Assembly (NCBI GenBank): GCA_934654475.1
Contig: CAKUFZ010000003.1
Location: 1,811-65,810 of the forward strand
Length of the DNA: 64,000 bases
Origin: an uncultured Coriobacteriales bacterium
GTDB lineage: Bacteria; Actinomycetota; Coriobacteriia; Coriobacteriales; UMGS124
Direction: 5' to 3'
Positions 1 through 64,000 of this stretch are shown one piece after another. How positions within the stretch are numbered: the stretch's first letter is position 1; each line of letters opens with the position of its first letter. A program made the translations under genes and the position numbers. Under the pieces are notes generated by a model. That model saw only the letters and a list, made by a program, of their open reading frames with translations, was not told the origin of the DNA and made no database searches.

Positions 1-1386
1 CGCACGCACGAGGCTGGCGTAGGCAGGCGCGGCATAGGGGCCGGCGGCCGCGGCGATGAACGCCCATTGCGAGCTCGAGGCACACGCGCGCACAACGGCC
101 AGGGGCGCAAGCTCCCAGGCAACATCGGCAGGATCGCTCAGGATCTCAAGGCCCTGGGCGGCGAGAGGACTGAGCACGCCCGCCTGTGCCACGCGCGCAT
201 CGGCCGGCGTGGAGCCGGCATCAGCGCCGCCTTCCTGCCCCTTGCCGGCGCCTTCCCCACACGCAGCAACCGCCTCGGACGCCGCAGGAATCTCGCCGAG
301 GGGCTCGTCGTCGGCCACGCACGACCCGTCGACCCCCACATGCCCGTGCGTGAAGAACTCCGCCAGGCGCGCCGCATGGTCGCGCTCGAGCTGGACAAGG
401 TCGGCCTCGGCCTTGGCAAGGCGGTCGAAGATGTCGCTTGCGACAGAAGCGAAACGCTCCTGCTGCTCGAGCGTGCCCACATGCAGGCACAGGGCACTGA
501 AGTCCTGTTCGCTCACCCAGTCCTGCCTGGAGAGGCCCTCGCGCACATGGGCGGCACGCAGGGCAAACAGCAGGACACCCAGGTCGACCTTGGAGTCGGC
601 CGCGCAGGCATAGAGCACGTCCTGCAAAGGATGGCATGCCTCGGGAACGTAGCGCGCGACCATGGCGCGACCCTGGGGGGCGGCCACGACGCAGGGTCCC
701 TCGGCCAGGACCTCGTCGCAGCGACCCAGCGTGCCGCGGCTGCCCTCCACGCGCACGGCCTTGTCGGGGCCGCGCAGCTCGGCCAGCACCGACGTGCCCG
801 TGCGCCACCTCACCGCGTCCGCCATGGCGAGGGTCTTAGGTCCGTCGGCACCCACGATGCTCGCAAACGCCTCGTCGCCCTCGGCCATGAGCCGGGCAGG
901 CAGGGCGCGCAGGCGCTTGAACTCGGCCTCGTCCGCCTCAATCATCTCGACAAACGCGTCGCGCACGGCACGGCTGGGCCAGGGAATGCGCGAGGCGAGC
1001 AGCGCAGTCAGGGAAATCTGACGCAGCTGGGGGGTTCCGGTGACCTGGTGGGCCACCTGCGGGGAGTGCGTGATGACGTTGTAGAGGTAGTCGGTGTCGG
1101 TGCGGTCGTGGGGCACGAGGGCATACACCTGCCTGCCGAAGGAGAAACGTCCCTGCTCCTTGCGCGCCATGACATACCCGGTGTTTGCCACAATCTGGCC
1201 GTACGCAGGGACGATGATTGCACCGCCCGCATCCACAAGCCAATCATCGACACCAAACGACTGACAGTTGTCGGCAAAGTAGGCGTACGGCCCCTTGCGC
1301 GCCGAGCGCTCGGCCACCGTAAGGTCCTGCTCGCCTTCCTTTGCCGCCCGGCACACGTCCCCGAGCCTCACCATCTGCATAGCCAT
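1..1386 (-). CDS. Type I restriction-modification specificity subunit (HsdS)-like protein; 5' part only, ORF runs off the left edge
   Basis: Absent from the ORF track because no stop lies in the window. The reverse frame is open for all 462 codons with G/C-rich third positions. ATG at 1386-1384 has GGAGG about 10 nt upstream. MAMQMVRLGDVCRAAKEGEQ... shows two short target-recognition-like halves. Each is followed by an HsdS-type conserved helix (LLASRIPWPSRAVRDAFVEMIE; LCLHVGTLEQQERFASVASDIFDRL). After about 330 aa it continues into a non-HsdS Ala/Gly-rich extension. Confidence 0.55.
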   Translation of the reverse strand, partial: MAMQMVRLGDVCRAAKEGEQDLTVAERSARKGPYAYFADNCQSFGVDDWLVDAGGAIIVPAYGQIVANTGYVMARKEQGRFSFGRQVYALVPHDRTDTDYLYNVITHSPQVAHQVTGTPQLRQISLTALLASRIPWPSRAVRDAFVEMIEADEAEFKRLRALPARLMAEGDEAFASIVGADGPKTLAMADAVRWRTGTSVLAELRGPDKAVRVEGSRGTLGRCDEVLAEGPCVVAAPQGRAMVARYVPEACHPLQDVLYACAADSKVDLGVLLFALRAAHVREGLSRQDWVSEQDFSALCLHVGTLEQQERFASVASDIFDRLAKAEADLVQLERDHAARLAEFFTHGHVGVDGSCVADDEPLGEIPAASEAVAACGEGAGKGQEGGADAGSTPADARVAQAGVLSPLAAQGLEILSDPADVAWELAPLAVVRACASSSQWAFIAAAAGPYAAPAYASLVRA

Positions 1387-1480
1387 GTCTCACATGCCTC
1401 CTCGACCACACGACCCGCGCCGCGAAATCGTTTTTTGACTCGGCACATGATACCCGCACTTGCAGCTTGATAGCCCGAGA

Positions 1481-2470
1481 CTAGCGGATGTCGCCGCCGC
1501 GGGTGCCGGGCTGCCAGACGCGCTCGGAGATGCGGTAGCCCTTGTAGTCCTCGCTCAGCTCGGTGAGGTCGAAGGGCGTCATCTGGTAGATGTAGTTGAG
1601 CCAGTTGCGCCAGAAGAGGTTGGCGTGGCTGCGCCAAGTAAGGCAGGGCTCGTTGGCCGGGTCGTCGTCGGGGTAATAGTTGCGCGGCATGTCGATGGGC
1701 CTGCCCAGCCCCAGGTCGCGGCGGTATTCCGCATCGAGCGTGCCCTTGGCGTACTCGAGGTGGCCGGTGATGAACACCTGGCGCATGTCGGAGGTCGCCA
1801 GGATGGAAGGGCCCGTCACCGGGCTCGTGCCCAGCGCGTACAGGTCGCGGCCGATGTGCTCGTCGAGCTGGGCCAGGTCGATGCCGGCGTGGCGGGAGTG
1901 CGGCATGAAGAAGCGCTCGTCAAAGCCGTTGGTAAGGAAGTTGTACTCGTCGGTGAGCCTGGTGGCGAACACGCCGAAAAGCTTGCTGGGCAGCGCCACC
2001 TTGTTCACGCCGTGGTGGAAGTACAGGCCCGCCAGGGCTCCCCAACAGATGTGCAGCGTGGAGTAGACGTTCGTGCGGCTCCACTTCATGACCTCGACGA
2101 GCTCGTCCCAGTAATCGACGTCCTCGAAGTCCATCTCCTCCACGGGGGCGCCGGTGATGACGAGCGCGTCGTAGCGGCGATCGCGAAACGCCTCGAAGGT
2201 GTCGTAGAACTTGACGAGGTGGTCGTGGGGGGTGTTCTTGCTCTCGTGGCTCGCCATGCACATGAAATCCATGTCCACCTGCAGCGGCGACTTGGAAATG
2301 AGGCGCAGGATCTGCGTCTCCGTCTCGATCTTCTTGGGCATGAGGTTGAGCAGCACGACCCTCAGCGGGCGCATGTGCTGCTTGGAAGCGACGTTCTCCT
2401 CAAGCGCGAAGATGCGCTCGTCGTCAAGAATCTCCTTGGCAGGAAGTCCGGTGGGGATGTTGATAGGCAT
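1481..2470 (-). CDS. metA: Homoserine O-acyltransferase (MetA/HTS family)
   Basis: Track ORF 1481..2689 trimmed to ATG 2470, with AGGAG just upstream. MPINIPTGLPAKEIL..LNLMPKKIETE..VITGAPVE..HICWGA.. matches the MetA family over its full length (329 aa). Confidence 0.9.
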   Translation of the reverse strand: MPINIPTGLPAKEILDDERIFALEENVASKQHMRPLRVVLLNLMPKKIETETQILRLISKSPLQVDMDFMCMASHESKNTPHDHLVKFYDTFEAFRDRRYDALVITGAPVEEMDFEDVDYWDELVEVMKWSRTNVYSTLHICWGALAGLYFHHGVNKVALPSKLFGVFATRLTDEYNFLTNGFDERFFMPHSRHAGIDLAQLDEHIGRDLYALGTSPVTGPSILATSDMRQVFITGHLEYAKGTLDAEYRRDLGLGRPIDMPRNYYPDDDPANEPCLTWRSHANLFWRNWLNYIYQMTPFDLTELSEDYKGYRISERVWQPGTRGGDIR

Positions 2471-2691
2471 GAGGGCTCCTTGGGAGAAGGCACATGGCTC
2501 GTGCAGGGTCATTTTGAATGGCGCAAATTTCCAAGGGATAAAGATACCCTCTCCGGCGGCCAAGTGCGGCGCAGAACCACACGCGGGTGCGATATGTTTT
2601 GATTGCCAGCCATCGGCGCGACTGATAGCGGCAGGGACCGCGTACGGCCTATAATTCCTGCCCAGACGACACTTCGACGATGGGAGCAACC

Positions 2692-3465
2692 ATGCCCGTT
2701 CTCATGAACAAGGGAGACGACCCGCGCCGCGCCGCGTGGCTTTTCTACACCGACCGCGCCGAGCTCGACGAGTGGGGCCGCCAAATCGTGGAGGGCCGCT
2801 GGGACTCCGCGTGCCTCGTGGTAGACCCCGAGTCGCTTGAGGCCGCCAAAAAGGCCAGCTCACCGGTAGAGGTGTGGGCGCAGGCCAAGACCCTCATCCC
2901 CGAGGACTTCGACCTGGAGGCCGCACGCGGCGAGGTGATGGAGGCCACGCAGGCCACCATCGAGCGCGCGAAGATGGAAGCCGAGGCTAAGGCCGACGAG
3001 CGGGAAGGCGACGAGGGGGCCGAGGCCGAGGCCGACGAGCAGGAGGGCGACGAGGAAGCCGCTGACGCGAAGCACGCGTCGGAAGGTGACGAGGGCGAAG
3101 GTGCCTGCGAGGAGCCCGAGGGCGAGCAGGACACGCAGGGGGGCGACGAGAACCCCTTCGACTACGAGCCCGTCCCCGCGCCCGAGGGCCTGCGCATCCA
3201 TGTGGGCACCACCACCCGCCAGGCAGCCCTGAGCTACCTCATGGCGCATGAAAACGAGGAAGGCGAAGGCGACGAGGACGCGACGGCCGACACCGACCTG
3301 CCCGGCCTGCAGATGCTCGCCCAGCTCATCGACTACATGCGCGACTCGGCCGACGGCCTGCCCTCATTTGCCGTGTGGCACATCGACCCCTCGGGCATCC
3401 TGCGCATGGTGCGCGCCAAGAAGGTCAAGGCCATGGCCGGCAACGTGCTGAGCGTCAAGAACTAG
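2692..3465 (+). CDS. Hypothetical acidic protein (Glu/Asp/Gly-rich centre)
   Basis: GC3-rich ORF with GGGAG before ATG 2692 (alternative ATG 2680). Central low-complexity stretch EREGDEGAEAEADEQEGDEE. No family recognised. Confidence 0.6.
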   Translation: MPVLMNKGDDPRRAAWLFYTDRAELDEWGRQIVEGRWDSACLVVDPESLEAAKKASSPVEVWAQAKTLIPEDFDLEAARGEVMEATQATIERAKMEAEAKADEREGDEGAEAEADEQEGDEEAADAKHASEGDEGEGACEEPEGEQDTQGGDENPFDYEPVPAPEGLRIHVGTTTRQAALSYLMAHENEEGEGDEDATADTDLPGLQMLAQLIDYMRDSADGLPSFAVWHIDPSGILRMVRAKKVKAMAGNVLSVKN

Positions 3466-3474
3466 AAGTCCCGG

Positions 3475-3552
3475 GATGCGCTGTGGCTGCGTTCCTCAGG
3501 GCCTCATGTACTCCAGTACACATCGGCCCTGAGCGCCTTGCCACAGCGCATC
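3475..3552. repeat. 78-bp nested palindrome (13-bp outer stem, 9-bp middle stem, centre ATGTACTccAGTACA); member of palindromic repeat family 2
   Basis: gatgcgctgtggc (3475-3487) pairs with gccacagcgcatc (3540-3552). ctcagggcc (3495-3503) pairs with ggccctgag (3525-3533). The core gcgttcc..cctcatgtactccagta resembles the reverse complement of the repeats at 17.6 kb and 43.4 kb. Confidence 0.7.
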
Positions 3553-3586
3553 CCTGTCGCCTTTGGTTGAAAGAGAGTGCAAAATC

Positions 3587-4771
3587 ATGCAGTACAACTT
3601 CGACGAGGTCATCGACAGGCGCGGCACGAACTGCTGCAAGTGGGACGGCGCCGAGAAGGCAGGGCACTCCCCCGACGAGATCTCGATGTGGGTGGCCGAC
3701 ATGGACTTCCGCTGCCCCCAGCCCGCCATCGACGCCCTGGTGGCGCGCGCGCAGGAGGGCATCTTCGGCTACACGCAGACGCCCGAGGGCTACTACACCG
3801 CCATGTGCGACTGGTTCGGCCGCCGTCACGGCTTCCGCCCCCGCGAGGAGTGGGTCGTCATCACGCCGGGCGTGTGCTTCGCCCTCTCCATGGCCGTGCG
3901 CTGCTTCACGCACGAGGGCGACACCGTGCTCATCCAGCCGCCCGTGTACTACCCCTTCGCCAACACCATCGTCCAAAACGGCCGCCGCGTCGCAAACGCC
4001 CCCCTCACCTGCAACGACGACGGCTCCTACAGCATCGACTTCGACGTGTTCGAGCGCGTGGTGCGCGAGGAGCGCCCGACGCTCTTCATCATGAGCAACC
4101 CGCACAACCCCGTGGGCCGTGCCTGGACCGAAGAGGAGCTGCGCCGCATGGGCCAGATCTGCCAGGAAGCAGGCGTACTCGTGGTGGCCGACGAGATCCA
4201 CGCCGACTTCGACCGGCCCCAGCACCCGCACGTGTGCTACGCGAGCCTGGGCGAGGCGTTCGCGCAGAACTGCGTGGTGTGCACCGCGCCCTCCAAGACG
4301 TTCAACCTGGCGGGACTTCAGCTCTCCAACATTCTCATCCCCAACCCCGAGCTGCGCCGGCACTTCGCCGACGAGGTGTGCGCCACGGGCTACGACGAGC
4401 CGAGCTGCTTTGGCCTGGCGGCGGCGCAGGCATGCTTCACCCAGGGCGACGAGTGGCTTGACCAGCTCAAAGACTACCTCGAGGGCAACATCGCCCTCGT
4501 GCGCGACTTCATCGCCCAGCGTATTCCCGCTCTCAGGTTCACCGAGCCCGAGAGCACCTACCTGCTGTGGGTGGACTGCCGCGGCCTGGGCCTGACCGAC
4601 GAGGAGCTCACGCGCTTCATCCAGCACGACGCGCGCCTGTGGCTCGACATGGGTTCCATCTTCGGCAAGGAGGGCGAGGGCTTCATCCGCCTGAACGTGG
4701 CATGCCCGCGCAGTGTGGTGAAAGAGGCGCTCGAGCGGCTCGAGGCGGCCGCGAACGGGCTTTCTCGTTAG
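3587..4771 (+). CDS. patB: MalY/PatB-type PLP-dependent C-S lyase (cystathionine beta-lyase-like aminotransferase class I/II)
   Basis: Track ORF 3563..4771 trimmed to ATG 3587. MQYNFDEVIDRRGTNCCKWD.., SNPHNPVGR.., CTAPSKTFNLAG (PLP lysine motif) are typical of the MalY/PatB family. Sits in a methionine context next to metA. Confidence 0.85.
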   Translation: MQYNFDEVIDRRGTNCCKWDGAEKAGHSPDEISMWVADMDFRCPQPAIDALVARAQEGIFGYTQTPEGYYTAMCDWFGRRHGFRPREEWVVITPGVCFALSMAVRCFTHEGDTVLIQPPVYYPFANTIVQNGRRVANAPLTCNDDGSYSIDFDVFERVVREERPTLFIMSNPHNPVGRAWTEEELRRMGQICQEAGVLVVADEIHADFDRPQHPHVCYASLGEAFAQNCVVCTAPSKTFNLAGLQLSNILIPNPELRRHFADEVCATGYDEPSCFGLAAAQACFTQGDEWLDQLKDYLEGNIALVRDFIAQRIPALRFTEPESTYLLWVDCRGLGLTDEELTRFIQHDARLWLDMGSIFGKEGEGFIRLNVACPRSVVKEALERLEAAANGLSR

Positions 4772-4912
4772 CCGAGCGGCGCAGATCGAGCGCGACCCGC
4801 CCACATCTGGACGATTTGCGCGTCCGAAACATGCCTGTTCAAAAGGCACGTGATAATGGCTTGCGTCAAACGATGCGGGACGAACCCGCACAAGGCATTG
4901 GGAGGATAGCCG

Positions 4913-7237
4913 ATGGCGGCAGTTGAGCTTTTCGAGGGCGGCGCGTTTCTTGTCGACGGACGCACGCTTGTAGCAGCAGACGAGGCGCAGGCCTTCAGCG
5001 AGCAGACGGGGCGCGCGCTCGACGCGCAGCAGGCCCGCACGCAGACGATGGCGTACTCCATCATGGCGGCGCACAACACCGCGCCCGACATGGAGCACCT
5101 CAAGCTGCGCTTCGACGCCATGGCCAGCCACGACATCACCTTCGTCGGCATCATCCAGACGGCCCGCGCCTCGGGCCTCACCGAGTTCCCCATCCCCTAC
5201 GTGCTCACGAACTGCCACAACTCGCTGTGCGCCGTGGGCGGTACCATCAACGAGGACGACCACGCCTTCGGCCTCTCCGCAGCCAAGAAGTACGGCGGCA
5301 TCTACGTGCCCGCCCACATCGCCGTCATCCACCAGTACATGCGCGAGACGATGGCCGGCTGCGGCAAGATGATCCTGGGCTCCGACTCGCACACCCGCTA
5401 CGGCGCCTTGGGCACCATGGCAATCGGCGAAGGCGGCGGTGAGCTCGTCAAGCAGCTGCTGCGCGACACCTACGACGTCAAGCGCCCCGAGGTCGTGTGC
5501 GTCTACCTGGAAGGGGCGCCCGTGCCCGGCGTGGGCCCACAGGACATCGCGCTGGCCATCATCGGCGCGGTCTTCGGTCGCGGCTACGTGAAGAACAAGG
5601 TCATGGAGTTCGTGGGCCCGGGCGTTGCGAGCATGGACTGCGACTTCCGCAACGGCGTCGACGTCATGACGACCGAGACCACCTGCCTGTCGTCCATCTG
5701 GGTGACCGACGACAAGACCCGAGAGTTCCTGAGCGCGCACGGTCGCGAGGCCGACTACCGTGAGCTCCGCCCCGGCAAGGTCGCCTACTACGAGGGCTGC
5801 GTGCGCGTGGACCTCTCCCAGGTGCGCCCCATGATCGCGCTCCCCTTCCACCCCTCGCGCGTCCACACGATCGACGAGCTCAACGCCAACCTCGAGGACA
5901 TCCTGCACGAGGTGGAGGCCTCGGCCGAGCAGGTGGGCGACGGCAGGGCGACGCTGCACCTGCTCGACAAGGTGAAAGACGGCAAGCTGCACGTGCAGCA
6001 GGGCGTCATCGCAGGCTGCGCGGGCGGCAACTTCGGCAGTGTCCTGAACGCAGCCCGCGCCCTCAAGGGCAAGAACTGCGGCAACGGCGACTTCACGCTC
6101 TCGGTGTACCCCTCCTCGCAGCCCGTGTGCATGGAGCTCACGCGCCTGGGAGCCGCACTCGACCTCATGGCGGCAGGCGCCATCTGGCGCACGGCGTTCT
6201 GCGGCCCGTGCTTCGGCGCCGGCGACACGCCCCGCAACGACGGCCTTTCCGTGCGCCACACCACGCGCAACTTCCCCAACCGCGAGGGCTCCAAGCCCGG
6301 CGCCGGCCAGCTTGCCGCTGTCGCCCTCATGGATGCGCGCTCCATCGCCGCCACGGCCGCCGCAGGCGGCGTGCTGACGGCCGCCACCGACCTGCCTGAG
6401 GACACCTGGGACGAGCACCCCGCCTACACCTTCGACCGTACCTCCTACGACACACGCGTCTACCAGGGGTTCGGCCACGCTCAGACGCAAAGCGAGCTGG
6501 TGTATGGCCCCAACATCAAGGACTGGCCCGCCATGGAGCCCCTGGCCGATAACATCCTCGTGCGCGTGTGCTCCAAGATCATGGACGCCGTGACCACCAC
6601 CGACGAGCTCATCCCCTCCGGCGAGACGAGCTCGTACCGCTCGAAGCCCCTGGGCCTGGCCGAGTTCACGCTCTCCAGGCGCGACCCGGGCTACGTGGGC
6701 CGCTCCAAGACGGTGGACACCTGGGAGAAGGCGCGTCTTGCCGGCGGCGACCCCTCCAAGGTCGCACCCGAGGTGGCGCAGGCCTTCGCCGCGCTTCGCG
6801 GCTGCCCTGAGCTCGAGGGACGCGTGCCGCAGGCCGGCGAGGTCGAGATCGGCAGCATGATCTACGCGGTCAAGCCCGGCGACGGCAGCGCCCGCGAGCA
6901 GGCGGCAAGCTGCCAGCGCGTCATCGGCGGCCTGGCAAACGTCGTGCGCGAGTTCGCCACGAAGCGCTACCGCTCCAACGTCATGAACTGGGGCATGGTG
7001 CCGTTCCAGCTGGCCGGCGACCCCACCTTCGAGGTGGGCGACTGGCTCTACGTGCCGGGCATCAGGGCCGCGCTCGAGAACAACGAGCTCGCCGACATCT
7101 CCTGCTGGGTGGTGCGCGCCGCGACGGGGCGTGTCGAGAAAATCTCGCTCTACGTGGCGGACATGACGCCTGAGGAGAGGCAGATTGTGCTGGCAGGGTG
7201 CCTCATCAACTACAACAGGGAGAAAGCAGGGAAGTAG
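4913..7237 (+). CDS. Aconitase-family hydratase (catalytic plus swivel domains)
   Basis: GGAGGA RBS; 774 aa. Fe-S ligand and substrate motifs [28 protein letters not shown]-terminal swivel domain [17 protein letters not shown]. Confidence 0.8.
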
Positions 7238-7250
7238 GGTTGTGCGCCGA

Positions 7251-7690
7251 GGGGGCGGGGCGCTCCCGACGCGCGGCGTATCCTCGTATCGAAGACTGCA
7301 GAAACCCGAGGCATGGGCGCTTCGCGCTTATGCCTCTTTCTTTGTCTTCACTGCGGAGGCCGCGCTCTGGGAGCGCCCCGCCCCGCACGAGCCCCGCTTC
7401 CCCTGGCGGGAGGGCGTTCTGTTGGATTCGGGGGATATCGAAGGGTCGCGAGTTGGGAGCGCGCTCTGGGAGAATCATCCGCACCGCACGGCTCCACTTC
7501 CCCTGGCGAAAAAGCGTTTCGTCGAATTCGGGGGATATCGAAAAACAGTCCCACTGCACAGGCCGCGCTCTGGGAGCGCCCCGCCCGCACGAACCACGCC
7601 TCCCTTGGCGAAAGGACGTTTTGTTGGGTTCGGGGGGTATCGAAGGGTCGCGAGTTGGGGGCGTGCTCAGGGAGGAGCCCGTGCTGCATG
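7251..7690 (+). repeat. Repeat family 1: terminator-bearing unit A (7251-7345) plus about 3.3 tandem units of about 105 bp (unit B)
   Basis: Unit A holds the hairpin gaggcat..atgcctc followed by tttctttg, a likely terminator for the aconitase-family gene. Unit B starts gcgctctgggag at about 7351, 7459 and 7563, with core cttccc(c/t)tggcg..cgtt..ttcgggggatatcgaa. Further copies lie at 8338-8420 and 9210-9468. Confidence 0.8.
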
Positions 7691-7747
7691 ACTCTCTTAA
7701 ACGGAAGCGGGCGTAAGCTCATGGCTCATGCGTAGAAAGGATTCGAC

Positions 7748-8311
7748 ATGACGGTCTACTGCACGCAGTACCAATCTGACCTCATTGGCCCGCTTACCAT
7801 TGCAAGCGATGGCGAGGCGATCGTGGGGTGCTGGTTCGAGAACGACCGCTATTTTGGCTATGGCGTCAAAGGCAGCATGGCACCACGCGACAACCTGCCT
7901 GTTTTTGCCCAGGTACGAGATTGGCTCGACCGCTACTTCGCAGGCGAGAAGCCCAACCCACGAGAGTTGCCTCTTTCGGCACAGGCCACCCCCTTCCAAC
8001 TCCTTGTACGTGAGAGCATGCTCGACATACCCTATGGGCAGACGACCACGTACGGGGCCATTGCCAAGCGCATCGAAGCACAGACGGGCAAACGCCAGTC
8101 GGCACGGGCCGTCGGCGGCGCTGTCGGCCGCAACCCGCTCTGCGTCATCGCCCCCTGCCATCGTGTGGTCGGCTCCAACGGAAGCCTTACGGGCTTCGGC
8201 GGCGGCATTGACATGAAAGTGAAGCTGCTTGAGCACGAAGGCGTCGACATGTCGTCGCTCTACCGTCCAAAACGCGGCACAGCCATCAATCCCTCCGACT
8301 GGCTCGCGTAG
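7748..8311 (+). CDS. ogt: Methylated-DNA--protein-cysteine methyltransferase
   Basis: GAAAGGA RBS. Active-site motif PCHRVVGSNGSLTGFGGG and a preceding helix-turn-helix region. Confidence 0.9.
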   Translation: MTVYCTQYQSDLIGPLTIASDGEAIVGCWFENDRYFGYGVKGSMAPRDNLPVFAQVRDWLDRYFAGEKPNPRELPLSAQATPFQLLVRESMLDIPYGQTTTYGAIAKRIEAQTGKRQSARAVGGAVGRNPLCVIAPCHRVVGSNGSLTGFGGGIDMKVKLLEHEGVDMSSLYRPKRGTAINPSDWLA

Positions 8312-8337
8312 TGCACGGCTGACTCTGCCTGTTCTGA

Positions 8338-8420
8338 AGCGCCCCGCACGAACGACGCTTCCCTTGGCGGAAAGCGTTTCGTTGGGTTCGGGGGATATCC
8401 AAGGGACGCGAGGCGGGGAC
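8338..8420 (+). repeat. Repeat family 1, single unit B
   Basis: agcgccccgcacgaacgacgcttcccttggcggaaagcgtttcgttgggttcgggggatatccaaggg aligns with the units at 7.35-7.69 kb. Confidence 0.75.
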
Positions 8421-8480
8421 GCACTGCAGGGCTAACGATATTCTGTTAGAATCTCTTTAGATTTCTTCAAGGGAGGGCAT

Positions 8481-8741
8481 ATGCCAAGCATCATATCGAG
8501 CACAAAGTTGCGCAATGAGTACAACGAGGTGTCGCGAACCTGCCATGAACAGATGTCGCCTGTTTTCGTGACGCGCAACGGCGACGGCGACCTTGCCGTT
8601 ATGAGCATCGAGGCCTACGAAGCACTTGCACGGCGCGCCCAGCTCGTCCGAGAACTTGAACGCGGACATGCCGATGTTGAAGCGGGAAGGACGATGCCGA
8701 CAGCCGAAGCCATTCGAAAGCTGCGCGAGGAGTTCTCATGA
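8481..8741 (+). CDS. Type II antitoxin, Phd/YefM-like
   Basis: 86 aa with GGGAGGG RBS. N-terminus MPSIISSTKLRNEYNEVS..PVFVTRNGDGDLAVMSIEAYE is typical of Phd/YefM. ATGA overlap with the toxin gene. Locally lower GC. Confidence 0.8.
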   Translation: MPSIISSTKLRNEYNEVSRTCHEQMSPVFVTRNGDGDLAVMSIEAYEALARRAQLVRELERGHADVEAGRTMPTAEAIRKLREEFS

Positions 8742-9058
8742 CAGCATCCGAATGGAATGTCCTTGTCACTGAGACAGCCTATCAAGATTTACGTGAAGCC
8801 GCAGCGTACATGCGCGACACCCTGCTTTCCACCAAAGCCGCGAAGACGTTCATCGACGTATTCGAGGAAGCCGTTGGCGACTTGTCTACATTCCCCGAAG
8901 GCAGGCCGCTCGTAAGCGACTTCGACCTCGCCAAACGCGGCTATCGATGGATTCCCGTAGGAAAGTTCATGCTTTTCTACACGACCGATCGAGACGCCCA
9001 TACCGTAGTGGTTGAACGCCTGCTCTATGGACCCCGCGACTGGGCCAAAATGCTCTAA
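8738..9058 (+). CDS. Type II toxin, RelE/ParE family
   Basis: 106 aa with a 4-nt start/stop overlap with the antitoxin. ..YRWIPVGKFMLFYTTDRDAHTVVVERLLYGPRD is a RelE/ParE-type C-terminus. Confidence 0.8.
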   Translation: MTASEWNVLVTETAYQDLREAAAYMRDTLLSTKAAKTFIDVFEEAVGDLSTFPEGRPLVSDFDLAKRGYRWIPVGKFMLFYTTDRDAHTVVVERLLYGPRDWAKML

Positions 9059-9209
9059 GGACCAGGGCAAATGAATTGCCATCAGCCTGCGTGAGGCCCA
9101 ACATCCCGTACATACCAGCAGCATTACGGGCGGTAGTTCCCGACGCAAAGCCAACAGCGCAAGAAGCCTGCTCCGTACGCTACCTCGTGGACCAGGCATC
9201 CCCGATGAA

Positions 9210-9468
9210 GGGCGGGACGCTCCCGACGCGCGGCGTATCCTCGTATCGAAAGCTGCGAAAACCCGGGGCAGGGGCGCGCGTTGCGCGCTTCTGCCCCTTT
9301 TCTTGCTTTCACTGCGGAGGCCGCGCTCTGGGAGCGCCCCTGCCCCGCACGAGCCGCGTTTCCCTTGGCGAGAAGAGCGTTTCGCTAGGCGCGGGAGATA
9401 TCTAAGGGCCGAGTGCCTCGCTTCCCTTGGCGGGAAGGGCGTTTCGTTGAATTCGGGGAACGGCTAGG
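9210..9468 (+). repeat. Repeat family 1: unit A (9210-9307) plus about 1.5 units B
   Basis: gggcgggacgctcccgacgcgcggcgtatcctcgtatcgaa..cactgcggaggccgcgctctgggagcgcc is nearly identical to 7251-7370. It includes the hairpin ggggcag..ctgcccc followed by ttttctt. Confidence 0.8.
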
Positions 9469-9483
9469 ATCACATGCTGTCAG

Positions 9484-9511
9484 TGACAATCACTTACATT
9501 CATGGTATTCT
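9484..9511 (+). promoter_or_regulatory. Candidate sigma70-type promoter (TGACAA-16-TATTCT)
   Basis: Hexamers at 9484-9489 and 9506-9511, about 35 nt upstream of the 9546 start. AT-richer than the surrounding sequence. Confidence 0.35.
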
Positions 9512-9545
9512 GAGCGCACGCACCGGCGTGTGTTTGGAGGTCAAA

Positions 9546-11348
9546 ATGAACTGCACGGTACCAACGCAGACAGAAGTGACGGCAGTCATCAAGAGGATGC
9601 GGCAGCAGGGCACCGATGACGGGCTCTGTGAGGCTAAGTCTTGCGAGCACGAACTGGGACGAAGCGTGTGGGCGAGCGTGTCGGCCTTCGCAAACACCAA
9701 TGGCGGCCTGCTGTTGCTTGGCATCGATGAAAGCACGAACTTCACCGTGCCCGAAAGATTCGATGCGAACAAAGTCATCGCCCAGTTCATCGATGGCATC
9801 GGCGACGGGTCGGCCAATGGGGCGCGTCTTACGAACCCGCCCGCATATGAGCTTGCGCGCGTTGAAGTCGACGGCAGGCAAGCCGTTGCCATTCGGATTG
9901 AGGAAAACAAACCGCAGAACAAGCCCTGCTATGTCACGGGGCGAGGGTTACCAACAGGAGCCTATCATCGCGTCGATGACCACGATGTCACGATGAGCAC
10001 GACTGACGTCTTCGAGATGGTCAACCTCATGACGCCCAGCGCATCAGAGCGTGAGGAAATTGAAGATTCCTCAATGGCGAATCTTGATGGAGAGCTCGTT
10101 CGAGCATTTCTGGAGCGAAACAAGGGCAGCAGACTCAAAGGAATCTCAACCATTGACGAACAGCTACACTGGCTCGGCGTCACCTCAAAGAGCGGAAAGT
10201 TGTCCCTCTGTGGTCTTGTGGCCCTCGGCCAATTCCCCCAGCAGTTTTTGCCCACCTGCTCTATAGACGTCATTGCCTGGCCCGGATCCGCATTCGATAT
10301 TGAAGCCAACCTCCGCTACATAGACCGTTTGATTTGCGAGGGGCCGCTCCCCATCATGGTGTGCGATGCTGTTGCATTTGTAATGAGAAACCTGAGACAC
10401 TGTGGCGTCGTGCAAGGCGTCGGCCGCATAGATATCCCAGAGATACCCAGGGACGCCATTCGTGAGGCAATCGCAAATGCCGTAATTCATCGTGAGTACT
10501 CCCCCCAATTCCGCGGCGGACCGGTCAGGGTCAACATCTATTACGACTACGTTGAAATTACCAACCCAGGAGGCCTTTGGGGTGGAAAAAACCTTTTGAA
10601 CATCTCCGATGGCAACTCACGCTGTCGCAACCCAACACTCATGCGCATGATGAGAGACGTTCCCCTTAGCAGTGAGATCGGCACGGGAACCGAAGGTATC
10701 GGACGTGGCGTGTCTACCATGACGAAAAAGATGCGCGACCAGGGACTTCCCGCACCGTCCTTCAAGGTGACGCCCGACCAGGTTACCGTGCGGCTTTTCC
10801 GACCGAGCATCTGGCCGCCGGAAGTCGACCAGTGGGGCAACGTGACGTTTCCGGAAAATCCTCCAATCAAGATACCCGAGATTCGCATCTCTGAGGACGC
10901 GCCGCGCATCACCTCCCTGCCCGACTATGCCTTTACCGGTGAATGGTCGCCTTCTTGGATTGACAAAGACGGCTTCGCACCCGCGGGGTTTGGACCAAGT
11001 GCTGCCGAAAAAGCCAAGGGATTCCATCCGGCAGGATACGACCCCGTGGCGGAATGGCAGGAGAATCTCAAGGCGTACATACAGGAACAGGAGAAGCAGA
11101 CCGACGCGCAGATAAAAGCCGACGAGCAGGGCCGTTACTTCATGATGACCAAAGACGGCTGGGTGCTCGACATCCTGCGCGAGCGGTACCCCGAGCCCCT
11201 CACCATCCATGAGATCGCCGAGCGCGGCGAAAAGTCATTGCCCGTCACACGCCGTGCCATACGCGAGCTCATCGATGCGGGAGAGGTTCTGGCAACCGCC
11301 CCCGCCACCAGCCGCAACCGCAAATACCTCGCAGCAGAGTGCGCATAA
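9546..11348 (+). CDS. AlbA_2 (Schlafen-like divergent AAA) plus HATPase_c_4 domain protein with C-terminal winged-helix; putative nucleic-acid-binding regulator
   Basis: Track ORF 9474..11348 trimmed to ATG 9546 (GGAGG RBS). The N-terminus ..ASVSAFANTNGGLLLLGIDE.. fits AlbA_2. EAIANAVIHREYS.. is the RecG-like HATPase motif. The C-terminus LTIHEIAERGEKSLPVTRRAIRELIDAGEV looks like a wHTH. GC is lower than in the neighbours. Confidence 0.75.
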   Translation: MNCTVPTQTEVTAVIKRMRQQGTDDGLCEAKSCEHELGRSVWASVSAFANTNGGLLLLGIDESTNFTVPERFDANKVIAQFIDGIGDGSANGARLTNPPAYELARVEVDGRQAVAIRIEENKPQNKPCYVTGRGLPTGAYHRVDDHDVTMSTTDVFEMVNLMTPSASEREEIEDSSMANLDGELVRAFLERNKGSRLKGISTIDEQLHWLGVTSKSGKLSLCGLVALGQFPQQFLPTCSIDVIAWPGSAFDIEANLRYIDRLICEGPLPIMVCDAVAFVMRNLRHCGVVQGVGRIDIPEIPRDAIREAIANAVIHREYSPQFRGGPVRVNIYYDYVEITNPGGLWGGKNLLNISDGNSRCRNPTLMRMMRDVPLSSEIGTGTEGIGRGVSTMTKKMRDQGLPAPSFKVTPDQVTVRLFRPSIWPPEVDQWGNVTFPENPPIKIPEIRISEDAPRITSLPDYAFTGEWSPSWIDKDGFAPAGFGPSAAEKAKGFHPAGYDPVAEWQENLKAYIQEQEKQTDAQIKADEQGRYFMMTKDGWVLDILRERYPEPLTIHEIAERGEKSLPVTRRAIRELIDAGEVLATAPATSRNRKYLAAECA

Positions 11349-11384
11349 AACGCATGGAAACCGCCGTCTCATAATCGCCGGTCA

Positions 11385-11428
11385 AACATAAACAAAAGCG
11401 GGGGCGCCACGTTGCGTGACGTCCCCGC
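11385..11428 (-). terminator. Rho-independent terminator between convergent genes (probably bidirectional)
   Basis: Hairpin gcgggggcg..cgtccccgc at 11398-11428. On the minus strand it is followed by CTTTTGTTTATGTTT. Confidence 0.6.
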
Positions 11429-11458
11429 TTGGGTGTTCGTGCTTGGCGGAAGGCTCGC

Positions 11459-12055
11459 TTACTTACTTGCCTTCTCCTGCTCGGCGAGGTAGTCCTCGTA
11501 GGCCTTGGCGCCAGAGGCGGCCTCGAAGGCCATCTGGGCAGCCTGGAGGATGGCGTTGGAGGTCACCGTGCAGCCGGCGATGCCGTCAACGCCCTCGTAG
11601 GTGCCGGCCTCGAGGATGGCGTTGGCCACCAGGGGGCCCGCATCCAGACCGATGCCGCTCGTCTCCTTGAGGCGGGTGAGCTTGAAGTCGGCCAGCTTGC
11701 CAGCCTCGAAGGTCGCCTCAACGTTCACCTGACCGCCGATGCCGCGAGCGGTGCCGGCGAAGGCGCCGTCGTTGTAGCCGCCCTCGGCCGCGGCAAGTGC
11801 CTGCTCGGTGGCCGAGATGATGGCGTTGGAGGTCACCGTGCAGCCAGCCAGGCCGTCAACGCCCTCGACGCCACCCGCAGCCACGATGTTCTGTGCCACG
11901 ATGGGGCCTGCATCCAGACCGATGCCGCTCGTTTCCTTGAGGCGCGCAAGCACGAGGTCCACAAGCTGGCCACCCTCGATGACGGCCTCGACGTTCACCT
12001 TGCCGCCGATACCGCGCGCCGTACCCTTGTACAGTCCGTCAACATACGTTGCCAT
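11459..12055 (-). CDS. Tandem FMN-binding (FMN_bind) domain protein without signal peptide
   Basis: 198 aa made of two internal repeats, each ..GTARGIGG(K/Q)VNVEA..LKETSGIGLDAGP..EGVDG(L/I)AGCTVTSNAI... These match the FMN_bind fold and its covalent flavinylation site (consensus D..SGAT.TS). It starts 45 nt after the flavoprotein stop. Confidence 0.8.
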   Translation of the reverse strand: MATYVDGLYKGTARGIGGKVNVEAVIEGGQLVDLVLARLKETSGIGLDAGPIVAQNIVAAGGVEGVDGLAGCTVTSNAIISATEQALAAAEGGYNDGAFAGTARGIGGQVNVEATFEAGKLADFKLTRLKETSGIGLDAGPLVANAILEAGTYEGVDGIAGCTVTSNAILQAAQMAFEAASGAKAYEDYLAEQEKASK

Positions 12056-12100
12056 ACGTCAGTCTTCCCTTCTTTTTCCTGGTAGATGCCTTGAGAAGAC

Positions 12101-13771
12101 TTAGGCCTGGGGATCCAGAGCGGCGCAGTCGAGAGCAGCAATACGACCGGTCGTCAGAGCCTCGCAGATGTTGCCGATAAGGTAGGCGAAGCCGTTGATG
12201 GAGCCGAACTCGCCGCAGTTGTACAGACGAGGGATGACGTTGCCCTGAGCGTCGAGCGTGCGGTTGTAACCGTCGTGCCAAGGGCCACCCTGCGTGTTGA
12301 TCGAGGAGCAGCACATCTCAATGGCGTAGTACGGGCCCTCCTCCGAGAGTGCCTGCATGGAGTCGGCGGAGCGCTCGAAGTCGGCGTCCTTGCCCTTCTT
12401 GCAGGCAGCGTTGTAGGCGTCGAAGGTAGCCTTGAGGCCCTCGGCGTCGCAGGTCTCAACCTCGTTGGAGGGGTTCACGCCCTGCATCTTGGCGGCAAGC
12501 TCCTCGATGGTGTCAGCCTTGACGATCCAGCCCTTGTCGAGAGCGTAATCGTTCCAATCCTCAGTGGGCTGCAGGCCCTGGACGGCGCAGTAGGTGTCGA
12601 GCAGGCCCCAGTAGCCGGTGCCCTGGTACAGCTGCACCTTGTCGTACATGTTCTGGTCGAAGACCATCCAGAAGGGAAGGTTGGGGTACTCGTCGGCGTT
12701 GGGGTACTTGCCCTTGTTGTGCGTCCAGTCGGTGAGCGGGGTCTTGCCGATATTGTGGTTCATCGTGGTCTGCTCGTTCATGAAACGCGAGCCGTACTTG
12801 TTGACCCAGAAGTACGTGGTGGTGTAGGGGTCATAGCCCTTCTCGGGCATGGAGACGGCGCAGCCGACCTCCTCGGAAGGCAGACGGTAGGCGCAGGCGC
12901 TCCACTCGCAGCCCTCGAGGTGCCACATGGCGGCACCGGCGGCCGAACAGATGTCGATGCCGTCGCCCGTGTTGTAGGGCGTGCCCCAGCACTGCTGGAA
13001 GATGCCGGCGTGGTTGTACCAGGCCTGCTTGATCTTGCTGTTCTCAAAGCCGCCGACGCACATGATGACGCCGTGCTTGGCCTTGATGGTCTTGGTGGTG
13101 GCGCCACCGTCGTCGGAGTACTCGACGCCCAGGACCTCGCGGGTCAGCGGGTTCTGCACGAGGCCCGTGATGGGCGAGCCCAGGCGCACCTCGGCGCCCT
13201 TGTCCTTGGCGACCTGAGAGAGAGCGGCGAAGAACTCATAGCCGGCGCCGGGATGTCCCTCGGGAGTGCGGTAGAACATGATGGCGGAGTCGGTGGCGTG
13301 ACGAGCGGTGCCCTCGCGGGTGCCCTCGAAGAAGCTGAAGCCGAGCTCATCGGTCAGCCAGGGGTACATGTCCTGCACCATGACGTCGCAGAGGTGGTCG
13401 ATGGCGTCCTCGTTGGGCACGCAGTAGAAGCTCATGCGCTTGGCCTTGGTCTTGATCTCGTCAAGATCGCAGCGGAAGGTGTCGTGCAGGTTGGAGGTGG
13501 AGCAACCAAAGTTGCCGCCGTCCTCGATGGGGCTCTTCTCGAGGACGATGGTCTTCATGCCCTGCTCGCAAGCGCTGATGGCGGCCGTGACGCCAGCTGC
13601 GCCATAACCGGCAACAACGATGTCGCATTCCTCATCCCAAGCCGGGACCCAAGGCTGCGTGGGGTCGACGGCCTCGCCGGCCAGGGCAGCCTTGGCGGCC
13701 ACGGTGGCAGCACCGGCTGCAACCGCGACGCCGCCGGTGATGAAGTTCCTGCGGGAGAGCTCACTAGCCAT
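12101..13771 (-). CDS. Tat-exported FAD-dependent oxidoreductase (fumarate reductase/FAD_binding_2-like flavoprotein reductase)
   Basis: Track ORF 12101..13942 trimmed to ATG 13771 (AAAGGATGG upstream). Twin-arginine signal MASELSRRNFITGGVAVAAGAA. Dinucleotide fold DIVVAGYGAAGVTAA..LEK. C-terminal RLYNCGEFGS. Confidence 0.85.
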   Translation of the reverse strand: MASELSRRNFITGGVAVAAGAATVAAKAALAGEAVDPTQPWVPAWDEECDIVVAGYGAAGVTAAISACEQGMKTIVLEKSPIEDGGNFGCSTSNLHDTFRCDLDEIKTKAKRMSFYCVPNEDAIDHLCDVMVQDMYPWLTDELGFSFFEGTREGTARHATDSAIMFYRTPEGHPGAGYEFFAALSQVAKDKGAEVRLGSPITGLVQNPLTREVLGVEYSDDGGATTKTIKAKHGVIMCVGGFENSKIKQAWYNHAGIFQQCWGTPYNTGDGIDICSAAGAAMWHLEGCEWSACAYRLPSEEVGCAVSMPEKGYDPYTTTYFWVNKYGSRFMNEQTTMNHNIGKTPLTDWTHNKGKYPNADEYPNLPFWMVFDQNMYDKVQLYQGTGYWGLLDTYCAVQGLQPTEDWNDYALDKGWIVKADTIEELAAKMQGVNPSNEVETCDAEGLKATFDAYNAACKKGKDADFERSADSMQALSEEGPYYAIEMCCSSINTQGGPWHDGYNRTLDAQGNVIPRLYNCGEFGSINGFAYLIGNICEALTTGRIAALDCAALDPQA

Positions 13772-13977
13772 GTTCAATCCATCCTTTTCGACGTGGGACG
13801 CCCGCATGCACCCTCCCTGTGGGTGCGGGTCACGTGATGTGTGACCCCGCTGGGCGCGTTCCCATCTGACGGCTTGCACATTAGCCCTGCCAAGGTGCCC
13901 GACACATCGTTTGAGGTGTTGAAGTTGAGCAGAATCGGCCATCTCAACCTTATTGTTGAGATATCTAGCTGCGGGTT

Positions 13978-14007
13978 CTTCAATTCGTTAAATACGCACG
14001 CTACAAT
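13978..14007 (+). promoter_or_regulatory. Weak candidate promoter (TTCCAA-18-TACAAT) for the LuxR gene
   Basis: A TACAAT at 14002-14007 lies in an AT-richer patch about 100 nt upstream of 14108. The -35 element is poor. Confidence 0.3.
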
Positions 14008-14107
14008 GCACCCCGATAGGGAGACGCAGCTCACCCGCCTTTGCACGAGCCCGTCGCCCACAAAATGACAAGCAGCCACCCCAAATGACACCGGAAGGAA
14101 CGGCGCC

Positions 14108-15679
14108 GTGAAGCCCACCGCATTCATTCGCAGCTCCATGGAAATGCTCGCGTCCAAGGACAGGCGATGGCTTGCGTTGTTCTCCCTTGCCATCGGCGTC
14201 GCCTTGGCATGGACCTACACCCCGCTCTTCCTGACCCCCTTGGGCACAGGCATGGGCGCGGCCCTCTTCAGCGCGGACGGCTCCGTCGTCGCCTTCTTTG
14301 TGGCAACCGCGCTCACCTATCTCGCAGACGCCGCCTTCGGGACCAAGCCGCGCGCAAAGGCCGCGCTGCGCTACGGCGTGGCACACACCGCCGTGGGCGT
14401 GGTGGGCGGAATGCTGCTCGCCGGCGCCTCGCTCATGGCGACGCCCGACGCGCTCCCCTTTCTCGACAGCCTCTCGGACGGCATCGAGCTGGGGAGCACG
14501 GTCGGCAACGCCAACCTGCCCCTGACCCCCGACTCAGGTCTCGTCATTGCCTTGGGATGCAGCGGCGCCATCATGGCCGCCTTCTCCTCGACCTGCGCCG
14601 TACTGCAGGCGTCGCGCCTGCTCAAGCGCCTCTCCCCCGCCCGCTCGGTGGTGGCATGCACGGGCGCCTTCATGGTGGCGGCAACCATCATCGTGTGCGC
14701 CGCCTTCGTGTCGGGAATCGCTGCAGGGCTGCTCATCTCCCTGGTGCCGGTGGTCACGCTGCTGCTGGGCCGCATGGCCGATGAGCGCGTGCCCTACGCC
14801 GACCTGTCGCGTCCAGGCGAGAAGAGCCTGACGCTCGTTCCCATCAAGCAAAAAGACGCCTGGCGCTACGGCGCCATCTCCCTGGGCCTCTTCCTCATGG
14901 GCGGTTGGGCCTACAACAACGCCGGGCAGTACAACCACCTGCCCCAAGACCTGCCCGCAATCGCCATTGTGCTCCAGTGCGTGGCGGTGCTCGTCGTGTT
15001 TGCCCTTGCCGCAGCGACGTTCCAGTCGACAAAGAACCCCATCGGCTACGAGCGCATCTGCCAGGTGTGCGTGCCGCTGTGCGCCCTGTCCATCCTGCTT
15101 GAGTTTTTGCCCGAGAACAACGCCGGCTACCTCGACGACCTGGGCGTATGTCTGACCTTCGTGGGCCTTTTGCTCGCCGACCTCATGTGCTGGGTCATCC
15201 ACGTGTGCACGGCGCGCGGCCCCCAGGCCCAAGACACGCGCACCTTCGGCATCATCCGCGCCATGACCTACGCCGGCGCGGCGCTTGCCCGCATCATCGT
15301 CTATTGGATCGTGTGGGCCCCGCTCGACAAGCCCAAGGTCGCCATGACCATCGGCTTTCTCATGCTCATCGTGACCATCGTGTGCCTGCCCACGGCGGGG
15401 GCGAAGGTCATCAGCGTAACCGCCAGCCAGCCCACGAGCCTGCGCGACCTCGACGAGGAAAAGCGCGAGCGCCTGAGCGGCCTCATCGTCTCGCACGGAC
15501 TCACGGCCCGCGAGGCCGAGGTGTTCGCCCTGCTGGTCGACGACCTCGACGCGGCCACCATCGCGCAGCGCCTCAGCGTGTCGAACGCCACCGTGCACAC
15601 CCACATCAGCCACGTCTACACCAAATTCGGCGTGCACTCCCGCAAAGAACTCGAGCGCGTGGTGAAGGCAAAGGAGTAG
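14108..15679 (+). CDS. Membrane-spanning LuxR-family transcriptional regulator (multi-TM N-terminal domain plus C-terminal HTH)
   Basis: GTG start with GGAAGGA RBS. About 430 aa of hydrophobic helices are followed by LTAREAEVFALLVDDLDAATIAQRLSVSNATVHTHISHVYTKFGVHSRKEL (GerE/LuxR HTH). Confidence 0.8.
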   Translation: MKPTAFIRSSMEMLASKDRRWLALFSLAIGVALAWTYTPLFLTPLGTGMGAALFSADGSVVAFFVATALTYLADAAFGTKPRAKAALRYGVAHTAVGVVGGMLLAGASLMATPDALPFLDSLSDGIELGSTVGNANLPLTPDSGLVIALGCSGAIMAAFSSTCAVLQASRLLKRLSPARSVVACTGAFMVAATIIVCAAFVSGIAAGLLISLVPVVTLLLGRMADERVPYADLSRPGEKSLTLVPIKQKDAWRYGAISLGLFLMGGWAYNNAGQYNHLPQDLPAIAIVLQCVAVLVVFALAAATFQSTKNPIGYERICQVCVPLCALSILLEFLPENNAGYLDDLGVCLTFVGLLLADLMCWVIHVCTARGPQAQDTRTFGIIRAMTYAGAALARIIVYWIVWAPLDKPKVAMTIGFLMLIVTIVCLPTAGAKVISVTASQPTSLRDLDEEKRERLSGLIVSHGLTAREAEVFALLVDDLDAATIAQRLSVSNATVHTHISHVYTKFGVHSRKELERVVKAKE

Positions 15680-15715
15680 GGCCGCCCTTGCTCGCCTGCT
15701 ATCGCTGCCACAAAT

Positions 15716-15763
15716 ACGTCCTTATTAATGAGCGAATCCACATTAATAAGGACGTGTTTTTGT
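15716..15763 (+). terminator. Rho-independent terminator of the LuxR gene
   Basis: Perfect 15-bp stem acgtccttattaatg/cattaataaggacgt with a 10-nt loop, followed by GTTTTTG. Confidence 0.75.
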
Positions 15764-15860
15764 GCTTATCTACATTTTTCAGTCGGAGATGTTCGACGTG
15801 TAAACGGAAGCACGGCAATCACTCAAGCCCGCGGCAATACGCAAAGAAGAGCTGGGCAGC

Positions 15861-15898
15861 AAAAAAACGGCCGGCCCTCGCGTTGAGGGTCGGCCGTC
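15861..15898 (-). terminator. Rho-independent terminator of the dmsABC-like operon
   Basis: Stem acggccggccctc/gagggtcggccgt with 1 mismatch. The minus strand reads hairpin plus TTTTTTT. Sits 45 nt downstream of the DmsC-like stop. Confidence 0.75.
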
Positions 15899-15942
15899 CT
15901 TGTGGGTGAAGCTTGAATTGCAAGAAATCCCGTGCGGTGCGC

Positions 15943-16848
15943 TTACACCAATGTCGCGAGGCACAGGCGCAAGCACCAGCCACCGGCGAGTGCGCACACA
16001 AGAGCCGCAAGGCCCAGGACAAGAAGCACGCCGCGCTTCTCGAGCACGTCGCCCTTGCCCACGACAAGCGCCGCGGCGCCGCAGGCAAGCGGGGCCACGA
16101 TGCCGCAGGCCACAGAGCCACCCCAGAAGAGCAGGGCTTGGGCGCCCGACATCACCACGGCGAGCTTGTCGGTCGCAGCGACCTGCTTGGCACCGCCGAT
16201 CATGTGGGTGCTCATGGAGTAGGTCGACTTCGTGGCCTGAGCGGCCGCCTGGGTGTCCAGGCCGTACCACACGAGGTAGGAGACAAGGCCCACGCCGGCA
16301 AGCACGGCGCACACGGCCAAAGTCGTGCGGCCGGTCTTGCAAGCCGCCTCGTCCTTGAGCAGCGCACCCAGCACCAGGTGGGCGGCGGAACCGAAAAGCA
16401 GCGCCGCGCCGAGGTAGAGGGCCATGAGGGTGTACAGGCCCGCACCCGGCTTTGCCGACAGCACAGCACCGCAGGTCATGGCGGCCACCAGCAGGACAGA
16501 GACGACGATGGCCGCGATGCCGCACCAACGGGGAACGCTTCCGTCCTCAGTGCGGCTCGACATCACGAGCATCGCAACGCAGACAACCACGAAAAGCACC
16601 ACACCGTACAGGGCAAGCGTGACGCCCGACGTGAGGTTGGTAAAACCACCGAACAGACGCTCGGGGCGTCCCAGGCGCAAGGCGAACAGCGCGATTCCAG
16701 CTAGCGCCAAGGCGCCGGCGACAATCGCCGACGCCTTGTTGAGCCGCTCAGAGCGCCACCTCACGCAAGCTGCGCCCTGAAAGCCGAGAACCCCTGCGCC
16801 CAGGCACGTCACCAGCGTATACAGCGCTAGATAGACCTGGGAATTCAT
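15943..16848 (-). CDS. DmsC-like membrane anchor subunit of a molybdopterin oxidoreductase
   Basis: 301 aa with about 8 hydrophobic helices. Starts 6 nt after the Fe-S subunit stop, the last gene in DmsA-DmsB-DmsC order. Confidence 0.75.
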   Translation of the reverse strand: MNSQVYLALYTLVTCLGAGVLGFQGAACVRWRSERLNKASAIVAGALALAGIALFALRLGRPERLFGGFTNLTSGVTLALYGVVLFVVVCVAMLVMSSRTEDGSVPRWCGIAAIVVSVLLVAAMTCGAVLSAKPGAGLYTLMALYLGAALLFGSAAHLVLGALLKDEAACKTGRTTLAVCAVLAGVGLVSYLVWYGLDTQAAAQATKSTYSMSTHMIGGAKQVAATDKLAVVMSGAQALLFWGGSVACGIVAPLACGAAALVVGKGDVLEKRGVLLVLGLAALVCALAGGWCLRLCLATLV

Positions 16849-16854
16849 AGCGGT

Positions 16855-17526
16855 TTAGCTCCTCCACTCGCGATCGCGACGGTCGCCGTAGTGATGGCGA
16901 AGGATGTAGTAGTTCGAAGGGGCGTTGCCCGTGTCGGGCAGCTGGTGCAGGTCGTCGTCCTCGAAGGGCTGCACGGCGTCGCGAATCTTGACGCGAACGG
17001 CCTGCTGCTCCTCGTAGGTGCCGGCGGCCTCGGGGCGCCAGGGGCCCTCGAAGGAGTCGATGCCCTCGTCGAGGTCACCGAAGAAGCGGGCACGGGCGCC
17101 GCACTGGGCAACGCAGGCGGGAAGCTCGCCCTGCTCGACGAGCTGGGAGCACAGCGTGCACTTCTCGGCGACGTTGCTGTCCTCGTTGATGTAGCGCACG
17201 CCGTAGGGGCAGGCAGAAAGGCAGGCGCCGCAACCGATGCACTGCTCCTTGTCGATCTGCACGGTGCCGTTCTCCGTCTTGATGGAGGCGCCGGTGGGGC
17301 ACACAGTGACGCACTCGGGAGTGGCGCAGTGCTGGCACTGCATCGGCAGGAAGTACATGTCGACGTCGGGGAACTGGCCGCCCTCTTCCTTGGTGACGGG
17401 GCCGACGCGCATGCTGCGGATCCAGAAGTTGCCCACAGGCACGCCGTTGGCAGCCTTGCAGGCGACAGTGCAGGCAAGGCAGCCCGTGCAACGGTTCAGG
17501 TCAGTGACGACTGCATACTGAGACAT
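16855..17526 (-). CDS. DmsB-like 4x[4Fe-4S] electron-transfer subunit
   Basis: Track ORF trimmed to ATG 17526 (GGAGAGGA RBS). Cys clusters CTGCLACTVAC, CQHCATPECVTVCP, CIGCGACLSACP, CTLC..C..C. Confidence 0.9.
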   Translation of the reverse strand: MSQYAVVTDLNRCTGCLACTVACKAANGVPVGNFWIRSMRVGPVTKEEGGQFPDVDMYFLPMQCQHCATPECVTVCPTGASIKTENGTVQIDKEQCIGCGACLSACPYGVRYINEDSNVAEKCTLCSQLVEQGELPACVAQCGARARFFGDLDEGIDSFEGPWRPEAAGTYEEQQAVRVKIRDAVQPFEDDDLHQLPDTGNAPSNYYILRHHYGDRRDREWRS

Positions 17527-17550
17527 AGCGGGTTCCTCTCCTCTCAATAG

Positions 17551-17884
17551 TCATTCATGGGAGCGGGACGGACGGACAGCCCGCCCCGCGATCAGGTGAA
17601 ACAAAGAACCACGTGCTTTCAAACGGAGCGGCAGCTGCAAGGCGCGCGATGGCGCGGTGCGCGGTGCGGGCCTGTGGCCTACTGGAGTACATAAGCCTGA
17701 GCGCAACGCCGTAGCTGCGCCTCCGCGATCGGGTGAAACACTGGGCAACGCAAACTCAACGGGCCAAGCCGTCCGTTTAGACGGAGGCGCAGATACAAGG
17801 CGCGCGATGGCGCGGTGTACTGGAGTACATAAGCCTGAGCGCAACGCCGTAGCTGCGCCTCCGCGATCGGGTGAGACTCGGTCT
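17551..17884. repeat. Repeat family 2: about 2.3 tandem units (period about 138 bp) filling the DmsA/DmsB intergenic spacer
   Basis: Unit ends ccgcgatc(a/g)ggtga(a/g)ac at 17585, 17723 and 17861. A 57-bp block is identical at 17680-17736 and 17818-17874. Each unit is an imperfect palindrome (cggaggcgcag..ctgcgcctccg) centred on tactggagta. Confidence 0.85.
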
Positions 17885-20800
17885 CTACTCCTTGATCAGC
17901 GACTTACTCGTCTGCAAGCCGTTGACACCCGCGCGATAGTAGTTCATGCCCTCCGCTGCAGGATCAGCCGTGAGCCATTCCTTCAGGCGCGGGTCAGTGG
18001 ACTCCCAGATGACGGGGTTGCCGTCGGGGTCGCAAGGCACGGGGTTGCCGAAGGGCGAGTTCTCGGCCGTGGCCTTGTACACCACGCAGGGGATACCGCG
18101 CATCTGAGAGGCGCCGCAGATCCAGCACTGGGCGTACTTGTCGAGCGTGCAGTTGATGTTGACAAGCTCGAAGCCGTGGCTTGCGGTGTCGACCTCGGGG
18201 AACCACCAGCCGTGGTTGGCGTTGGTCGTGCCCTCCTTGATGCCGTAGTACAGGTCGATGACCTCGCGGACCTTGCCCCACGGAGTCTCAATCCACACCC
18301 AGTCGCCCTCTTCCAGACCAAGCTTGGCGGCGTCGGCGGGGTTCATCTCGAAGCGCGGGTAGGGCCACAGCTCGCGGCACCAGGGGAGCTGACGGTGCTC
18401 GGTGTGGAAGTAGACGGGCTGACGGGCACCGGTCGTCATGATGAAGGCGGCCTCGGGGTTGGCAGCAAGGGCGGCCTTGTAGCCTTCCTTGTTGATCATG
18501 TGCTCGTTCTCTTCCATCTTGCCGGCAACAGCCTGGTTCTCGCCGATCTGGTCGACCAGGGCTGCGTCGTAGAACTCCGGGTTGGCGATTTTGGAGTTCT
18601 GCGGCTCACGCCAGTGCGGGAACTTGTCCTCGTCGTCGATGTAGGACTCCATGATCGTGGACCAGATCTCCACCTTGGCGGTGGGGGTCATGAAGCCGGC
18701 CTTCTCGTCGACGGCGGGATACAGGTTGTAGCCACCCTCCTGACGACGATAGCCCATCTCCCAGCGGCGGTAGGTGCCCCAGCGCTCGGGATGGTACTTG
18801 CGGCAGTCGAACCAACCCTCTTCCTGGAACTTGGCGGCGTACTCCTCGAAGGTGGGGCCGTCGGGGAACTCGGGCGTCTTCCAAGCGTCGCAGGCAGCCT
18901 TCAGAACGCGGGCCTCCTGCTCCTCGTAGGACACGGTGCCGCCGCACTGGACGAAGTCCTCGACGTTGAGGTTGAGCCACTCGTCGTAGGCCGGGTCGGT
19001 GTTGTTGAACGGCACGCCCATGGCCTTGTAGAGAAGCACGACGAACACGGGGTCAAAGATGCACTCGCCCTCGGGCTGCTTGGCGCGCTGGCCGGCGCCG
19101 AAGACGCCGCCTGCACCCTGCGAGACGCGCGTGGTGTTGACCTCGAGCCAGTGCAGGCAGGGGAACACGACGTCGGCGCAGCCGTTGTTGGGGCAGCTCC
19201 ACAGGTTGATGTCAACCCAGAAGTCGAGCTTGGTGAGAGCCTCCCAGGCCTCGGTCAGGTTGGACTCGTTCATGAAGTCGCCCGACATGCACACGCCGGC
19301 GTGGATCTGGTAGGGCGTGTCGATCTCGTTGATGGAGTCCCAGATGGTGGCGGAGTCGGCCCAACGGTTCCAGTAGCGCAGCAGCGGGAAGCGCTCGGCA
19401 CTGATCTGCTTGGCGTTGCGCTCCCAGCTCGTCTTGGGGTTCGGCCAAGCGGTGGAGGGACGGTACGCGCCGCCCTTGCGCTCGGCGATCCAGCGGGCCT
19501 CCTCGTCGGTGGGGACCTTGTTGTCGTAACGCTCGGCCAGGGGCGAGTCGTTGTCGATCAGGTACTGGACGAAGTCCTGGATCTCGGGGATCTGGTCCTC
19601 GATGGACTTGTCACGACCCTCCCACGTGATGGCGTTCTCGCCGTAGTCGGTGGAAAGCATCGTGGCGCGGCCGGGGCAGCCGTCGACCTCAGCCTTGGAG
19701 GAACCGCGGTTGCCGGCAGGCTCGTCGGAGTTGCCCGTGATGCAGGCGATGATCTGCAGGGCGCGGGTGTTCTGGACGGCGTGGCCGGTCTGGTCGGGAG
19801 CGAGCTGGTAGTGGATGCCGCCGTTGCCCATGGCCGGGTCGATACGGGTCGTGTAGGTCTTCACGGCCTGCTCGATGAGCTCGGCCGGGACCTCGGTGAC
19901 CTCCTCGGCGTACTCAAGGGTGTAGGGCTCGAGGTTCTCGGCGAAGGCGTCCCACACGGTACGGGCGACATGCTTGCTGCCGTCCTTCCACGTGACCTCG
20001 ACCTCTCCCGGGAAGAGCGAAGGAAGCTTGGGCAGACCCTCGGGGTTGCACTCCTCGGAGCCGGCCGGGAAACGGTCGGGCTCGGTGGCGGGGTCGGCGA
20101 AGGTCGAGATGTCGGGCAGCCATGCGTCGGCGGCCAGCGGCTTGTAGGGATGCTCGACCCACATGCCGGTGGTGGGGATGCGATGCTCCTCGCCCTCCCA
20201 CTGGCAGGCCTCGGAGTCCCAGTAGGTGAGGCGCTCGTTGGCCTCGTCCCACACCATGAAGCGCTTGGGGGAGCCGTCCTCCTTGAGGTCGGCCTCGGTG
20301 AGCAGGCGGGTCCTCATGTGGATGCCGCCGTTCATCTCCATGAACCAAACGCCGTCGCCGGGCTCGCCCTCCTTCTCCTTGTCCTCGCACCAAAGGAACG
20401 GAGCGTTGGTCCAACGGCGCACGAAGGCGTCATCGTAGGCCTCGTTGTCGACGATCCACTTCAGCCAGGACAGCGACAGGCACAAGTCGGTGCCGACACG
20501 CAGGGGCAGCCAGATGGAGCTCTCCTTGCCCAGCGGGGTCAGACGCGGGTCGACCAGGATGTGGCAGGCAGCGTGCTGCGCAACGTCGGTGACGGTACGG
20601 TTGTTGGAGTCGTAGTTGGAGTACTCAGCGGCGGTGCCCCACTGCACGTAGACCTTGGGCTCAGCCTCGACCTCCATCCACGGGGAGCCGATCTCGTCGG
20701 TCAGGATGCCGCCGAAGTGACGCGGGCCCTTGCAGATCTCGTAGGCAAGGTGAGCGTTGGGCGTGCCGAAGACCTGCTTGAGGGTTCCGTAGGGAGCCTG

Positions 20801-21283
20801 GGTCCAAACGCGGGAGGTGCCGCCCATGGCGAAGACAGACTCGCCGCCGTACTTGTTGACGATCTCGGTGAGCTTCTCGCCCACGAGGTCGAAGCCCTCC
20901 TTGAGGGAGATGCGAACCCAGCCCGGATCGTCCTCGCCCTTGGGGTTGGTGCGCTTCATGGGGTAACGCAGGCGATCGGGGTGGTAGGCAGCCTGCATCG
21001 AAGCCTGGGACTTCGAGCAGCAGTGGCCGCGGCCGTGAGGCGTGGACTCGTCGCCCTCGACCTTGACGACCTTGCCGTCCTCAACGGTGACCCAAACGCC
21101 GCACTCGACCTTACCGCAGGCGCGGCAGGTGGAACGGATGCGCTTGACCTCGCCAGCGGTCTCGTCGGCACCCTCCGCGAGCGCCTTCATGGGCTCGGGG
21201 GCGCCCCCGGCCATGGCGCAGGCGGCGGCCGTGACGGCGGCGACCTTGACGAAGCTACGGCGGCTCATGCTGAGCTTGGCCAT
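17885..21283 (-). CDS. Tat-exported bis-MGD molybdopterin oxidoreductase catalytic subunit (DmsA-superfamily, unusually large)
   Basis: GAGAGGAG RBS. Twin-arginine signal MAKLSMSRRSFVKVAAVTAAA. N-terminal Fe-S motif CRACGKVEC..HCC. 1132 aa with molybdopterin-binding regions and a C-terminal beta-barrel region (..GDWVWIETPWGKV..). Confidence 0.85.
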   Translation of the reverse strand: MAKLSMSRRSFVKVAAVTAAACAMAGGAPEPMKALAEGADETAGEVKRIRSTCRACGKVECGVWVTVEDGKVVKVEGDESTPHGRGHCCSKSQASMQAAYHPDRLRYPMKRTNPKGEDDPGWVRISLKEGFDLVGEKLTEIVNKYGGESVFAMGGTSRVWTQAPYGTLKQVFGTPNAHLAYEICKGPRHFGGILTDEIGSPWMEVEAEPKVYVQWGTAAEYSNYDSNNRTVTDVAQHAACHILVDPRLTPLGKESSIWLPLRVGTDLCLSLSWLKWIVDNEAYDDAFVRRWTNAPFLWCEDKEKEGEPGDGVWFMEMNGGIHMRTRLLTEADLKEDGSPKRFMVWDEANERLTYWDSEACQWEGEEHRIPTTGMWVEHPYKPLAADAWLPDISTFADPATEPDRFPAGSEECNPEGLPKLPSLFPGEVEVTWKDGSKHVARTVWDAFAENLEPYTLEYAEEVTEVPAELIEQAVKTYTTRIDPAMGNGGIHYQLAPDQTGHAVQNTRALQIIACITGNSDEPAGNRGSSKAEVDGCPGRATMLSTDYGENAITWEGRDKSIEDQIPEIQDFVQYLIDNDSPLAERYDNKVPTDEEARWIAERKGGAYRPSTAWPNPKTSWERNAKQISAERFPLLRYWNRWADSATIWDSINEIDTPYQIHAGVCMSGDFMNESNLTEAWEALTKLDFWVDINLWSCPNNGCADVVFPCLHWLEVNTTRVSQGAGGVFGAGQRAKQPEGECIFDPVFVVLLYKAMGVPFNNTDPAYDEWLNLNVEDFVQCGGTVSYEEQEARVLKAACDAWKTPEFPDGPTFEEYAAKFQEEGWFDCRKYHPERWGTYRRWEMGYRRQEGGYNLYPAVDEKAGFMTPTAKVEIWSTIMESYIDDEDKFPHWREPQNSKIANPEFYDAALVDQIGENQAVAGKMEENEHMINKEGYKAALAANPEAAFIMTTGARQPVYFHTEHRQLPWCRELWPYPRFEMNPADAAKLGLEEGDWVWIETPWGKVREVIDLYYGIKEGTTNANHGWWFPEVDTASHGFELVNINCTLDKYAQCWICGASQMRGIPCVVYKATAENSPFGNPVPCDPDGNPVIWESTDPRLKEWLTADPAAEGMNYYRAGVNGLQTSKSLIKE

Positions 21284-21623
21284 ATCGTGCTCCTCTCTTC
21301 TTTCCTACATGACGTATGTGCTCGTGTGCATGCCGTGCCCCTGTGCGGGGAGGCTCGCGTCCTTGCACGCTTCCAGACTCTAGGGGCGCCGCACCTCTAC
21401 CCCCTCATTCCAACGGGTGGTTTTGGCTATTTGAGCGCTCTACACCAAACGGGATGATTGTGTCTGTGTGCGGATGGTCTATAACGTAACAGCAGGTACA
21501 TGGCTCATCTTGAAGTTGTTGGCATTATTGGGATACTCAAGTAGAATCATTCGGGGACAAACCGCGCGCCCACAGTCATGCCGGACGCGCAAAGCGGCAT
21601 ATGCCGCGGGACGGGGGGATTGG

Positions 21624-23294
21624 ATGGCACTGCGCATACCAAAGGTGAGCCTTCACGTGGAGGCAGCCGACGAGGGCGACTTGGGAGAGGTGCACGGCGA
21701 GGCCTTGGGCTTGGGCCTCATGCTTCTGCTTGCCCTCGACATGATGCTTGGAGGCGATCAGGGCTCAGGTGTCATGCCTGGCCTCATGCGCTACGCCTTC
21801 TGCGCGGCGGCCGCCGTCATGTTGCTCTGCGGCGCCCTTGTCGACAACCGCGTGCATGCGGTTTTCCGCACCTACAAGCCCGTTGTCGTCGCGATGGCGT
21901 TTTTCGTTCCCGGCGCCTTCTGCGGCATCGCCGGCGGCCACATAGACCCCTCGATGCAAACAGCGTTTCCGCTCATCGGCGGCATCTGCAACGGCCTGAG
22001 CATGGGCCTGTTCGTCTTTTTGTGGGGCATCAGCTTCGGGCGCCTGGGCCTGCGCGACATCACGCTGAACTCCGTGATCGGCGTGATCGGCGGCATCGGC
22101 GCCTATGTTCTGCTGCGAACCTTCCTGCCCGAGTCCCCTTTGCTGCATGCCGTCATCTCGCTTTTGCAGCTCGCCCACCTGGTGCTTCTGCGCACGCGCG
22201 TGACCGACCGCCTGCCCGACCCCGACATGCGCGAGAACACCTATTTCGCCGAACTCAAGGTCAAGCGTGGGTCGCTTGCGCTCGTGACGTTCCCCGCAAT
22301 GTTCTGCATGGGCCTGATTCTGGGCAACATCATCATGCATGCAGGCGTCATCATGAAGCCGCAGACGGGCCTTGTGGGGGCGCTTCTGTGCATCTTCCTC
22401 GTGCTTGTGGGAGGGGCGCTGGTGCTTGCGGTGTGCACGACCACCAGGCGACGCGACCAGTCGTTCGGCAGGGCATTTCACTCCATGGTGCCCATCATCG
22501 CCATTCTCATGCCGCCTTTGGCCCTCTCCGTCACCCAGGGCCTGTCTTTTGACAACCAGCTGCTGCTCATCAACTTCACCATCGTTGCCTCGATGGCATG
22601 GGCTTACCTGGGCTCGCTTGCCCAGGGCTTCCGCCTGTCGCCGGTGTTCCTGTTCGGCCTGGGACAGGGCGGCCTCGCACTGGGCTACGTGCTCGCCGCG
22701 CCTGTCAACGCGCTCGTCGCAAACACCATCGCCCAGAACATGCCGAGCAACGTGCTTGCCCTCGTAGTAAGCCTCATCGCGCTTGCAATCGCCAGCTCGC
22801 TGTTGCCGCGCCGCGAGGACATCATGGCCATCGTGGTGCACTCCTTCAAGCCGGCGGAGATGTGGGGCGCCGACGAGGAGGTCGAAGGCGCTCAGACTGG
22901 CGACGCCCAGACCGCACGGCAGGCCGGGGCCTGGGAGGCGGGGGCCGAGCGCGCGGGACGGCGCAACGACAACGCCATCCCCAAGAGCCACGGCGGCACA
23001 CCGTATGCCCAGCCCACGCCGCTGGCGGCCGCAGGCGCCGTCGCCGAGACCGACGAGGTGCGCAAGGGTCGCTTCGTGCGCCGCTGCGAGTACGTCGCCG
23101 ACACCTACCTGCTGTCGCGCCGCGAGACCGACGTGCTCTTCCTGCTGGCAAAGGGGCGCAACGTCGGCTACATCACCCAGCAACTCTGCATCTCCGAGGG
23201 CACCGCAAAGACGCACGTGAACCACGTGTACAAGAAATGCGGCGTGCATTCCCGCCAGGAACTCATCTGCCTCATCGACTCCTTCGACGCGTAG
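21624..23294 (+). CDS. Membrane-spanning LuxR-family transcriptional regulator
   Basis: Track ORF 21468..23294; the start at ATG 21624 (G-rich RBS) is preferred but uncertain. Multi-TM body plus LSRRETDVLFLLAKGRNVGYITQQLCISEGTAKTHVNHVYKKCGVHSRQEL. Divergent from the DmsA-like gene. Confidence 0.75.
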   Translation: MALRIPKVSLHVEAADEGDLGEVHGEALGLGLMLLLALDMMLGGDQGSGVMPGLMRYAFCAAAAVMLLCGALVDNRVHAVFRTYKPVVVAMAFFVPGAFCGIAGGHIDPSMQTAFPLIGGICNGLSMGLFVFLWGISFGRLGLRDITLNSVIGVIGGIGAYVLLRTFLPESPLLHAVISLLQLAHLVLLRTRVTDRLPDPDMRENTYFAELKVKRGSLALVTFPAMFCMGLILGNIIMHAGVIMKPQTGLVGALLCIFLVLVGGALVLAVCTTTRRRDQSFGRAFHSMVPIIAILMPPLALSVTQGLSFDNQLLLINFTIVASMAWAYLGSLAQGFRLSPVFLFGLGQGGLALGYVLAAPVNALVANTIAQNMPSNVLALVVSLIALAIASSLLPRREDIMAIVVHSFKPAEMWGADEEVEGAQTGDAQTARQAGAWEAGAERAGRRNDNAIPKSHGGTPYAQPTPLAAAGAVAETDEVRKGRFVRRCEYVADTYLLSRRETDVLFLLAKGRNVGYITQQLCISEGTAKTHVNHVYKKCGVHSRQELICLIDSFDA

Positions 23295-23308
23295 GAGCCA
23301 GCCGGGTG

Positions 23309-23351
23309 CCCGGGTGGCGAGCTGGGGCCCGGGTGGCGAGCTGGGGCCCGG
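23309..23351. repeat. Perfect 19-bp tandem duplication (cccgggtggcgagctgggg x2 plus a partial copy)
   Basis: Read directly at 23309-23327 and 23328-23346, 15 nt after the LuxR stop. Confidence 0.9.
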
Positions 23352-23370
23352 CCGACGCGGTCCAAACGAG

Positions 23371-23420
23371 AAAAGGCCGCCCGCACAAGCCGATTTGAAC
23401 GGCTGTGTGGGCGGCCTTTT
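23371..23420 (+). terminator. Rho-independent (bidirectional-looking) terminator
   Basis: aaaaggccgcccgcaca..tgtgtgggcggcctttt: a 13-bp stem with one G:T pair, A-run before and T-run after. Confidence 0.7.
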
Positions 23421-23440
23421 GCGTGCCGGCGCTGAAAATC

Positions 23441-23570
23441 TGCGTACGTTTGCGTTTTAATGTCTCACCCTTCTGTAGGGCGACATTGGGCCACATCATC
23501 GTCCCAGGTAAATGGGGAGCAGCCGGCTGGGCTACTGACCCCTCTCCCATTAAAACGCAAACATGCGTTG
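23441..23570. repeat. TIR-bounded element of about 130 bp (MITE-like or structured RNA), copy 1
   Basis: Arms tgcgtacgtttgcgttttaatg (23441-23462) and cattaaaacgcaaacatgcgttg (23548-23570), with 15 bp perfectly inverted. Followed by T7. The arm consensus is shared with 46773-46899. Confidence 0.65.
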
Positions 23571-23587
23571 TTTTTTTCCGCCTGGAC

Positions 23588-25366
23588 CTAGGGACGCAGG
23601 CCCAAGACGCTGGAACAGTACTGTTGGCCGCTCATGGTAGCCGGGGCCTCGGCTCCGAGGGCCTCGAGCGCCACCGTGGGTCGCAGGAGCGCGACCTGCT
23701 CCCCCGCCTCTGTGCGCGTACGGTGAAACGAGGCGCCCAAACGCCGCGCCGCCTCGGCGGGCATGCGCTGGATATACGAGACCACAAGCTCATCGGTGCA
23801 GCTAGACAGGGTCGAGCCGAGCTGTTTGACATCGGAGAGCCCTTCGTTGGCACCCAAGGCGACCACAAGGCGCGGGCGCACGCCCACAAGCGCATCGGGA
23901 CGGCAGATGTAGGCGCGCTTGTCCATGAGGGGCACGACCTCGCCGTGGACACGGGCGCCGTAGGCCTCGACAGGCGCCATGGCCAGGCCGGGTTCGAAGA
24001 CGCTGCGCTGGGCAACGGCGAAAAGACCGGCGGCGTCCAAGGCGACAAGGTCGTCGCCAAGCAGCGGGAACAGCTGGCGAAACGCCGGGGTCCTCGCCGG
24101 GTCGATGGCCTCAAGCAGGCGAAAGCCGCGCGGGGTGGCCGCACAGGCCTTGAAGAGCGTCTGCGCCTCATGGACGCGCGCTGCGAGCTGGCGTGCTCCG
24201 GAGAAGGGCGCATTGCCCGCGTCGACCTCGGCGCAGGTATCCCGCAACGCCTGGGCAATGCCCTTGCTCCCAGACGTCGCGTAGGCCTGGAGGTTTGCCC
24301 AGGCAGTCGCACCGAGGTCCGTGTAGCCCAGCGAGCACCAGGTGCGCCAGCTTGCCGCGTCATCCTCGTCGGCCAAAAGACCCAGGGCGGCAAAACAGCG
24401 CAAGGGGGCGCAACCTTTCGGATCGCGCGGGTCGCAGGCAAGGGGGCCGACGTAGGCCGTATCGCACACCTCGATGCCGGCATTCGCAAGCGACTGCGAG
24501 ATGCGGCGGGCCCACGGGCGGTTGGGCGGGACGAGAGCCACGGGGCCTTCGCCCACGCGTGCGCCGGATAGCACACGATCGGCAAGCGCAGTGATGCCCG
24601 CGGCCTCCTCAGCGGCATCGCCCCACTTCACAGCCTGAGAACGGGCCGCATTCATGCGGCGAGAGGGCTGGGGCAAAGCATGAACGCCTTCGGGACCCGC
24701 GAGGGAAAGAAACGCGCGCGGGTCGGCCGCATCCGCATCCGAGGCGCCTTTGCGATCGGCGTCGCCCACAAGGAAGAGACTTGCCTGGGCAAGACGTGCC
24801 ACAAGCCTCAAAGCCTCCGGGGGCACCGCGTCGGCGTCGTCGACGAGGACGTGGGCTACGGTCTGCCCGCCCTCCCCTGCTGCGGCAAGGCAAGCGCAAG
24901 CCTGGGCAACAAGGGACTCCGGCAGCACGGCATTGCGTGCGGCAAGGGCATCGAGCAGGGCTTTCAGGCAGGCGTCCTGCTCCTGCCCGTCAGAGGGCGC
25001 GCCATCCCCACTTGCCCACATGGCCACCGCCTGGGTCTGGGCGCATGCGATATCCTCGGCAGAGAAACCTGCCGCACGCAGGTCGGCAAGGAGAAGCGCA
25101 CGCTCCGTGGCACCGAGCACGCGTGGGGAGCCCGCGAGCTCGTGGACAAGCCTGCGCCAGGAGTCAACGCGGGGCGTGCGGCCCTCGCCAAGGTCGGCGA
25201 CAAGGCGTATTGCCAGCTCAAGGGCCCCATCGGCATTCGGCGTCACCACAAGCACGTCTGCGGGCACAGCACCGGCGTCCAACACGTCATGCACGTGCGC
25301 GACAAGCGCCCGCGTCTTGCCCGAGCAGGCACCGCCCGTCAGGACCTCGACCTTGGGGGCGCTCAT
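23588..25366 (-). CDS. UvrD-like P-loop NTPase, degenerate helicase motifs (second of a pair)
   Basis: Track ORF trimmed to ATG 25366, 2 nt after the upstream stop. Walker A GGACSGKT. The motif II position reads VLVDDADA instead of DExx. UvrD-like C-terminal half (..VALVPPNRPWARRISQSLANAGIEV..). No nuclease domain seen. Confidence 0.6.
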   Translation of the reverse strand: MSAPKVEVLTGGACSGKTRALVAHVHDVLDAGAVPADVLVVTPNADGALELAIRLVADLGEGRTPRVDSWRRLVHELAGSPRVLGATERALLLADLRAAGFSAEDIACAQTQAVAMWASGDGAPSDGQEQDACLKALLDALAARNAVLPESLVAQACACLAAAGEGGQTVAHVLVDDADAVPPEALRLVARLAQASLFLVGDADRKGASDADAADPRAFLSLAGPEGVHALPQPSRRMNAARSQAVKWGDAAEEAAGITALADRVLSGARVGEGPVALVPPNRPWARRISQSLANAGIEVCDTAYVGPLACDPRDPKGCAPLRCFAALGLLADEDDAASWRTWCSLGYTDLGATAWANLQAYATSGSKGIAQALRDTCAEVDAGNAPFSGARQLAARVHEAQTLFKACAATPRGFRLLEAIDPARTPAFRQLFPLLGDDLVALDAAGLFAVAQRSVFEPGLAMAPVEAYGARVHGEVVPLMDKRAYICRPDALVGVRPRLVVALGANEGLSDVKQLGSTLSSCTDELVVSYIQRMPAEAARRLGASFHRTRTEAGEQVALLRPTVALEALGAEAPATMSGQQYCSSVLGLRP

Positions 25367-25368
25367 GG

Positions 25369-26436
25369 CTAAGCCCACGTTCCAGCAACACTGTCGAGCG
25401 TGCGTACGATGCCATCGGCCAGACGCACGTCCCACATCGTGTAATCCAGGCTCCCCAGGTTGTCGCTTGCGTGCTTCAGACGCGCAGGAGCCTCGGGTTC
25501 GGCAGGCTGCTCCCCACCTGCGGGAACATCCTTTCCTGCAGACTCGACACTATCGGCGGACACAGCATCCTCAGCAGGCTGCTCAGCCGCATCGTCGCAG
25601 GCAGATTGTTTGTCACCCGCGAGCCTGAGGCTCTCGGCAGGGGTAGCCTGAGCCTCGGCGGCCTCAGCAGGGGCGGCCTGGGCCTCGGCAGACTTAACAG
25701 GGGCGGCTTGGGCCTCGCCGTTCTCGCCATCCACAGGCTCGGCCTTGGCCTGGGCAGCCTCTCCCTCGGCGGCCTCATCAGCCTGCGTACCGGCGCTCTT
25801 GCCAGCAGCCATCTCGCTCTTGCCAGCAGCCATCTCGCTCTCGCCGGCAGCCTCACCGACAGCTGGCTCGCCCTCGCCAGCGGCCTCCGCTGCAGCGGCG
25901 GCCTCAGCCTGCACGCGGGCCTTCTCAACCTGCTCGGCCAGGCTTACGGCGGCAGGTGCCTCGATGCCCGCCATGTCGGCAGGCAGAACGCCCTGGGCAA
26001 GCAGCTCGCGCACGCGACTGGCAACGGCCACCACGTCGGGCAGCTCGTCGCCCTGCGCGCAGGCGATGCCGAAAGCGTAAGGCTTCATGTCGAGCTCGAC
26101 GCGGTCATAGGAAACCGTCTGATGCCCCGCCTCGCTGCGCGACTTGTTGAAGTTGGCGATGGTGGAGGCAACCTTGTACGCCTTTGCCTCAAGCCAGGTG
26201 CGCATGGCGTCCCACATCTGGTCGCCCTCGCCTTCGCTCGTCCAATACGGCCTGCTCATGCGGCAAATGAGGCGCATCTCGTTGTTCACGGGGGCCTCAG
26301 GCACGCAAGGCTCGTGCGAGACCACCGTGATGGGGCCCACGTAGGCAAAGGAGCGCTTGATGTCGGCCGCAACGTCGGCGTTGTGCTCGCGGGAGTCAAG
26401 GCTGACCTTTTCGATGAGGGAGGGATGGATGAGCAT
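25369..26436 (-). CDS. Hypothetical protein: about 150-aa N-terminal globular domain plus a long Ala/Glu/Gly-rich repeat region
   Basis: Track ORF trimmed to ATG 26436 (GGAGAC upstream). The disordered region contains SEMAAGK x2, encoded by a perfect 21-bp tandem at 25797-25838, and AEAQAAP-type repeats. Confidence 0.6.
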   Translation of the reverse strand: MLIHPSLIEKVSLDSREHNADVAADIKRSFAYVGPITVVSHEPCVPEAPVNNEMRLICRMSRPYWTSEGEGDQMWDAMRTWLEAKAYKVASTIANFNKSRSEAGHQTVSYDRVELDMKPYAFGIACAQGDELPDVVAVASRVRELLAQGVLPADMAGIEAPAAVSLAEQVEKARVQAEAAAAAEAAGEGEPAVGEAAGESEMAAGKSEMAAGKSAGTQADEAAEGEAAQAKAEPVDGENGEAQAAPVKSAEAQAAPAEAAEAQATPAESLRLAGDKQSACDDAAEQPAEDAVSADSVESAGKDVPAGGEQPAEPEAPARLKHASDNLGSLDYTMWDVRLADGIVRTLDSVAGTWA

Positions 26437-26655
26437 GGAAGTCTCCAATCTTGCAGGGGTGCGCAGCGGAAACACCGACGCACACCCCCGCGTCAATCCG
26501 GTGATAAACAGGCGCGGCAAGGCGCCCAAAGATGCGTTCGAGCACTGTCGAAAACGCCCCAGGCGGTGAGCAGGCAGGCTTTTCAGCATCCACCATTACA
26601 ACGGCGCAGGTAGAAAGCGCGCTCAATGAGGCCGCCTGTACTCGATTGCTGTTTT

Positions 26656-28680
26656 CTAGGCGTTGACGCGCGCCGGGGTGAAGTCCTTCAACAGGGAGCC
26701 GCTCGGAAGCGGAGCCAGACCCCAAGCGTGCAGCGCGTAGGTGAGCAGGTCGCTGGGGCGAACGGTGGTCGTGCGCTTCCCGTCGGCACCCATGGCAACC
26801 TTGTAGCCCTTGAGATGGGTGCGCTCGGCAAGTTCCAGGTCACAGCGAGCAAAGCCGGTAAACACAAGGTCGCCCGTGGCGCATGAAGCAAGGCGGTACA
26901 TGTCCGCGCGAGCCCGTGCGTCCAAGGCGGCGCGGGCGTCGAAATCGGCCTCTGCCAGGTCGAAGTAGGCATGGTCGGGCATCCAGCCATTCATGAGGCC
27001 GCACACCACAACGTGGGTCGCCTTAAGGGCGCTCGCCTGGTCGTACATTGCAACCCTCACAGCGCCGGGCTTGGAAACTCCACCCTGCGCAAGCGCCTGA
27101 GCACAGGCGAGAAGCCCAGCCGCCCCGGCGTCTTCGCCCGCGACGGCGTCGGCAACCAGGCCAGCGTACACGGAAGGCACCGCCTCCATGCCCAGACCCT
27201 CGGCCAGGCGCGCAAGCAGCTCGAAGCCATGCAGGGCGACCAGCTCGTCGATCATCGCACGGCCCTGGCGGTACGCCACAAGCGTCGATTCCTGACCGGG
27301 AACCTCGGGGGCCTCACCTGCGTCAAGCAAACCGAGCGCCTCGCCCAGACCGATGCCGCGCTGCCGGGCAAGTTCCTCGATGCCAGTGAAGATGTTGCTT
27401 CGGGCCAGGTAATCGCCGCAACCGCACCAGCAGCGCCATGCCAGCGAGTCATTGGGGTCGGCAAGCAGCGCCAGCGCGGTGTACATGCGGCCCGTGCGGC
27501 ACGCGTCCAGGTCGCGGAAGGAGCCACCCGCCACGCGGCGGCCGTCGTGCTCCTCAAGGGCGACGCCCTTCTCACGCAGGGCACGGCAGACACGACCGAA
27601 CCACGCGCGGTTGGGGGCAAGCACACAGATGTCGGCAGGGTCGGCACCCTCCTCGACAAGGCCAGCGACCCAGGATGCGACACCCGCGACCTCCTCATCG
27701 GGGCCGGCATAGACAAGCTGCGACACGCCCTCGACGGGCTGGGCGGCAGCGGCAACATCGTAGGCCTGCGCCGTCTCGACCTTGCCCCTGCTCTCGACAA
27801 GGCCAAGCGAGAGCGCGTCAAGATAGCCGCTCGAGGCAAGCTGAGAGGCGGCAGCGGCCGCTCCGGTCGCAGGCGCCGCAAGCTCAACCGCGACAAAATC
27901 GGGGTTGCGCTGGCCAAACTCCGCGATACCGGCCGGGTAAGGGAAGGGGTCGGCGCCCTGGCGATCGAGCGTCTCATCGGCAAAGGCCCACAGCGTTGCA
28001 GGCTTGAGCAGGTCAAACAGAATCTGGCTTGCGCGATTCAGGCAATGGTAGTCGTCGACCACGATGTGACGCACGCCGCAGGCATCCGCCATCTCGGGGT
28101 GGGCGCGCAGGCAGCGCACGGCAAGGTTCGAGACCTCGCAGTCGAGGATTGCGTCGTAGGCACCCAGGTGACGGTAAAGCGCGTCGAGCACGGCCTGCTC
28201 GCGCGGGTCGATGATGAAGCTCGCCATGTCGTCGTCGGCAAGCTCGGTCAGGCTCTTGCGGAAGAAGCCGAGCATGCCCTTGAGGCGACGCGCCGGCACA
28301 CCCGTGGCGCGCATGTCCTCGAGCAGAAACGACTCCTCAAAGTCGCACAGCACATGAGGACGACGGCCGACGACGGCGCGAGCCTCAGGCATGACGAGAA
28401 GCGCAAGCTCGAAGTCGCGTGCCGTGCAGACGCGCACACCCTGCGCGGATTCGCCCAGCTCACCTGCCATGTCACGGGCAGCTGTGGACGTGGGGGCAAC
28501 AACGAGAATCTCCCCTGCAGGCACACCGGCCTCAAGAAGGTCGCGCACGTGGGCGCAGGCCAGCGAGGTCTTGCCGGAGTTGGCGACGCCACGCACAAGC
28601 ACGCGAGCGGTGTCGGCCGCAGGGACGGCGCAAGCCGCTTCAGAGGCGCAGGAACGAGAGCAAGTAGAATCAATAGCCAT
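26656..28680 (-). CDS. UvrD-like P-loop NTPase, degenerate helicase motifs (first of a pair)
   Basis: ATG 28680 with AAAGAGG RBS, 13 nt after the Fe-S gene stop (alternative GTG 28689). Walker A GVANSGKT; motif Ia VVAPTSTAARDM; motif II position HIVVDDYH; motif IV-like ICVLAPNRAWFGRVCRALREKGV; C-terminal ..THVVVCGLMNGWMP. Confidence 0.65.
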   Translation of the reverse strand: MAIDSTCSRSCASEAACAVPAADTARVLVRGVANSGKTSLACAHVRDLLEAGVPAGEILVVAPTSTAARDMAGELGESAQGVRVCTARDFELALLVMPEARAVVGRRPHVLCDFEESFLLEDMRATGVPARRLKGMLGFFRKSLTELADDDMASFIIDPREQAVLDALYRHLGAYDAILDCEVSNLAVRCLRAHPEMADACGVRHIVVDDYHCLNRASQILFDLLKPATLWAFADETLDRQGADPFPYPAGIAEFGQRNPDFVAVELAAPATGAAAAASQLASSGYLDALSLGLVESRGKVETAQAYDVAAAAQPVEGVSQLVYAGPDEEVAGVASWVAGLVEEGADPADICVLAPNRAWFGRVCRALREKGVALEEHDGRRVAGGSFRDLDACRTGRMYTALALLADPNDSLAWRCWCGCGDYLARSNIFTGIEELARQRGIGLGEALGLLDAGEAPEVPGQESTLVAYRQGRAMIDELVALHGFELLARLAEGLGMEAVPSVYAGLVADAVAGEDAGAAGLLACAQALAQGGVSKPGAVRVAMYDQASALKATHVVVCGLMNGWMPDHAYFDLAEADFDARAALDARARADMYRLASCATGDLVFTGFARCDLELAERTHLKGYKVAMGADGKRTTTVRPSDLLTYALHAWGLAPLPSGSLLKDFTPARVNA

Positions 28681-28693
28681 GTCGGGCACCTCT

Positions 28694-29932
28694 TTAGCGC
28701 TCGTAGAGCTGGTCGCAATGGATAATCTTCTTCAAGGCGCTGAGCATCGTGTGGGGGCCTCCCCGCCTGTCGCGCACGCGGGGCATCTCGAAGCTCTCGG
28801 TGACGCATCCGCCGGCAACCTCGCTGGAAAGGACGTCCTCGTACAGGGTGAGGGCGTCGGTGGGGCACACGTCGGTGCAGCAGCGGCACTTCACGCAGTC
28901 GGCGGGGCGATGCTCAAGCACGACGTCGCCGTCTTCCCCCTCCACCTTGGCAATGGCGCCGGTGGGGCAGAAAGTGGCACACATGAGGCAGCCCTTGCAG
29001 CGCGCGACGTCGATGCTCACGCGACCCCACAGGCGCGTCTCGATCGCAGCCTCGGCGGGATCGCCGAGCTCAGCCAGGGCATCGAGCAGGCGCTCGCGAC
29101 GGTCAGGCAGAAAGTGGGGCAGTGTGCCGTCGAGCATCGCCTTGAGGGACCCGGATGCCTGGTCGGCACCAACACCCGCTAGCCCATCGTCACCCTCGCC
29201 CCGCTCGCCCACACGCGCCTCTTGCTCGTCCTGGGGAACAAGCATGCCCGCAACCGTGTCTCCCACCTGGGAAAACACCTCACGGCGCAAGCTGTCGAAA
29301 CCAGGGCCGACCTGCATGGGACGCTCATCGGCCTCAGCCAGGCGCACGCAGCGCGGCAGCTTCTCGCGCACCTCGACGCGCGTCGGGCTCCCCCAGGTCT
29401 CAAGCAGCAGGTTCGCGTTGTCCACGACCTCGGCGTAGGTGTGCATGCCCGGAGAGCGCGGGCAGCACTCGCAGGGACCGTGCGCCAGCAAGACGCGCTT
29501 GGCGCCACGCGCCGCCGCGTCAACGAGCAGCGACTCCTCCACGCGCCCCAAGCACGTCACATGCACGGCACGGTCGGCGTCGATGGCGTCGGCGTTGCGA
29601 CGCCACAGGGAGTCGCAGGCCACGACGAGCGTGTCGCCGCAGGCCTCGAGCGCCTTGTGGGCGCGCACCGCAAGCTCGGCGTCGGCCGGGTGGCGAGCCT
29701 CCAAAGCGCAGGTCGGGCACACCGTGGCGCACGTGCCGCAGCCAACGCACAGGTCGGGGTCGACGTTGACCGCACCGTCCTCCACGCTGATGGCCCCCGA
29801 CGTGCACGCCTGCGCGCAACGCATGCAGCTCGCGTGGCGATTGCGCACCACGACGCAGCGGTACGGGTACACGTTGAGGTCGGCGCTCTGCAGGCGCGCA
29901 AGCAGCGCAGCAGCCGAATCGACCTTAGCCAT
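28694..29932 (-). CDS. Cytoplasmic 4Fe-4S dicluster domain protein (two ferredoxin-like modules separated by a Cys-containing middle domain)
   Basis: Track ORF trimmed to ATG 29932, giving an 8-nt overlap with the NapH-like stop. CMRCAQAC..CVGCGTCATVCP at the N-terminus and CKGCLMCATFCP..CVKCRCCTDVCP at the C-terminus. No signal peptide. Confidence 0.75.
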   Translation of the reverse strand: MAKVDSAAALLARLQSADLNVYPYRCVVVRNRHASCMRCAQACTSGAISVEDGAVNVDPDLCVGCGTCATVCPTCALEARHPADAELAVRAHKALEACGDTLVVACDSLWRRNADAIDADRAVHVTCLGRVEESLLVDAAARGAKRVLLAHGPCECCPRSPGMHTYAEVVDNANLLLETWGSPTRVEVREKLPRCVRLAEADERPMQVGPGFDSLRREVFSQVGDTVAGMLVPQDEQEARVGERGEGDDGLAGVGADQASGSLKAMLDGTLPHFLPDRRERLLDALAELGDPAEAAIETRLWGRVSIDVARCKGCLMCATFCPTGAIAKVEGEDGDVVLEHRPADCVKCRCCTDVCPTDALTLYEDVLSSEVAGGCVTESFEMPRVRDRRGGPHTMLSALKKIIHCDQLYER

Positions 29933-31103
29933 CCTCACGCACCCCCTCGCACTCATGAGCCTGCCTGGCAGATGCGCCAGCCTTGGGCAGGAACGGGACG
30001 GAAATCGCATGCGCCGGGCACGCCTCCACGCAGGCGCGGCACTTCACGCACTCGTTGATGGCCACGGGGCTCTCGGCGAGGTTGCGCAGGTCGATGCCCT
30101 CAGGGCACGCCGTATGGCAGCGCCCGCAATGCGCACCGCGCGTCTCCTCCAGGCACATGTCCCTGTCAATCGTGGGCACGAACGTGCGGTTGCCCTTCGA
30201 CACGAGCGACATGAGGGCACCGAGCGGGCAGATGCGGTGGCACCACTTGCGGGCAAGGAACAGCTCGGCGATGAGCAGGGCGGGCACCACGAGAAGCGCC
30301 CAGGAAACGGAGCCGCCGAACAGCCTCAGTACCAGGAAGATGGTGGCGAAGGTGAGGCCAATAGGGCAGATGAGGCAAAACACCGGGAAGCCGAACACGG
30401 CGGCGGACAGAAGCGTGCCGCCCAGCACGAAATGACGGCTGTCGACGGCCTTGCCGCGCGCCTTGGCGCAGCCCGAGCAACCCTGCGAGCAGGAACCCTT
30501 CTCCTTGCCGACCGCAACCTTGCGGCCACCCTCGCAGTCGCCGTCGCGCAGACCCAAGATGCGCTCGACAAAGGGCACCGAGCAGATCCACGAACAGAAA
30601 GCGCGGCCGAACAACAAGATGAGCGCCAGGGCGATGACAAGGCTGATGAGTACGCGCGGCACGAGCATCTTGCTCGCAAGCAGGCTCGAAAGCGCACCCA
30701 TGGGGCAGATGGCCGAAATGGACTCCCACCCGAACGCCGAGATGTTGCCCAGCGGCACCATGGCGACGAAGGCAACGGCGCATACGAGCAGCACGAGGGC
30801 CGGCAGGGCACGACGGAACTTCGTGAGGCTGCCGCCGCGCTTCTCGCCCGGCTGGGGCTTGTAGCTGGCACGCTTGGCTTTGGACGCAGGAACTTCCCCG
30901 TCTGCAGCGGGCTTGCCTGTGACTGCAGATTGAGGCTTGTAGCTGGCGCGCTTCTCCTTGGATGCCGCGGGTCCCTCGACCTCGGCAGGCTCGCCCGCGG
31001 ACATCGCTTGGGGCTTGCAGCTAGCACGCTTGGCCTTCTTGGCGGGCGCGTCAGACCCGGCACCGCCTGCAGACTGCGGCTTGTAGCTCTTTTTCTTCTC
31101 CAT
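29925..31103 (-). CDS. NapH/MauN-type integral-membrane Fe-S protein (polyferredoxin-like) with a basic repeat N-terminal tail
   Basis: 4 TM helices carrying CP motifs (ICPMG, CSWIC, CLICPIG, RICPLG). C-terminal 2x CxxCxxCxxxCP-like clusters (CGRCHTACP, CVKCRACVEACP). The N-terminus has 4 copies of K(R/K)(A)S(Y/C)KPQ. Confidence 0.8.
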   Translation of the reverse strand: MEKKKSYKPQSAGGAGSDAPAKKAKRASCKPQAMSAGEPAEVEGPAASKEKRASYKPQSAVTGKPAADGEVPASKAKRASYKPQPGEKRGGSLTKFRRALPALVLLVCAVAFVAMVPLGNISAFGWESISAICPMGALSSLLASKMLVPRVLISLVIALALILLFGRAFCSWICSVPFVERILGLRDGDCEGGRKVAVGKEKGSCSQGCSGCAKARGKAVDSRHFVLGGTLLSAAVFGFPVFCLICPIGLTFATIFLVLRLFGGSVSWALLVVPALLIAELFLARKWCHRICPLGALMSLVSKGNRTFVPTIDRDMCLEETRGAHCGRCHTACPEGIDLRNLAESPVAINECVKCRACVEACPAHAISVPFLPKAGASARQAHECEGVREDG

Positions 31104-31107
31104 GGCC

Positions 31108-31743
31108 CTACACCTCCCCCGCCTCGTCGACGTTCACGATGATGATTGCCCTGTGCGCCGTGCCGCTCACCATGGAGCCGGCGCGCATCGAGGGGCACAC
31201 GTACTCGCAGGCACCGCAGCCGTTGCATTTCTCCAGGTCGAGGTGCGGGCGCTTCGCGTCGTCGAGCGTGATGGCGTCGAGCTCGCAGGCGTCGTAGCAG
31301 TCGCGGCAGCGCGTCATGCGATAAGCCAGGCACCAGTCGTGCGTGAGCAGCGGTTTGCCGATGACCACGTCGCGCCTCTTCGCGCCCTCGTCGAGACGCA
31401 AGGCACCGGTGGGGCAGGTGAGCACGCAGCGAGGATGCCCGTCGTTTTCCTCCTCGCAGAAGTCGCACCAGCCGGAATGAAAGTCCATCCTCGGCGTGCG
31501 CAGGTTGAGGAAGCCGTCCTCGATGCTTGCCGGCGAGATCGCCTTGCGCGGGCATGCCTCGAAGCAACGTTGGCAACGCACGCACAGCGACAGCAGCCTC
31601 GCGTCGTCCTGACCGCCCGGCGGGCGCAGCACATCGTCGGCAGGCAGGCAGGTGGCAAGTGCGCCCAACCCGAGCGAGCCTGCCACACAAGCTAGGCCAA
31701 CAACGGCGTTTCGCCTGGTCACGCCCTTCTTTTCTTCATCCAT
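31108..31743 (-). CDS. NapG/MauM-type Tat-exported ferredoxin
   Basis: Track ORF 31108..32178 trimmed to ATG 31743 (GGAGGAG RBS). Signal MDEEKKGVTRRNAVVGLACVAG. Four Cys clusters (CVRCQRCFEACP, C..C..CP, CRDCYDAC, CNGCGACEYVCP). 4 nt before the NapH-like start. Confidence 0.8.
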   Translation of the reverse strand: MDEEKKGVTRRNAVVGLACVAGSLGLGALATCLPADDVLRPPGGQDDARLLSLCVRCQRCFEACPRKAISPASIEDGFLNLRTPRMDFHSGWCDFCEEENDGHPRCVLTCPTGALRLDEGAKRRDVVIGKPLLTHDWCLAYRMTRCRDCYDACELDAITLDDAKRPHLDLEKCNGCGACEYVCPSMRAGSMVSGTAHRAIIIVNVDEAGEV

Positions 31744-31892
31744 ACCTCGTAAGCTCCTCCCAAGCCGTCCCTCGAACAAAACCAGGAGATCGCTGCGACG
31801 CCAAGAAGGAAAGCGCGAGTCGGCGTGCGCGGCACAGGCACGCGCCCCACCGCCCGCAGCCCCCAAAGCTGCCGCAGCAATCCCAGGGCTGC

Positions 31893-32594
31893 CTAGGCGG
31901 CCTGGGCGCCGTCGAGCAGCTCGGCGAGAAACTCGCCCTCGGTCTGCACGAAGCCCAGCGTGAGCTCGGCCAGACCGCGATACAGCTCGGTCTCGGAGAA
32001 GCGCAGCATGTCGGCCACGAGCATGGGAACCCAGTTGGCCAGGTGCTCGGCCACAAAGTCGCGCTGTGTGGTGAGCATCTCGACCGCGGCGTCCTCGTCG
32101 CCCTTGCGAAGGGCAGCAGCGGTGCGCTGGCACATCACCTGCATGAACTCGAGCTCGACGGCAATGTGGTCCTCGCACTCGCGCCAGCGCTCGTCCTTCT
32201 TGAGGTTGTTGGCGCGGTAAACCGCCAGAACCTCGGCGCGGGCCTGCTGCATCATGAGGCGCTTCTCGGAGGTATGCACCGACTCGTAAGGGTAGGCGGC
32301 GGAGTGGCCGTTTACGCCGTGGCCGATGAAGACGCGCACGTAGTCGCGGGCAAGGTCAAGCAGAGCCGGCTCCCAGACGCTCGTGAGATAGCGGTGCATA
32401 AGCTCGTATCCGGTGTCGACGTGGGCGTTGCCCGTGTTCTCAGGAAACGTCATGCTGCGCAGCTGGGTGAGCAGGGGGCCGTCAACCTCGACGCGGAACA
32501 GACGCGCAAGCAGGCCGTAGGTGTCAGCGCGGCCGTCCATGGCGCTGGCGAGCTCGGCGAGTTCAGGGGAAACGACGGGTGCGGATGCGGTCAT
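31893..32594 (-). CDS. TorD/DmsD-family redox enzyme maturation chaperone
   Basis: Track ORF trimmed to ATG 32594 (AAGGAGAG RBS). ..RADTYGLLARLFRVEVD..DYVRVFIG..PYESVH..DHIAVELEFM.. is the TorD-family pattern. Confidence 0.75.
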   Translation of the reverse strand: MTASAPVVSPELAELASAMDGRADTYGLLARLFRVEVDGPLLTQLRSMTFPENTGNAHVDTGYELMHRYLTSVWEPALLDLARDYVRVFIGHGVNGHSAAYPYESVHTSEKRLMMQQARAEVLAVYRANNLKKDERWRECEDHIAVELEFMQVMCQRTAAALRKGDEDAAVEMLTTQRDFVAEHLANWVPMLVADMLRFSETELYRGLAELTLGFVQTEGEFLAELLDGAQAA

Positions 32595-32704
32595 GGTCTC
32601 TCTCCTTAGGTGGGAATGCACGGGGAATGTACGTGGGCTGTAGGACTGCGCGGTAAAGTTCGCGCAGGGCAAAAATCAACTCGGGCGCCGAAATCGGATG
32701 CGGG

Positions 32705-33544
32705 CTACTCGGCTGCGATGCCGTGCTTCTCAAGGTAGCGACGGCCCAGCTCGGTTGCGTTCCAACCACCGTCATGCCAGCTCAGAGCCTCGCGGTTCTC
32801 AAGAAGCTCGATGAAGTGGTTCGAGTAGCGGCGAGGCTTCTGCACGAGCGGGTCGTCGTCGACGATGGCGTCAATCTGGGGCTTGGTGCGAGGCTCCTGC
32901 GCGCAGAAGGCAAGCACGCGCTCATACACGGGCAGGTAGACGCTCTCGGTGTCGCTTGCGAGCAGCTCCTCAAGCGCCGACCCCTCGCGATGGGCGGCAA
33001 GCACCGTGAGGCCCTCGTCGGTAGAGGTCCAGTACGTCGTGGGATGCGCGGCAGCCTCACCGGCCTCAGGCTCTCCGTCGGCGCGCTCATCGGCAGACTG
33101 GCCACCCTGCTCCTCGGGAGCCTGCGGCTCCTCGGTGCGGCTCACGAGGGCGCCGGCGCGCTCAAGGATGGAGCACAGCGACTGGGGCGTGTAGACCGAG
33201 CGGTTCTCCGCCTGGGCCTGCTCCACGAGCTGGGCGACCTCCTCGCTCGTATGCTCGTCGCAGCAGAACTCGATGATTTGCAGGAAGACCGGCTTGCGGC
33301 CGGGGTTGCGGTGCAGCAGCTCCTCGATGGCGTCCTGGGCGTTGGCGAAGCGGTCCTTGTCGAAGACGCTCTTGACCTTTACCTCTTCGGGCATCTCCGC
33401 CATGACCGGCAGGTCTACGATGCCGTCCTCGTCGGGATCGGCGCCGTCCTGCGCGGGCTCGAAGTCCTCGGCCAGCGGGTCGAACACGCCTTCGTCCTCA
33501 TCGAGGAAAAACTCGTCCAAGTTCTCTTGTGCCATCTTTTCCAT
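32705..33544 (-). CDS. Hypothetical protein (acidic N-terminus, two similar helical repeats)
   Basis: ATG 33544 (or 33535) after GGAGAGGGTGG. GC3-rich, 279 aa. First gene after the terminator at 33858-33900. No family recognised. Confidence 0.55.
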   Translation of the reverse strand: MEKMAQENLDEFFLDEDEGVFDPLAEDFEPAQDGADPDEDGIVDLPVMAEMPEEVKVKSVFDKDRFANAQDAIEELLHRNPGRKPVFLQIIEFCCDEHTSEEVAQLVEQAQAENRSVYTPQSLCSILERAGALVSRTEEPQAPEEQGGQSADERADGEPEAGEAAAHPTTYWTSTDEGLTVLAAHREGSALEELLASDTESVYLPVYERVLAFCAQEPRTKPQIDAIVDDDPLVQKPRRYSNHFIELLENREALSWHDGGWNATELGRRYLEKHGIAAE

Positions 33545-33857
33545 CCACCCTCTCCAAAACGCGACGATTGGTGCTCGCTGCCCGTGCAAGCGCGGCGCCA
33601 GATGCACGCACGCCCGCAACGTCTGTGAGGCCCACCATATGGCCGGGCCTGGCGCACCCTTCGTATCGACGGGATGATTGGAGGTGGATTTAGTTCGCTC
33701 GCCCGACCGGGATGAGGTCGCAAGCTGGTGTTTTGCATGCAATCATCCCTGGGCGGCATTCATCGACCAAAGGGCTCGGCGGCCATGGACACTGGCAAAG
33801 ACCGACATTCGCTGCATCACGCCCCCCTGAAAAACGCCCCGCAGGCCCTCCCCACAC

Positions 33858-33900
33858 ACAAAAGGGGGCCGAATCGCATGTGCGATCCGGCCCCTTTCTC
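33858..33900 (-). terminator. Rho-independent terminator of the upstream flavoprotein gene
   Basis: 14-bp stem ggggccgaatcgca/tgcgatccggcccc with 1 mismatch. The minus strand reads hairpin plus CTTTTGTGTG. Confidence 0.7.
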
Positions 33901-33942
33901 ATTGCTCGATATAACTGACATGCCTCTCCGGCAGCTCGATCC

Positions 33943-35622
33943 TTACTTCGCGGCAAGCGCCTTGGCGACGTGGCGGCCCATCGTGGCGCACAGGCCGGCG
34001 TTGAGGCCTGCGGCGAAGTTGGGGTAGGTCTTGTTGTACTTGTTGCCGGCGTCGTTGCCGATGACATAGAGGCCCTCGATGACCTGGCCCTCGGTGTTCA
34101 GCGCCTCGCACTCGGGCGTGATCTCGATGCCCGACATGGTGGCAAGGGCGATACCACCAAGCTTGAGACCATAGAAGGGAGCCGTGCGGATCTCAGACAG
34201 GCGGAAGGCCTCCTTGCCGAAGTCGGTGTCCTCCTGGGCATCGAACAGCTCGTTGTAACGCTCGACGGTCTTCACGAGGTTCTCGGCGTTGATGCCCAGG
34301 CCCTCGGCCAGCTCCTCCAGGGTGTCAGCCTTGATGCAGGTGCCCTCCTCGACGGAAGCCTCGACATTGGCCACGACGGTGTCGGGGTCGTTGCCCATGA
34401 GGTGGTCGCCACCCTCGCGCAGCAGCTGCGTGGAGCAGCCCACGGTATGGAAGCGATCCACATCGTCGAGGTAGTTGGCGTCCCAAATGGGGTACCAAGC
34501 CTTGTCAGCGAACTTGTTGGCGGCATGGAATACGAAGTCGTAGGGGCTCGACTCGTTGCAGAAGCGCTCGCCGTTGGAGTTCACCTTGAGGAAAGGCTGG
34601 GACTGCAGGCACACTTGGCCAGGCGTGCTCGCGCCGTCACCGAGAGGCTCGTCGGGATGCACGGCGCCGCGGTCGAAGACAAGCGTCGTGTGGTTGGGCT
34701 CCAGTGCCGCGCCGGCCCACATGCAAGCCTTGATGCCCTCGCCGAACACCTGACTCGTGGTGAAGAACGTAGAGAGACCCTCCATCACGTCGGGCTGCAA
34801 GGCATGCATCATGTCCTTGTTGAGCACATAGCCGCCCGTAGCCACCACGACGCCCTTGGAGGCGTTCACGCGAATGTAGGAGTCGAAGTCCTCGCCCGTG
34901 GCGCAGTAGGCGCCGGTGACCTTGCCGTCTTCGACGATGAGCTCGACAAGCTTGGTGTAACCGCGATGCTCGCAGCCCTCGATGCCATTGAGCTTGTTGA
35001 TGAGGTAGTCAAGGATGACGGGCTCGTTTGCCCACTTCATCTCAGTGCCCAGCGTGGCATGGCCGGTAGGCCAGTCATGGTAGCGCGTCCCCTCGGGCAT
35101 GTTGTACTCGTTCTCGACAGACAGGTTGCCGCACTTGTCGCACTCATCGACGTACCAGTCGATGGCCTCACCCGACTCATCGGCCCACATCTTCCAGATG
35201 CGCATGTCGCACACGCCGTCGGCATAGTGCACGACGTCGTTGACGATCTCCATCTTGTCAATCGCGACGTTGTTCTCCTTCTGCAGGGAGGAGTCCACGG
35301 CGCCCAGCGCGGAACAACGGATGCCGAAGCCCTGCTCCATCGGGTCGATGAGCAGGACCTTGGCTCCCTCCTCGGCGGCGGTCATGGCGCAGAACATGCC
35401 GGCGTCGCCGGCGCCGCACACGAGAATCTCGGTGTCGACGGTCTCGGTGCAGTCGGCGTCGGTGATGGCAGGGGCCTCGCCAAGCCAGGCGGGGACATCA
35501 GAGGCCGCAGTGCCAGCGGCCTCGTCGGCCAGAGCTGTGGTAGCACCCAACGCGGCGGCAGCGGCGGCGGCGACGCCTGCACCCGCAAGGAACTGACGGC
35601 GAGAAGCAACAGTCTTGGACAT
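33943..35622 (-). CDS. Tat-exported FAD-dependent oxidoreductase (flavoprotein reductase)
   Basis: AAAGGAGA RBS. Signal MSKTVASRRQFLAGAGVAAAAA. ILVCGAGDAGMFCAMTAAEEGAKVLLID dinucleotide fold. C-terminal GLYVIGNDAGN. Confidence 0.85.
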   Translation of the reverse strand: MSKTVASRRQFLAGAGVAAAAAAALGATTALADEAAGTAASDVPAWLGEAPAITDADCTETVDTEILVCGAGDAGMFCAMTAAEEGAKVLLIDPMEQGFGIRCSALGAVDSSLQKENNVAIDKMEIVNDVVHYADGVCDMRIWKMWADESGEAIDWYVDECDKCGNLSVENEYNMPEGTRYHDWPTGHATLGTEMKWANEPVILDYLINKLNGIEGCEHRGYTKLVELIVEDGKVTGAYCATGEDFDSYIRVNASKGVVVATGGYVLNKDMMHALQPDVMEGLSTFFTTSQVFGEGIKACMWAGAALEPNHTTLVFDRGAVHPDEPLGDGASTPGQVCLQSQPFLKVNSNGERFCNESSPYDFVFHAANKFADKAWYPIWDANYLDDVDRFHTVGCSTQLLREGGDHLMGNDPDTVVANVEASVEEGTCIKADTLEELAEGLGINAENLVKTVERYNELFDAQEDTDFGKEAFRLSEIRTAPFYGLKLGGIALATMSGIEITPECEALNTEGQVIEGLYVIGNDAGNKYNKTYPNFAAGLNAGLCATMGRHVAKALAAK

Positions 35623-36013
35623 AAGAGCATCTCCTTTGGATAGGCGTTTGCAAGGAACGCCCGGTCGAACAAGAACGAGTCCGCTTCACTCCCTCGCGCA
35701 TGCCACACACGAGAATGGCGCGCGGAGCCCACGACCATCTTGTTCGAACATAGCGTCGTCTTGCGTTACGTCTCCTATCCTGACTCGATGCAGTCCTCCC
35801 CCGGCAGCCCCCGTTGGGAGTCGATACCACCAATCCCGCGGTCGCACCCACTATACCCCATGAGGGGGTTGTGTTGCTTTTACCTGGATGTATGCCGTAA
35901 GCCGACCACCATATGCCCGATTCGACACATCGTTGGCATCGCGCCTGCGCCTCGTTTGCTGCTCCTGGGTTGTATGATGGAACGACTCACGTTCACAGAA
36001 AGGGCAGCGAGCC

Positions 36014-37444
36014 ATGGCAATCAGCAACAATCAAGTCGAGCGGCACGATTCAGCGCAACCAAGCCTGTTGTCATCGTTTGTCATCCTCCTTGGTTACATG
36101 TTCGTCCCTTTCTCCATCCGCCTGTCAAACACGACGCTCTACCCGCTCTTCGACGCCGTGATGCCGCTCGCCCGCGACATCAACGTGGGAACGGGCGTGG
36201 CCGTAAGCCTGGTCGTGGTGATAGCTGCCCTTCACAAGCCGCGCCTGCTGAAGGCAACGCCCCTTGGTGTGGGAGCTGTCGCAGCCGCCCTCGTCGGCTC
36301 GGTCGTAATGGAAGTCGGGCTGACGCTCGGCTCACCCGTCCTTTTGTGCGCAGGCGCGATACTGCGCAGCATGGGCACTGCATGGACGAGCCTTCTTGCT
36401 AGCATCGCCTGCTGTGACCTCGCCTCGCGCTGGCTCCTTGCGGGAATCCCCGCCGCCTCGTTTGCCGGGTATGCCCTCTCCTGGGCAGTCGCCAGCCTGT
36501 CTGAGCAGGCGGCGCTCATCCTACTCGCAGCGAGCCCGCTTGCGGTCTATCTCTGCTGCCACACCGGCGCCAACAGGCTCGTAGGAGAAATCGCCGAAGC
36601 CCCCGCACAGGACGGAGCACGTCTCATGAGGCCTGCCTCCTATCTACCTTTTACCAACCGCATGTTCATATGCATGTTCTTCGCAACGGCGGTGCTTGGC
36701 TTCAACTTGCGGTTTGGTCCCGTCGAGGGGGGAGCGGCCTCCCCCTTCGCCAGTCTCTTCGCTCTGGCGGCCCTGGCACTTCTCGGCTGGTTCAGCACGC
36801 ACATACGCCTCTACGACGCAACCTTTAAGGCGGCCATCGTGTTTGCGGTCGCCGCGTTTCTCATCATGCCGCTCAGAAGCTATCTCCCACTGGCTCAAGA
36901 CCTGCTCACCGTAGCGGCGGCTTGCTTCGACACCGTATTCGCCCTCGTAATGATAGCCGCCTCCACCCGCAACCGACTCTCAGCCGTGACCGTTTTGTCC
37001 TGGGGCTCGGTCATGTCAACAGCTGGCAGCATCGTAGGGGCAAACCTGGGAGCCTTCGTGAGCGCGAGCGCCGCAAGCGACACGGCATTTCTCGCCTCGG
37101 CCACCGCAGCAACGGCGCTTGTGGCCTACGTACTGTTTGGCCTGTCCGATTTCAGTTTCGCCGGCACCATCGCCGGCATCGAACCTGTGCAACCCCTGCA
37201 AGTGCCCCAAGCCTCCGACACCCAGCGCTTCGAAGACGCCTGCGCGCGCGTCGCCCGGTCCGGCGGTCTCACCCCTCGCGAAACCGAGGTGCTCGCCCTT
37301 CTCGCCCGCGGCCGCAACAACGCCTTCGTGCAGGAGGAGCTCACCCTCACCCGCAACACCGTGAAGACCTACATCAAGCGCATCTACGCCAAGCTCAACG
37401 TCCACTCCCAGCAGGAGCTCATCGACCTGGTTGAGAAGGGATAG
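36014..37444 (+). CDS. Membrane-spanning LuxR-family transcriptional regulator
   Basis: GAAAGGG RBS. Multi-TM body plus LTPRETEVLALLARGRNNAFVQEELTLTRNTVKTYIKRIYAKLNVHSQQEL. Divergent from the flavoprotein gene. Confidence 0.8.
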   Translation: MAISNNQVERHDSAQPSLLSSFVILLGYMFVPFSIRLSNTTLYPLFDAVMPLARDINVGTGVAVSLVVVIAALHKPRLLKATPLGVGAVAAALVGSVVMEVGLTLGSPVLLCAGAILRSMGTAWTSLLASIACCDLASRWLLAGIPAASFAGYALSWAVASLSEQAALILLAASPLAVYLCCHTGANRLVGEIAEAPAQDGARLMRPASYLPFTNRMFICMFFATAVLGFNLRFGPVEGGAASPFASLFALAALALLGWFSTHIRLYDATFKAAIVFAVAAFLIMPLRSYLPLAQDLLTVAAACFDTVFALVMIAASTRNRLSAVTVLSWGSVMSTAGSIVGANLGAFVSASAASDTAFLASATAATALVAYVLFGLSDFSFAGTIAGIEPVQPLQVPQASDTQRFEDACARVARSGGLTPRETEVLALLARGRNNAFVQEELTLTRNTVKTYIKRIYAKLNVHSQQELIDLVEKG

Positions 37445-37525
37445 AAGTACGCCCACTGGCATTACGCATTCTTATCTAACGCATAATTCATTCACCGCGG
37501 TCGTACGGGATTTTGGAAAGAGAAC

Positions 37526-38431
37526 ATGGAAAGCAATCAGGAGCCCAACACAACCCCCACCCCACACGCCACCTTCCTCGGCATGAGCGCCGTGGCGGTG
37601 TGGGCGCTCATGGCGGGGTTGGTCAAACTCGTCTCCATGGGCTTCGGCGCCACGCTGGGTACGGCCCTGCTGTACACGATTGCGGCGACAGCGCTTCTCA
37701 TCGTACGGCCGCCCAAGCTCAAGACCATCCCCCGGCGCTACCTGCTCATAGGCGGGGCGCTCTTCGTGAGCTATGAGTCCGTGTTCGCGCTTGCCATCTC
37801 CATGACAACGAGTTCCATGCAGGCCGTCGAAGTGAGCCTGGTCAACTATCTGTGGCCCACGCTCACCGTGCTTTTCTGCGCGGCAGCCTCAGGGAAGAGG
37901 GGCGCCGTGGGGCGCGTGATACCGGGCGCCATCATCGCAACCATCGGCGTCATGGTGGCCGTGGGCGGCAACGCCGGCTTCACGGCCGCCCAGCTTGCCG
38001 AGCACCTGGGCGCAAACCCCGTCCCCTACCTGCTCACCCTCATCGGCGCCGTCATCTGGGCGCTCTATTCCACCGTCACGCCCAAAATCTCGCAGGGCGC
38101 CGACGCCACGTCGCTCTTCTTCGTCGGCGTTGCCACCACATTGTGGCTGGTCTTTTTCATCTCTGGCCCCTACCTGCCTGAACAGGCTCCTTCCGTGTCC
38201 TCGATCGCTGCCCTTGTGGCGGCGGCTGCCTGCGTGGCGAGCGGCTACACCCTGTGGGGGCACGGCCTCATCAAGGGCGACGTGCGCAAGATGGCGGCCT
38301 TCTCCTACGCCGCCCCCGTTCTCTCCACGCTGGCGAGCTCCATCCTGCTCGGCGTCTCGCTCAACCCCATCTACTGGGCAGGCACCGCCGCCGTGTTCGC
38401 AGGGTCTCTCCTCAACTGGCGCGCGGGGTAA
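37526..38431 (+). CDS. EamA/DMT-family transporter
   Basis: 301 aa with about 10 TM helices in two EamA-like halves. GGAAAGAG RBS. 81 nt downstream of the LuxR gene on the same strand. Confidence 0.75.
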   Translation: MESNQEPNTTPTPHATFLGMSAVAVWALMAGLVKLVSMGFGATLGTALLYTIAATALLIVRPPKLKTIPRRYLLIGGALFVSYESVFALAISMTTSSMQAVEVSLVNYLWPTLTVLFCAAASGKRGAVGRVIPGAIIATIGVMVAVGGNAGFTAAQLAEHLGANPVPYLLTLIGAVIWALYSTVTPKISQGADATSLFFVGVATTLWLVFFISGPYLPEQAPSVSSIAALVAAAACVASGYTLWGHGLIKGDVRKMAAFSYAAPVLSTLASSILLGVSLNPIYWAGTAAVFAGSLLNWRAG

Positions 38432-38552
38432 AAGTCGCAGGGTAATCAACTAAGACCCAGTGGCACCCATACGCATACTCCATCCAGGCGCTATACTCTT
38501 CCCTGACACGGAAGAAGGCTATATCCATAAGTGAACGCCGGGAGATGAACAC

Positions 38553-40229
38553 ATGGCACGGACGATATCCATTGGGGCACAAGGCTTTGCCGACATCCGT
38601 GAACACAACGACTTCTATGTCGACAAAACCGGCTTTATCTCCCAGTGGTGGAATTCGTCTGACCCCGCCACCCTTATCTGCCGCCCCCGTCGCTTTGGCA
38701 AAACGCTCAACATGAGCATGCTCGAATGCTTCTTTTCCTCGGCATATGCAGGGCGCCAGGATTTGTTCGAAGGTCTTGCCGTCTGGAACGATATCGAGTT
38801 GCGAGTCGAACAGGGCAGGTGGCCCGTCGTTGCCCTCTCATTCGCGGGGGCAAAGGGCGCGACCATCGAAGACATATCTCTTCGCATCCGCGAGCGCATA
38901 GCCCAAGCCTGGCGCAGCCACGCCGAAACGCTCGACTCAAGCCTGCTTCCGAAGAATGAGGCCGACGTACTCACGGGCCGCACAACCTACGTTTCAATCG
39001 AGAGCGCCCCGTCATCCTTGCTTCGCCTCTGTGAACACCTGTATCAGGCAACGGGCAAGCGCGCCATCGTTCTGCTTGACGAATATGACACCCCCATGCA
39101 GGAAGCCTGGATGGGCGGTTTCTGGGACGAGCTCACGGAATTCGTACGCAGCCTCTTCAACAACACGTTCAAAACAAACCCCTTCCTCGAACGTGCCGTT
39201 TTGACCGGCGTCACGCGCATCAGCCGCGAGTCCATCTTTTCGGACCTCAACAACCTCGCCGTCGTCACCACGACCACAGAGCAGTATGAGGACTGCTTTG
39301 GCTTCACCGAACAAGAGACGTTCGCAGCTATGGACGAAATGGGCCTCACGGAGCGCGAACAGGTCAAGGAGTGGTACGACGGCTTCTCTTTCGGGCATAT
39401 AACCGATATCTATAATCCCTGGTCAATTACCAATTACCTCAAGTACGGCACAGCTCAACCATATTGGGCGAACACAAGCAGCAATGCCTTGGCGAGCAAA
39501 CTCGTGCGCGAGGGGGATTCTCAAATCAAGGAAGATTTCGAGCGCCTCCTGCAAGGAGGCACGATTTCCAAAGTCCTTGACGAGCAAGTTGCCTTCGGTG
39601 AGCTGGGAGGCAAACCAGGAGCCGTGTGGGCGCTGCTGCTTGCCAACGGATACCTCAAGGTCGTGTCTCGCCAAACGATTGACCAAGGGGGCGCCTACGA
39701 ACTTGCGCTGACAAATCGCGAGGTAGCGCTCAGCTTCGACACAATGGTGAAAGGATGGTTCGAGCAAAGCGCCTCGTATTACAACGGCTTTATCCAGGCG
39801 CTGCTCGCAGGCGACCTCGACGCAATGAACGGCTACATGAATGATGTCGCCCTCGACACGTTCAGCCTGTTCGACTCGGGCATCCGCCCAGCCGAAAGGG
39901 AACCCGAGCGCTTCTATCACGGATTTGTGCTCGGCCTGCTCGTCGAGCTACGAGGGCGTTACGTCATCACGTCAAACCGCGAAAGCGGGTACGGCCGCTA
40001 CGACGTCATGCTCGAACCACTGGATTCCAAGCGCGACGACGCCATCATCGTCGAGTTCAAGGTGTTCAACCCCCGGCACGAGAAGAGTCTCGATGAGACC
40101 GTCGCCGCAGCCAAAGCGCAGATTGCCGAGAGGCGCTATGCAGCAGGTCTTGAAGCGCGCGGTATCCCGCAAGACCGCATCCGCACCTACGGCTTCGCCT
40201 TTAAGGGCAAGCAGGTGCTTATTGGTTAG
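38553..40229 (+). CDS. AAA-ATPase-like (PF09820-type) plus PD-(D/E)XK nuclease (DUF1703-type) domain protein
   Basis: N-terminus GAQGFADIREHNDFYVDKTGFI..ICRPRRFGKTLNMSMLECFF is the hallmark of this family. C-terminus ..GYGRYDVMLEP..DDAIIVEFK supplies the D..ExK nuclease core. Lower GC than the flanks. Confidence 0.8.
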   Translation: MARTISIGAQGFADIREHNDFYVDKTGFISQWWNSSDPATLICRPRRFGKTLNMSMLECFFSSAYAGRQDLFEGLAVWNDIELRVEQGRWPVVALSFAGAKGATIEDISLRIRERIAQAWRSHAETLDSSLLPKNEADVLTGRTTYVSIESAPSSLLRLCEHLYQATGKRAIVLLDEYDTPMQEAWMGGFWDELTEFVRSLFNNTFKTNPFLERAVLTGVTRISRESIFSDLNNLAVVTTTTEQYEDCFGFTEQETFAAMDEMGLTEREQVKEWYDGFSFGHITDIYNPWSITNYLKYGTAQPYWANTSSNALASKLVREGDSQIKEDFERLLQGGTISKVLDEQVAFGELGGKPGAVWALLLANGYLKVVSRQTIDQGGAYELALTNREVALSFDTMVKGWFEQSASYYNGFIQALLAGDLDAMNGYMNDVALDTFSLFDSGIRPAEREPERFYHGFVLGLLVELRGRYVITSNRESGYGRYDVMLEPLDSKRDDAIIVEFKVFNPRHEKSLDETVAAAKAQIAERRYAAGLEARGIPQDRIRTYGFAFKGKQVLIG

Positions 40230-40267
40230 CGTGCAGCTTTTGCTGATCCATCTACCGCCGGGCCCTC

Positions 40268-40321
40268 TCATCTCTTCGATGAGGTCGAGGAGCTCCTGCT
40301 TGCTGCAGACGTCGCATGGTT
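40268..40321 (-). pseudogene. Possible relic of a LuxR-regulator C-terminus
   Basis: The minus frame reads stop-PCDVCSKQELLDLIEEM. Compare the intact regulators ending NVHSQQELIDLVEKG, HIHSKQQLIDMVDKRA and GVHSRQELICLIDS. Only about 15 aa are similar, preceded by an in-frame stop. Confidence 0.25.
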
Positions 40322-40485
40322 ATTCCTCGCCGACTATCTAGCGCCCTGGGTTCCCGCGATGCGTGAAGGCAAGCGAGACAAACTCAACGGCCCGGCCTCC
40401 CTCGCATCACGCGAATGAGAAGCCGGGCCGTCCGCATTTCTAGACGAAGGCGGGTGTTGAACGCCTGACGAGACGTTCCGCGTCG

Positions 40486-41679
40486 TTACTCCCCCGCATG
40501 TGCATGCAGGTGCAACCTTGCAGGCAGGCTCGCCTCGTCTTGGGTCGCCAAAAGCTCAGAGAGCAGGCCCATCGTGTGGGCAAGGTTCGAGCGAGGATGC
40601 TTGATGGCCACCTCGAGCGGCACGCCCGTGCGGTTGATGCAGGCGATGTGGCTCACGCCCGCCTGGGCAGCCGAGGGCACCACCGTGTCGTCGATGACGC
40701 CCGCCACGGCGATGAGCGGGGTATGCACGGCCTTGCAGCGGCTCGCCACGCCCACCACGACCTTTCCGTGCAGCGACTGGCCGTCGAAGCAGCCCTCGCC
40801 GGAGAACACCAGGTCGGCCTCCTGCACGAGGTCGTCGAAATGCGCGGTGTCGAGCACGGTCTGCGTGCCCATCTGCAGCCTCGAGCCAAAGAAGGCCACC
40901 ATGCCCGCGCCCATGCCGCCGGCGGCTCCACCACCGGGCAGGTCGAGCACATCGGCACCCAGGTCGCGCTTCATGATGGCCGCCAGGTGTGCCAGGCCCG
41001 CGTCGAGCATGCCTACCTGCTCGGGAGTCGCGCCCTTCTGCGGGCCGAAGATGGCAGAGGCGCCGGTCACGCCGCACAGGGGGTTGTCGATGTCGCACAT
41101 GGTGACGATCTCGACGTCGCGGATGCGTGGGTTCATGCCCGAAACGTCGATACGCGAGATGTGGGAGAGCGTGCCGCCCACCGGCAGGAACTCCGCCCCG
41201 GTTGCGTCGTAGAACTTGACGCCGCATGCCGCGGCCATGCCCACGCCGCCCTCGTTGGTGCAGCTGCCGCCCAGGCCCATGATGACCTTCTTGGCACCGT
41301 GGTCGAGCGCGTCGAGCAGAAGCTGGCCCACACCAAAGGTCGTGGTCTTGTCAGCTCGGCGATTCTGCCCAACAAGGGGAAGGCCAGCGGCGGCGGCCAT
41401 CTCGATGACAGCCGTGCCGTCGTCGAGCATGCCATAGAATCCCTCGACCGGCTCGCGATAGGGACCGCACACCTCGCACGTGATGCGCTCACCGGAATTA
41501 GCAGCCAAAAAGGCATCTACCGTTCCCTCGCCGCCGTCAGCCATAGGGATCGTGTCGATGTGCACCTCGGGGAAGCGCTCCTGCAGCGTCTCGGCCATGA
41601 TGCGGCACACGTCGATGGCGCTCATGGTGCCCTTAAAGGAGTCGGGCACGATCAGGAAGTTCTTGTACAACGCAGGCAT
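40486..41679 (-). CDS. glxK: Glycerate kinase
   Basis: ..FLIVPDSFKGTMSAIDVC..IPMADGGEGTVDAF..GLGGSCTNEGGVGM.. matches the glycerate kinase family. Start at ATG 41679 (alternative TTG 41697). Confidence 0.85.
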   Translation of the reverse strand: MPALYKNFLIVPDSFKGTMSAIDVCRIMAETLQERFPEVHIDTIPMADGGEGTVDAFLAANSGERITCEVCGPYREPVEGFYGMLDDGTAVIEMAAAAGLPLVGQNRRADKTTTFGVGQLLLDALDHGAKKVIMGLGGSCTNEGGVGMAAACGVKFYDATGAEFLPVGGTLSHISRIDVSGMNPRIRDVEIVTMCDIDNPLCGVTGASAIFGPQKGATPEQVGMLDAGLAHLAAIMKRDLGADVLDLPGGGAAGGMGAGMVAFFGSRLQMGTQTVLDTAHFDDLVQEADLVFSGEGCFDGQSLHGKVVVGVASRCKAVHTPLIAVAGVIDDTVVPSAAQAGVSHIACINRTGVPLEVAIKHPRSNLAHTMGLLSELLATQDEASLPARLHLHAHAGE

Positions 41680-41755
41680 CCTTTCGACAAGAAACAAAAG
41701 CGGGGCCCGCGCATGTGCGCGTGACCCCGCGGGAGCACACAGGCGGCGTTGGTTT

Positions 41756-43162
41756 TTAGGCCAGGCCCATGGCGGAGCAGGTCATGTACACGATCCAAAC
41801 GTTGAGCACGCCGGCAATGCCGAGGATGCCCGTGGCGACAGTCTGGGTCTTGTAGCCCTGGTCAGGCTGCATGGCGCCGAAGTTGGTGACGACCCAGAAG
41901 TAGGAGTCGTTGGCATGCGACACGGTCATGGCGCCGGCGCCGATGGCCATGACGGCAAGCGCCGCGGCAACGGGGGTGTCAAGGCCGAGCGTCGCCATAA
42001 CGGGGGCGAGGATGCCGGCCGTGGTGGTGATGGCAACCGTGGAGGAACCCTGCGCGGTCTTGAGGATGGCCGCGAGCAGGAACGGGAAGAAAATGCCGAG
42101 CGCCTCGAGGGTGACCGCCTGCTCCTTGATGAAGTTCACCATATCGGTAGAGGCGATGACCTTGCCCAGAACACCGCCGGCGGCAGTGATGAAGAGGATC
42201 GGGCCCACGGTCTTGAGCGTCTCCTGGACCAGGTCGTGGAACTTGTCCAGGTTGGCGGTGACGGCAAGCTGGATGACGCCGAAGACGACGCCCATTGCAA
42301 GGGCGATCATGGGCGTGCCGAAGAAGGTGCACAGGTCGGCGCCGAAGCCGCTCCACTTGGCCATCGAGGAGATGGAGCCCAGAGCCATGAGCACGATGGG
42401 CACCACAATGGGAGCAAGCGTGATGAAACCGCCGGGAAGCTGGCCGTACTGGGCCTTGATCTCCTCGTAGGTGGCAACGTTGCCGCTTGCGTCGGCCTCG
42501 TCCTCAGCCTTGACGCGCTTGCCGATGAAGCGGGCGAACACGACGCCGGCGATCAGGGGAAGGATGGAGCAGACAACGCCCAGGCCCATGACGAGCAGCA
42601 GGTCGTTCTCAAGGCCGAGCGAACCGGCGGCGGCGATGGGGCCGGGCGTCGGCGGGATGAAGACGTGGCTGACATACAGGCCGCACGACAGGCACACGGT
42701 GAGCATGACCGAGCTTGCGGCGGTCTTCTGCACGATGGCCTTGCGGATGGGGTTCAAAATGACGAAGCCCGAGTCGCAAAACACCGGGATGGAGACGATC
42801 CAGCCCATGAGCTCCATGGCAATCTCAGGATGCTTCTTGCCCACGAGGGACACCACCATGTCGGCGAGCTTGAACGCGCCGCCCGTGGCTTCGAGGATGG
42901 AGCCCACCAGGGCGCCCAAGATAATGACGATGCCGATGCTGGTGAAGGTACCCGAGAAACCCGCACCGATGACGGAGGCGATGCCCGAAACGGTTGTGCC
43001 GTCTTCAAGCGTTCGGTTGACCAGCGGGATGCCGGCCACCAGACCAAACACCAGGGACACGAGCATGATGGAAATGAACGGGTGAATCTTGAACTTGGAG
43101 ATCATCACGATCATCGCCGCAATTGCGATGACGAAGGCGACGACCAACGCTATTCCGGTCAT
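41756..43162 (-). CDS. GntP-family organic acid:H+ symporter
   Basis: Track ORF trimmed to ATG 43162 (AGGAGG RBS). 468 aa polytopic protein of GntP-like sequence (..FISIMLVSLVFGLVAG..GALVGSILEATGG..). Upstream of glycerate kinase. Confidence 0.8.
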   Translation of the reverse strand: MTGIALVVAFVIAIAAMIVMISKFKIHPFISIMLVSLVFGLVAGIPLVNRTLEDGTTVSGIASVIGAGFSGTFTSIGIVIILGALVGSILEATGGAFKLADMVVSLVGKKHPEIAMELMGWIVSIPVFCDSGFVILNPIRKAIVQKTAASSVMLTVCLSCGLYVSHVFIPPTPGPIAAAGSLGLENDLLLVMGLGVVCSILPLIAGVVFARFIGKRVKAEDEADASGNVATYEEIKAQYGQLPGGFITLAPIVVPIVLMALGSISSMAKWSGFGADLCTFFGTPMIALAMGVVFGVIQLAVTANLDKFHDLVQETLKTVGPILFITAAGGVLGKVIASTDMVNFIKEQAVTLEALGIFFPFLLAAILKTAQGSSTVAITTTAGILAPVMATLGLDTPVAAALAVMAIGAGAMTVSHANDSYFWVVTNFGAMQPDQGYKTQTVATGILGIAGVLNVWIVYMTCSAMGLA

Positions 43163-43335
43163 GGAAACCTCCTGCCGAAGACGGGTACGTCGGCGCGCGA
43201 CCTCGGGCAGCCGCACACTTCAGCGCGGATTGTATGCGCAGCGCACGGCGAGGGGTTCCTCAGCACATTGTTATTCGGCGATTACTCCCATACGGCCACT
43301 CACCGCCGGTAAACGGCACCCACAACCACCCCACC

Positions 43336-43455
43336 CAGACGGAGGCTCATCTGCAAGGCGCACGGGGCCGATGTGCGCGGTGCGGGCCTTTGGCCTACTA
43401 GATGTACATGAGGTTCCGTGGAACGCGGCAGATGGGCCTCCGCGATCGGATGAGA
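43336..43455. repeat. Repeat family 2, single diverged palindromic copy
   Basis: cagacggaggctcatctgcaaggcgca..gcggtgcgggcctttggcctactagatgtacat..gggcctccgcgatcggatgag aligns with the units at 17.6-17.9 kb. The outer arms ggaggctcatctgc/gcagatgggcctcc pair. Confidence 0.7.
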
Positions 43456-43667
43456 TTTGCTCGTTAGATACCCCCAAACAAAGTGAGGCCCGGTGGGGGA
43501 CCGGGCCTCAAGGAGGGATGCGACGCTACCTGTTCGAATTATGGTGCGTCTTGACGGGTAAGGGGAGCCCGTCGCGCGTTCTTGAGGTAAGGGGGGCCTC
43601 AAGTGCCTGAAACGTATTATGCGCAAAGTAAGCCGACGTTTATGAACGTCATGTGCGTACACATTGT

Positions 43668-43730
43668 TGAAAAGAAACGCCCACGCCCTCGACATAAACG
43701 GCAGCACCGTCATGTCGAGGGTGTGGGCGT
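43668..43730 (-). terminator. Rho-independent terminator of the DtxR-family gene
   Basis: 19-bp stem acgcccacgccctcgacat/atgtcgagggtgtgggcgt with 1 mismatch. The minus strand is followed by TTTCTTTTC. Confidence 0.75.
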
Positions 43731-43767
43731 AGACGTACGAAACATCCCCCCGGTGTTCCGAACCCTG

Positions 43768-44247
43768 TTAGTGCTCGCTGTCCGCAGCGCCATCCTCGGC
43801 GCGCGACACCTGCGAGGCGGCCGAGACATCGGCACCCGCCTGCGCGAGAGCGGTGTGCACGCGGTCGAGCCAAACGCTCCAACGGTCGATGGTCTCGCTC
43901 GAGACAGTGTGCTCCATCTCGCACGCCTCCTGCTCGGCGAGCTCGGGATCGACGCCCAGGTCCTCGACGAGGAAGCGGCGCAGCATGTTGTGGCGCCCCC
44001 AAATCTCCTGGCCGTAGGCGCGACCGTGATCGGTCAGCGTGATGCGACCGTAGCGCTCCTGCTCGATGAAGTCGGCATCGCGCAGCGTTTGGACGGCCTT
44101 GTTGACGCTTGCCTTGGAAACCCCCAACAGGTTGGCAATGTCGACCGAACGAATCTCAGGGTGGTTCTGCGACTCCTCGAGTTCGACGATTGCCTCAATG
44201 TAGTCCTCGTGCGCAGGGGTAAGCGCAACGGCCCCTTCCACAGTCAT
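43768..44247 (-). CDS. DtxR/MntR-family metal-dependent transcriptional regulator
   Basis: Track ORF trimmed to ATG 44247. ..TPAHEDYIEAIVELEE..SVDIANLLGVSKASVNKAVQTLRDADFIEQERYGRITLTDHGR..RHNMLRRFL.. is the DtxR N-terminal wHTH plus dimerisation domain. Confidence 0.85.
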   Translation of the reverse strand: MTVEGAVALTPAHEDYIEAIVELEESQNHPEIRSVDIANLLGVSKASVNKAVQTLRDADFIEQERYGRITLTDHGRAYGQEIWGRHNMLRRFLVEDLGVDPELAEQEACEMEHTVSSETIDRWSVWLDRVHTALAQAGADVSAASQVSRAEDGAADSEH

Positions 44248-44468
44248 TTCTGGCCCCTTTCTGACCAATGGCATATTTACGCAGCTAGAAACGCCAATAT
44301 CATACCCTCGGTTTCGCAAGAATCAACTAATACACAAAGGATAACCCTTTTTGGCAGCGCGAAAACAATAGAGTGAACCCCAGTTCGTGCGTAACGAAGC
44401 GACCAGCCGGCCGTCTCGATAGCGCGTGGACGCGCATCTACAGGAACGCATTGGGATTGGAGCTCTTG

Positions 44469-46652
44469 ATGAGTAAGACCGAGATGACCCGTCGCAACTT
44501 CGTGGCCGCCGGCAGCGCCATGGCACTTGCCCTTGCCGCTTCCACGGCCCTTGCCGAGGAGGCCCCGGCGCCCGCCGAGGGCGAGGGTGCCCCCGAGGGT
44601 GGCGAAGGCGGCGGCGAGGGTGGCCCCGGCGCCGGTGGCCCTGGCCCCATGGGTGCCCCCAAGGACGTCCCCGCAGCCCGCGAGGCAGCTGCCGCTGAGG
44701 GACGCACCTTCGGCTACGCAGGCGCCGGCGACTGGCTGGGCGTGCCCGACGACGTAGAGGTCGCCGAGGAGATCAACGACTTCGACGCCGTCGTCATCGG
44801 TGGCGGCCATGCCGGCACGCAGGCCACGCTTGCCCTTGCCGAGGCTGGCGCAAAGGTCGCCATGTGCGAGAAGAGCACCTACCTCATGTACATCGGCGAG
44901 GACGCCGCTGCCTGGAACGCCGACTTCGTGAAGAACGCCGGCTTCGCTGAGTACAACCTCGGTGAGGTCATCAACGAGTTCACAACCCGCTCGGGCGGCC
45001 GCGTGAGCCAGGAGATCGTCGCCTCCTACGTCAACAACTCCGGCGAGTGCCTCGACAACATGCTCGCCTGCATGAAGGAGGCCGTCGAGGACTCCGAGCG
45101 CCACGACCTGTACAACCAGCTCGTGAGCGACCTGGCCCTCACCAACAACGAGTATTCCTCCGAGGGCGGCGCCTACGCCCAGGACATCGACGAGTCCTTC
45201 TACACCTACGACGTGACCCGCAACGGCAAGATCATCGTCCAGGCCATGTTCGACGCCGACAAGGTCAAGGAGCTCACCGCCGACATCGACTGGGCCTCGC
45301 TTGCCGTCGACCCCAACTGCGAGACGACCGAGGAGGGCTACCAGGCCGGCTACCAGGCTCTCTATGACGCCTGCGCCTCCTTCTACGACAACAACAACCA
45401 GTGCCTCGACCACACCGGTTACCCCAAGGCCCCCGGCACGAAGACCTGGGCCACCACCATCCAGATGATGGGCCACTTCCACGGCCGCGAGGGTCACGGC
45501 GGCGTCGCCGCTTCCTCCATCATCGGCAACGTCCAGATGGCGTGCCTGGCCAAGGCCTACACCCTGGGCGCTCAGGTGTTCCTGGGCTACAAGGGCTACA
45601 AGGTCGTGCAGGCTGAGGACGGCACCGTGACCGGCGTCATCGTCTACGATGCCGACGCCGACCGCTACGTCAAGTTCAACTGCAAGGCAGTCATCTCCTG
45701 CGCCGGCGGCTACATCCAGAACGCCGACATGTGCTGGGCCCTGCTCAACGAGCTCCAGGAGAAGTACGAGCGCACCGGCGGCCTCAAGGAGGACTTCAAC
45801 GGCGGCGGCATGGCCTGCGCCGGCGACGGTTCGGGCGTCAAGATGCTGTGCTGGGCCGGCGGCTTCGTCGACCCCTCCCCGCGCGGCCACATGTCCCTGG
45901 GCGGCGGCCCCTCCGGTACCTGGGGTGCCAACTGCCACCTGTGGCTCGACGAGAACATGCAGCGCTTCTGCAACGAGGGCAACATCACCGCTGCCGGCGA
46001 CGCTTGCTCGCGCAAGACGGGCGCCTGCTACGGCATCATCGGCGGCGACTACCTCAAGCACATCGCCAGCTGCGGCCTTGAGCACACCGGCCCCAACTTC
46101 GGCCGTCCCGAGTACATCATGGACATGATGTACGACATCGAGACCGGCGAGGTCAACAGCCAGATCAAGATCACCGGCATGACCACCGCTGAGCGCATGG
46201 GCGGCGGCATCTACAAGGCCGACAGCCTTGAGAACCTGGCCGCTGGCCTGGGCATCGAGGACGTCGAGGGCTTCGTGGCCGCAGTCAACCACTACAACGA
46301 CCTGTGCTACGCCTGCCAGGACGGCACCTACACCTGCGACCCCGAGTTCGGTAAGAACGCCGAGGCGATGATCCCGATCGAGGGCCCGCTCTACTACGGC
46401 TTCTCCGGCTCCTGCGGCCGCACCGGCTCGAGCCCCTCGATGGTCACCATGTCGGGCGTCATGGCCGACAAGAACCTCAACGTCGAGGACCTCGACGGCA
46501 ACCCCATCCCCGGCCTGTACTGCGCAGGCGCCGACCTGGGCGGCCGTTACGGCACCGGCTACTCCACGCCTGCCGCCGGCAACTCCATCGGCATGGCCCT
46601 CACCAACGGCCGCGTCGCCGGCAAGAGTGCCGCTGCCTACCTGGGGCTCTAG
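44469..46652 (+). CDS. Tat-exported FAD-dependent oxidoreductase, long form (727 aa) with Gly/Glu/Pro-rich linker
   Basis: Track ORF trimmed to ATG 44469. Signal MSKTEMTRRNFVAAGSAMALALAA. Linker EEAPAPAEGEGAPEGGEGGGEGGPGAGGPGP. AVVIGGGHAGTQATLALAEAGAKVAMCEK dinucleotide fold. C-terminal GLYCAGADLGG. Confidence 0.8.
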   Translation: MSKTEMTRRNFVAAGSAMALALAASTALAEEAPAPAEGEGAPEGGEGGGEGGPGAGGPGPMGAPKDVPAAREAAAAEGRTFGYAGAGDWLGVPDDVEVAEEINDFDAVVIGGGHAGTQATLALAEAGAKVAMCEKSTYLMYIGEDAAAWNADFVKNAGFAEYNLGEVINEFTTRSGGRVSQEIVASYVNNSGECLDNMLACMKEAVEDSERHDLYNQLVSDLALTNNEYSSEGGAYAQDIDESFYTYDVTRNGKIIVQAMFDADKVKELTADIDWASLAVDPNCETTEEGYQAGYQALYDACASFYDNNNQCLDHTGYPKAPGTKTWATTIQMMGHFHGREGHGGVAASSIIGNVQMACLAKAYTLGAQVFLGYKGYKVVQAEDGTVTGVIVYDADADRYVKFNCKAVISCAGGYIQNADMCWALLNELQEKYERTGGLKEDFNGGGMACAGDGSGVKMLCWAGGFVDPSPRGHMSLGGGPSGTWGANCHLWLDENMQRFCNEGNITAAGDACSRKTGACYGIIGGDYLKHIASCGLEHTGPNFGRPEYIMDMMYDIETGEVNSQIKITGMTTAERMGGGIYKADSLENLAAGLGIEDVEGFVAAVNHYNDLCYACQDGTYTCDPEFGKNAEAMIPIEGPLYYGFSGSCGRTGSSPSMVTMSGVMADKNLNVEDLDGNPIPGLYCAGADLGGRYGTGYSTPAAGNSIGMALTNGRVAGKSAAAYLGL

Positions 46653-46704
46653 GCTCGAAACGTTAGACATGCTTCCTCACCTGAGGTAGCATGAACGTAA
46701 CTGA

Positions 46705-46746
46705 AGCGGGGGCGCCCCAAACATATTCGGGGTGCCCCCGCTTTGT
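46705..46746 (+). terminator. Hairpin after the flavoprotein gene (weak T-tract)
   Basis: 14-bp stem agcgggggcgcccc/ggggtgcccccgct with 1 mismatch and a 10-nt loop, followed by TTGT. Confidence 0.45.
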
Positions 46747-46772
46747 CAGCGGCGCCACATTGCAAAAAACTC

Positions 46773-46899
46773 CGGCATGTTTGCGTCTTGTTGGAACAGC
46801 GAGACGCACGGCTCAAGGTAGCACCTCATCTACCTGCGGTAACGTCACCGCACTCGCTGCGGGTAGCCACCTCGCCGACATTAAGACGCAAACATGCCC
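46773..46899. repeat. TIR-bounded element of about 127 bp, copy 2 (inverted relative to copy 1)
   Basis: Perfect 16-bp inverted repeat ggcatgtttgcgtctt (46774-46789) / aagacgcaaacatgcc (46883-46898). Its arms match those of 23441-23570. The interior shows a diverged match (caggtagatgagg vs caggtaaatgggg) at the same offset once reverse-complemented. Confidence 0.65.
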
Positions 46900-46958
46900 G
46901 AATTTAGACCAAGAAGATGCCCTGCAAGGCTCAACGAGTCGTCGTGGAAGGACTGACA

Positions 46959-48293
46959 ATGCGAGGTTTCCTTTACCTGACTGGCTACAACGCAATCTGC
47001 GAGACGCTGCACATGGACGCCGCGCCCGGCAGGCGCTCCATCGGCAACGCCGAGGCCTGCGGCAACTCGCTGGCCAAGGCGTCGCGCAACGCCCATGCCG
47101 ACGTGGACCAGTTCCTGCTTGCCGCGCGCCAGTACCTCTCTACCGCAGGTGCCAAAACCTGCAAGGTCACCTGCCACGACGGCAGTTATCAGGAGTATGA
47201 CCTGGGCTTTCGCGTCAAGCGCCATGAGAACTTCCTCTATGTGACCGAAGCGCGGCAGGAGACGCGCCTGGCTCCGGGCATGCGCATCGTCGCCGTGGGC
47301 ATGAACAGGATCGATTTCCTGCTCAAAGACATGGGGGCCGACGTCGTCTGGGGTCGAGGCACGGACCGCGAGGACTGGGACTTGGCCATGCGCATGTTCG
47401 ACGACATCGACGTCTTCCCCGGCGACGGCCACGTCATGCGCCTCGACCTGCGTCGCTACCCCGTGAAAACGCCCGACCCCGAGTTCTCGACCCGCGTGCA
47501 GGACGGCGCCGTCGTCATGCGAATCGACGACCTCTCCCAGGCCGGCAAGGTCGCCCAGGCCGTTTCTGAGGCTACGGCAGCCCTCGCCGAGCAAGGCGCC
47601 GGCAAGCTTGTGCTCGACCTGCGCCACTGCGCCGGCACCGCAGACCCCGCCTCCTACCTGGCGCTTCTTCCCCTGCTTGTGGACGCCGAGATTGACGCGA
47701 AGCAGGTCATGGACGACGTCGAGCTCTTCACCGTCTACTCCAAGAACAACGCCGCCGCACTCATCGCCGACATTGACCGCGTCCGCCCCGCGCTCGACGA
47801 GGCCGGCCTCAGCATGGCCGACGAGCTGTGCGCCGACATTCAGGCAAAGGCCGACGAGGTGCTCGCACGCAAGCGCACCACCCACGTCATGGCAGAGCGC
47901 CTGCGTATGGCCGAGCTGCCCGAGGTTCTCCCCTCCCCCTTCATCGACGAGCGCGTGACACCCGATGCCAACGCACCGCGCCTTGCCTGCATCCTGCTCG
48001 ATTCCGGCACGGGGGAAGGGGCGGAGCGCCTGGCTCAGGCCGTCATGGGGATGGAGCGCGTGCGCCTGGTGGGCCGCGCCACCAAGGGCTGGGTCGACTA
48101 CGCCAACTACCTCACCAGCGAGCTTGAAGGCATCGCCTGCTCGTTCACCTACCCCATCAGCCGCACGAAGGCCAACCACGACGGCGAGGGGTTCGAGCGC
48201 ACGGGGCTGCCGCTCGACGTGCACGTGCCCTTCACGCCCGAGGAATGCACGCGCGACACGATTCTCGGGGCGGCGCTCGCACTCGAAGCGTAG
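46959..48293 (+). CDS. Peptidase S41-like protein (paralog 1), no signal peptide seen
   Basis: ATG 46959 after GGAAGGA. S41-type blocks VLDLRHCAGT, ILLDSGTGEGAERLA, VGRATKGW, GLPLDVHV. The Ser positions of the usual SASASE block read T and E. Confidence 0.6.
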   Translation: MRGFLYLTGYNAICETLHMDAAPGRRSIGNAEACGNSLAKASRNAHADVDQFLLAARQYLSTAGAKTCKVTCHDGSYQEYDLGFRVKRHENFLYVTEARQETRLAPGMRIVAVGMNRIDFLLKDMGADVVWGRGTDREDWDLAMRMFDDIDVFPGDGHVMRLDLRRYPVKTPDPEFSTRVQDGAVVMRIDDLSQAGKVAQAVSEATAALAEQGAGKLVLDLRHCAGTADPASYLALLPLLVDAEIDAKQVMDDVELFTVYSKNNAAALIADIDRVRPALDEAGLSMADELCADIQAKADEVLARKRTTHVMAERLRMAELPEVLPSPFIDERVTPDANAPRLACILLDSGTGEGAERLAQAVMGMERVRLVGRATKGWVDYANYLTSELEGIACSFTYPISRTKANHDGEGFERTGLPLDVHVPFTPEECTRDTILGAALALEA

Positions 48294-48424
48294 GGACCGA
48301 TACCAACGAGCCGCACGACACGTGGTAAAGCGGTGCGAGCTTGGCATGGCCGCACCCACAGACAAGGCGTTTGGGTAGGATAGCAGGCGAAAAAACGTGC
48401 ATCTTCCCAATGAAAGGCCGCACC

Positions 48425-49399
48425 ATGACGCCCGAGCCCCGCACCATCGCCTCGCAGATCCTCATCGCCCTCGACCACGACTACGCCGGCATGCCCGAAT
48501 GCGACGATCATGCGGGCAAGGCATGGCACAAGCTCTTCAGGAAAGCCGATGAGCTGGGGCTTCTTAACGACGACTTGCTCGAGGCCATGATGCAGGAGCG
48601 CCTTGCGCACCTGGGCGACCCCAACCTGCGCCTCATGCGCCTGGGCGCCGACGCCGACTCCGCGTTCGAGTCCGCCCCCTGCGCATTCGAGATGCAGGGC
48701 AGGGCAGCCGTCCTCACCGTGGGCAACCTCGACTCCACCGAGGCCGCAGACCTGCTGACCGAGCATGCCGGCCAGGCGCGTGCAGCAAAGACGCTCGTCC
48801 TCGACGTGCGCGCCTGCATGGGCGGCGTCGAGCAGGCGGCCTACCCCCTGCTCAATTGGCTGTTCGACGAGCCGACGACGCTGGAGGCGCTCATCGGCAC
48901 CCAGCAGGTGCTCACCAACTATTCCACCGGTGCGTGCAAGGCCCGCATCCAGCAGTTCACCCAGCTCAAGACCCTGCTTGAGGCCCAGGGTGCCGGCGAC
49001 ACCACCGCTTGGCTCGATCAGGGCCTCCAGGCCGCGCAAGAAAGCATGGGCAAGGGCTTTGTAGAGGAGTCGCTTGCCCCCGCGCAGCTCGACATCGCGG
49101 CCGCCCCGGCTGGCCAGCGCGTCTTCCTGCTCACAAGCGAGCGCACCGCCGACGCCGCCGAGTGGCTCGCAGGCGTCGCCAAGAAGTCTCCACGCGCAAC
49201 GCAGGTGGGCCAGGCCACGCGCGGCACGCTCGACTACTCCAACCCCGTCACGCTCACCTTCGGCGACCGTTTCGTCTTCACCTACCCCATGACCAAGACC
49301 GCCGAGGCAGCTCAGGGCAAGGGCATCCGCGGCACCGGCATCCTGCCCGACATTGCCTGCCAAGCAGAAGAGGCACTCGCCAAGGCGCTCGAGGGCTAA
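48425..49399 (+). CDS. Peptidase S41-like protein (paralog 2)
   Basis: Start uncertain (ATG 48425 or 48410). Blocks LVLDVRACMGG, FLLTSERTADAAEWLA, VGQATRGT, GILPDIAC. The Ser positions read T and D, and the Lys position reads R. Confidence 0.55.
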   Translation: MTPEPRTIASQILIALDHDYAGMPECDDHAGKAWHKLFRKADELGLLNDDLLEAMMQERLAHLGDPNLRLMRLGADADSAFESAPCAFEMQGRAAVLTVGNLDSTEAADLLTEHAGQARAAKTLVLDVRACMGGVEQAAYPLLNWLFDEPTTLEALIGTQQVLTNYSTGACKARIQQFTQLKTLLEAQGAGDTTAWLDQGLQAAQESMGKGFVEESLAPAQLDIAAAPAGQRVFLLTSERTADAAEWLAGVAKKSPRATQVGQATRGTLDYSNPVTLTFGDRFVFTYPMTKTAEAAQGKGIRGTGILPDIACQAEEALAKALEG

Positions 49400-49620
49400 G
49401 GGTCGGCCCGACCACATAAGGACGCCGCTGAGGCGCATGGTCTGCACGCAGACCCGCCTGAGCACAGAACATGCGCCGGTGCAAGCACTTCTCAACCCAT
49501 TGCAGCTCAGGGCAGGCTCTAAGGGGCCCACCTTTATTCATTTCTCGACGAAGAGGTGTTTGTTTGGCAGTCCCTTGGGCGAACCCCCGCAAGTACATAA
49601 AGAAAAACAGGGCATTGCAA

Positions 49621-49654
49621 AGGAGCCGCACCCCGGGGTTGGAATGCGGCTCCT
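49621..49654 (-). terminator. Possible terminator hairpin downstream of the minus-strand LuxR gene
   Basis: 10-bp stem aggagccgca/tgcggctcct with a 14-nt loop. The minus-strand tail TTTGCAATG is weak. Confidence 0.35.
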
Positions 49655-49695
49655 TGCCGTTGGTGGCCATATGTCGATACAGACACCCTGGTTGA

Positions 49696-51237
49696 CTACG
49701 CGCGCTTGTCCACCATGTCGATGAGCTGCTGCTTGGAGTGAATGTGTAGCTTGGCGTAGATGTTCTTCACATGCACGCGCACGGTGTTCTCCGAGATGAT
49801 GAGCTTCTCGGCGATGGACATGCGCGTGTTGCCGCGGGCAAGCAGGTCGAGTACCTCGCCCTCGCGCTCCGACAAGGCGTACTTCTTCGCAATCACCGCG
49901 CATGCCTGGGCGATGGGGTCGACAGGAGCGACCGTCGGCGTCCCAGCGGGTGCCGTCTGAGCCGCGTCTGCCTGCCCGGCAGCACCGATCGCAGCATACG
50001 ATACGAGGACATCGGGAGCCGTGTCACTGCGCTGAGACGACCCCTCGAACCCTCCACCCTGCAGCTCAACTGGCACGAAAGGCTGGGCGGCGCCGTTCAC
50101 GGGCGAGGGGTATTGCGCCGCCGCAAGCACGCTCGAAGCCACGACCGCCAGAATCGTCATCGTCACCGTGATGGCCTGCACGGCAGCAAAATCATCGCCG
50201 AACGAGAGCCCCGTCGCCTGACCGGCAAGCGTGCCGCAGGCATAGCCGAAACTCACCACACCCCATCCGACGGGGAACACAAACGACAGGCTCGCCACAC
50301 CGCTCTGGGCCACATCGATGAGAACGAGCAGCACAAACACCTGCACGATGTCCCAGAACGCCTCGGTGAGTTTGGGCAGAAGTCCTCCAGCGCTACCACC
50401 CAAAAGGATGTGCAGCAAAAACAGGACGGCAAGCACCGGCGTGAGCACACGGCCGATGGTAGAGAGGCGCACGTTCGACTTGCAGGGTAGCAATACCGCA
50501 AGCAAGATGACCGAAATGGCAAGCACGCACTCGTCGACGCCCGTGTTGAAGTCGAGCATCACCGAAATTTGTGCGACGGCAGCGGTGTTTCCCGCCGTAA
50601 CGCCAAAGATGAATGCGTAGACCACAAGCGCCCCGAGCAGCAGCTTGAAGTGACTCGAGCTCGTCGGGCGCATGATGAGAGGCTTGATCTCGCGATGGGC
50701 ATTGCGCGCCTCGTGCACCACAAGTACGACGAGGACAACGAGCGCAAGAACCGTGATGGGCAAGGGACCCACGTACCCACCCACAGCCGTGCTGGCAAGC
50801 CCCAGGAGCGACTTGATGAGCAAAGCCACGACCACGGTCACAATGCGCGTGGCAACATCGACCACAGCCAGCATCTCGACCCACGAGAAGAGGCCGAGCG
50901 CCGCGGCCACGCCGATGATGAGAGCGGCCACATAGGCAAGCACCATGCCGCCGAAGTCTTTGGCCACAAGATAGGCGCACAAGGTAGCTGCGACGATGAG
51001 CACCGCCGGCATCGACACGAGGACGCGCGAGGAAAATGTCGCCTGGTTGCTTCGGAACGCGACGAGCGCCAAGATCAGCACGAGGCAGCATGCAAACGAC
51101 ATGCACACAAGCGGCGAGAACACCAGGCCCGCCGACATTGGATACAGGAAGTTGATGACGTTTTGCCTCCACGCCAAAAAGAAGCCAAACCCCACCGCGA
51201 CAAGGATGTCCATCTTCCCCGTCAGTTTCTCGACCAT
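49696..51237 (-). CDS. Membrane-spanning LuxR-family transcriptional regulator
   Basis: GGGGGGA RBS. Multi-TM body plus LSEREGEVLDLLARGNTRMSIAEKLIISENTVRVHVKNIYAKLHIHSKQQL. Confidence 0.8.
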   Translation of the reverse strand: MVEKLTGKMDILVAVGFGFFLAWRQNVINFLYPMSAGLVFSPLVCMSFACCLVLILALVAFRSNQATFSSRVLVSMPAVLIVAATLCAYLVAKDFGGMVLAYVAALIIGVAAALGLFSWVEMLAVVDVATRIVTVVVALLIKSLLGLASTAVGGYVGPLPITVLALVVLVVLVVHEARNAHREIKPLIMRPTSSSHFKLLLGALVVYAFIFGVTAGNTAAVAQISVMLDFNTGVDECVLAISVILLAVLLPCKSNVRLSTIGRVLTPVLAVLFLLHILLGGSAGGLLPKLTEAFWDIVQVFVLLVLIDVAQSGVASLSFVFPVGWGVVSFGYACGTLAGQATGLSFGDDFAAVQAITVTMTILAVVASSVLAAAQYPSPVNGAAQPFVPVELQGGGFEGSSQRSDTAPDVLVSYAAIGAAGQADAAQTAPAGTPTVAPVDPIAQACAVIAKKYALSEREGEVLDLLARGNTRMSIAEKLIISENTVRVHVKNIYAKLHIHSKQQLIDMVDKRA

Positions 51238-51440
51238 TCGCGTCCCCCCGCATCAGTCGAATACCGAGCAATAAACTGGAAATTGTACCGCCGCCACTTC
51301 TTCATATGCATGGCGTTTTATTCACGAGTCGGCATACATTCTATACCGTTTGCCGCCCGAGCCGCCCCGGGCTTTCCGCACGCGCTACGATATACAGATT
51401 AGGCTCTCCTGACACGCCAATCGACCACGAAAGGCCAACC

Positions 51441-52979
51441 ATGAACCGCTATATCGACACCCGTGGAAACGTGAGCGACGCGCTTTCATTTTGCGAGGCC
51501 ATCGTCGAAGGCATTGCCCCCGGTGGCGGCCTTTTCGTGCCCCAGCAGATTCCCTCGATGAGCGTCGAAGAGATTTGCGCGCTTGCCGAGCTTCCTTACG
51601 CCCAGCGCGCCGCGCGCGTCTATCGCGCATTTGAGGTCGACGTCGCCGACGACGCAATCGACTCCCTCATGGCCGGCGCCTACGGCCCCCAGTTTGACGA
51701 CGAGCGCATCGCCCCTGTGGTTGACCTGGGCGACGGCATCCATGTGCTCGAGCTGTTCCATGGACCCACCTCGGCCTTCAAGGACATGGCCCTGCAGTGC
51801 CTGCCCCGCTTCTTCGAGCATGCGACGGGCAAGCTGCGCGAAGAGGGCAGGCTCGACCACGACCACCTCATCCTCGTGGCCACCTCCGGCGACACGGGCA
51901 AGGCGGCGCTTGAAGGCTTCGCCGGCCGCAAGCATGTGGGCATCTGCGTCTTCTATCCCGACGGCGGCGTCTCCGACATTCAGCTTCGCCAGATGACCAC
52001 CCAGCAGGGCGACAACGTCAACGTCTTCGCGGCCCGCGGCGACTTCGACGATTGCCAGACCTCCGTCAAGCAGGCCTTTGGCGACACGGCGTTCTGCGAC
52101 AAGCTCATGGCCGAGCACAACCTGGCCCTTTCCAGCGCGAACTCCATCAACTGGGGTCGCCTCATGCCTCAAATCGTGTACTACATGAGCGCCTACGCCG
52201 ACATGGTCGCAGCAGGCTCCGTGCGCGCCGGCGAAGAGATCGACGTCTGCGTGCCCACCGGCAACTTCGGCAACATCCTGGCTGCGTATTACGCCAAGCG
52301 CATCGGCACCCCCATTGCGCGCCTCGTGTGCGCGAGCAACGAGAACAACGTGCTCACCGACTTCATCACGACGGGCGTCTACGACATCCGCTCGCGCAAG
52401 CTCTCGCTTACCCCCTCCCCCAGCATGGACATCCTCGTGTCGTCCAACCTGGAGCGCCAGCTCTTCGAGCTGTGCGGTCGCGACGCCGAGCGCGTGCGCG
52501 GCTGGATGGCCGACCTCTCCCGCGACAAGCGCTTCGAGGTCGACGCCGACACGCGCGCCCGCATGCAGGAGCTTTACGCCGCTGGCTGCGTGGACAACGA
52601 CGCCTGCCTGCGCGAGATTGGCGAGGTCTTCACTGAGAAGCATTACCTGCTCGACCCCCACACCGCCGTTGCCCTGAAGGTCGCAAAGGAGCATCGCAGC
52701 GAGCACCCCATGCTCGTTGCCTCCACCGCCCATTGGGCAAAGTTCGGCCCCAACGTGTGGCGCGGCCTCAACGGCCTTGGCGCCCATGACGAGCTTCCCG
52801 CCGAGGTCGCGTCGCTTTCCGGCATCGCCCTCAACCGCGCCATCGCCGAAGCCACGGACACCCGCGTTCCCGCTGGTCTCGAGGCTCTGGAGACCCTTCC
52901 CCGCAGGTTCGACACCGTGGTCGAGGCTTCTAAAGCCGGTGTTGAGGACAGCGTGCTTGGGTGGCTTGAGAAGCACTAG
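51441..52979 (+). CDS. thrC: Threonine synthase (long form)
   Basis: Track ORF trimmed to ATG 51441 (GAAAGG). MNRYIDTRGN..GGLFVP..HGPTSAFKDMALQ (PLP lysine)..ATSGDTGKAA. Confidence 0.9.
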   Translation: MNRYIDTRGNVSDALSFCEAIVEGIAPGGGLFVPQQIPSMSVEEICALAELPYAQRAARVYRAFEVDVADDAIDSLMAGAYGPQFDDERIAPVVDLGDGIHVLELFHGPTSAFKDMALQCLPRFFEHATGKLREEGRLDHDHLILVATSGDTGKAALEGFAGRKHVGICVFYPDGGVSDIQLRQMTTQQGDNVNVFAARGDFDDCQTSVKQAFGDTAFCDKLMAEHNLALSSANSINWGRLMPQIVYYMSAYADMVAAGSVRAGEEIDVCVPTGNFGNILAAYYAKRIGTPIARLVCASNENNVLTDFITTGVYDIRSRKLSLTPSPSMDILVSSNLERQLFELCGRDAERVRGWMADLSRDKRFEVDADTRARMQELYAAGCVDNDACLREIGEVFTEKHYLLDPHTAVALKVAKEHRSEHPMLVASTAHWAKFGPNVWRGLNGLGAHDELPAEVASLSGIALNRAIAEATDTRVPAGLEALETLPRRFDTVVEASKAGVEDSVLGWLEKH

Positions 52980-53035
52980 GGCTCGAAACGCAGCTAGTAT
53001 GCCTGCACCGTAGTATGATTCGCTAGGTTCCCATG

Positions 53036-53069
53036 CCGGGCGCGACATGTTTCGCGCCCGGCTTCTTTT
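53036..53069 (+). terminator. Rho-independent terminator of thrC
   Basis: Perfect 10-bp stem ccgggcgcga/tcgcgcccgg with a 6-nt loop, followed by CTTCTTTT. Confidence 0.75.
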
Positions 53070-53083
53070 AAAAGGAGCAGTGT

Positions 53084-54319
53084 ATGAGCGATGTGATTGA
53101 TAGGCTTATCCGGTACTGCAGCGTCTCCACTCAGTCCGACCCTGCAAACGAGGCCGAGGTTCCTTCCAACCCCGACGAGTTCGACCTGGCCCGCCTGCTT
53201 GAGCGCGAGTTGCTCGACCTCGGCTTGGCCGACGCCCATATGGACGACAACGCCTATGTGACGGCGCACTTGCCCGCCAGCGCTGGGTGCGAGCATCTAC
53301 CCTGTCTGGCACTGATTGCGCACATCGACACGAGCCCCGATGCACCCGCACGCAACGTCAAGCCCCGTGTGCGCACCTATGAGGGCGGCGAGCTCGTGCT
53401 TGGCGAGCATAAGGGTGAGAAAATCAGCCTAACCGAGGAAAATACGCCTGGCCTTTCAAAGCTTGCTGGCCAGGACATCGTGTGCACCGACGGCTCTACC
53501 CTGCTTGGCGCCGACGACAAGGCCGGCGTGGCTGAAATCATGAGCTACCTGGCACGCGCCGTGAACGACGCCTCCCTGCGCCATCCCCGCATTGCCGTGT
53601 GCTTTGCACCCGACGAGGAGATCGGCCACGGCTGCAGCTTGCTCGATGTGGAGGGCTTTGGCGCAGCCTACGGCTACACCATTGACGGAGATGTGCTCGG
53701 CGGCGTGGAATACGAGTGCTTCAACGCGGCAAGCGTCACCGTGCGCGTCAAGGGCCACGAAATCCATCCCGGCAGCGCCAAGAACGTCATGGTGAACGCC
53801 CTGCGCGTGTTCGAGGATTTCGACCGCATGCTTCCCGAGAACGCCCGTCCCGAGCACACCGATGGTTACGAGGGCTTTTTCCATCTCTGCGATATCCGCG
53901 GTGACTGCAGCGAGGCTTTCGCCCACTACATCGTGCGCGACCACGACCTGCAAGCCTTCGAAATGAAGAAGGCAATGCTGCTTGAGGTTGCCGACTTCAT
54001 CAACAAGCGCTGGAGCGAACCGCGCGTTTTCGTTGAGATTCGCGATCAATACCGCAACATGGCGGAGAAGGTTGCCCCCTACCCCGCTCTTATCGACAAC
54101 GCCTACAAAGCATTCGAGCGCATTGGGGTCAAGGCATTCACGCGTCCCATTCGAGGCGGCACCGACGGCGCGGCGCTGTCGTTCCGCAACCTCCCCTGCC
54201 CAAATATCTCTACGGGCGGCTTCAACTACCACAGCGTCCGAGAATTCGCCGTGGTGAGCCAAGTCGAGGCCATGGTCGACTTCCTCTGCGAGCTTGGACA
54301 GCTGTTCGCACAGGACTAA
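53084..54319 (+). CDS. pepT: Peptidase T (tripeptide aminopeptidase, M20B)
   Basis: AAAAGGAG RBS. ..LIRYCSVSTQSD..SNPDEFDLA..IAHIDTSPD..LLGADDKAG..HPGSAKN..RGGTDGA match PepT. Confidence 0.9.
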   Translation: MSDVIDRLIRYCSVSTQSDPANEAEVPSNPDEFDLARLLERELLDLGLADAHMDDNAYVTAHLPASAGCEHLPCLALIAHIDTSPDAPARNVKPRVRTYEGGELVLGEHKGEKISLTEENTPGLSKLAGQDIVCTDGSTLLGADDKAGVAEIMSYLARAVNDASLRHPRIAVCFAPDEEIGHGCSLLDVEGFGAAYGYTIDGDVLGGVEYECFNAASVTVRVKGHEIHPGSAKNVMVNALRVFEDFDRMLPENARPEHTDGYEGFFHLCDIRGDCSEAFAHYIVRDHDLQAFEMKKAMLLEVADFINKRWSEPRVFVEIRDQYRNMAEKVAPYPALIDNAYKAFERIGVKAFTRPIRGGTDGAALSFRNLPCPNISTGGFNYHSVREFAVVSQVEAMVDFLCELGQLFAQD

Positions 54320-54339
54320 TCGACACGCATACGAAACCA

Positions 54340-54378
54340 GGGGCGCAGGGTCATGTAAGGGATTCTGCGCCCTTTTTG
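54340..54378 (+). terminator. Rho-independent terminator of pepT
   Basis: Stem ggggcgcag/ctgcgccc with a 16-nt loop, followed by TTTTTG. Confidence 0.65.
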
Positions 54379-54426
54379 TCCTCTATGAAGCTGTATTGCG
54401 AAACTGATTCGTGCCGTCTGAACCGA

Positions 54427-55704
54427 CTAGAACTCGTCCGGATTTTCAATCTCAATGTGGCAGACGTTTGCGCCCAGCAAGCTGAGCTTGCCCGTGAAGT
54501 CCTCATAGCCGCGCTTGATATGACGCGTCTCCGACACATAGGTCGTACCCTCAGCCACAAGGCCGGCAAGCACGAGTGCAGCGCCGCCGCGCAGGTCGGG
54601 AGAGGCAACCTGTGCTCCCGTGAAATTCGTCGGACCCTTGACCAAGGCATGACGCTCCTCAACACGAATGGAAGCACCCATGCGCACAAGCTCTGCAGCC
54701 AGCATGAAACGGTTCTCAAACACGTTCTCGGTGATGAAACTGGCACCATCGGCCATGCATTCAAGCACCATGAGCTGAGCCTGCATATCGGTGGGGAAAC
54801 CAGGATACGGAAGCGTCTGGATATCCACGGGAACGAGCTTCTCACCGCGACGGACAGTCACGCCGTTCTCAAAACGCTCGATCTCAACGCCCATCTGGGC
54901 CATTTTTGCAAGCGGGATATCGAGATGCATGGGGTCGAAACCGGTGACGGTCACGCCCTCGTCGGAGCAAAGAGCACCGGCAACGATGAAAGTGCCGGCC
55001 TCAATGCGGTCGCCGACCGTCACATGGTCGGTCGCGTGGAGCTCCTCCACGCCTTCGATGCGCACGACATGCGAGCCAGCATCAATGATCTTTGCGCCCA
55101 TGTCATTGAGCATGTTTGCCAAATCGACAATCTCAGGCTCACGGGCCGCGTTCTCGATGATGGTCGTGCCCTTTGCCTTTACGGCACCCATCATGATGTT
55201 CTCTGTAGCACCCACGCTGGGGAAGTCGAGCGTGACGATAGCGCCATGCAGGCCAGCCGTGCCGTCGGCACGGATATTGCCATGGTCGTTGTCGATCTTC
55301 ACGCCAAGTGCTGCCAGACCAGACAGATGCTGGTCGATAGAGCGGGCACCGATGTTGCACCCGCCGGGCATGGCCACAATGGCCTTGCCGAAACGCGTGA
55401 TAAGCGGGCCAAGAATCGAGATGCTTGCACGCATCTTCGAAACATACTCATAGGGAGTGACCCAGTTGCTCACCGTCTTGGTGTCGATGATAAGCTCATG
55501 CTCCCCATGAACAACGCAGGCGCCGAGCGTCTGGAGCACCTTGCACATGAGCCTGACATCAGAGATGTCAGGCACATTGCTGAGGTGATAGACGCCCGGC
55601 GCCATGACAGTTGCAGCCATGAGCTTCAAGGCTGAGTTCTTTGCACCCTCGACGTGTACGGTACCGTGCAGCTTAGCGCCGCCTTCTACTTTGATCACGT
55701 CCAT
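54427..55704 (-). CDS. murA: UDP-N-acetylglucosamine 1-carboxyvinyltransferase
   Basis: AAGGAG RBS. MDVIKVEGGAKLHGTVHVEGAKNSALKLMAA.. and full-length EPSP-synthase-fold similarity (425 aa). Confidence 0.92.
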   Translation of the reverse strand: MDVIKVEGGAKLHGTVHVEGAKNSALKLMAATVMAPGVYHLSNVPDISDVRLMCKVLQTLGACVVHGEHELIIDTKTVSNWVTPYEYVSKMRASISILGPLITRFGKAIVAMPGGCNIGARSIDQHLSGLAALGVKIDNDHGNIRADGTAGLHGAIVTLDFPSVGATENIMMGAVKAKGTTIIENAAREPEIVDLANMLNDMGAKIIDAGSHVVRIEGVEELHATDHVTVGDRIEAGTFIVAGALCSDEGVTVTGFDPMHLDIPLAKMAQMGVEIERFENGVTVRRGEKLVPVDIQTLPYPGFPTDMQAQLMVLECMADGASFITENVFENRFMLAAELVRMGASIRVEERHALVKGPTNFTGAQVASPDLRGGAALVLAGLVAEGTTYVSETRHIKRGYEDFTGKLSLLGANVCHIEIENPDEF

Positions 55705-55718
55705 GAGTGCGCTCCTTC

Positions 55719-56126
55719 TTAAGCGTTTACGGTCTTAAGCTGGAGCTCGAGCCATTCCTTCTGACCCTTGAGGTAGGCGGCAGCAGAGTCGCCTTCCGAA
55801 AGGGCTGCAAGTTCCTTCTCGACGCCAGCCAGCGTGGTCTGAACCTCGTCGGCCTTAATCTGGGAAACCTCAAGAGCGTCGTTAGCAAGAACGATGACCT
55901 TGTTGTCATTGACCTGAGCGTAGCCGCCGCTCAGAACAAACTCGTGCTTGCCATCGGCCGCGGTGACGTTAACCACGCCAGCCTTGAGGGCAGAAACAAG
56001 CGGCTCGTGACGCTGCATCACGCCGAAAGAGCCAATCTCGCCAGGAAGACCCACATAGGTGGCCTCGCTTGCGAAAACGGTCTTTACCGGGGTGACGATC
56101 TCACAGGTAAGTGTGTTGTCCGCCAT
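55719..56126 (-). CDS. atpC: F1 ATP synthase epsilon subunit
   Basis: 135 aa in the operon position after beta. ..CEIVTPVKTVF..VGLPGEIGSFGVM..H.PL. Confidence 0.9.
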   Translation of the reverse strand: MADNTLTCEIVTPVKTVFASEATYVGLPGEIGSFGVMQRHEPLVSALKAGVVNVTAADGKHEFVLSGGYAQVNDNKVIVLANDALEVSQIKADEVQTTLAGVEKELAALSEGDSAAAYLKGQKEWLELQLKTVNA

Positions 56127-56159
56127 AAGCCTGACCTCTCTTTACGAGTGGGCCGAAGC

Positions 56160-57575
<1,416 letters not shown>

Positions 57576-58457
57576 CTATTCTTCCTTCTTCTGAGCCGCG
57601 GCGCCAGCGACGATCTCGGTGATCTCAGTAGTAATGGCGCCCTGGCGAGCACGGTTGTACTGACGCTGCAGGGTATTGATGATCTCGGTCGCGTTATCCG
57701 TGGCCGACTTCATTGCCTTACGGCGGGCACCCTGCTCGCCTGCGGCCGAGTCGATCAGGGCATGGTAGACCATCGTCTCAACGTATGCCGGAAGAAGCTT
57801 GCCCAAGACCGCTGCCTCATCGGGCTCAAAGTCAAAGGTAGCCTCAGCATCAGATGCACCGTTGGAGACGTTGCTCACGTCCACGGGCAGGAGCTGCTCG
57901 CAACGCAGGTCCTGGTCGGCGGCGTTACGCATGTGGTTGTAGTACACCAGCACCTCGTCCACCTGACCAGTGGCGTACTTGTCGCGCACGTAGGAAGCGA
58001 TGCGGCTGGCCTCCTCGAAGGTGGGGTCTGCGGACAAGCCCGCAAACTTCATCTCGGCGGAGACACCACGGTACCCGAAGTAACCGATGGCCTTCTTGCC
58101 ACAGAGGATGTAGCTCGTCTCAATGCCCTGAGCGGCATAGGCGTGAGCCTGCTTCTCAGCAGCACGGAGAACCTGGGTGTTGAAGGCGCCTGCAAGGCCA
58201 CGGTCGGAAGTGACCACGACGAACAGAACGTTCTTCTTCTCAGGATGAGCCTCAAGAAGAGGATGCGAAGCCTCGCCGGCTTTGCCGGCGAGGTTTCCAA
58301 GCATCTCCAACATTGCCTCGGAGTACGGGGTCGCCGCCACGACACGTTCAGACGCCTTGCGGATCTTTGCCGTAGCCACCATTTCCATGGTGCGGGTGAT
58401 CTGCTTGGTGGACTTGACAGAAGTGATGCGCTTCTTCATGTCGCGGAGGTTGGCCAT
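57576..58457 (-). CDS. atpG: F1 ATP synthase gamma subunit
   Basis: MANLRDMKKRITSVKSTKQITRTMEMVA.. and ..ITTEITEIVAGA. Confidence 0.95.
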   Translation of the reverse strand: MANLRDMKKRITSVKSTKQITRTMEMVATAKIRKASERVVAATPYSEAMLEMLGNLAGKAGEASHPLLEAHPEKKNVLFVVVTSDRGLAGAFNTQVLRAAEKQAHAYAAQGIETSYILCGKKAIGYFGYRGVSAEMKFAGLSADPTFEEASRIASYVRDKYATGQVDEVLVYYNHMRNAADQDLRCEQLLPVDVSNVSNGASDAEATFDFEPDEAAVLGKLLPAYVETMVYHALIDSAAGEQGARRKAMKSATDNATEIINTLQRQYNRARQGAITTEITEIVAGAAAQKKEE

Positions 58458-58459
58458 GG

Positions 58460-60031
58460 TTACACCTGGCTTTCAGCGACGAACTGCTCGTGGTAAGCCT
58501 TGATGGCCTCAGCCATCTTAGCCTGGAGCTCGTCGGACACCTTGCCGGCCTTGATCTGAGCGTTGAACTCAGGATGGGTGGCATGGATGTTCTGAAGCAG
58601 ACCATCGCGGAAAGGCACAACCTGCTCAAGCTGGAGGTCGTCGGTGTAGCCCTTGGTGCCCGCAAAGATGGCGATAACCTGATCGGCAACGTCCATGGGG
58701 TTGTAACGAGGCTGCTTGAGCAGCTCGTACATACGCGAACCACGGGTCAGCTGATCCTGGGTAGCCTTGTCCAGGTCGCTGCCGAACTGCGTGAAGGCCT
58801 TGAGCTCGTCGTAAGCGGCAAGGTCCAGACGCAGGTTGCCGGCGAACTGCTTCATCGACTTGATCTGAGCCGAACCACCAACGCGGGACACCGAAATGCC
58901 CACGTCAACGGCGGGACGCTGGCCCTGGAAGAACAGGTCGGTCTGCAGGTAAATCTGACCGTCGGTAATCGAAATCACGTTGGTCGGAATGTATGCAGAA
59001 ACGTCGCCAGCCTGGGTCTCGATGACGGGCAGAGCCGTGAGCGAACCGGAGCCGTTCTCCTCGTTCAGCTTAACGGCGCGCTCGAGCAGACGCGAGTGCA
59101 GGTAGAAGACGTCGCCAGGGTAAGCCTCGCGTCCCGGGGGACGGTCGAGCGTCAGCGACATCTGACGGTAAGCAACAGCCTGCTTGGACAGGTCGTCGTA
59201 CACGCACAGGACGTGGCCGCCGGGGTTGTCCTTACCAGCAGGCTTGCCGTCCTTGCCGTTGTACATGAAGTACTCGCCGATTGCAGCACCAGCCATGGGG
59301 GCGATGAACTGCAGCGGGGCGGCGTCGGAAGCAGAAGCGGAAACGATGATGGAGTACTCGAGAGCGCCATGCTTCTCGAGCGTCTCACGAATTGCGGCGA
59401 CCGTCGAGGCCTTCTGGCCAACGGCGACGTAGACGCAAATCATGTTCTCGTTCTTCTGGTTGATGATCGTGTCGATGCCGACAGCGGTCTTACCAGTCTT
59501 ACGGTCGCCAATGATGAGCTCGCGCTGGCCGCGGCCAATCGGGATCATCGCGTCGATAGCGAGCAGGCCGGTCTGAACGGGCTCGCAAACACCCTTACGG
59601 GCCATAACGCCGGGAGCCTTGAACTCGATGGGGCGATAGCCCTCGACCTCAATGGGGCCCATACCGTCGATAGGCTCGCCAAGCGGGTTGACGACGCGGC
59701 CGAGCATGGCACGGGAGACAGGGATCTCAAGGATGCGGCCGGTCGTGTGGACCTCGTCGCCTTCCTTAATAACAGCGACGTCGCCCAGAAGAACGGCGCC
59801 AACCTCATCCTCTTCCAGGTTCTGGGAAAGGCCGTAGACCTTCTTGCCAGTGCTGGCGCTCACGAACTCGAGGAGCTCGCCGGCCATAGCGTCCTGCAGA
59901 CCCTCAATACGGGCGATGCCGTCGCCGACCTGGATAACCGTACCAACCTCACGCGTATCAACCGTGGTGTTCAGCGAATCGAGCTGCTTCTTAAGGGCAG
60001 CCTCGATGTTCGCAGCGGTAATTTCCGCCAT
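58460..60031 (-). CDS. atpA: F1 ATP synthase alpha subunit
   Basis: [10 protein letters not shown] Walker A, full-length match (523 aa). Confidence 0.97.
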
Positions 60032-60600
60032 TACTCTTCACCTCCGGTAGATGCGGTCTTGAGCACCTGGCGAGCATGGTTGAGCTGCGTCTTGACGCTA
60101 GCGTCCATACGCTTGCCGTGGGTGCTGATGATGAAGCCTCCCAGAATCGAGGCGTCGACGCTCTCGTTGAGGCGGACGCCATGACCAAGGTCGGCCGAAA
60201 GCTTCTTGCTGATAACGTCACGCAGATGGTCGTCGAGCGGCACGGCCGTGGTGACATCCACGACCACCATGTCGAGGGCCTTCTCCGCAGCCGCCTCATA
60301 AGCGACGGCAACACGGCCAAGGAGCTTCATGTCGCCGCGTTCGGCCATGACGGCCACGACGCTGACGACCTCCGGGGCAAACCCAGAGAAAGCATCCTTG
60401 ACGAATGCCGACTTGTTCTCTGCAGGAACATTGGGGTTCTGCAGGAACTCACGCACCTGGGAAGACTTGACGACAGCGACACGGACGTTCTTGATGTCCT
60501 CGATGTCCTCGAAGACACGGTCCGCCACCTGCGCAGCCTCAAGGAGGCACTGGGCGTAGGTTGCTACCTCTTGCTTGACCAGAATGCGCTTAGTTGGCAT
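60031..60600 (-). CDS. atpH: F1 ATP synthase delta (OSCP) subunit
   Basis: Operon position between b and alpha. ATG 60600 overlaps the atpF stop by 11 nt (alternative GTG 60609). Confidence 0.85.
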
Positions 60601-61189
60601 CGAGAGCACCCGCTTCCGCGACGTACTTCTCGATCAACTTGCGCTGATCGGCGTCAGACAGACCCTCACCGATGAAACGACCGGCAACGGCAACAGAGAG
60701 ATCCGCGACAGAAGACTGCAGGTCGGCAATAGCGGCCAGCTTCTCCTTCTCGATGGACTTCTTAGCCTTAGCGATCATCTCGTCAGCCTGAGCCTGAGCC
60801 TGAGCCGTGATGTCAGCCTTGACCTGCTCACCAGCGCGACGGGCCTCGTCGACAATGCCGGCAGCCTCGCGACGAGCGTCAGCGAGCTGCTTCTTGTACT
60901 CCTCGAGGGAGCGCTGGGCTTCGATCTTGGCAGCCTCAGCCTCGTCGAGGTTGTTCTTGATGGTCTCCTGACGCTTGTCGAGCATGCCGACAATCATCGG
61001 CCAAGCGAACTTGGCAAGAACCACCCAGATAACCAGGAAGGCAATGAGGGCAGGAATGAACTCAGAAAGGTTGGGGATCAGGATGCCGATACCCAGATCA
61101 GAGTTTTCCTCTGCAAGAGCGAGCGAGGGGGCAGCCAGGGCAACGGCACCGGCAGCGAGTGCCGCAGCGCCGTTTTTGCAATTGCTCAT
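60590..61189 (-). CDS. atpF: Fo ATP synthase b subunit
   Basis: A single TM helix followed by a long charged coiled coil (..DEAEAAKIEAQRSLEEYKKQLADARREA..). ATG 61189 has a strong GGAGGTGA RBS; the track start at 61225 lacks one. Confidence 0.85.
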   Translation of the reverse strand: MSNCKNGAAALAAGAVALAAPSLALAEENSDLGIGILIPNLSEFIPALIAFLVIWVVLAKFAWPMIVGMLDKRQETIKNNLDEAEAAKIEAQRSLEEYKKQLADARREAAGIVDEARRAGEQVKADITAQAQAQADEMIAKAKKSIEKEKLAAIADLQSSVADLSVAVAGRFIGEGLSDADQRKLIEKYVAEAGALDAN

Positions 61190-61242
61190 TGACTCACCTC
61201 CATCGTGTTTCGAAGTTTCCGACATTCAGGTAAAAGAATTAC

Positions 61243-61434
61243 TTACTTAATGAGGGCAACAACGAAGCCGATGAGTGCAAGAGCCTCGACGAAGGCGGCG
61301 CCCAGAATGAAGACGGTGAACAGACGACCCTGAACCTCGGGCTGGCGAGCCATACCAGTGGCAGCGCCGTAAGCAGCCAGACCAATGCCGAGGCCGGCAC
61401 CGATAACACCGAGACCATAACCGATAACGCCCAT
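61243..61434 (-). CDS. atpE: Fo ATP synthase c subunit
   Basis: 63 aa hairpin proteolipid with ..GMARQPE.. loop and a conserved carboxylate helix (FVEALALIG). AGGAGG RBS. Confidence 0.93.
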   Translation of the reverse strand: MGVIGYGLGVIGAGLGIGLAAYGAATGMARQPEVQGRLFTVFILGAAFVEALALIGFVVALIK

Positions 61435-61581
61435 GATTCCTCCTAAAAGGACGGCCGCCCAGCCCTATGCTGGGCGAATACCTACAGAAAACACTCCTAT
61501 GTCATCGGCTGCGTTTTACAACCGAAGTGACCAACCAAACCGGCGCGATGCCGGGCAGAACAGTGAACCTTGAGTCGAGGC

Positions 61582-62367
61582 TTAGTGCTCGGACTCGGCG
61601 AGCTGCACGTACACGGCAGAAAGAACCGTGAAGACGTAGGCCTGGATGACGGCCACGACGAGCTCGATGGCGTAGACAACCGTGAGGATGGCAATCCACA
61701 CGATGCTTGCCAGACCAACGGGGTTGCCGGCGCTGATGAGCACGCCGAAGAAGCTGCTCGTCAGGATCGCGAAGGCCGCAAGGCAGATGTGGCCGGCGAA
61801 CATGTTGGCGAAGAGTCGGACGGCCAGGGTGATGAGGCGCAGAATCGTGGAGAAGGCCTCGATGACGCCGACCAGAACGTTGATCGGGAAGGCGACGCCG
61901 GCAGGAGCAAGGGACTTAATGTAGCCCAGAGCACCCATGTGCTTCACTGCGACGCGGATGAAATACACAAAGGAGCACAGAGCGAGTGCAAAGGTGACGC
62001 CGATGGTGCCCGTACCAGGCTTGCAGCCGGGAATGACACCGACGATGTCATTGAAAAGGATGAAGAAGAAAATGGTGAGCAGGAAGGGGCCATGCTTGTC
62101 GGCCGTCTTGCCCAGGTTGCCCTTGAGAATGTCCTGACGAACATACTCAACCACGTACTCAACACCGTTCACAAAGCGGCCACGGGGGACCAGCGACAGA
62201 CGGCCCCTGGCTGCAAAGAGCACAACCAGCATAAGAACGATGGCGACGCACATCCAGAAGATGTACTGGGTCAGGCCGGCCTGGCCGCCGCCCACAATGA
62301 AGCGTGGGAGGAACTCATGAACGACCTCGTTGATTTCCTCACTGATGCTCGCGAGTAACTCTTCCAT
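61582..62367 (-). CDS. atpB: Fo ATP synthase a subunit
   Basis: 261 aa polytopic protein. ..LAVRLFANMFAGH.. supplies the conserved Arg. GAGGAG RBS. Confidence 0.93.
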   Translation of the reverse strand: MEELLASISEEINEVVHEFLPRFIVGGGQAGLTQYIFWMCVAIVLMLVVLFAARGRLSLVPRGRFVNGVEYVVEYVRQDILKGNLGKTADKHGPFLLTIFFFILFNDIVGVIPGCKPGTGTIGVTFALALCSFVYFIRVAVKHMGALGYIKSLAPAGVAFPINVLVGVIEAFSTILRLITLAVRLFANMFAGHICLAAFAILTSSFFGVLISAGNPVGLASIVWIAILTVVYAIELVVAVIQAYVFTVLSAVYVQLAESEH

Positions 62368-62385
62368 CTATATCTCCTCACACGT

Positions 62386-62673
62386 CTACGGACGAGGTTT
62401 GCGACCGTATAGGACGACACTTACAACAGTCGCAGCAAGGAACGCCGCAACCAGCACGCACGCGAAAAGGAAGAGCTCCTCGCGTATCGCGACGTAGGCT
62501 ACCAGTACCGACACGGCAATGACAACCACAGAAACGCAAGCGGCACCTACGAGCCGAAGAATGGAGCCGTCGCGCTTCTTTTTCGACACCGCCAGGCCAA
62601 CGGCATAAGGAGCCGAACTCGCCACGCCTGCCAACAGTGCACAGATGACGACAACCATCGTATGCTCCACCAA
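62386..62673 (-). CDS. Small membrane protein, AtpI/AtpZ-like (ATP synthase operon leader gene)
   Basis: About 90 aa with 3 hydrophobic helices, directly upstream of atpB. Start uncertain (TTG 62673 or ATG 62658). Confidence 0.6.
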   Translation of the reverse strand: MVEHTMVVVICALLAGVASSAPYAVGLAVSKKKRDGSILRLVGAACVSVVVIAVSVLVAYVAIREELFLFACVLVAAFLAATVVSVVLYGRKPRP

Positions 62674-62712
62674 CCATCACGCCTTTCCGCCGTGCCGAAA
62701 CGCCAAGGCAGA

Positions 62713-62741
62713 ATGCTAGCCTCTCTACCGCCTTCAGGCAA
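62713..62741 (-). promoter_or_regulatory. Candidate promoter of the atp operon (TTGCCT-17-TAGCAT on the minus strand)
   Basis: Hexamers at 62741-62736 and 62718-62713. Located just after the terminator at 62744-62785 and about 40 nt before the AtpI-like start. Confidence 0.3.
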
Positions 62742-62743
62742 TC

Positions 62744-62785
62744 AAAAAAACGGCAAATTAAGCCATCTTTGAGGTAGTTTGCCCG
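62744..62785 (-). terminator. Terminator after the dCMP deaminase gene
   Basis: The minus strand reads cgggcaaa..(22-nt loop)..tttgccg followed by TTTTTTT. Confidence 0.5.
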
Positions 62786-62821
62786 AATTCAACACAAACC
62801 GCCGCATGACCCATTTCGAGT

Positions 62822-63292
62822 CTATAGGGCCTTATCCTCGTATTTTTCAACAACGACCCCAGCTTCATGCAAAAGGGAGGTTGAAAGTTCGTCCGGGTAC
62901 GACTCGCGAAACACGATTCGCTTGACGCCGGCGTTGATGAGCATCTTGGCGCACTGCACGCACGGGTACGTTGTGCAGTAAAGCGTGGAGCCATCTTGGG
63001 CCACGCCGCCGTGACGCGCGGCCTGGATGATGGCGTTCTGCTCACCGTGGAGACCTCGGCACAGCTCGTGCTTAGTGCCGCTGGGAATGTTGAGCTCAGT
63101 ACGCAGACAACCTCGCGTAAGACAGTGCTCGATACCGCGCGGCACTCCGTTGTATCCCGTTGCAAGAATCCGGTGATCGTTGCTCACAAGGACGGCACCG
63201 ACGTGGCGGCGCAGGCACGTGGAGCGCGTGGCCGCAACGTCGGCTATCTGCATGAAGTACTCGTCCCAGCTGGGACGCTTGTCGCACGTCAT
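62822..63292 (-). CDS. dCMP deaminase (ComEB-like cytidine/deoxycytidylate deaminase)
   Basis: ..[41 protein letters not shown]: zinc-binding H(A/G)E and PCxxC motifs. Confidence 0.88.
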
Positions 63293-63298
63293 AATGCC

Positions 63299-63847
63299 TT
63301 ATGCCTTGTCGACGGGTCCGAGCTTGGCCTCGACGGCCTTGTCGAGGTTCTCGGCAAGCGAGGAGCGCAGCGGCGTGACGTGGGGATGGGCCTTCTCGGC
63401 CACCTTGCCGGCAAGGTCGAGCTCCATGATCTTGGCAACGCGACCCGCATGGCGACCACCCTCGAACTCAGCGACAAGGAAGACCTTGAGGATGCGCTCG
63501 TTCTCCTCAAGGGAGACGAAGCGGCCGGACAGGGCGATGACGTTGCCGTCGTTGTGGCGGCGGAACAGTTCGGCAAACTCGGGGCTCGTGATGCTGGCGG
63601 CACGGACGCCGGCAACCTTGTCGGCCGCAACCGCCATGCCGATGCCGGTACCGCACACGAGCACGCCCTTGTCAGCCTCGCCTGCGGCGACAGCCTTGCC
63701 TACGGCCACGGCGTAATCGGGATAGTCAACGCGCTCGGCGTTGTCGGGACCCAGGTCGATGACCTCATGGCCCAGCGACTGCAAGAAAGGCACAAGCGCC
63801 GCCTTCTGCTCGTATCCTGCATGGTCCGAAGCGATGGCAATGCGCAT
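63299..63847 (-). CDS. rpiB: Ribose-5-phosphate isomerase B with a C-terminal extension of about 35 aa
   Basis: MRIAIASDHAGYEQK..GVLVCGTGIGMAVAANK-like..NDGNVIALSGR match the RpiB/LacAB family. 182 aa. Confidence 0.88.
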   Translation of the reverse strand: MRIAIASDHAGYEQKAALVPFLQSLGHEVIDLGPDNAERVDYPDYAVAVGKAVAAGEADKGVLVCGTGIGMAVAADKVAGVRAASITSPEFAELFRRHNDGNVIALSGRFVSLEENERILKVFLVAEFEGGRHAGRVAKIMELDLAGKVAEKAHPHVTPLRSSLAENLDKAVEAKLGPVDKA

Positions 63848-63958
63848 GGTGTTCTCCCTTTCCTTGGCAACAATAGGCTGAATAACTATAGCGCCCGATA
63901 CCAGCTTCTGGCTACCCCGTCACGCATCCGCAGGGTAACCATAAGGTCGAGGGTCCGA

Positions 63959-64000
63959 CTAGTCCTCGGCGCGGCTCAGGAACTCGCGGACGAAATCGGT
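63959..64000 (-). CDS. 3' end (14 codons) of an unidentified gene running off the right edge
   Basis: The minus frame ..TDFVREFLSRAED* has G/C-rich third positions. Too short to identify. Confidence 0.35.
   Translation of the reverse strand, partial: TDFVREFLSRAED

Follow-up and report, generated by a model that had tools for sequence, protein, structure and literature searches.

Why should 358 nt (17527-17884) separate the gene for the catalytic subunit of a Dms-like operon from that of its DmsB-like partner, when only 6 nt lie between the second gene and the third? Both distances, first given in a preliminary description of the locus, were confirmed in the window, that is, the whole stretch of 64,000 nucleotides that we analysed (GC content 63.5%). 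The catalytic subunit falls below all cut-offs in the NCBIfam comparison, and a family search with the presumed membrane subunit of 301 aa gave no match. The catalytic enzyme belongs to an expanded molybdopterin reductase family in a common gut Coriobacteriales species. Its gene ends in a TAG stop codon just ahead of a repeat array. Our analysis somewhat favours reading the spacer as a head-to-tail array of two full and one decayed non-coding foldback hairpin units that probably favours the catalytic-subunit mRNA. The features of the locus and the related copies in the window are collected in the table.

Table. Features of the operon, of its spacer and of the related repeats in the window
Feature	Coordinates	Strand	Basis or remark
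Catalytic subunit gene, bis-MGD molybdopterin oxidoreductase, 1132 aa, TAT signal	17885..21283	-	Pfam Molybdop_Fe4S4, Molybdopterin, Molydop_binding, TAT_signal
Lead segment, stop codon to hairpin 1, with conserved 5′ arm TCTCACCCGATCG	17865..17884	-	Sequence; arm recurs at 17586, 17723, 17861
Unit 1 hairpin, X type, 84 nt; P1 intact, P2 partly degenerate, short-form apex	17781..17864	-	
Linker with small local hairpin, then unit 2 5′ arm	17727..17780	-	Sequence and fold
Unit 2 hairpin region, recombinant, 104 nt, long apex	17623..17726	-	Covariance model, arm comparison
20-nt apex insert GGCCACAGGCCCGCACCGCG, marks long-apex isoform	17660..17679	-	In the window confined to units
Degenerate third unit, 5′ arm TTTCACCTGATCGCGG then short GC hairpin, without core	17550..17601	-	
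Fe-S gene ribosome-binding region GAGAGGAGAGGAA	17527..17549	-	Intact in all strains (11-strain spacer alignment)
DmsB-like 4Fe-4S subunit gene, 223 aa	16855..17526	-	Pfam Fer4_11
Presumed membrane subunit gene, 301 aa	15943..16848	-	6 nt after Fe-S gene
Family member between 261-aa gene (TAG stop 3463-3465) and PatB-type C-S lyase gene	3460..3568	+	
Family member, long-apex isoform, between MntR-like gene and GntP transporter gene	43329..43455	-	

The repeat within the spacer is exact over a 57-nt block, which is found at 17680-17736 and again at 17818-17874; shuffled sequences are expected to give 0 such matches. The preliminary description had seen about 2.3 copies of a 138-bp tandem palindrome. 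The period stands, as the 5′ arm occurs three times (17586, 17723 and 17861) at a spacing of 137 or 138 nt, but the palindrome length does not: the actual hairpins measure 84 nt in unit 1 and 104 nt in unit 2, within a period of 118-158 nt. Likewise, there are two full units, but the supposed third copy (17550-17601) consists of a degenerate 5′ arm and a short hairpin. With Tandem Repeats Finder the array goes undetected, and the single repeat reported is one of 7 nt that stems from the apex insert. Unit 1 scores 103.9 bits with our covariance model (17768-17876) and has a predicted fold of -46.8 kcal/mol (z -5.2). Unit 2 scores 64.1 bits (17612-17738), and its fold is no more stable than that of shuffled sequence (z -1.6). 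It is a chimera whose left half is of X type and identical to unit 1 (the 57-nt block) and whose right P1 arm is of a different type, Z, so that its outer stem P1 is unable to close. The right halves of the two units are spaced 158 nt apart because of the 20-nt apex insert in unit 2. The degenerate third unit is present in most strains (19.7 bits; -23.9 kcal/mol, z -3.3), and the linker at 17727-17780 is also found in strain L010. A consensus scan for promoters and terminators, which is uninformative for the operon, yielded no promoter in the spacer and no terminator except for a weak match within unit 1. The units of the window are followed by UCUAAA or UUUGAAAG and not by a U-tract. The first hairpin of the spacer begins 21 nt past the stop codon, farther than the family norm, and so lies out of the range of ≤15 nt from the stop codon at which REPs stall ribosomes, according to work cited in a passage of PMC12306157.

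Read on the coding strand, a unit consists of a short 5′ arm, a variable stem P1 of 11-15 bp and a closing C-G pair, beyond which lies a core made of an asymmetric loop with 3′ CUU, an invariant 3-bp GCG/CGC helix and a 5′ UUS bulge. Farther inward come a variable stem P2 of 8-10 bp, a small internal loop, and an invariant GUAC/GUAC stem with a loop of 4-5 nt ending in A, which is also part of the core. P1 and P2 vary freely provided that pairing is kept. Compensatory double changes were found in 17 of 32 pairs in a structural alignment of nine distinct units, drawn from this locus in several strains, together with the copy at 3460. We then used a covariance model of 110 positions, and for the 146 matches among those listed the paired cells amount to 89.4% versus 67.3% in shuffles, the double-change cells to 970 versus 272 in shuffles, and the covariation score to 0.493 versus ≤0.10 with slid partners, in an alignment that was fitted to the model and therefore favours the structure. 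Copies from distant phyla alone, among the matches listed, have a P1/P2 pairing of 85.4% versus 61.8% when shuffled and 24-42% when slid; the search pattern constrains the core only and not P1 or P2. Isoforms differ by insertions and deletions at the apex. The long-apex isoform with its 20-nt insert is present at 16 other loci among the matches listed, and in one copy both arms contain it. Mismatches in the stems, counted on the sense strand after removal of the conserved AAC/GAA loop, comprise 75 G·U versus 105 A·C. This lack of a G·U excess fits palindromy that is kept in DNA rather than by selection on RNA.

The two related copies that had been reported elsewhere in the window are real and were recovered by both BLAST and the covariance model at 3460-3568 (+) and 43329-43455 (-). 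The copy at 3460 fills its gap in sense orientation, with a hairpin that begins 7 nt past the stop codon, and scores 101.1 bits (-60.1 kcal/mol, z -9.9). This gap has equal length in 8 of the 8 other assemblies listed, and the element is fixed in all contigs with the exact protein. The copy at 43329 is also in sense orientation and lies downstream of a canonical terminator (77.2 bits; -49.3 kcal/mol, z -4.8). Weak matches to the covariance model at 11386, 15703, 23361, 33850, 43664 and 46695 are ordinary terminators or palindromes and not members of the family.

The spacer itself differs greatly among strains. An index of assemblies lists the identical Fe-S protein in 629 blocks, and the 10 that we read from these (most named ENA metagenome scaffolds) together with the window make up a comparison of 11 strains. 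The closest reference genomes are MAGs of uncultured Coriobacteriaceae or Coriobacteriales (UMGS124 at 94-97% and CAKUAI at ~95%). Between the first two genes the spacer is 200, 234, 318, 332, 335, 339, 358 or 448 nt long, and the 11 strains have 10 distinct sequences among them. On average the spacers are 64% identical (minimum 42%), versus 96-100% (mean 97%) for the flanking coding DNA. The spacers carry 1-3 units, among which at least four stem lineages (X, Y, Z and W) are represented, and some of these units are chimeric with a crossover at the conserved apex. The suggestion of a recently rearranged, polymorphic locus is therefore borne out. An identical spacer with no other copies, named beforehand as the result that would speak against the proposal, is the opposite of what we observe, with 10 of 11 spacers distinct and hundreds of copies elsewhere. 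The differences among strains arise at the DNA level, through gain, loss and recombination of units. Since strains with identical Fe-S protein have anywhere from 1 to 3 units, no particular unit dosage is required. Furthermore, with P2 of unit 1 degenerate and unit 2 unable to form P1, the copies in this spacer look as if they are decaying rather than maintained. At the site matching 12056-12100 of the window, strain L048 has a unit and the window has none; the spacer in this pair of filled and empty sites is too diverged for a target duplication to be read.

The family extends far beyond this locus. We searched for its 26-nt core with a pattern of ~21 specified bases, which recovered all 4 units of the window and, in the spacers of the ten strains, 15 of the 16 units that have an apex. 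Pattern scans yielded at least 111 stretches of reference genomes and at least 120 stretches of JGI metagenomes, and of the 111 genome loci listed, 100 contain units according to the covariance model, at least 146 in all. Most units, among the matches listed, are in gut Coriobacteriales MAGs. In the major Coriobacteriales subfamily they form head-to-tail arrays with a 96-97-nt period directly past stop codons; stems differ from unit to unit, and each unit ends in a TTTT run. The core is found in long hairpins of at least seven phyla, namely, among the matches listed, Actinomycetota, Planctomycetota, Eremiobacterota, Bdellovibrionota, Pseudomonadota, Campylobacterota and Fibrobacterota; the hosts among these matches are Planctomycetota, Pseudonocardia, Actinokineospora, Streptomyces, Eremiobacterota, Bdellovibrio, Burkholderiales, Sulfurimonas and Fibrobacter. 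Copies in other phyla score 30-69 bits, and their stems track the GC content of the host from 32% to 75%. Retention at syntenic sites is seen after glnS in Fibrobacter (at least 10 loci), where P2 has compensated changes, and in Sulfurimonas-like contigs after purH (at least 6 loci). Campylobacterota-like copies carry a competing local hairpin, which suggests alternative structures. Pattern matches in Janthinobacterium (L016) and Opitutales (L018 and L047) failed the covariance model and were rejected as chance. Rfam 15 gives 0 matches in the window at the gathering score and only chance-level ones at E up to 10. The core pattern has 0 matches in a scan of viral_contigs, suggesting that the element is not phage-borne. 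The spread of the core across phyla was an unexpected result.

Members of the family are placed next to stop codons and in the sense direction. Among the matches listed, the upstream gene is in sense orientation at 76 of the 90 Coriobacteriales-type loci, and elements adjacent to a stop codon (-12 to +30 nt) are sense in 59 cases versus antisense in 3. Collapsing orthologues leaves 42 sense versus 2 antisense gene families and 1 mixed (p = 1e-10; same matches). In 53 of 58 cases among the matches listed, the model starts 1-9 nt before the upstream ORF ends, meaning that the hairpin begins 3-11 nt after the stop codon. Gene calls were our own ORFs, based on GC3 or length. Convergent gene pairs have one sense copy apiece, which indicates that the bias tracks transcription and not replication. 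The same rule of stop codon and sense direction is also true of other phyla. An independent metagenome sample has the end of a sense ORF (≥100 aa) adjoining in 33 of the 48 matches listed versus 6.2% at random, and 24 sense-only versus 2 antisense-only cases, some of them duplicate sequences. Placement at stop codons also holds in AT-rich genomes and hence cannot be accounted for by a scarcity of TA sites. The genes upstream of copies include groEL and accB in Coriobacteriales MAGs and groES, rpsD, metG, glnS and purH in other phyla, where one copy is located between ahpC and ahpF. Some copies occupy entire intercistronic gaps, 7-25 nt ahead of the next start codon. This gene context fits a role as stabiliser or attenuator, and it is likely that orientation matters at the RNA or strand level.

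Several copies have signatures of mobility. In S. boncukensis six copies align with sharp ends and 22-nt perfect terminal inverted repeats (GTGCCGTGRCCGGAAAGGTT), and the five that have both flanks are preceded by CTA and followed by TAG or TAA. Such ends are what one would expect if a MITE of IS630 or IS5 type had duplicated TA (or CTA) at its target. Copies in Pseudonocardia, Actinokineospora and Planctomycetota likewise end CTA...TAG. The outer arms of the window subfamily are not inverted repeats, whereas elsewhere the entire element is a foldback. As is expected of a MITE, the S. boncukensis element is short, non-coding and bounded by terminal inverted repeats, and insertions are polymorphic (1-3 units at the dms locus; L048 versus the window). 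A search of ~1.9 Mb of loci for a cognate autonomous element gave no transposase beside or between half-elements, and a split-half search returned only noise. Neighbours and recurrent ORFs in the sampled loci are unrelated, metabolic or housekeeping genes, with no transposase and no RAYT among them. Because no transposase, RAYT or other partner was found, the case for mobility comes from the distribution, the polymorphism and the Streptomyces ends. Nevertheless, we consider it very likely that this is an interspersed, mobile or recombining family of hairpin repeats.

The palindromic extragenic repeat or MITE is a known kind of element. In a limited literature search we found nothing specific on repeats or MITEs of Eggerthella or Coriobacteriia, and no description of a cross-phylum, sense-oriented, stop-hugging repeat with an invariant interior and free stems. 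The label REP/BIME-like, given to the units in the preliminary description, is apt in that they are extragenic, multi-copy, interspersed and imperfect palindromes downstream of genes, and like REPs, BIMEs and REPINs they are often within ~15 nt of the stop codon and vary among strains. They are not strict REPs. The units here measure 84-104 nt, and up to ~190 nt in Streptomyces, whereas REPs are 20-40 nt; arrays run head to tail, whereas BIME units alternate; and no invariant GTAG/CGTC tag is apparent in this family. Conservation is concentrated at the centre of the hairpin here and at the foot in REPs, the core is common to several phyla whereas REP families are lineage-specific, and no RAYT gene was found near the sampled copies. 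On a small scale, the layout of E. coli REPs is presumably like this core (P1, AAG/CUU mismatch, GCG/CGC helix), which we take as a lead only. TAG, GTAG or TAA often stands ahead of the hairpin, but it coincides with the stop codon, the spacing varies (3-11 nt) and the motif is not invariant; GTAG REPs are able to supply TAG stop codons (PMC3733652). The RAYT protein recognises a stem bulge and the flanking tag of its hairpin, showing how an enzyme could read a core of this kind (PMC3479197). REPs are known to stabilise mRNA, to terminate transcription in part and to stall ribosomes, which agrees with the effect proposed here. That such elements can stabilise upstream or attenuate downstream RNA, as had been put forward for this spacer, has a precedent in REP325 of the E. 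coli yjdMN operon, which attenuates downstream transcription and stabilises the upstream mRNA (bioRxiv 10.64898/2026.03.23.713779).

Other classes resemble the family in part. Foldback MITEs (Correia/NEMIS of Neisseria, ERIC, RUP and IS630-derived elements) are likewise non-coding, 100-200 bp in size and hairpins over their whole length. Correia and ERIC elements are processed by RNase III/E and have orientation-dependent effects on mRNA. Further likenesses to MITEs are the presumed co-transcription with adjoining genes and, for those that duplicate TA, the TA/CTAG flanks of the Streptomyces copies and the presence/absence polymorphism. However, the termini of classical MITEs are conserved while the interior drifts, whereas here the termini are lineage-specific and the interior core is invariant; this family is also nearly always in sense orientation and tied to a stop codon, and no cognate insertion sequence was found for it in the loci searched. 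MIRU-type VNTRs of Mycobacterium share the tandem units within operons and the strain-variable copy number, but the units here are structured hairpins of differing lineages in a dispersed family rather than products of slippage. Intrinsic terminators and 3′ stem-loops of Actinobacteria are also sense-oriented, stop-proximal, long GC-rich hairpins, some with a 4-T run. The family differs from them in sharing a sequence core, in forming tandem arrays and in also occurring mid-operon. The window units do not fit the intrinsic terminator, as they are inside an operon and have no U-tract, although sister subfamilies do have TTTT. Integron attC sites were rejected as the R''/R' boxes (RYYYAAC...GTTRRRY) are absent and the units follow ordinary housekeeping genes. 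The CUGAUSG...GAAAG of a hammerhead ribozyme is present in the arms with the wrong spacing, and there is no Rfam match. A SECIS/PYLIS element would be of a different size, and the TAG and TAA stops are those of ordinary genes. A CRISPR repeat and a half parS site were also considered and rejected.

What the array does, if anything, can be explained in different ways. The repeats could be selfish or neutral foldback MITEs that survive past stop codons because they are least harmful there and that decay at this locus with no effect on expression. The S. boncukensis copies, with their sharp ends, 22-nt terminal inverted repeats and CTA and TAG or TAA flanks, agree with this, as do the stems without G·U bias, the isoforms generated by apex insertions and deletions, the chimeric and degenerate units of the window and a copy number that is free to vary among strains. 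However, a symmetric TA-flanked foldback is expected to insert both ways, whereas the sense to antisense ratios are 42:2 and 24:2 in two independent samples among the matches listed. Placement at stop codons persists in AT-rich genomes, where TA sites are everywhere, the asymmetric core stays the same from phylum to phylum although the ends change, and stem changes are compensated at the syntenic Fibrobacter glnS locus. We judge this explanation to be somewhat unlikely. Unlikely, too, is a dedicated cis-acting RNA motif, in which the core, as the binding site of a conserved factor or as a small ribozyme, would act when translation ends or at the mRNA 3′ end, with the foldback and MITE features only its vehicle. 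An invariant double-bulge and GUAC core in at least seven phyla with stems that match host GC, the strict sense orientation 3-11 nt past stop codons, the syntenic retention at Fibrobacter glnS (at least 10 loci) and Sulfurimonas-like purH (at least 6 loci) and the alternative structures suggested by the competing Campylobacterota-like hairpin would all follow from such a motif. It is harder to reconcile with polymorphic copy number and tolerated broken units, with stems that have no G·U enrichment, and with host genes that have no common function beyond many being housekeeping; in addition, neither an Rfam family match nor a candidate partner was found.

Transcription terminators could instead split the locus into two units, leaving the Fe-S and membrane genes under their own promoter. 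Sister subfamilies do have a TTTT run directly past the hairpin, and actinobacterial 3′ ends are often long stems without U-tracts (PMC13613805). Nevertheless, the spacer contains no promoter-like site, the window units are followed by UCUAAA or UUUGAAAG with no U-tract, the genuine terminators of the window are canonical and unlike the units, and many members are inside obvious operons (such as acc-fab and ahpCF), where the next start codon follows after 7-25 nt, so that we regard this as improbable. More improbable still, to the point of being nearly dismissed, is a simple MIRU-type VNTR that arose by replication slippage with no interspersed family. It would explain a copy number that varies among strains at an intercistronic site, but adjacent units come from differing stem lineages (X, Y, Z and W) and are not mutual copies, the same lineages recur at many unrelated loci and genomes, and Tandem Repeats Finder finds no array.

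We therefore return to the foldback hairpin array that would favour the catalytic-subunit mRNA. The array would be transcribed within the operon mRNA, and each intact unit would be predicted to fold into an RNA hairpin of about -47 to -60 kcal/mol. By analogy with E. coli REPs, such a hairpin could block 3′-to-5′ decay of the catalytic-subunit segment and/or partly halt RNA polymerase. The catalytic subunit would then have more message than its Fe-S and membrane partners. The weak P2 of unit 1, the broken unit 2, the 21-nt distance from the stop codon and the free copy number all make for a weaker case at this locus. An effect of the array on the expression ratio of the catalytic subunit to its two partners in this operon is accordingly possible in our view, with the balance tipped slightly against it. 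The near-absolute sense bias and the proximity to stop codons across phyla suggest either that the asymmetric core is selected for its action in the sense transcript or that its installation is strand-specific, and the invariant core may be the part recognised by whatever moves or binds the element. More tentatively, the double-bulge/GUAC core may define a cross-phylum class of structured elements that are installed or retained in sense orientation within ~10 nt after stop codons. This class might be a factor-read or self-processing RNA module that links the end of translation to mRNA fate, or a strand-specific mobilisation site that targets stop codons, the foldback-MITE body being the vehicle in either case; we rate this broader proposal as doubtful.

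At the dms locus, the array is a non-coding dial that varies among strains and could determine how much catalytic subunit there is relative to its electron-transfer partners. In the family as a whole, a conserved interior is combined with free stems, strict sense orientation and proximity to stop codons in a way that is foreign to known REP and MITE families. This combination offers a concrete means of testing how palindromic repeats come to lie at the ends of genes, whether by targeting or by selection.

Members of the window's repeat subfamily also occur in antisense orientation. A few such copies were found among the matches listed (4487-4597 of L012, 6837-6946 of L089 and 4246-4355 of L214, all comparison loci carrying the core pattern), and in these three loci the antisense copy lies flush against the adjacent gene's start codon (…CCAT followed directly by AGTCTCTCCCGATCGCGG). 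The gene is fabZ in L012 and L089; at the accB-fabZ junction of other MAGs we observed a sense copy of a different subfamily.

In the AT-rich Sulfurimonas-like copies, the core segment GCGTTGCT can pair locally with the upstream AGCAACGC, in competition with stem P1, and the sequence of the P2 region is conserved yet unpaired. Some of the MITE copies of Streptomyces boncukensis (L087, L099 and L111) have a second small palindrome, CCCCCAGCTACCGCTGGGAGGTGCCCCCT, nested inside them, and on a Burkholderiales contig groES is closely followed by two oppositely oriented copies (L066, 3546-3788; L211, 11531-11773). Among the reference-genome matches listed, Coriobacteriales-type elements lie on many contigs of bins titled Acutalibacteraceae and Alistipes onderdonkii. 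One CAVEWV contig, L083, is an orthologue of the window operon at 91% identity, and the CAVEWV and CAVJGP contigs carrying these elements are probably mis-binned.

Positions of window features and loci of element-bearing contigs and copies.
Feature	Position or loci	Strand	Remark
Terminator-type hairpin	window 11386-11441		
Terminator-type hairpin	window 23361-23431		
Terminator-type hairpin	window 33850-33910		
Terminator-type hairpin	window 43664-43742		
Terminator-type hairpin	window 46695-46754		
624-aa ORF	window 9474-11348	+	inside low-GC stretch
LuxR/GerE-type regulator gene	window 14108-15679	+	one side of reductase operon
LuxR/GerE-type regulator gene	window 21468-23294	+	other side of reductase operon
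Near-perfect palindrome, ACGTCCTTATTAATG...CATTAATAAGGACGT	window 15703-15767		AT-rich (40% GC); gap beyond operon
CAVEWV contigs with Coriobacteriales-type elements	L023, L053, L061, L074, L078, L081-L083, L089, L090		
CAVJGP contigs with Coriobacteriales-type elements	L042, L064, L068, L071, L079, L113		
AT-rich Sulfurimonas-like copies	L024, L026, L146, L149, L153, L158, L174, L177, L210, L233, L237, L240, L246, L248		

Gene content immediately 3′ of the membrane-subunit gene of the reductase operon varies among strains (window 15680-15942; about 4700-6400 in L001-L010, the strains with the same operon). Across the window and these ten loci, the majority have a 529-537-aa AAA-ATPase_like/PDDEXK_9 gene at this position and one has a 433-aa AAA_14/DUF4143 gene; both are absent there from the window and L005. 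The catalytic subunit itself scored under every NCBIfam cut-off.

Five terminator-type hairpins in the window, several with a T-run after them, were considered as members of the repeat family and rejected as separate from it. GC content is reduced to 54-61% at 8300-11460, a stretch from which zero genes passed the GC3 filter. The 41 well-supported genes of the window end in TAG (22), TAA (18) or TGA (1), and the other genes of the related MAG loci, among the matches listed within L011-L121, in TAG (162), TAA (133) or TGA (26). This is a genome of 63.5% GC in which TGA is nearly absent as a stop codon.

Follow-up and report, generated by a model that had tools for sequence, protein, structure and literature searches.

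Two proteins encoded on the minus strand of a 64,000-nucleotide stretch of DNA from an uncultured Coriobacteriales bacterium (the window), A (674 aa; 26656..28680) and B (592 aa; 23588..25366), are very probably UvrD-fold pseudo-helicases of the DadhD family, acting as accessory factors for molybdopterin reductases of the catechol-dehydroxylase type. Our full reading, in which these DadhD-family helpers are needed for the reductase to accumulate, has a probability of roughly 0.55.

Predicted fold of A and B

The AF2 model of A (674 aa counted from the ATG and 677 aa from a GTG upstream) has a pLDDT of 87.6, and its best Foldseek matches are UvrD, PcrA, and Rep (UvrD 2is1/2is6, E = 1e-27, TM 0.61–0.66). 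UvrD, PcrA, and Rep also lead the matches of B (TM 0.65–0.68, E = 1e-19 versus UvrD), whose model has a pLDDT of 80.2 and was built from an input alignment of A-family sequences. Both proteins are predicted from these models to adopt the full four-domain UvrD/PcrA fold (1A/1B/2A/2B), with AddAB, AdnAB, and RecB ranking below UvrD/PcrA/Rep in both lists. B is a faster-evolving paralogue of A: the two share 29% identity over 136 aa by BLASTP, B scores 130 bits over its full length against the A-family HMM, and its N-terminus matches Pfam AAA_19 and UvrD-helicase. The original prediction of a 674-aa and a 592-aa protein with Walker A motifs and UvrD-like architecture is borne out in this respect, as is its claim that a C-terminal PD-(D/E)XK nuclease is missing. 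The A-family profile spans residues 13–659 of 674 in A and residues 4–206 and 243–569 of 592 in B, and profile coverage, the predicted models, and Pfam revealed no nuclease domain in either protein.

A and B retain nucleotide-binding residues and have lost motor motifs

Motif states were read from 124 A/B ORFs, set out in a table, and from a profile alignment to PcrA (1pjr). Walker A (GxxxxGK[ST]) is kept in A (GVANSGKT), in B (GGACSGKT), and in all B homologues. Motif II reads VVDDYH in A and LVDDAD in B, exactly as first reported, and DD[YF] instead of DE across the family, leaving the catalytic Glu gone. An Asp in place of this Glu lowers ATPase activity and does not necessarily abolish it. 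Motif III (GDxDQSIY), motif IV (NYRS), and motif VI (TRA) are all lost in the A/B family, as is motif V. More than 90% of members keep Walker A and the DD pair, so A and B probably still bind nucleotide. They are probably unable to translocate on nucleic acid, having lost the Glu of motif II, the Gln and aromatics of motif III, the Arg of motifs IV and VI, and motif V. Judged by these residues, we infer that A and B are nucleotide-binding, non-translocating pseudo-helicases.

The most conserved part of the family is the 1B domain, not the ATPase core. A also carries xRASQ and WRCWCGCGDY motifs, and the members that lack the P-loop (L023, L115, L077, L084, and L085) still have xRASQ and WR[CAS]W[CF]GFGDY. 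A true-helicase relative (P0052, locus L007) retains the helicase motifs, including DEYQD, and has no redox neighbours.

A, M, and B close a probable eight-gene accessory operon

A, M, and B are the last three genes of an eight-gene minus-strand unit (33544 to 23588: X, TorD-like, NapG-like, NapH-like, polyferredoxin, A, M, B), lying downstream of the polyferredoxin gene; exact A, M, and B sequences of the same lengths are present in public assemblies. The unit is best explained as a single accessory operon that serves the adjoining reductase operon (21283 to 15943). X (32705..33544) is an acidic 279-aa protein with no Pfam match and is the counterpart of the E. lenta “hypothetical protein” DadhE. 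Next come a DadhF-like maturation chaperone of the TorD/NarJ family of redox-enzyme chaperones (31893..32672, start codon uncertain; Pfam Nitrate_red_del, E = 9e-36) and a DadhG-like NapG-like ferredoxin with an RR motif (31108..31743; NCBIfam NapG/MauM, E = 2e-18, under the curated cut-off), whose GC3 of 0.84 applies to the 31108..31743 part of the ORF only. The DadhH-like NapH-like membrane ferredoxin (29925..31103; NCBIfam NapH, E = 5e-22, under the curated cut-off; Pfam Fer4_5) has a repeated K(K/R)xS(Y/C)KPQ at its N-terminus. A cytoplasmic polyferredoxin follows (28694..29932; Pfam Fer4 domains and FlpD), with an MvhD/FlpD-like middle domain, and is the probable counterpart of DadhI. All five genes lie on the minus strand.

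The polyferredoxin stop codon TAA (28696-28694) is followed directly by AGAGG, the ribosome-binding site of A, and then by the A start ATG at 28680, a gap of 13 nt. The M stop TAG (25371-25369) lies 2 nt from the B start ATG at 25366, so that both short gaps originally described are correct. By terminator scan and direct reading, strong terminators of the unit are found at its two ends only. At the 5′ boundary, a strong intrinsic-terminator-like hairpin (33865..33894, minus strand; 13-bp stem with 10 GC pairs, then a T-tract) closes the upstream flavoprotein gene. At the other end, a bidirectional intrinsic terminator lies between B and the convergent LuxR gene (23364..23420, minus strand); it was read directly as GGCCGCCCACACAGCC ... 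GGCTTGTGCGGGCGGCC, then TTTTCTCGTTT, and was partly picked up by the scan. Inside the unit, the scan gave two weak, low-ranked matches within the A and B coding sequences and none between A and the Fe-S gene, leaving the proposed co-transcription with redox genes unbroken at that point.

M (355 aa; 25369..26436, minus strand; alignments A1 and A3) matches the early description of a middle protein with an unfamiliar N-terminal domain and an Ala/Glu-rich tail. It consists of an orphan N-terminal domain of roughly 175 aa, a hypervariable linker rich in Ala and Glu that contains tandem repeats of 30 nt and 21 nt, and a C-terminus of roughly 25 aa with a conserved DYxxW..ADGxVRxxD motif. Exhaustive phmmer searching yielded 156 cluster representatives of the M family, all about 200–320 aa, and M has no match in Pfam or the PDB. 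The gap between A and M (about 219–220 nt) is explained by a strain-variable insertion of roughly 195 nt (26440..26650, minus strand), which locus comparison found in the window, L008, and L011 and missing in L009 and L010, whose A and M genes are 26 nt apart. The insertion is single copy in the sequence searched, has a fold z-score of -2.16, and has no match in Rfam.

Beyond B lies a LuxR-family (GerE) regulator gene on the plus strand (21468..23294; Pfam GerE), convergent with B and divergent from the reductase operon, an arrangement repeated in L001 and L008–L015. The reductase operon (15943..21283, minus strand; Pfam Molybdopterin, Molydop_binding, Molybdop_Fe4S4, TAT_signal, and Fer4_11) encodes a Tat-signal Mo-bisPGD catalytic subunit (17885-21283), a 4Fe-4S subunit (16855-17550), and a putative membrane subunit (15943-16854), and is best explained as being under the LuxR-type regulator. 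The window reductase is 66% identical to an E. lenta enzyme whose gene adjoins the Cadh accessory genes.

Linkage to molybdopterin reductases is conserved

Synteny, which had been put forward as a check on the linkage, is conserved. Among 61 species-representative Eggerthellaceae loci, X and TorD lie directly upstream of the A homologue on the same strand in 57, and TorD is within 10 kb of it in 60. A polyferredoxin is nearby in 48 of the 61, many clusters having A without one, and minimal Mo-X-TorD-A clusters exist. A-family genes almost always occur together with those for a TorD-like chaperone, NapGH-like ferredoxins, and molybdopterin oxidoreductases, and single genomes carry several paralogous sets, with LuxR and molybdopterin oxidoreductase genes next to them. 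A, B, and M evolve far faster than the enzyme, at 50%, 30%, and 48% identity, respectively, against 91% for the catalytic subunit. Tight co-evolution of A with the catalytic subunit is disfavoured, since A diverges fast relative to that conserved subunit.

A belongs to the family of E. lenta DadhD

In E. lenta, the “helicase domain-containing” protein DadhD, with DadhE to DadhI, has been reported as required for dopamine dehydroxylase (JACS 2025, PMC11887054). Gene by gene, dadhD to dadhH are indispensable and dadhI, the polyferredoxin gene, is dispensable; the Dadh protein is absent in the dadhD deletion, as in the dadR deletion, and present but inactive in the dadhE to dadhH deletions (PMC11887054). 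Accessory sets are cluster-specific, one E. lenta set serves at least five differently regulated dehydroxylases, and the genetic requirement covers dadhD and the Cadh accessory set as a whole (PMC11887054).

DadhD (Elen_0475) and its Hcdh and Cadh paralogues in E. lenta (PMC11887054) are of the same protein family as A. Primers oXD1663/oXD1664 of that study flank the segment pFd-X-TorD-NapG-NapH-A in contigs L097 and L108 of E. lenta, where the last gene of the region is an A-family ORF of 612 aa, and primers oXD1831/oXD1847 (PMC11887054) lie immediately 5′ of an A-family ORF in L104, L105, and L109. The A-family ORFs at these sites score 620–700 bits against the A2 HMM. The protein of the Cadh cluster reaches about 700 bits with the A-family HMM and has the family's DD[Y], xRASQ, and WRCWCGFGDY; the NCBI name of the E. 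lenta protein is “UvrD-helicase domain-containing protein.” Homologues of X and of the polyferredoxin lie inside the E. lenta Cadh accessory amplicon, and the neighbours are alike throughout: a DadhE-like protein, TorD-like and NapG/NapH-like proteins, a polyferredoxin, a Mo-bisPGD enzyme, and LuxR. The window differs in that its helicase-like gene sits after the polyferredoxin gene and is followed by M and the second paralogue B, neither of which was found in the E. lenta loci. Moreover, A retains the P-loop, whereas DadhD apparently lacks it (EHDASDDV where GGVGTGKT is expected), as judged from its first roughly 130 residues. In the three contigs with the DadhD 5′ end, the sequence runs on into the paralogue of the Cadh cluster; these contigs are probably chimeric assemblies.

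The redox linkage, originally called unexpected, is therefore no longer so, having been reported in 2025 (PMC11887054); the A-M-B form of the window, paralogue B, the M family, and the non-motor evidence are not described there.

Post-translational and nucleic-acid-level roles

As to mechanism, we tentatively favour a post-translational one, at somewhat below even odds. A and B would be cluster-specific accessory factors for the Tat-exported molybdopterin reductases of Eggerthellaceae, working in the cytoplasm with X and the TorD-like protein. As adaptors or holdases gated by nucleotide, they would stabilise the freshly synthesised apo-catalytic subunit until its cofactor has been inserted and it is exported by Tat. 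In the clade of the window this job would fall to a putative A-M-B assembly, in which the C-terminal peptide of M, tethered by its flexible linker, may dock onto a partner. Counting against such a mechanism, the absence of Dadh in the dadhD deletion is as compatible with a role in transcription or at the mRNA as with protection from proteolysis.

The published proposal for DadhD, whose authors prefer a nucleic-acid reading (PMC11887054), is possible, with the odds leaning against it. A and B would here bind the DNA or mRNA of the reductase locus or RNA polymerase, perhaps with the LuxR regulator, and be needed for transcription, mRNA stability, or translation, the dead helicase scaffold serving, like that of AddB and RecC, as a recognition module. 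The shared phenotype of the dadhD and dadR deletions argues for it, as do the UvrD fold itself and the retained Walker A and DD pair. RNA polymerase is a binding partner of UvrD, PcrA, and HelD relatives. A or B genes often adjoin a LuxR gene (in the order LuxR-A-Mo in L067, L070, L072, and L075; with B or A convergent with LuxR in the window, L001, L008–L015, and the E. lenta loci), and A diverges at about the rate of LuxR. However, LuxR is linked in 38 of the 61 loci, less tightly than X and TorD (57–60), and A and B have lost the residues for stacking on ssDNA or for coupling ATP to translocation. The service of one E. lenta set to several differently regulated enzymes and the loss of the P-loop in some members also argue against it, as does, weakly, the strongly acidic character of the protein (net charge -29).

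A very unlikely reading is an ATP-coupled redox module, in which the polyferredoxin and the P-loop proteins A and B drive or gate low-potential electron delivery or reductive activation, with the molybdenum enzyme or the NapGH-like chain as recipient. Translation of A is coupled to that of the polyferredoxin, which in other clades is often co-transcribed with M or a second A/B-like gene; the P-loop of B homologues is invariably kept. Yet A and B lack the cluster-binding Cys motifs typical of ATP-driven reductases, and their fold is that of a helicase, not one known for such activases. The dispensability of dadhI, set against an essential dadhD that affects protein level (PMC11887054), the members without a P-loop, and the A clusters without a polyferredoxin weigh against it as well.

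An ordinary repair or recombination helicase pair (AddAB-, AdnAB-, or HelD-like) or anti-phage helicase standing beside redox genes by chance is effectively refuted: two adjoining SF1 paralogues recall the AddAB/AdnAB layout and AddAB and AdnAB chains appear further down the Foldseek lists, but there is no PD-(D/E)XK nuclease or extra domain, the catalytic motifs are degenerate, several paralogues per genome each lie in a reductase cluster, PADLOC gave sub-threshold P-loop matches only and PHROGs none, and the nearest true-helicase relative has no redox linkage. Of the two alternatives first offered, the helicase machine is not supported, given the missing nuclease domain, the degenerate translocation motifs, and the lack of PADLOC or PHROG matches, and the ATPase pair recruited to a redox complex is favoured by the TorD, NapGH, and Mo linkage and the dadhD requirement; “Fe-S biogenesis” is less apt a wording than expression or maturation of a molybdoenzyme of the catechol-dehydroxylase type.

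Comparison with known systems

The clade check by structure prediction and Foldseek gave UvrD/PcrA/Rep as the best matches, with no AddAB or HelD orthology. A and B resemble these SF1A helicases in their whole-length four-domain fold (TM 0.61–0.68), in Walker A, a motif Ia-like TxxAA, and an acidic pair at motif II, and in having similar length and no added domains. They differ in reading DD, not DE, at motif II, in motifs III, IV, V, and VI, which are not conserved, in the absence of the ssDNA-stacking aromatics, in their low identity (16–19%), and in a genomic context of redox-enzyme accessory operons, not repair or replication. HelD is set apart by an N-terminal coiled coil inserting into the secondary channel and a HelD-specific clamp-opening domain; A and B have neither, and in both the sequence opens straight with domain 1A, its strand 1 and P-loop. 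HelD chains are missing from the top 50 Foldseek matches of A and of B, and the sole NCBIfam matches of the two proteins are negligible ones to helicase IV. Anti-phage defence helicases (Gabija GajB and DISARM-, Hachiman-, or DRT-associated) were rejected, the context being a respiratory reductase cluster, not a defence island.

AddB and RecC offer a parallel, being SF1 helicase folds that have lost motor motifs and now serve for scaffolding or recognition; Walker A survives in AddB too, and both are paired with a paralogous subunit encoded nearby, as A and B are, separated by M only. Unlike AddB and RecC, A and B have no nuclease domain or AddB-type Fe-S cluster domain, neither partner resembles an active motor, structural similarity is lower (TM about 0.4–0.49), and there is no link to DNA-break repair. 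The E. coli nap/tor/dms sets (NapD/TorD/DmsD chaperones, NapF, NapGH) contain no helicase-fold protein and no counterpart of X or M, whereas the operon surrounding A and B follows the same logic as these sets: a dedicated chaperone, NapG/NapH-type ferredoxins, and a cytoplasmic polyferredoxin, together with a Tat-exported Mo-bisPGD enzyme.

Operon structure and flanking genes

The genes for the UvrD-like proteins A and B and the intervening protein M lie in a minus-strand gene run, which we delimited by codon-position GC in the ~65% G+C window. The run comprises X (33544–32705), the acidic protein that heads the unit, a TorD-like protein (32672–31893), NapG-like (31743–31108) and NapH-like (31103–29925) proteins, a polyferredoxin (29932–28694), A (28680–26656), M (26436–25369) and B (25366–23588). 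As the original prediction stated, A has 674 residues with the motifs GVANSGKT and VVDDYH, B has 592 residues with GGACSGKT and LVDDAD, and M has 355 residues; the sequence also bears out the spacing of 13 nt between the polyferredoxin stop codon and the A start codon, a gap that contains AGAGG, and of 2 nt between the M stop codon and the B start codon. A terminator scan, together with the sequence, showed that strong terminator-like hairpins are confined to the ends of this eight-gene unit: one lies upstream of X (33894–33865) and the other, a bidirectional hairpin, downstream of B (23420–23364). Other matches inside the unit are short stems of 5–7 bp, several of them within the coding sequences of A and B. 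The scan had no match in the polyferredoxin–A interval, and we therefore rejected an internal terminator that would cut A off from the Fe-S gene. A sigma-70 promoter scan returned zero sites anywhere, the DNA being GC-rich.

Past the B terminator lies a convergent LuxR-family gene on the plus strand (21468–23294) and, beyond it, a minus-strand reductase operon encoding a Mo-bisPGD catalytic subunit with a Tat signal, together with a 4Fe-4S and a putative membrane subunit. Directly upstream of the accessory operon, a gene with its own strong terminator (33943–35622, minus strand) encodes a 559-residue Tat-signal FAD_binding_2 flavoprotein of the fumarate-reductase-like type, which is common in Eggerthellaceae. 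The NapH-like protein carries four copies of K(K/R)xS(Y/C)KPQ (30800–31103, minus strand) in a ~95-residue Lys/Ala/Ser-rich N-terminal extension that precedes its membrane domain.

A and B adopt a UvrD fold with degenerate motor motifs

Pfam and NCBIfam matches on A and B were confined to the P-loop region, at or below threshold. An AlphaFold2 model of A based on 23 family sequences was confident (pLDDT 87.6, pTM 0.87), and its best whole-length Foldseek match was DNA-bound E. coli UvrD (E = 1e-27, TM 0.61–0.66), with D. radiodurans UvrD, PcrA and Rep among the further top matches. AddAB, AdnAB and RecB chains ranked lower (TM ~0.4–0.5), and no HelD chain appeared within the top 50. The model of B, its distant paralogue, which we built from an alignment with A-family sequences, gave the same picture (pLDDT 80.2, TM 0.65–0.68). 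Since the A-family HMM reaches residue 659 of 674 in A and residue 569 of 592 in B, neither protein has room for a nuclease domain. The UvrD-like architecture and the missing C-terminal nuclease domain, both proposed earlier from the sequence, are thus upheld; orthology to AddAB or AdnAB was rejected on the lack of nuclease-domain room and the lower TM values, and orthology to HelD on its absence from the top 50 matches.

We established the state of the helicase motifs by profile alignment to PcrA and a motif table of 124 A/B-like ORFs. Motif I (Walker A) is retained by most members, motif II reads DD[YF] instead of DE, motif III (GDxDQSIYxWRGA) is replaced by ADx..GADPFPY or DSYPY, motifs IV (NYRS) and V (TLHxxKGLEF) are lost, and motif VI (TRA) reads CAT or GKA. 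A true-helicase relative at locus L007 (P0052, 25% identity) retains motifs I–VI throughout. The family has conserved elements of its own, namely xRASQ, WRCWCGxGDY, MNGWxPxHAYFD and one block in domain 1B. Across 98 distinct sequences, 1B is the most conserved domain, and the Walker A motif and the DD pair are at least 90% conserved; several lineages have lost both while retaining the family-specific motifs. The models and alignments identify the A/B family as a UvrD fold predicted to be motor-dead, some of whose members lack the P-loop.

Linkage to X and TorD-like genes is conserved in Coriobacteriia

Homologues were found in Coriobacteriia only, chiefly Eggerthellaceae (genera including Senegalimassilia, Slackia, Eggerthella, Gordonibacter, Adlercreutzia, Rubneribacter, Parvibacter and Curtanaerobium), with several paralogues in each genome, and the A-family alignment as query recovered the same ~55 proteins as the single-sequence search. 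The window's A is 96–97% identical to its counterparts in uncultured gut Coriobacteriales MAGs. Contigs with typical Eggerthellaceae synteny in MAGs labeled Alistipes, Acutalibacteraceae, Butyrivibrio, Eubacterium, Anaerovoracaceae and Hallerella (L013, L021, L030, L036, L047, L065 and L087) are probably mis-binned.

We mapped the window proteins onto 87 loci and counted linkage in the 61 species-representative loci whose sequence extends for 4.5 kb or more beyond A on the upstream side. X and the TorD-like gene lie directly upstream of A on the same strand in 57 of the 61; within 10 kb of A, a TorD-like gene is present in 60, a polyferredoxin in 48, NapG and NapH in 44, a molybdopterin oxidoreductase in 44, LuxR in 38, M in 32 and a second A/B-like gene in 18. 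The smallest clusters consist of catalytic subunit, X, TorD and A. Linkage persists at A identities as low as 28–35%, and the true-helicase relative has no redox-gene linkage. The order polyferredoxin-A-M-B is invariant within the window's clade; in other clades the polyferredoxin gene pairs with M or with a B-like gene in a unit of its own, which is often divergent. The proposed tie to Fe-S and redox genes thus extends to relatives, and at the level of sequence both the operon structure and the conserved linkage of A to redox genes are established.

The accessory proteins diverge much faster than the enzyme they serve. At locus L001 the catalytic subunit shares 91% identity with that of the window, and identity falls to 73% for TorD-like, 57% for X, 50% for A, 48% for M, 40% for LuxR and 30% for B. 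Across L001, L013 and L015 the catalytic subunit (17885–21283) is 85–94% identical where the accessory proteins (23588–33544) stand at 30–70%; this contrast reflects either very rapid evolution of the accessory genes or exchange of enzyme genes among lineages.

The M protein and the A–M interval

M is an orphan: it had no Pfam match and no PDB sequence match, and hhalign found no relation to X. An exhaustive search yielded ~156 cluster representatives, all of 200–320 residues with the domain at the N-terminus. The Ala/Glu linker includes tandem repeats and differs in length from strain to strain, and the C-terminal DYxxW..ADGxVRxxD is conserved. In the window the linker repeats (25633–25918) comprise 2.8 copies of 30 nt, 2.8 copies of 21 nt and 2 copies of 18 nt; near-identical strains encode M proteins of 307, 327, 342, 355 and 360 residues.

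The 220-nt A–M gap is due to a ~195-nt insertion (26440–26650, minus strand) shared with L008 and L011 and absent from L009 and L010, two close relatives in which 26 nt separate A from M. Its 3′ end is a 13-bp GC hairpin right before the M ribosome-binding site, and its fold z-score is −2.16. It occurs once in the sequence compared and has no Rfam match, and we accordingly rejected a repeated mobile element and a known RNA. At the distant locus L004 (11946–13783), genes for a 319-residue protein with a Trigger_C Pfam match and a 293-residue protein with no match follow the A homologue in the place of M and B; Trigger_C is the chaperone-like C-terminal domain of trigger factor.

The A family includes E. 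lenta DadhD

The linkage of UvrD-like proteins to a NapGH/TorD operon, originally considered unexpected, had been reported in 2025 in a JACS study on the E. lenta dopamine dehydroxylase (Dadh) cluster and its accessory genes (PMC11887054). There DadhD is a helicase domain-containing protein, DadhE a hypothetical protein, DadhF TorD-like, DadhG and DadhH NapG- and NapH-like, and DadhI a ferredoxin. In a Gordonibacter host, dadhD to dadhH were indispensable and dadhI dispensable, and only the dadR and dadhD deletions abolished Dadh protein; the Hcdh and Cadh dehydroxylases are accompanied by similar accessory sets, and the Cadh set could not replace that of Dadh (PMC11887054).

The E. lenta primer patterns were not found in the first 87 loci, and we drew E. 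lenta-type contigs from gut metagenomes with an E. sinensis homologue as query. The oXD1663 and oXD1664 sites flank polyferredoxin-X-TorD-NapG-NapH-A in L097 and L108, with the reverse primer overlapping the stop codon of the A-family gene. In L104, L105 and L109, human gut metagenome contigs with the dadS/dadhD junction of E. lenta and the 5′ end of dadhD, oXD1831 and the genomic parts of oXD1846 and oXD1847 lie immediately 5′ of the A-family ORF, whose ATG is the dadhD deletion junction; one 23-mer was missing from the metagenome contigs because it spanned that junction. The DadhD N-terminus can be aligned to the A family, with EHDASDDV at the place of the relatives' GGVGTGKT, and the Cadh-cluster protein of E. 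lenta is annotated at NCBI as "UvrD-helicase domain-containing protein." By sequence, then, the A family of the window is that of DadhD, and it is already known in outline through PMC11887054.

Past about residue 130, L104, L105 and L109 continue as the Cadh-cluster paralogue and its downstream LuxR gene, with 1 mismatch in 1473 nt between L104 and the paralogue. Because coverage is low, the continuation is near-identical to that paralogue and the 620-residue form was found on one contig only, these contigs are probably chimeric, assembled across a long near-identical repeat, although they may represent a real recombinant.

Possible roles of A and B

The original prediction had offered either a helicase-like machine or recruitment to redox-complex biogenesis and is partly supported: the former is wrong, as the motor motifs are lost, and the latter is right, given the X/TorD linkage and the requirement for DadhD. 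We favor, at a probability of roughly 40%, A and B as a nucleotide-binding, non-translocating adaptor or holdase for the apo-catalytic subunit, because X and TorD are the genes to which they are most tightly linked, because P-loop-less members exist, and because an absent protein is the classic phenotype of a missing chaperone, as in the TorD and DmsD systems. A and B would partner X and the TorD-like chaperone and stabilize the apo-catalytic subunit ahead of cofactor insertion and Tat export.

Nearly as likely is the published suggestion that DadhD acts on the DNA of the locus or its mRNA (PMC11887054), which would place A, B and DadhD at the nucleic-acid level. The dadhD deletion phenocopies that of the regulator, LuxR genes often adjoin A and B genes, and dead helicase folds can, by analogy with AddB and RecC, be sequence readers. 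More doubtful is an SF1 helicase fold exapted for work on protein instead of nucleic acid, in which A-M-B, and DadhD-type proteins generally, would be a holdase or adaptor gated by nucleotide. Its client would be the molybdoenzyme in an unfolded or cofactor-free state, or the enzyme's Tat signal region, which it would hold jointly with X and the TorD-like protein; the client would bind at the conserved surfaces of domains 1B and 2B, with the tethered C-terminal peptide of M as a regulatory plug. We consider an ATP-coupled redox role together with the polyferredoxin unlikely. The same holds for a repair or defence helicase of the ordinary kind: A and B have no room for a nuclease domain, PADLOC gave sub-threshold matches only (a defence system was rejected) and PHROG gave none (phage origin was rejected).

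Eggerthellaceae carry dozens of such molybdenum reductases, which in the human gut convert dopamine, dietary polyphenols and lignans; to our knowledge, standard hosts cannot make these enzymes unless the accessory genes are present too. The mode of action of the A family is of practical weight for expressing gut-microbial molybdoenzymes, and it is experimentally tractable. The motor-dead fold, the near-universal tie to X and TorD, the fast divergence and the addition of B and M in many genomes narrow the choice of mechanisms and point to concrete mutants and partners. If A and B act on protein, the helicase fold would have acquired a novel use; if they act at the nucleic-acid level, they would represent a new class of expression factor that is specific to its cluster.

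M, the second paralogue B and the A-M-B arrangement are not described in PMC11887054 and are new here; the E. lenta loci examined lack M and B. The locus in the window is thus an A-M-B variant of the recently described accessory family.
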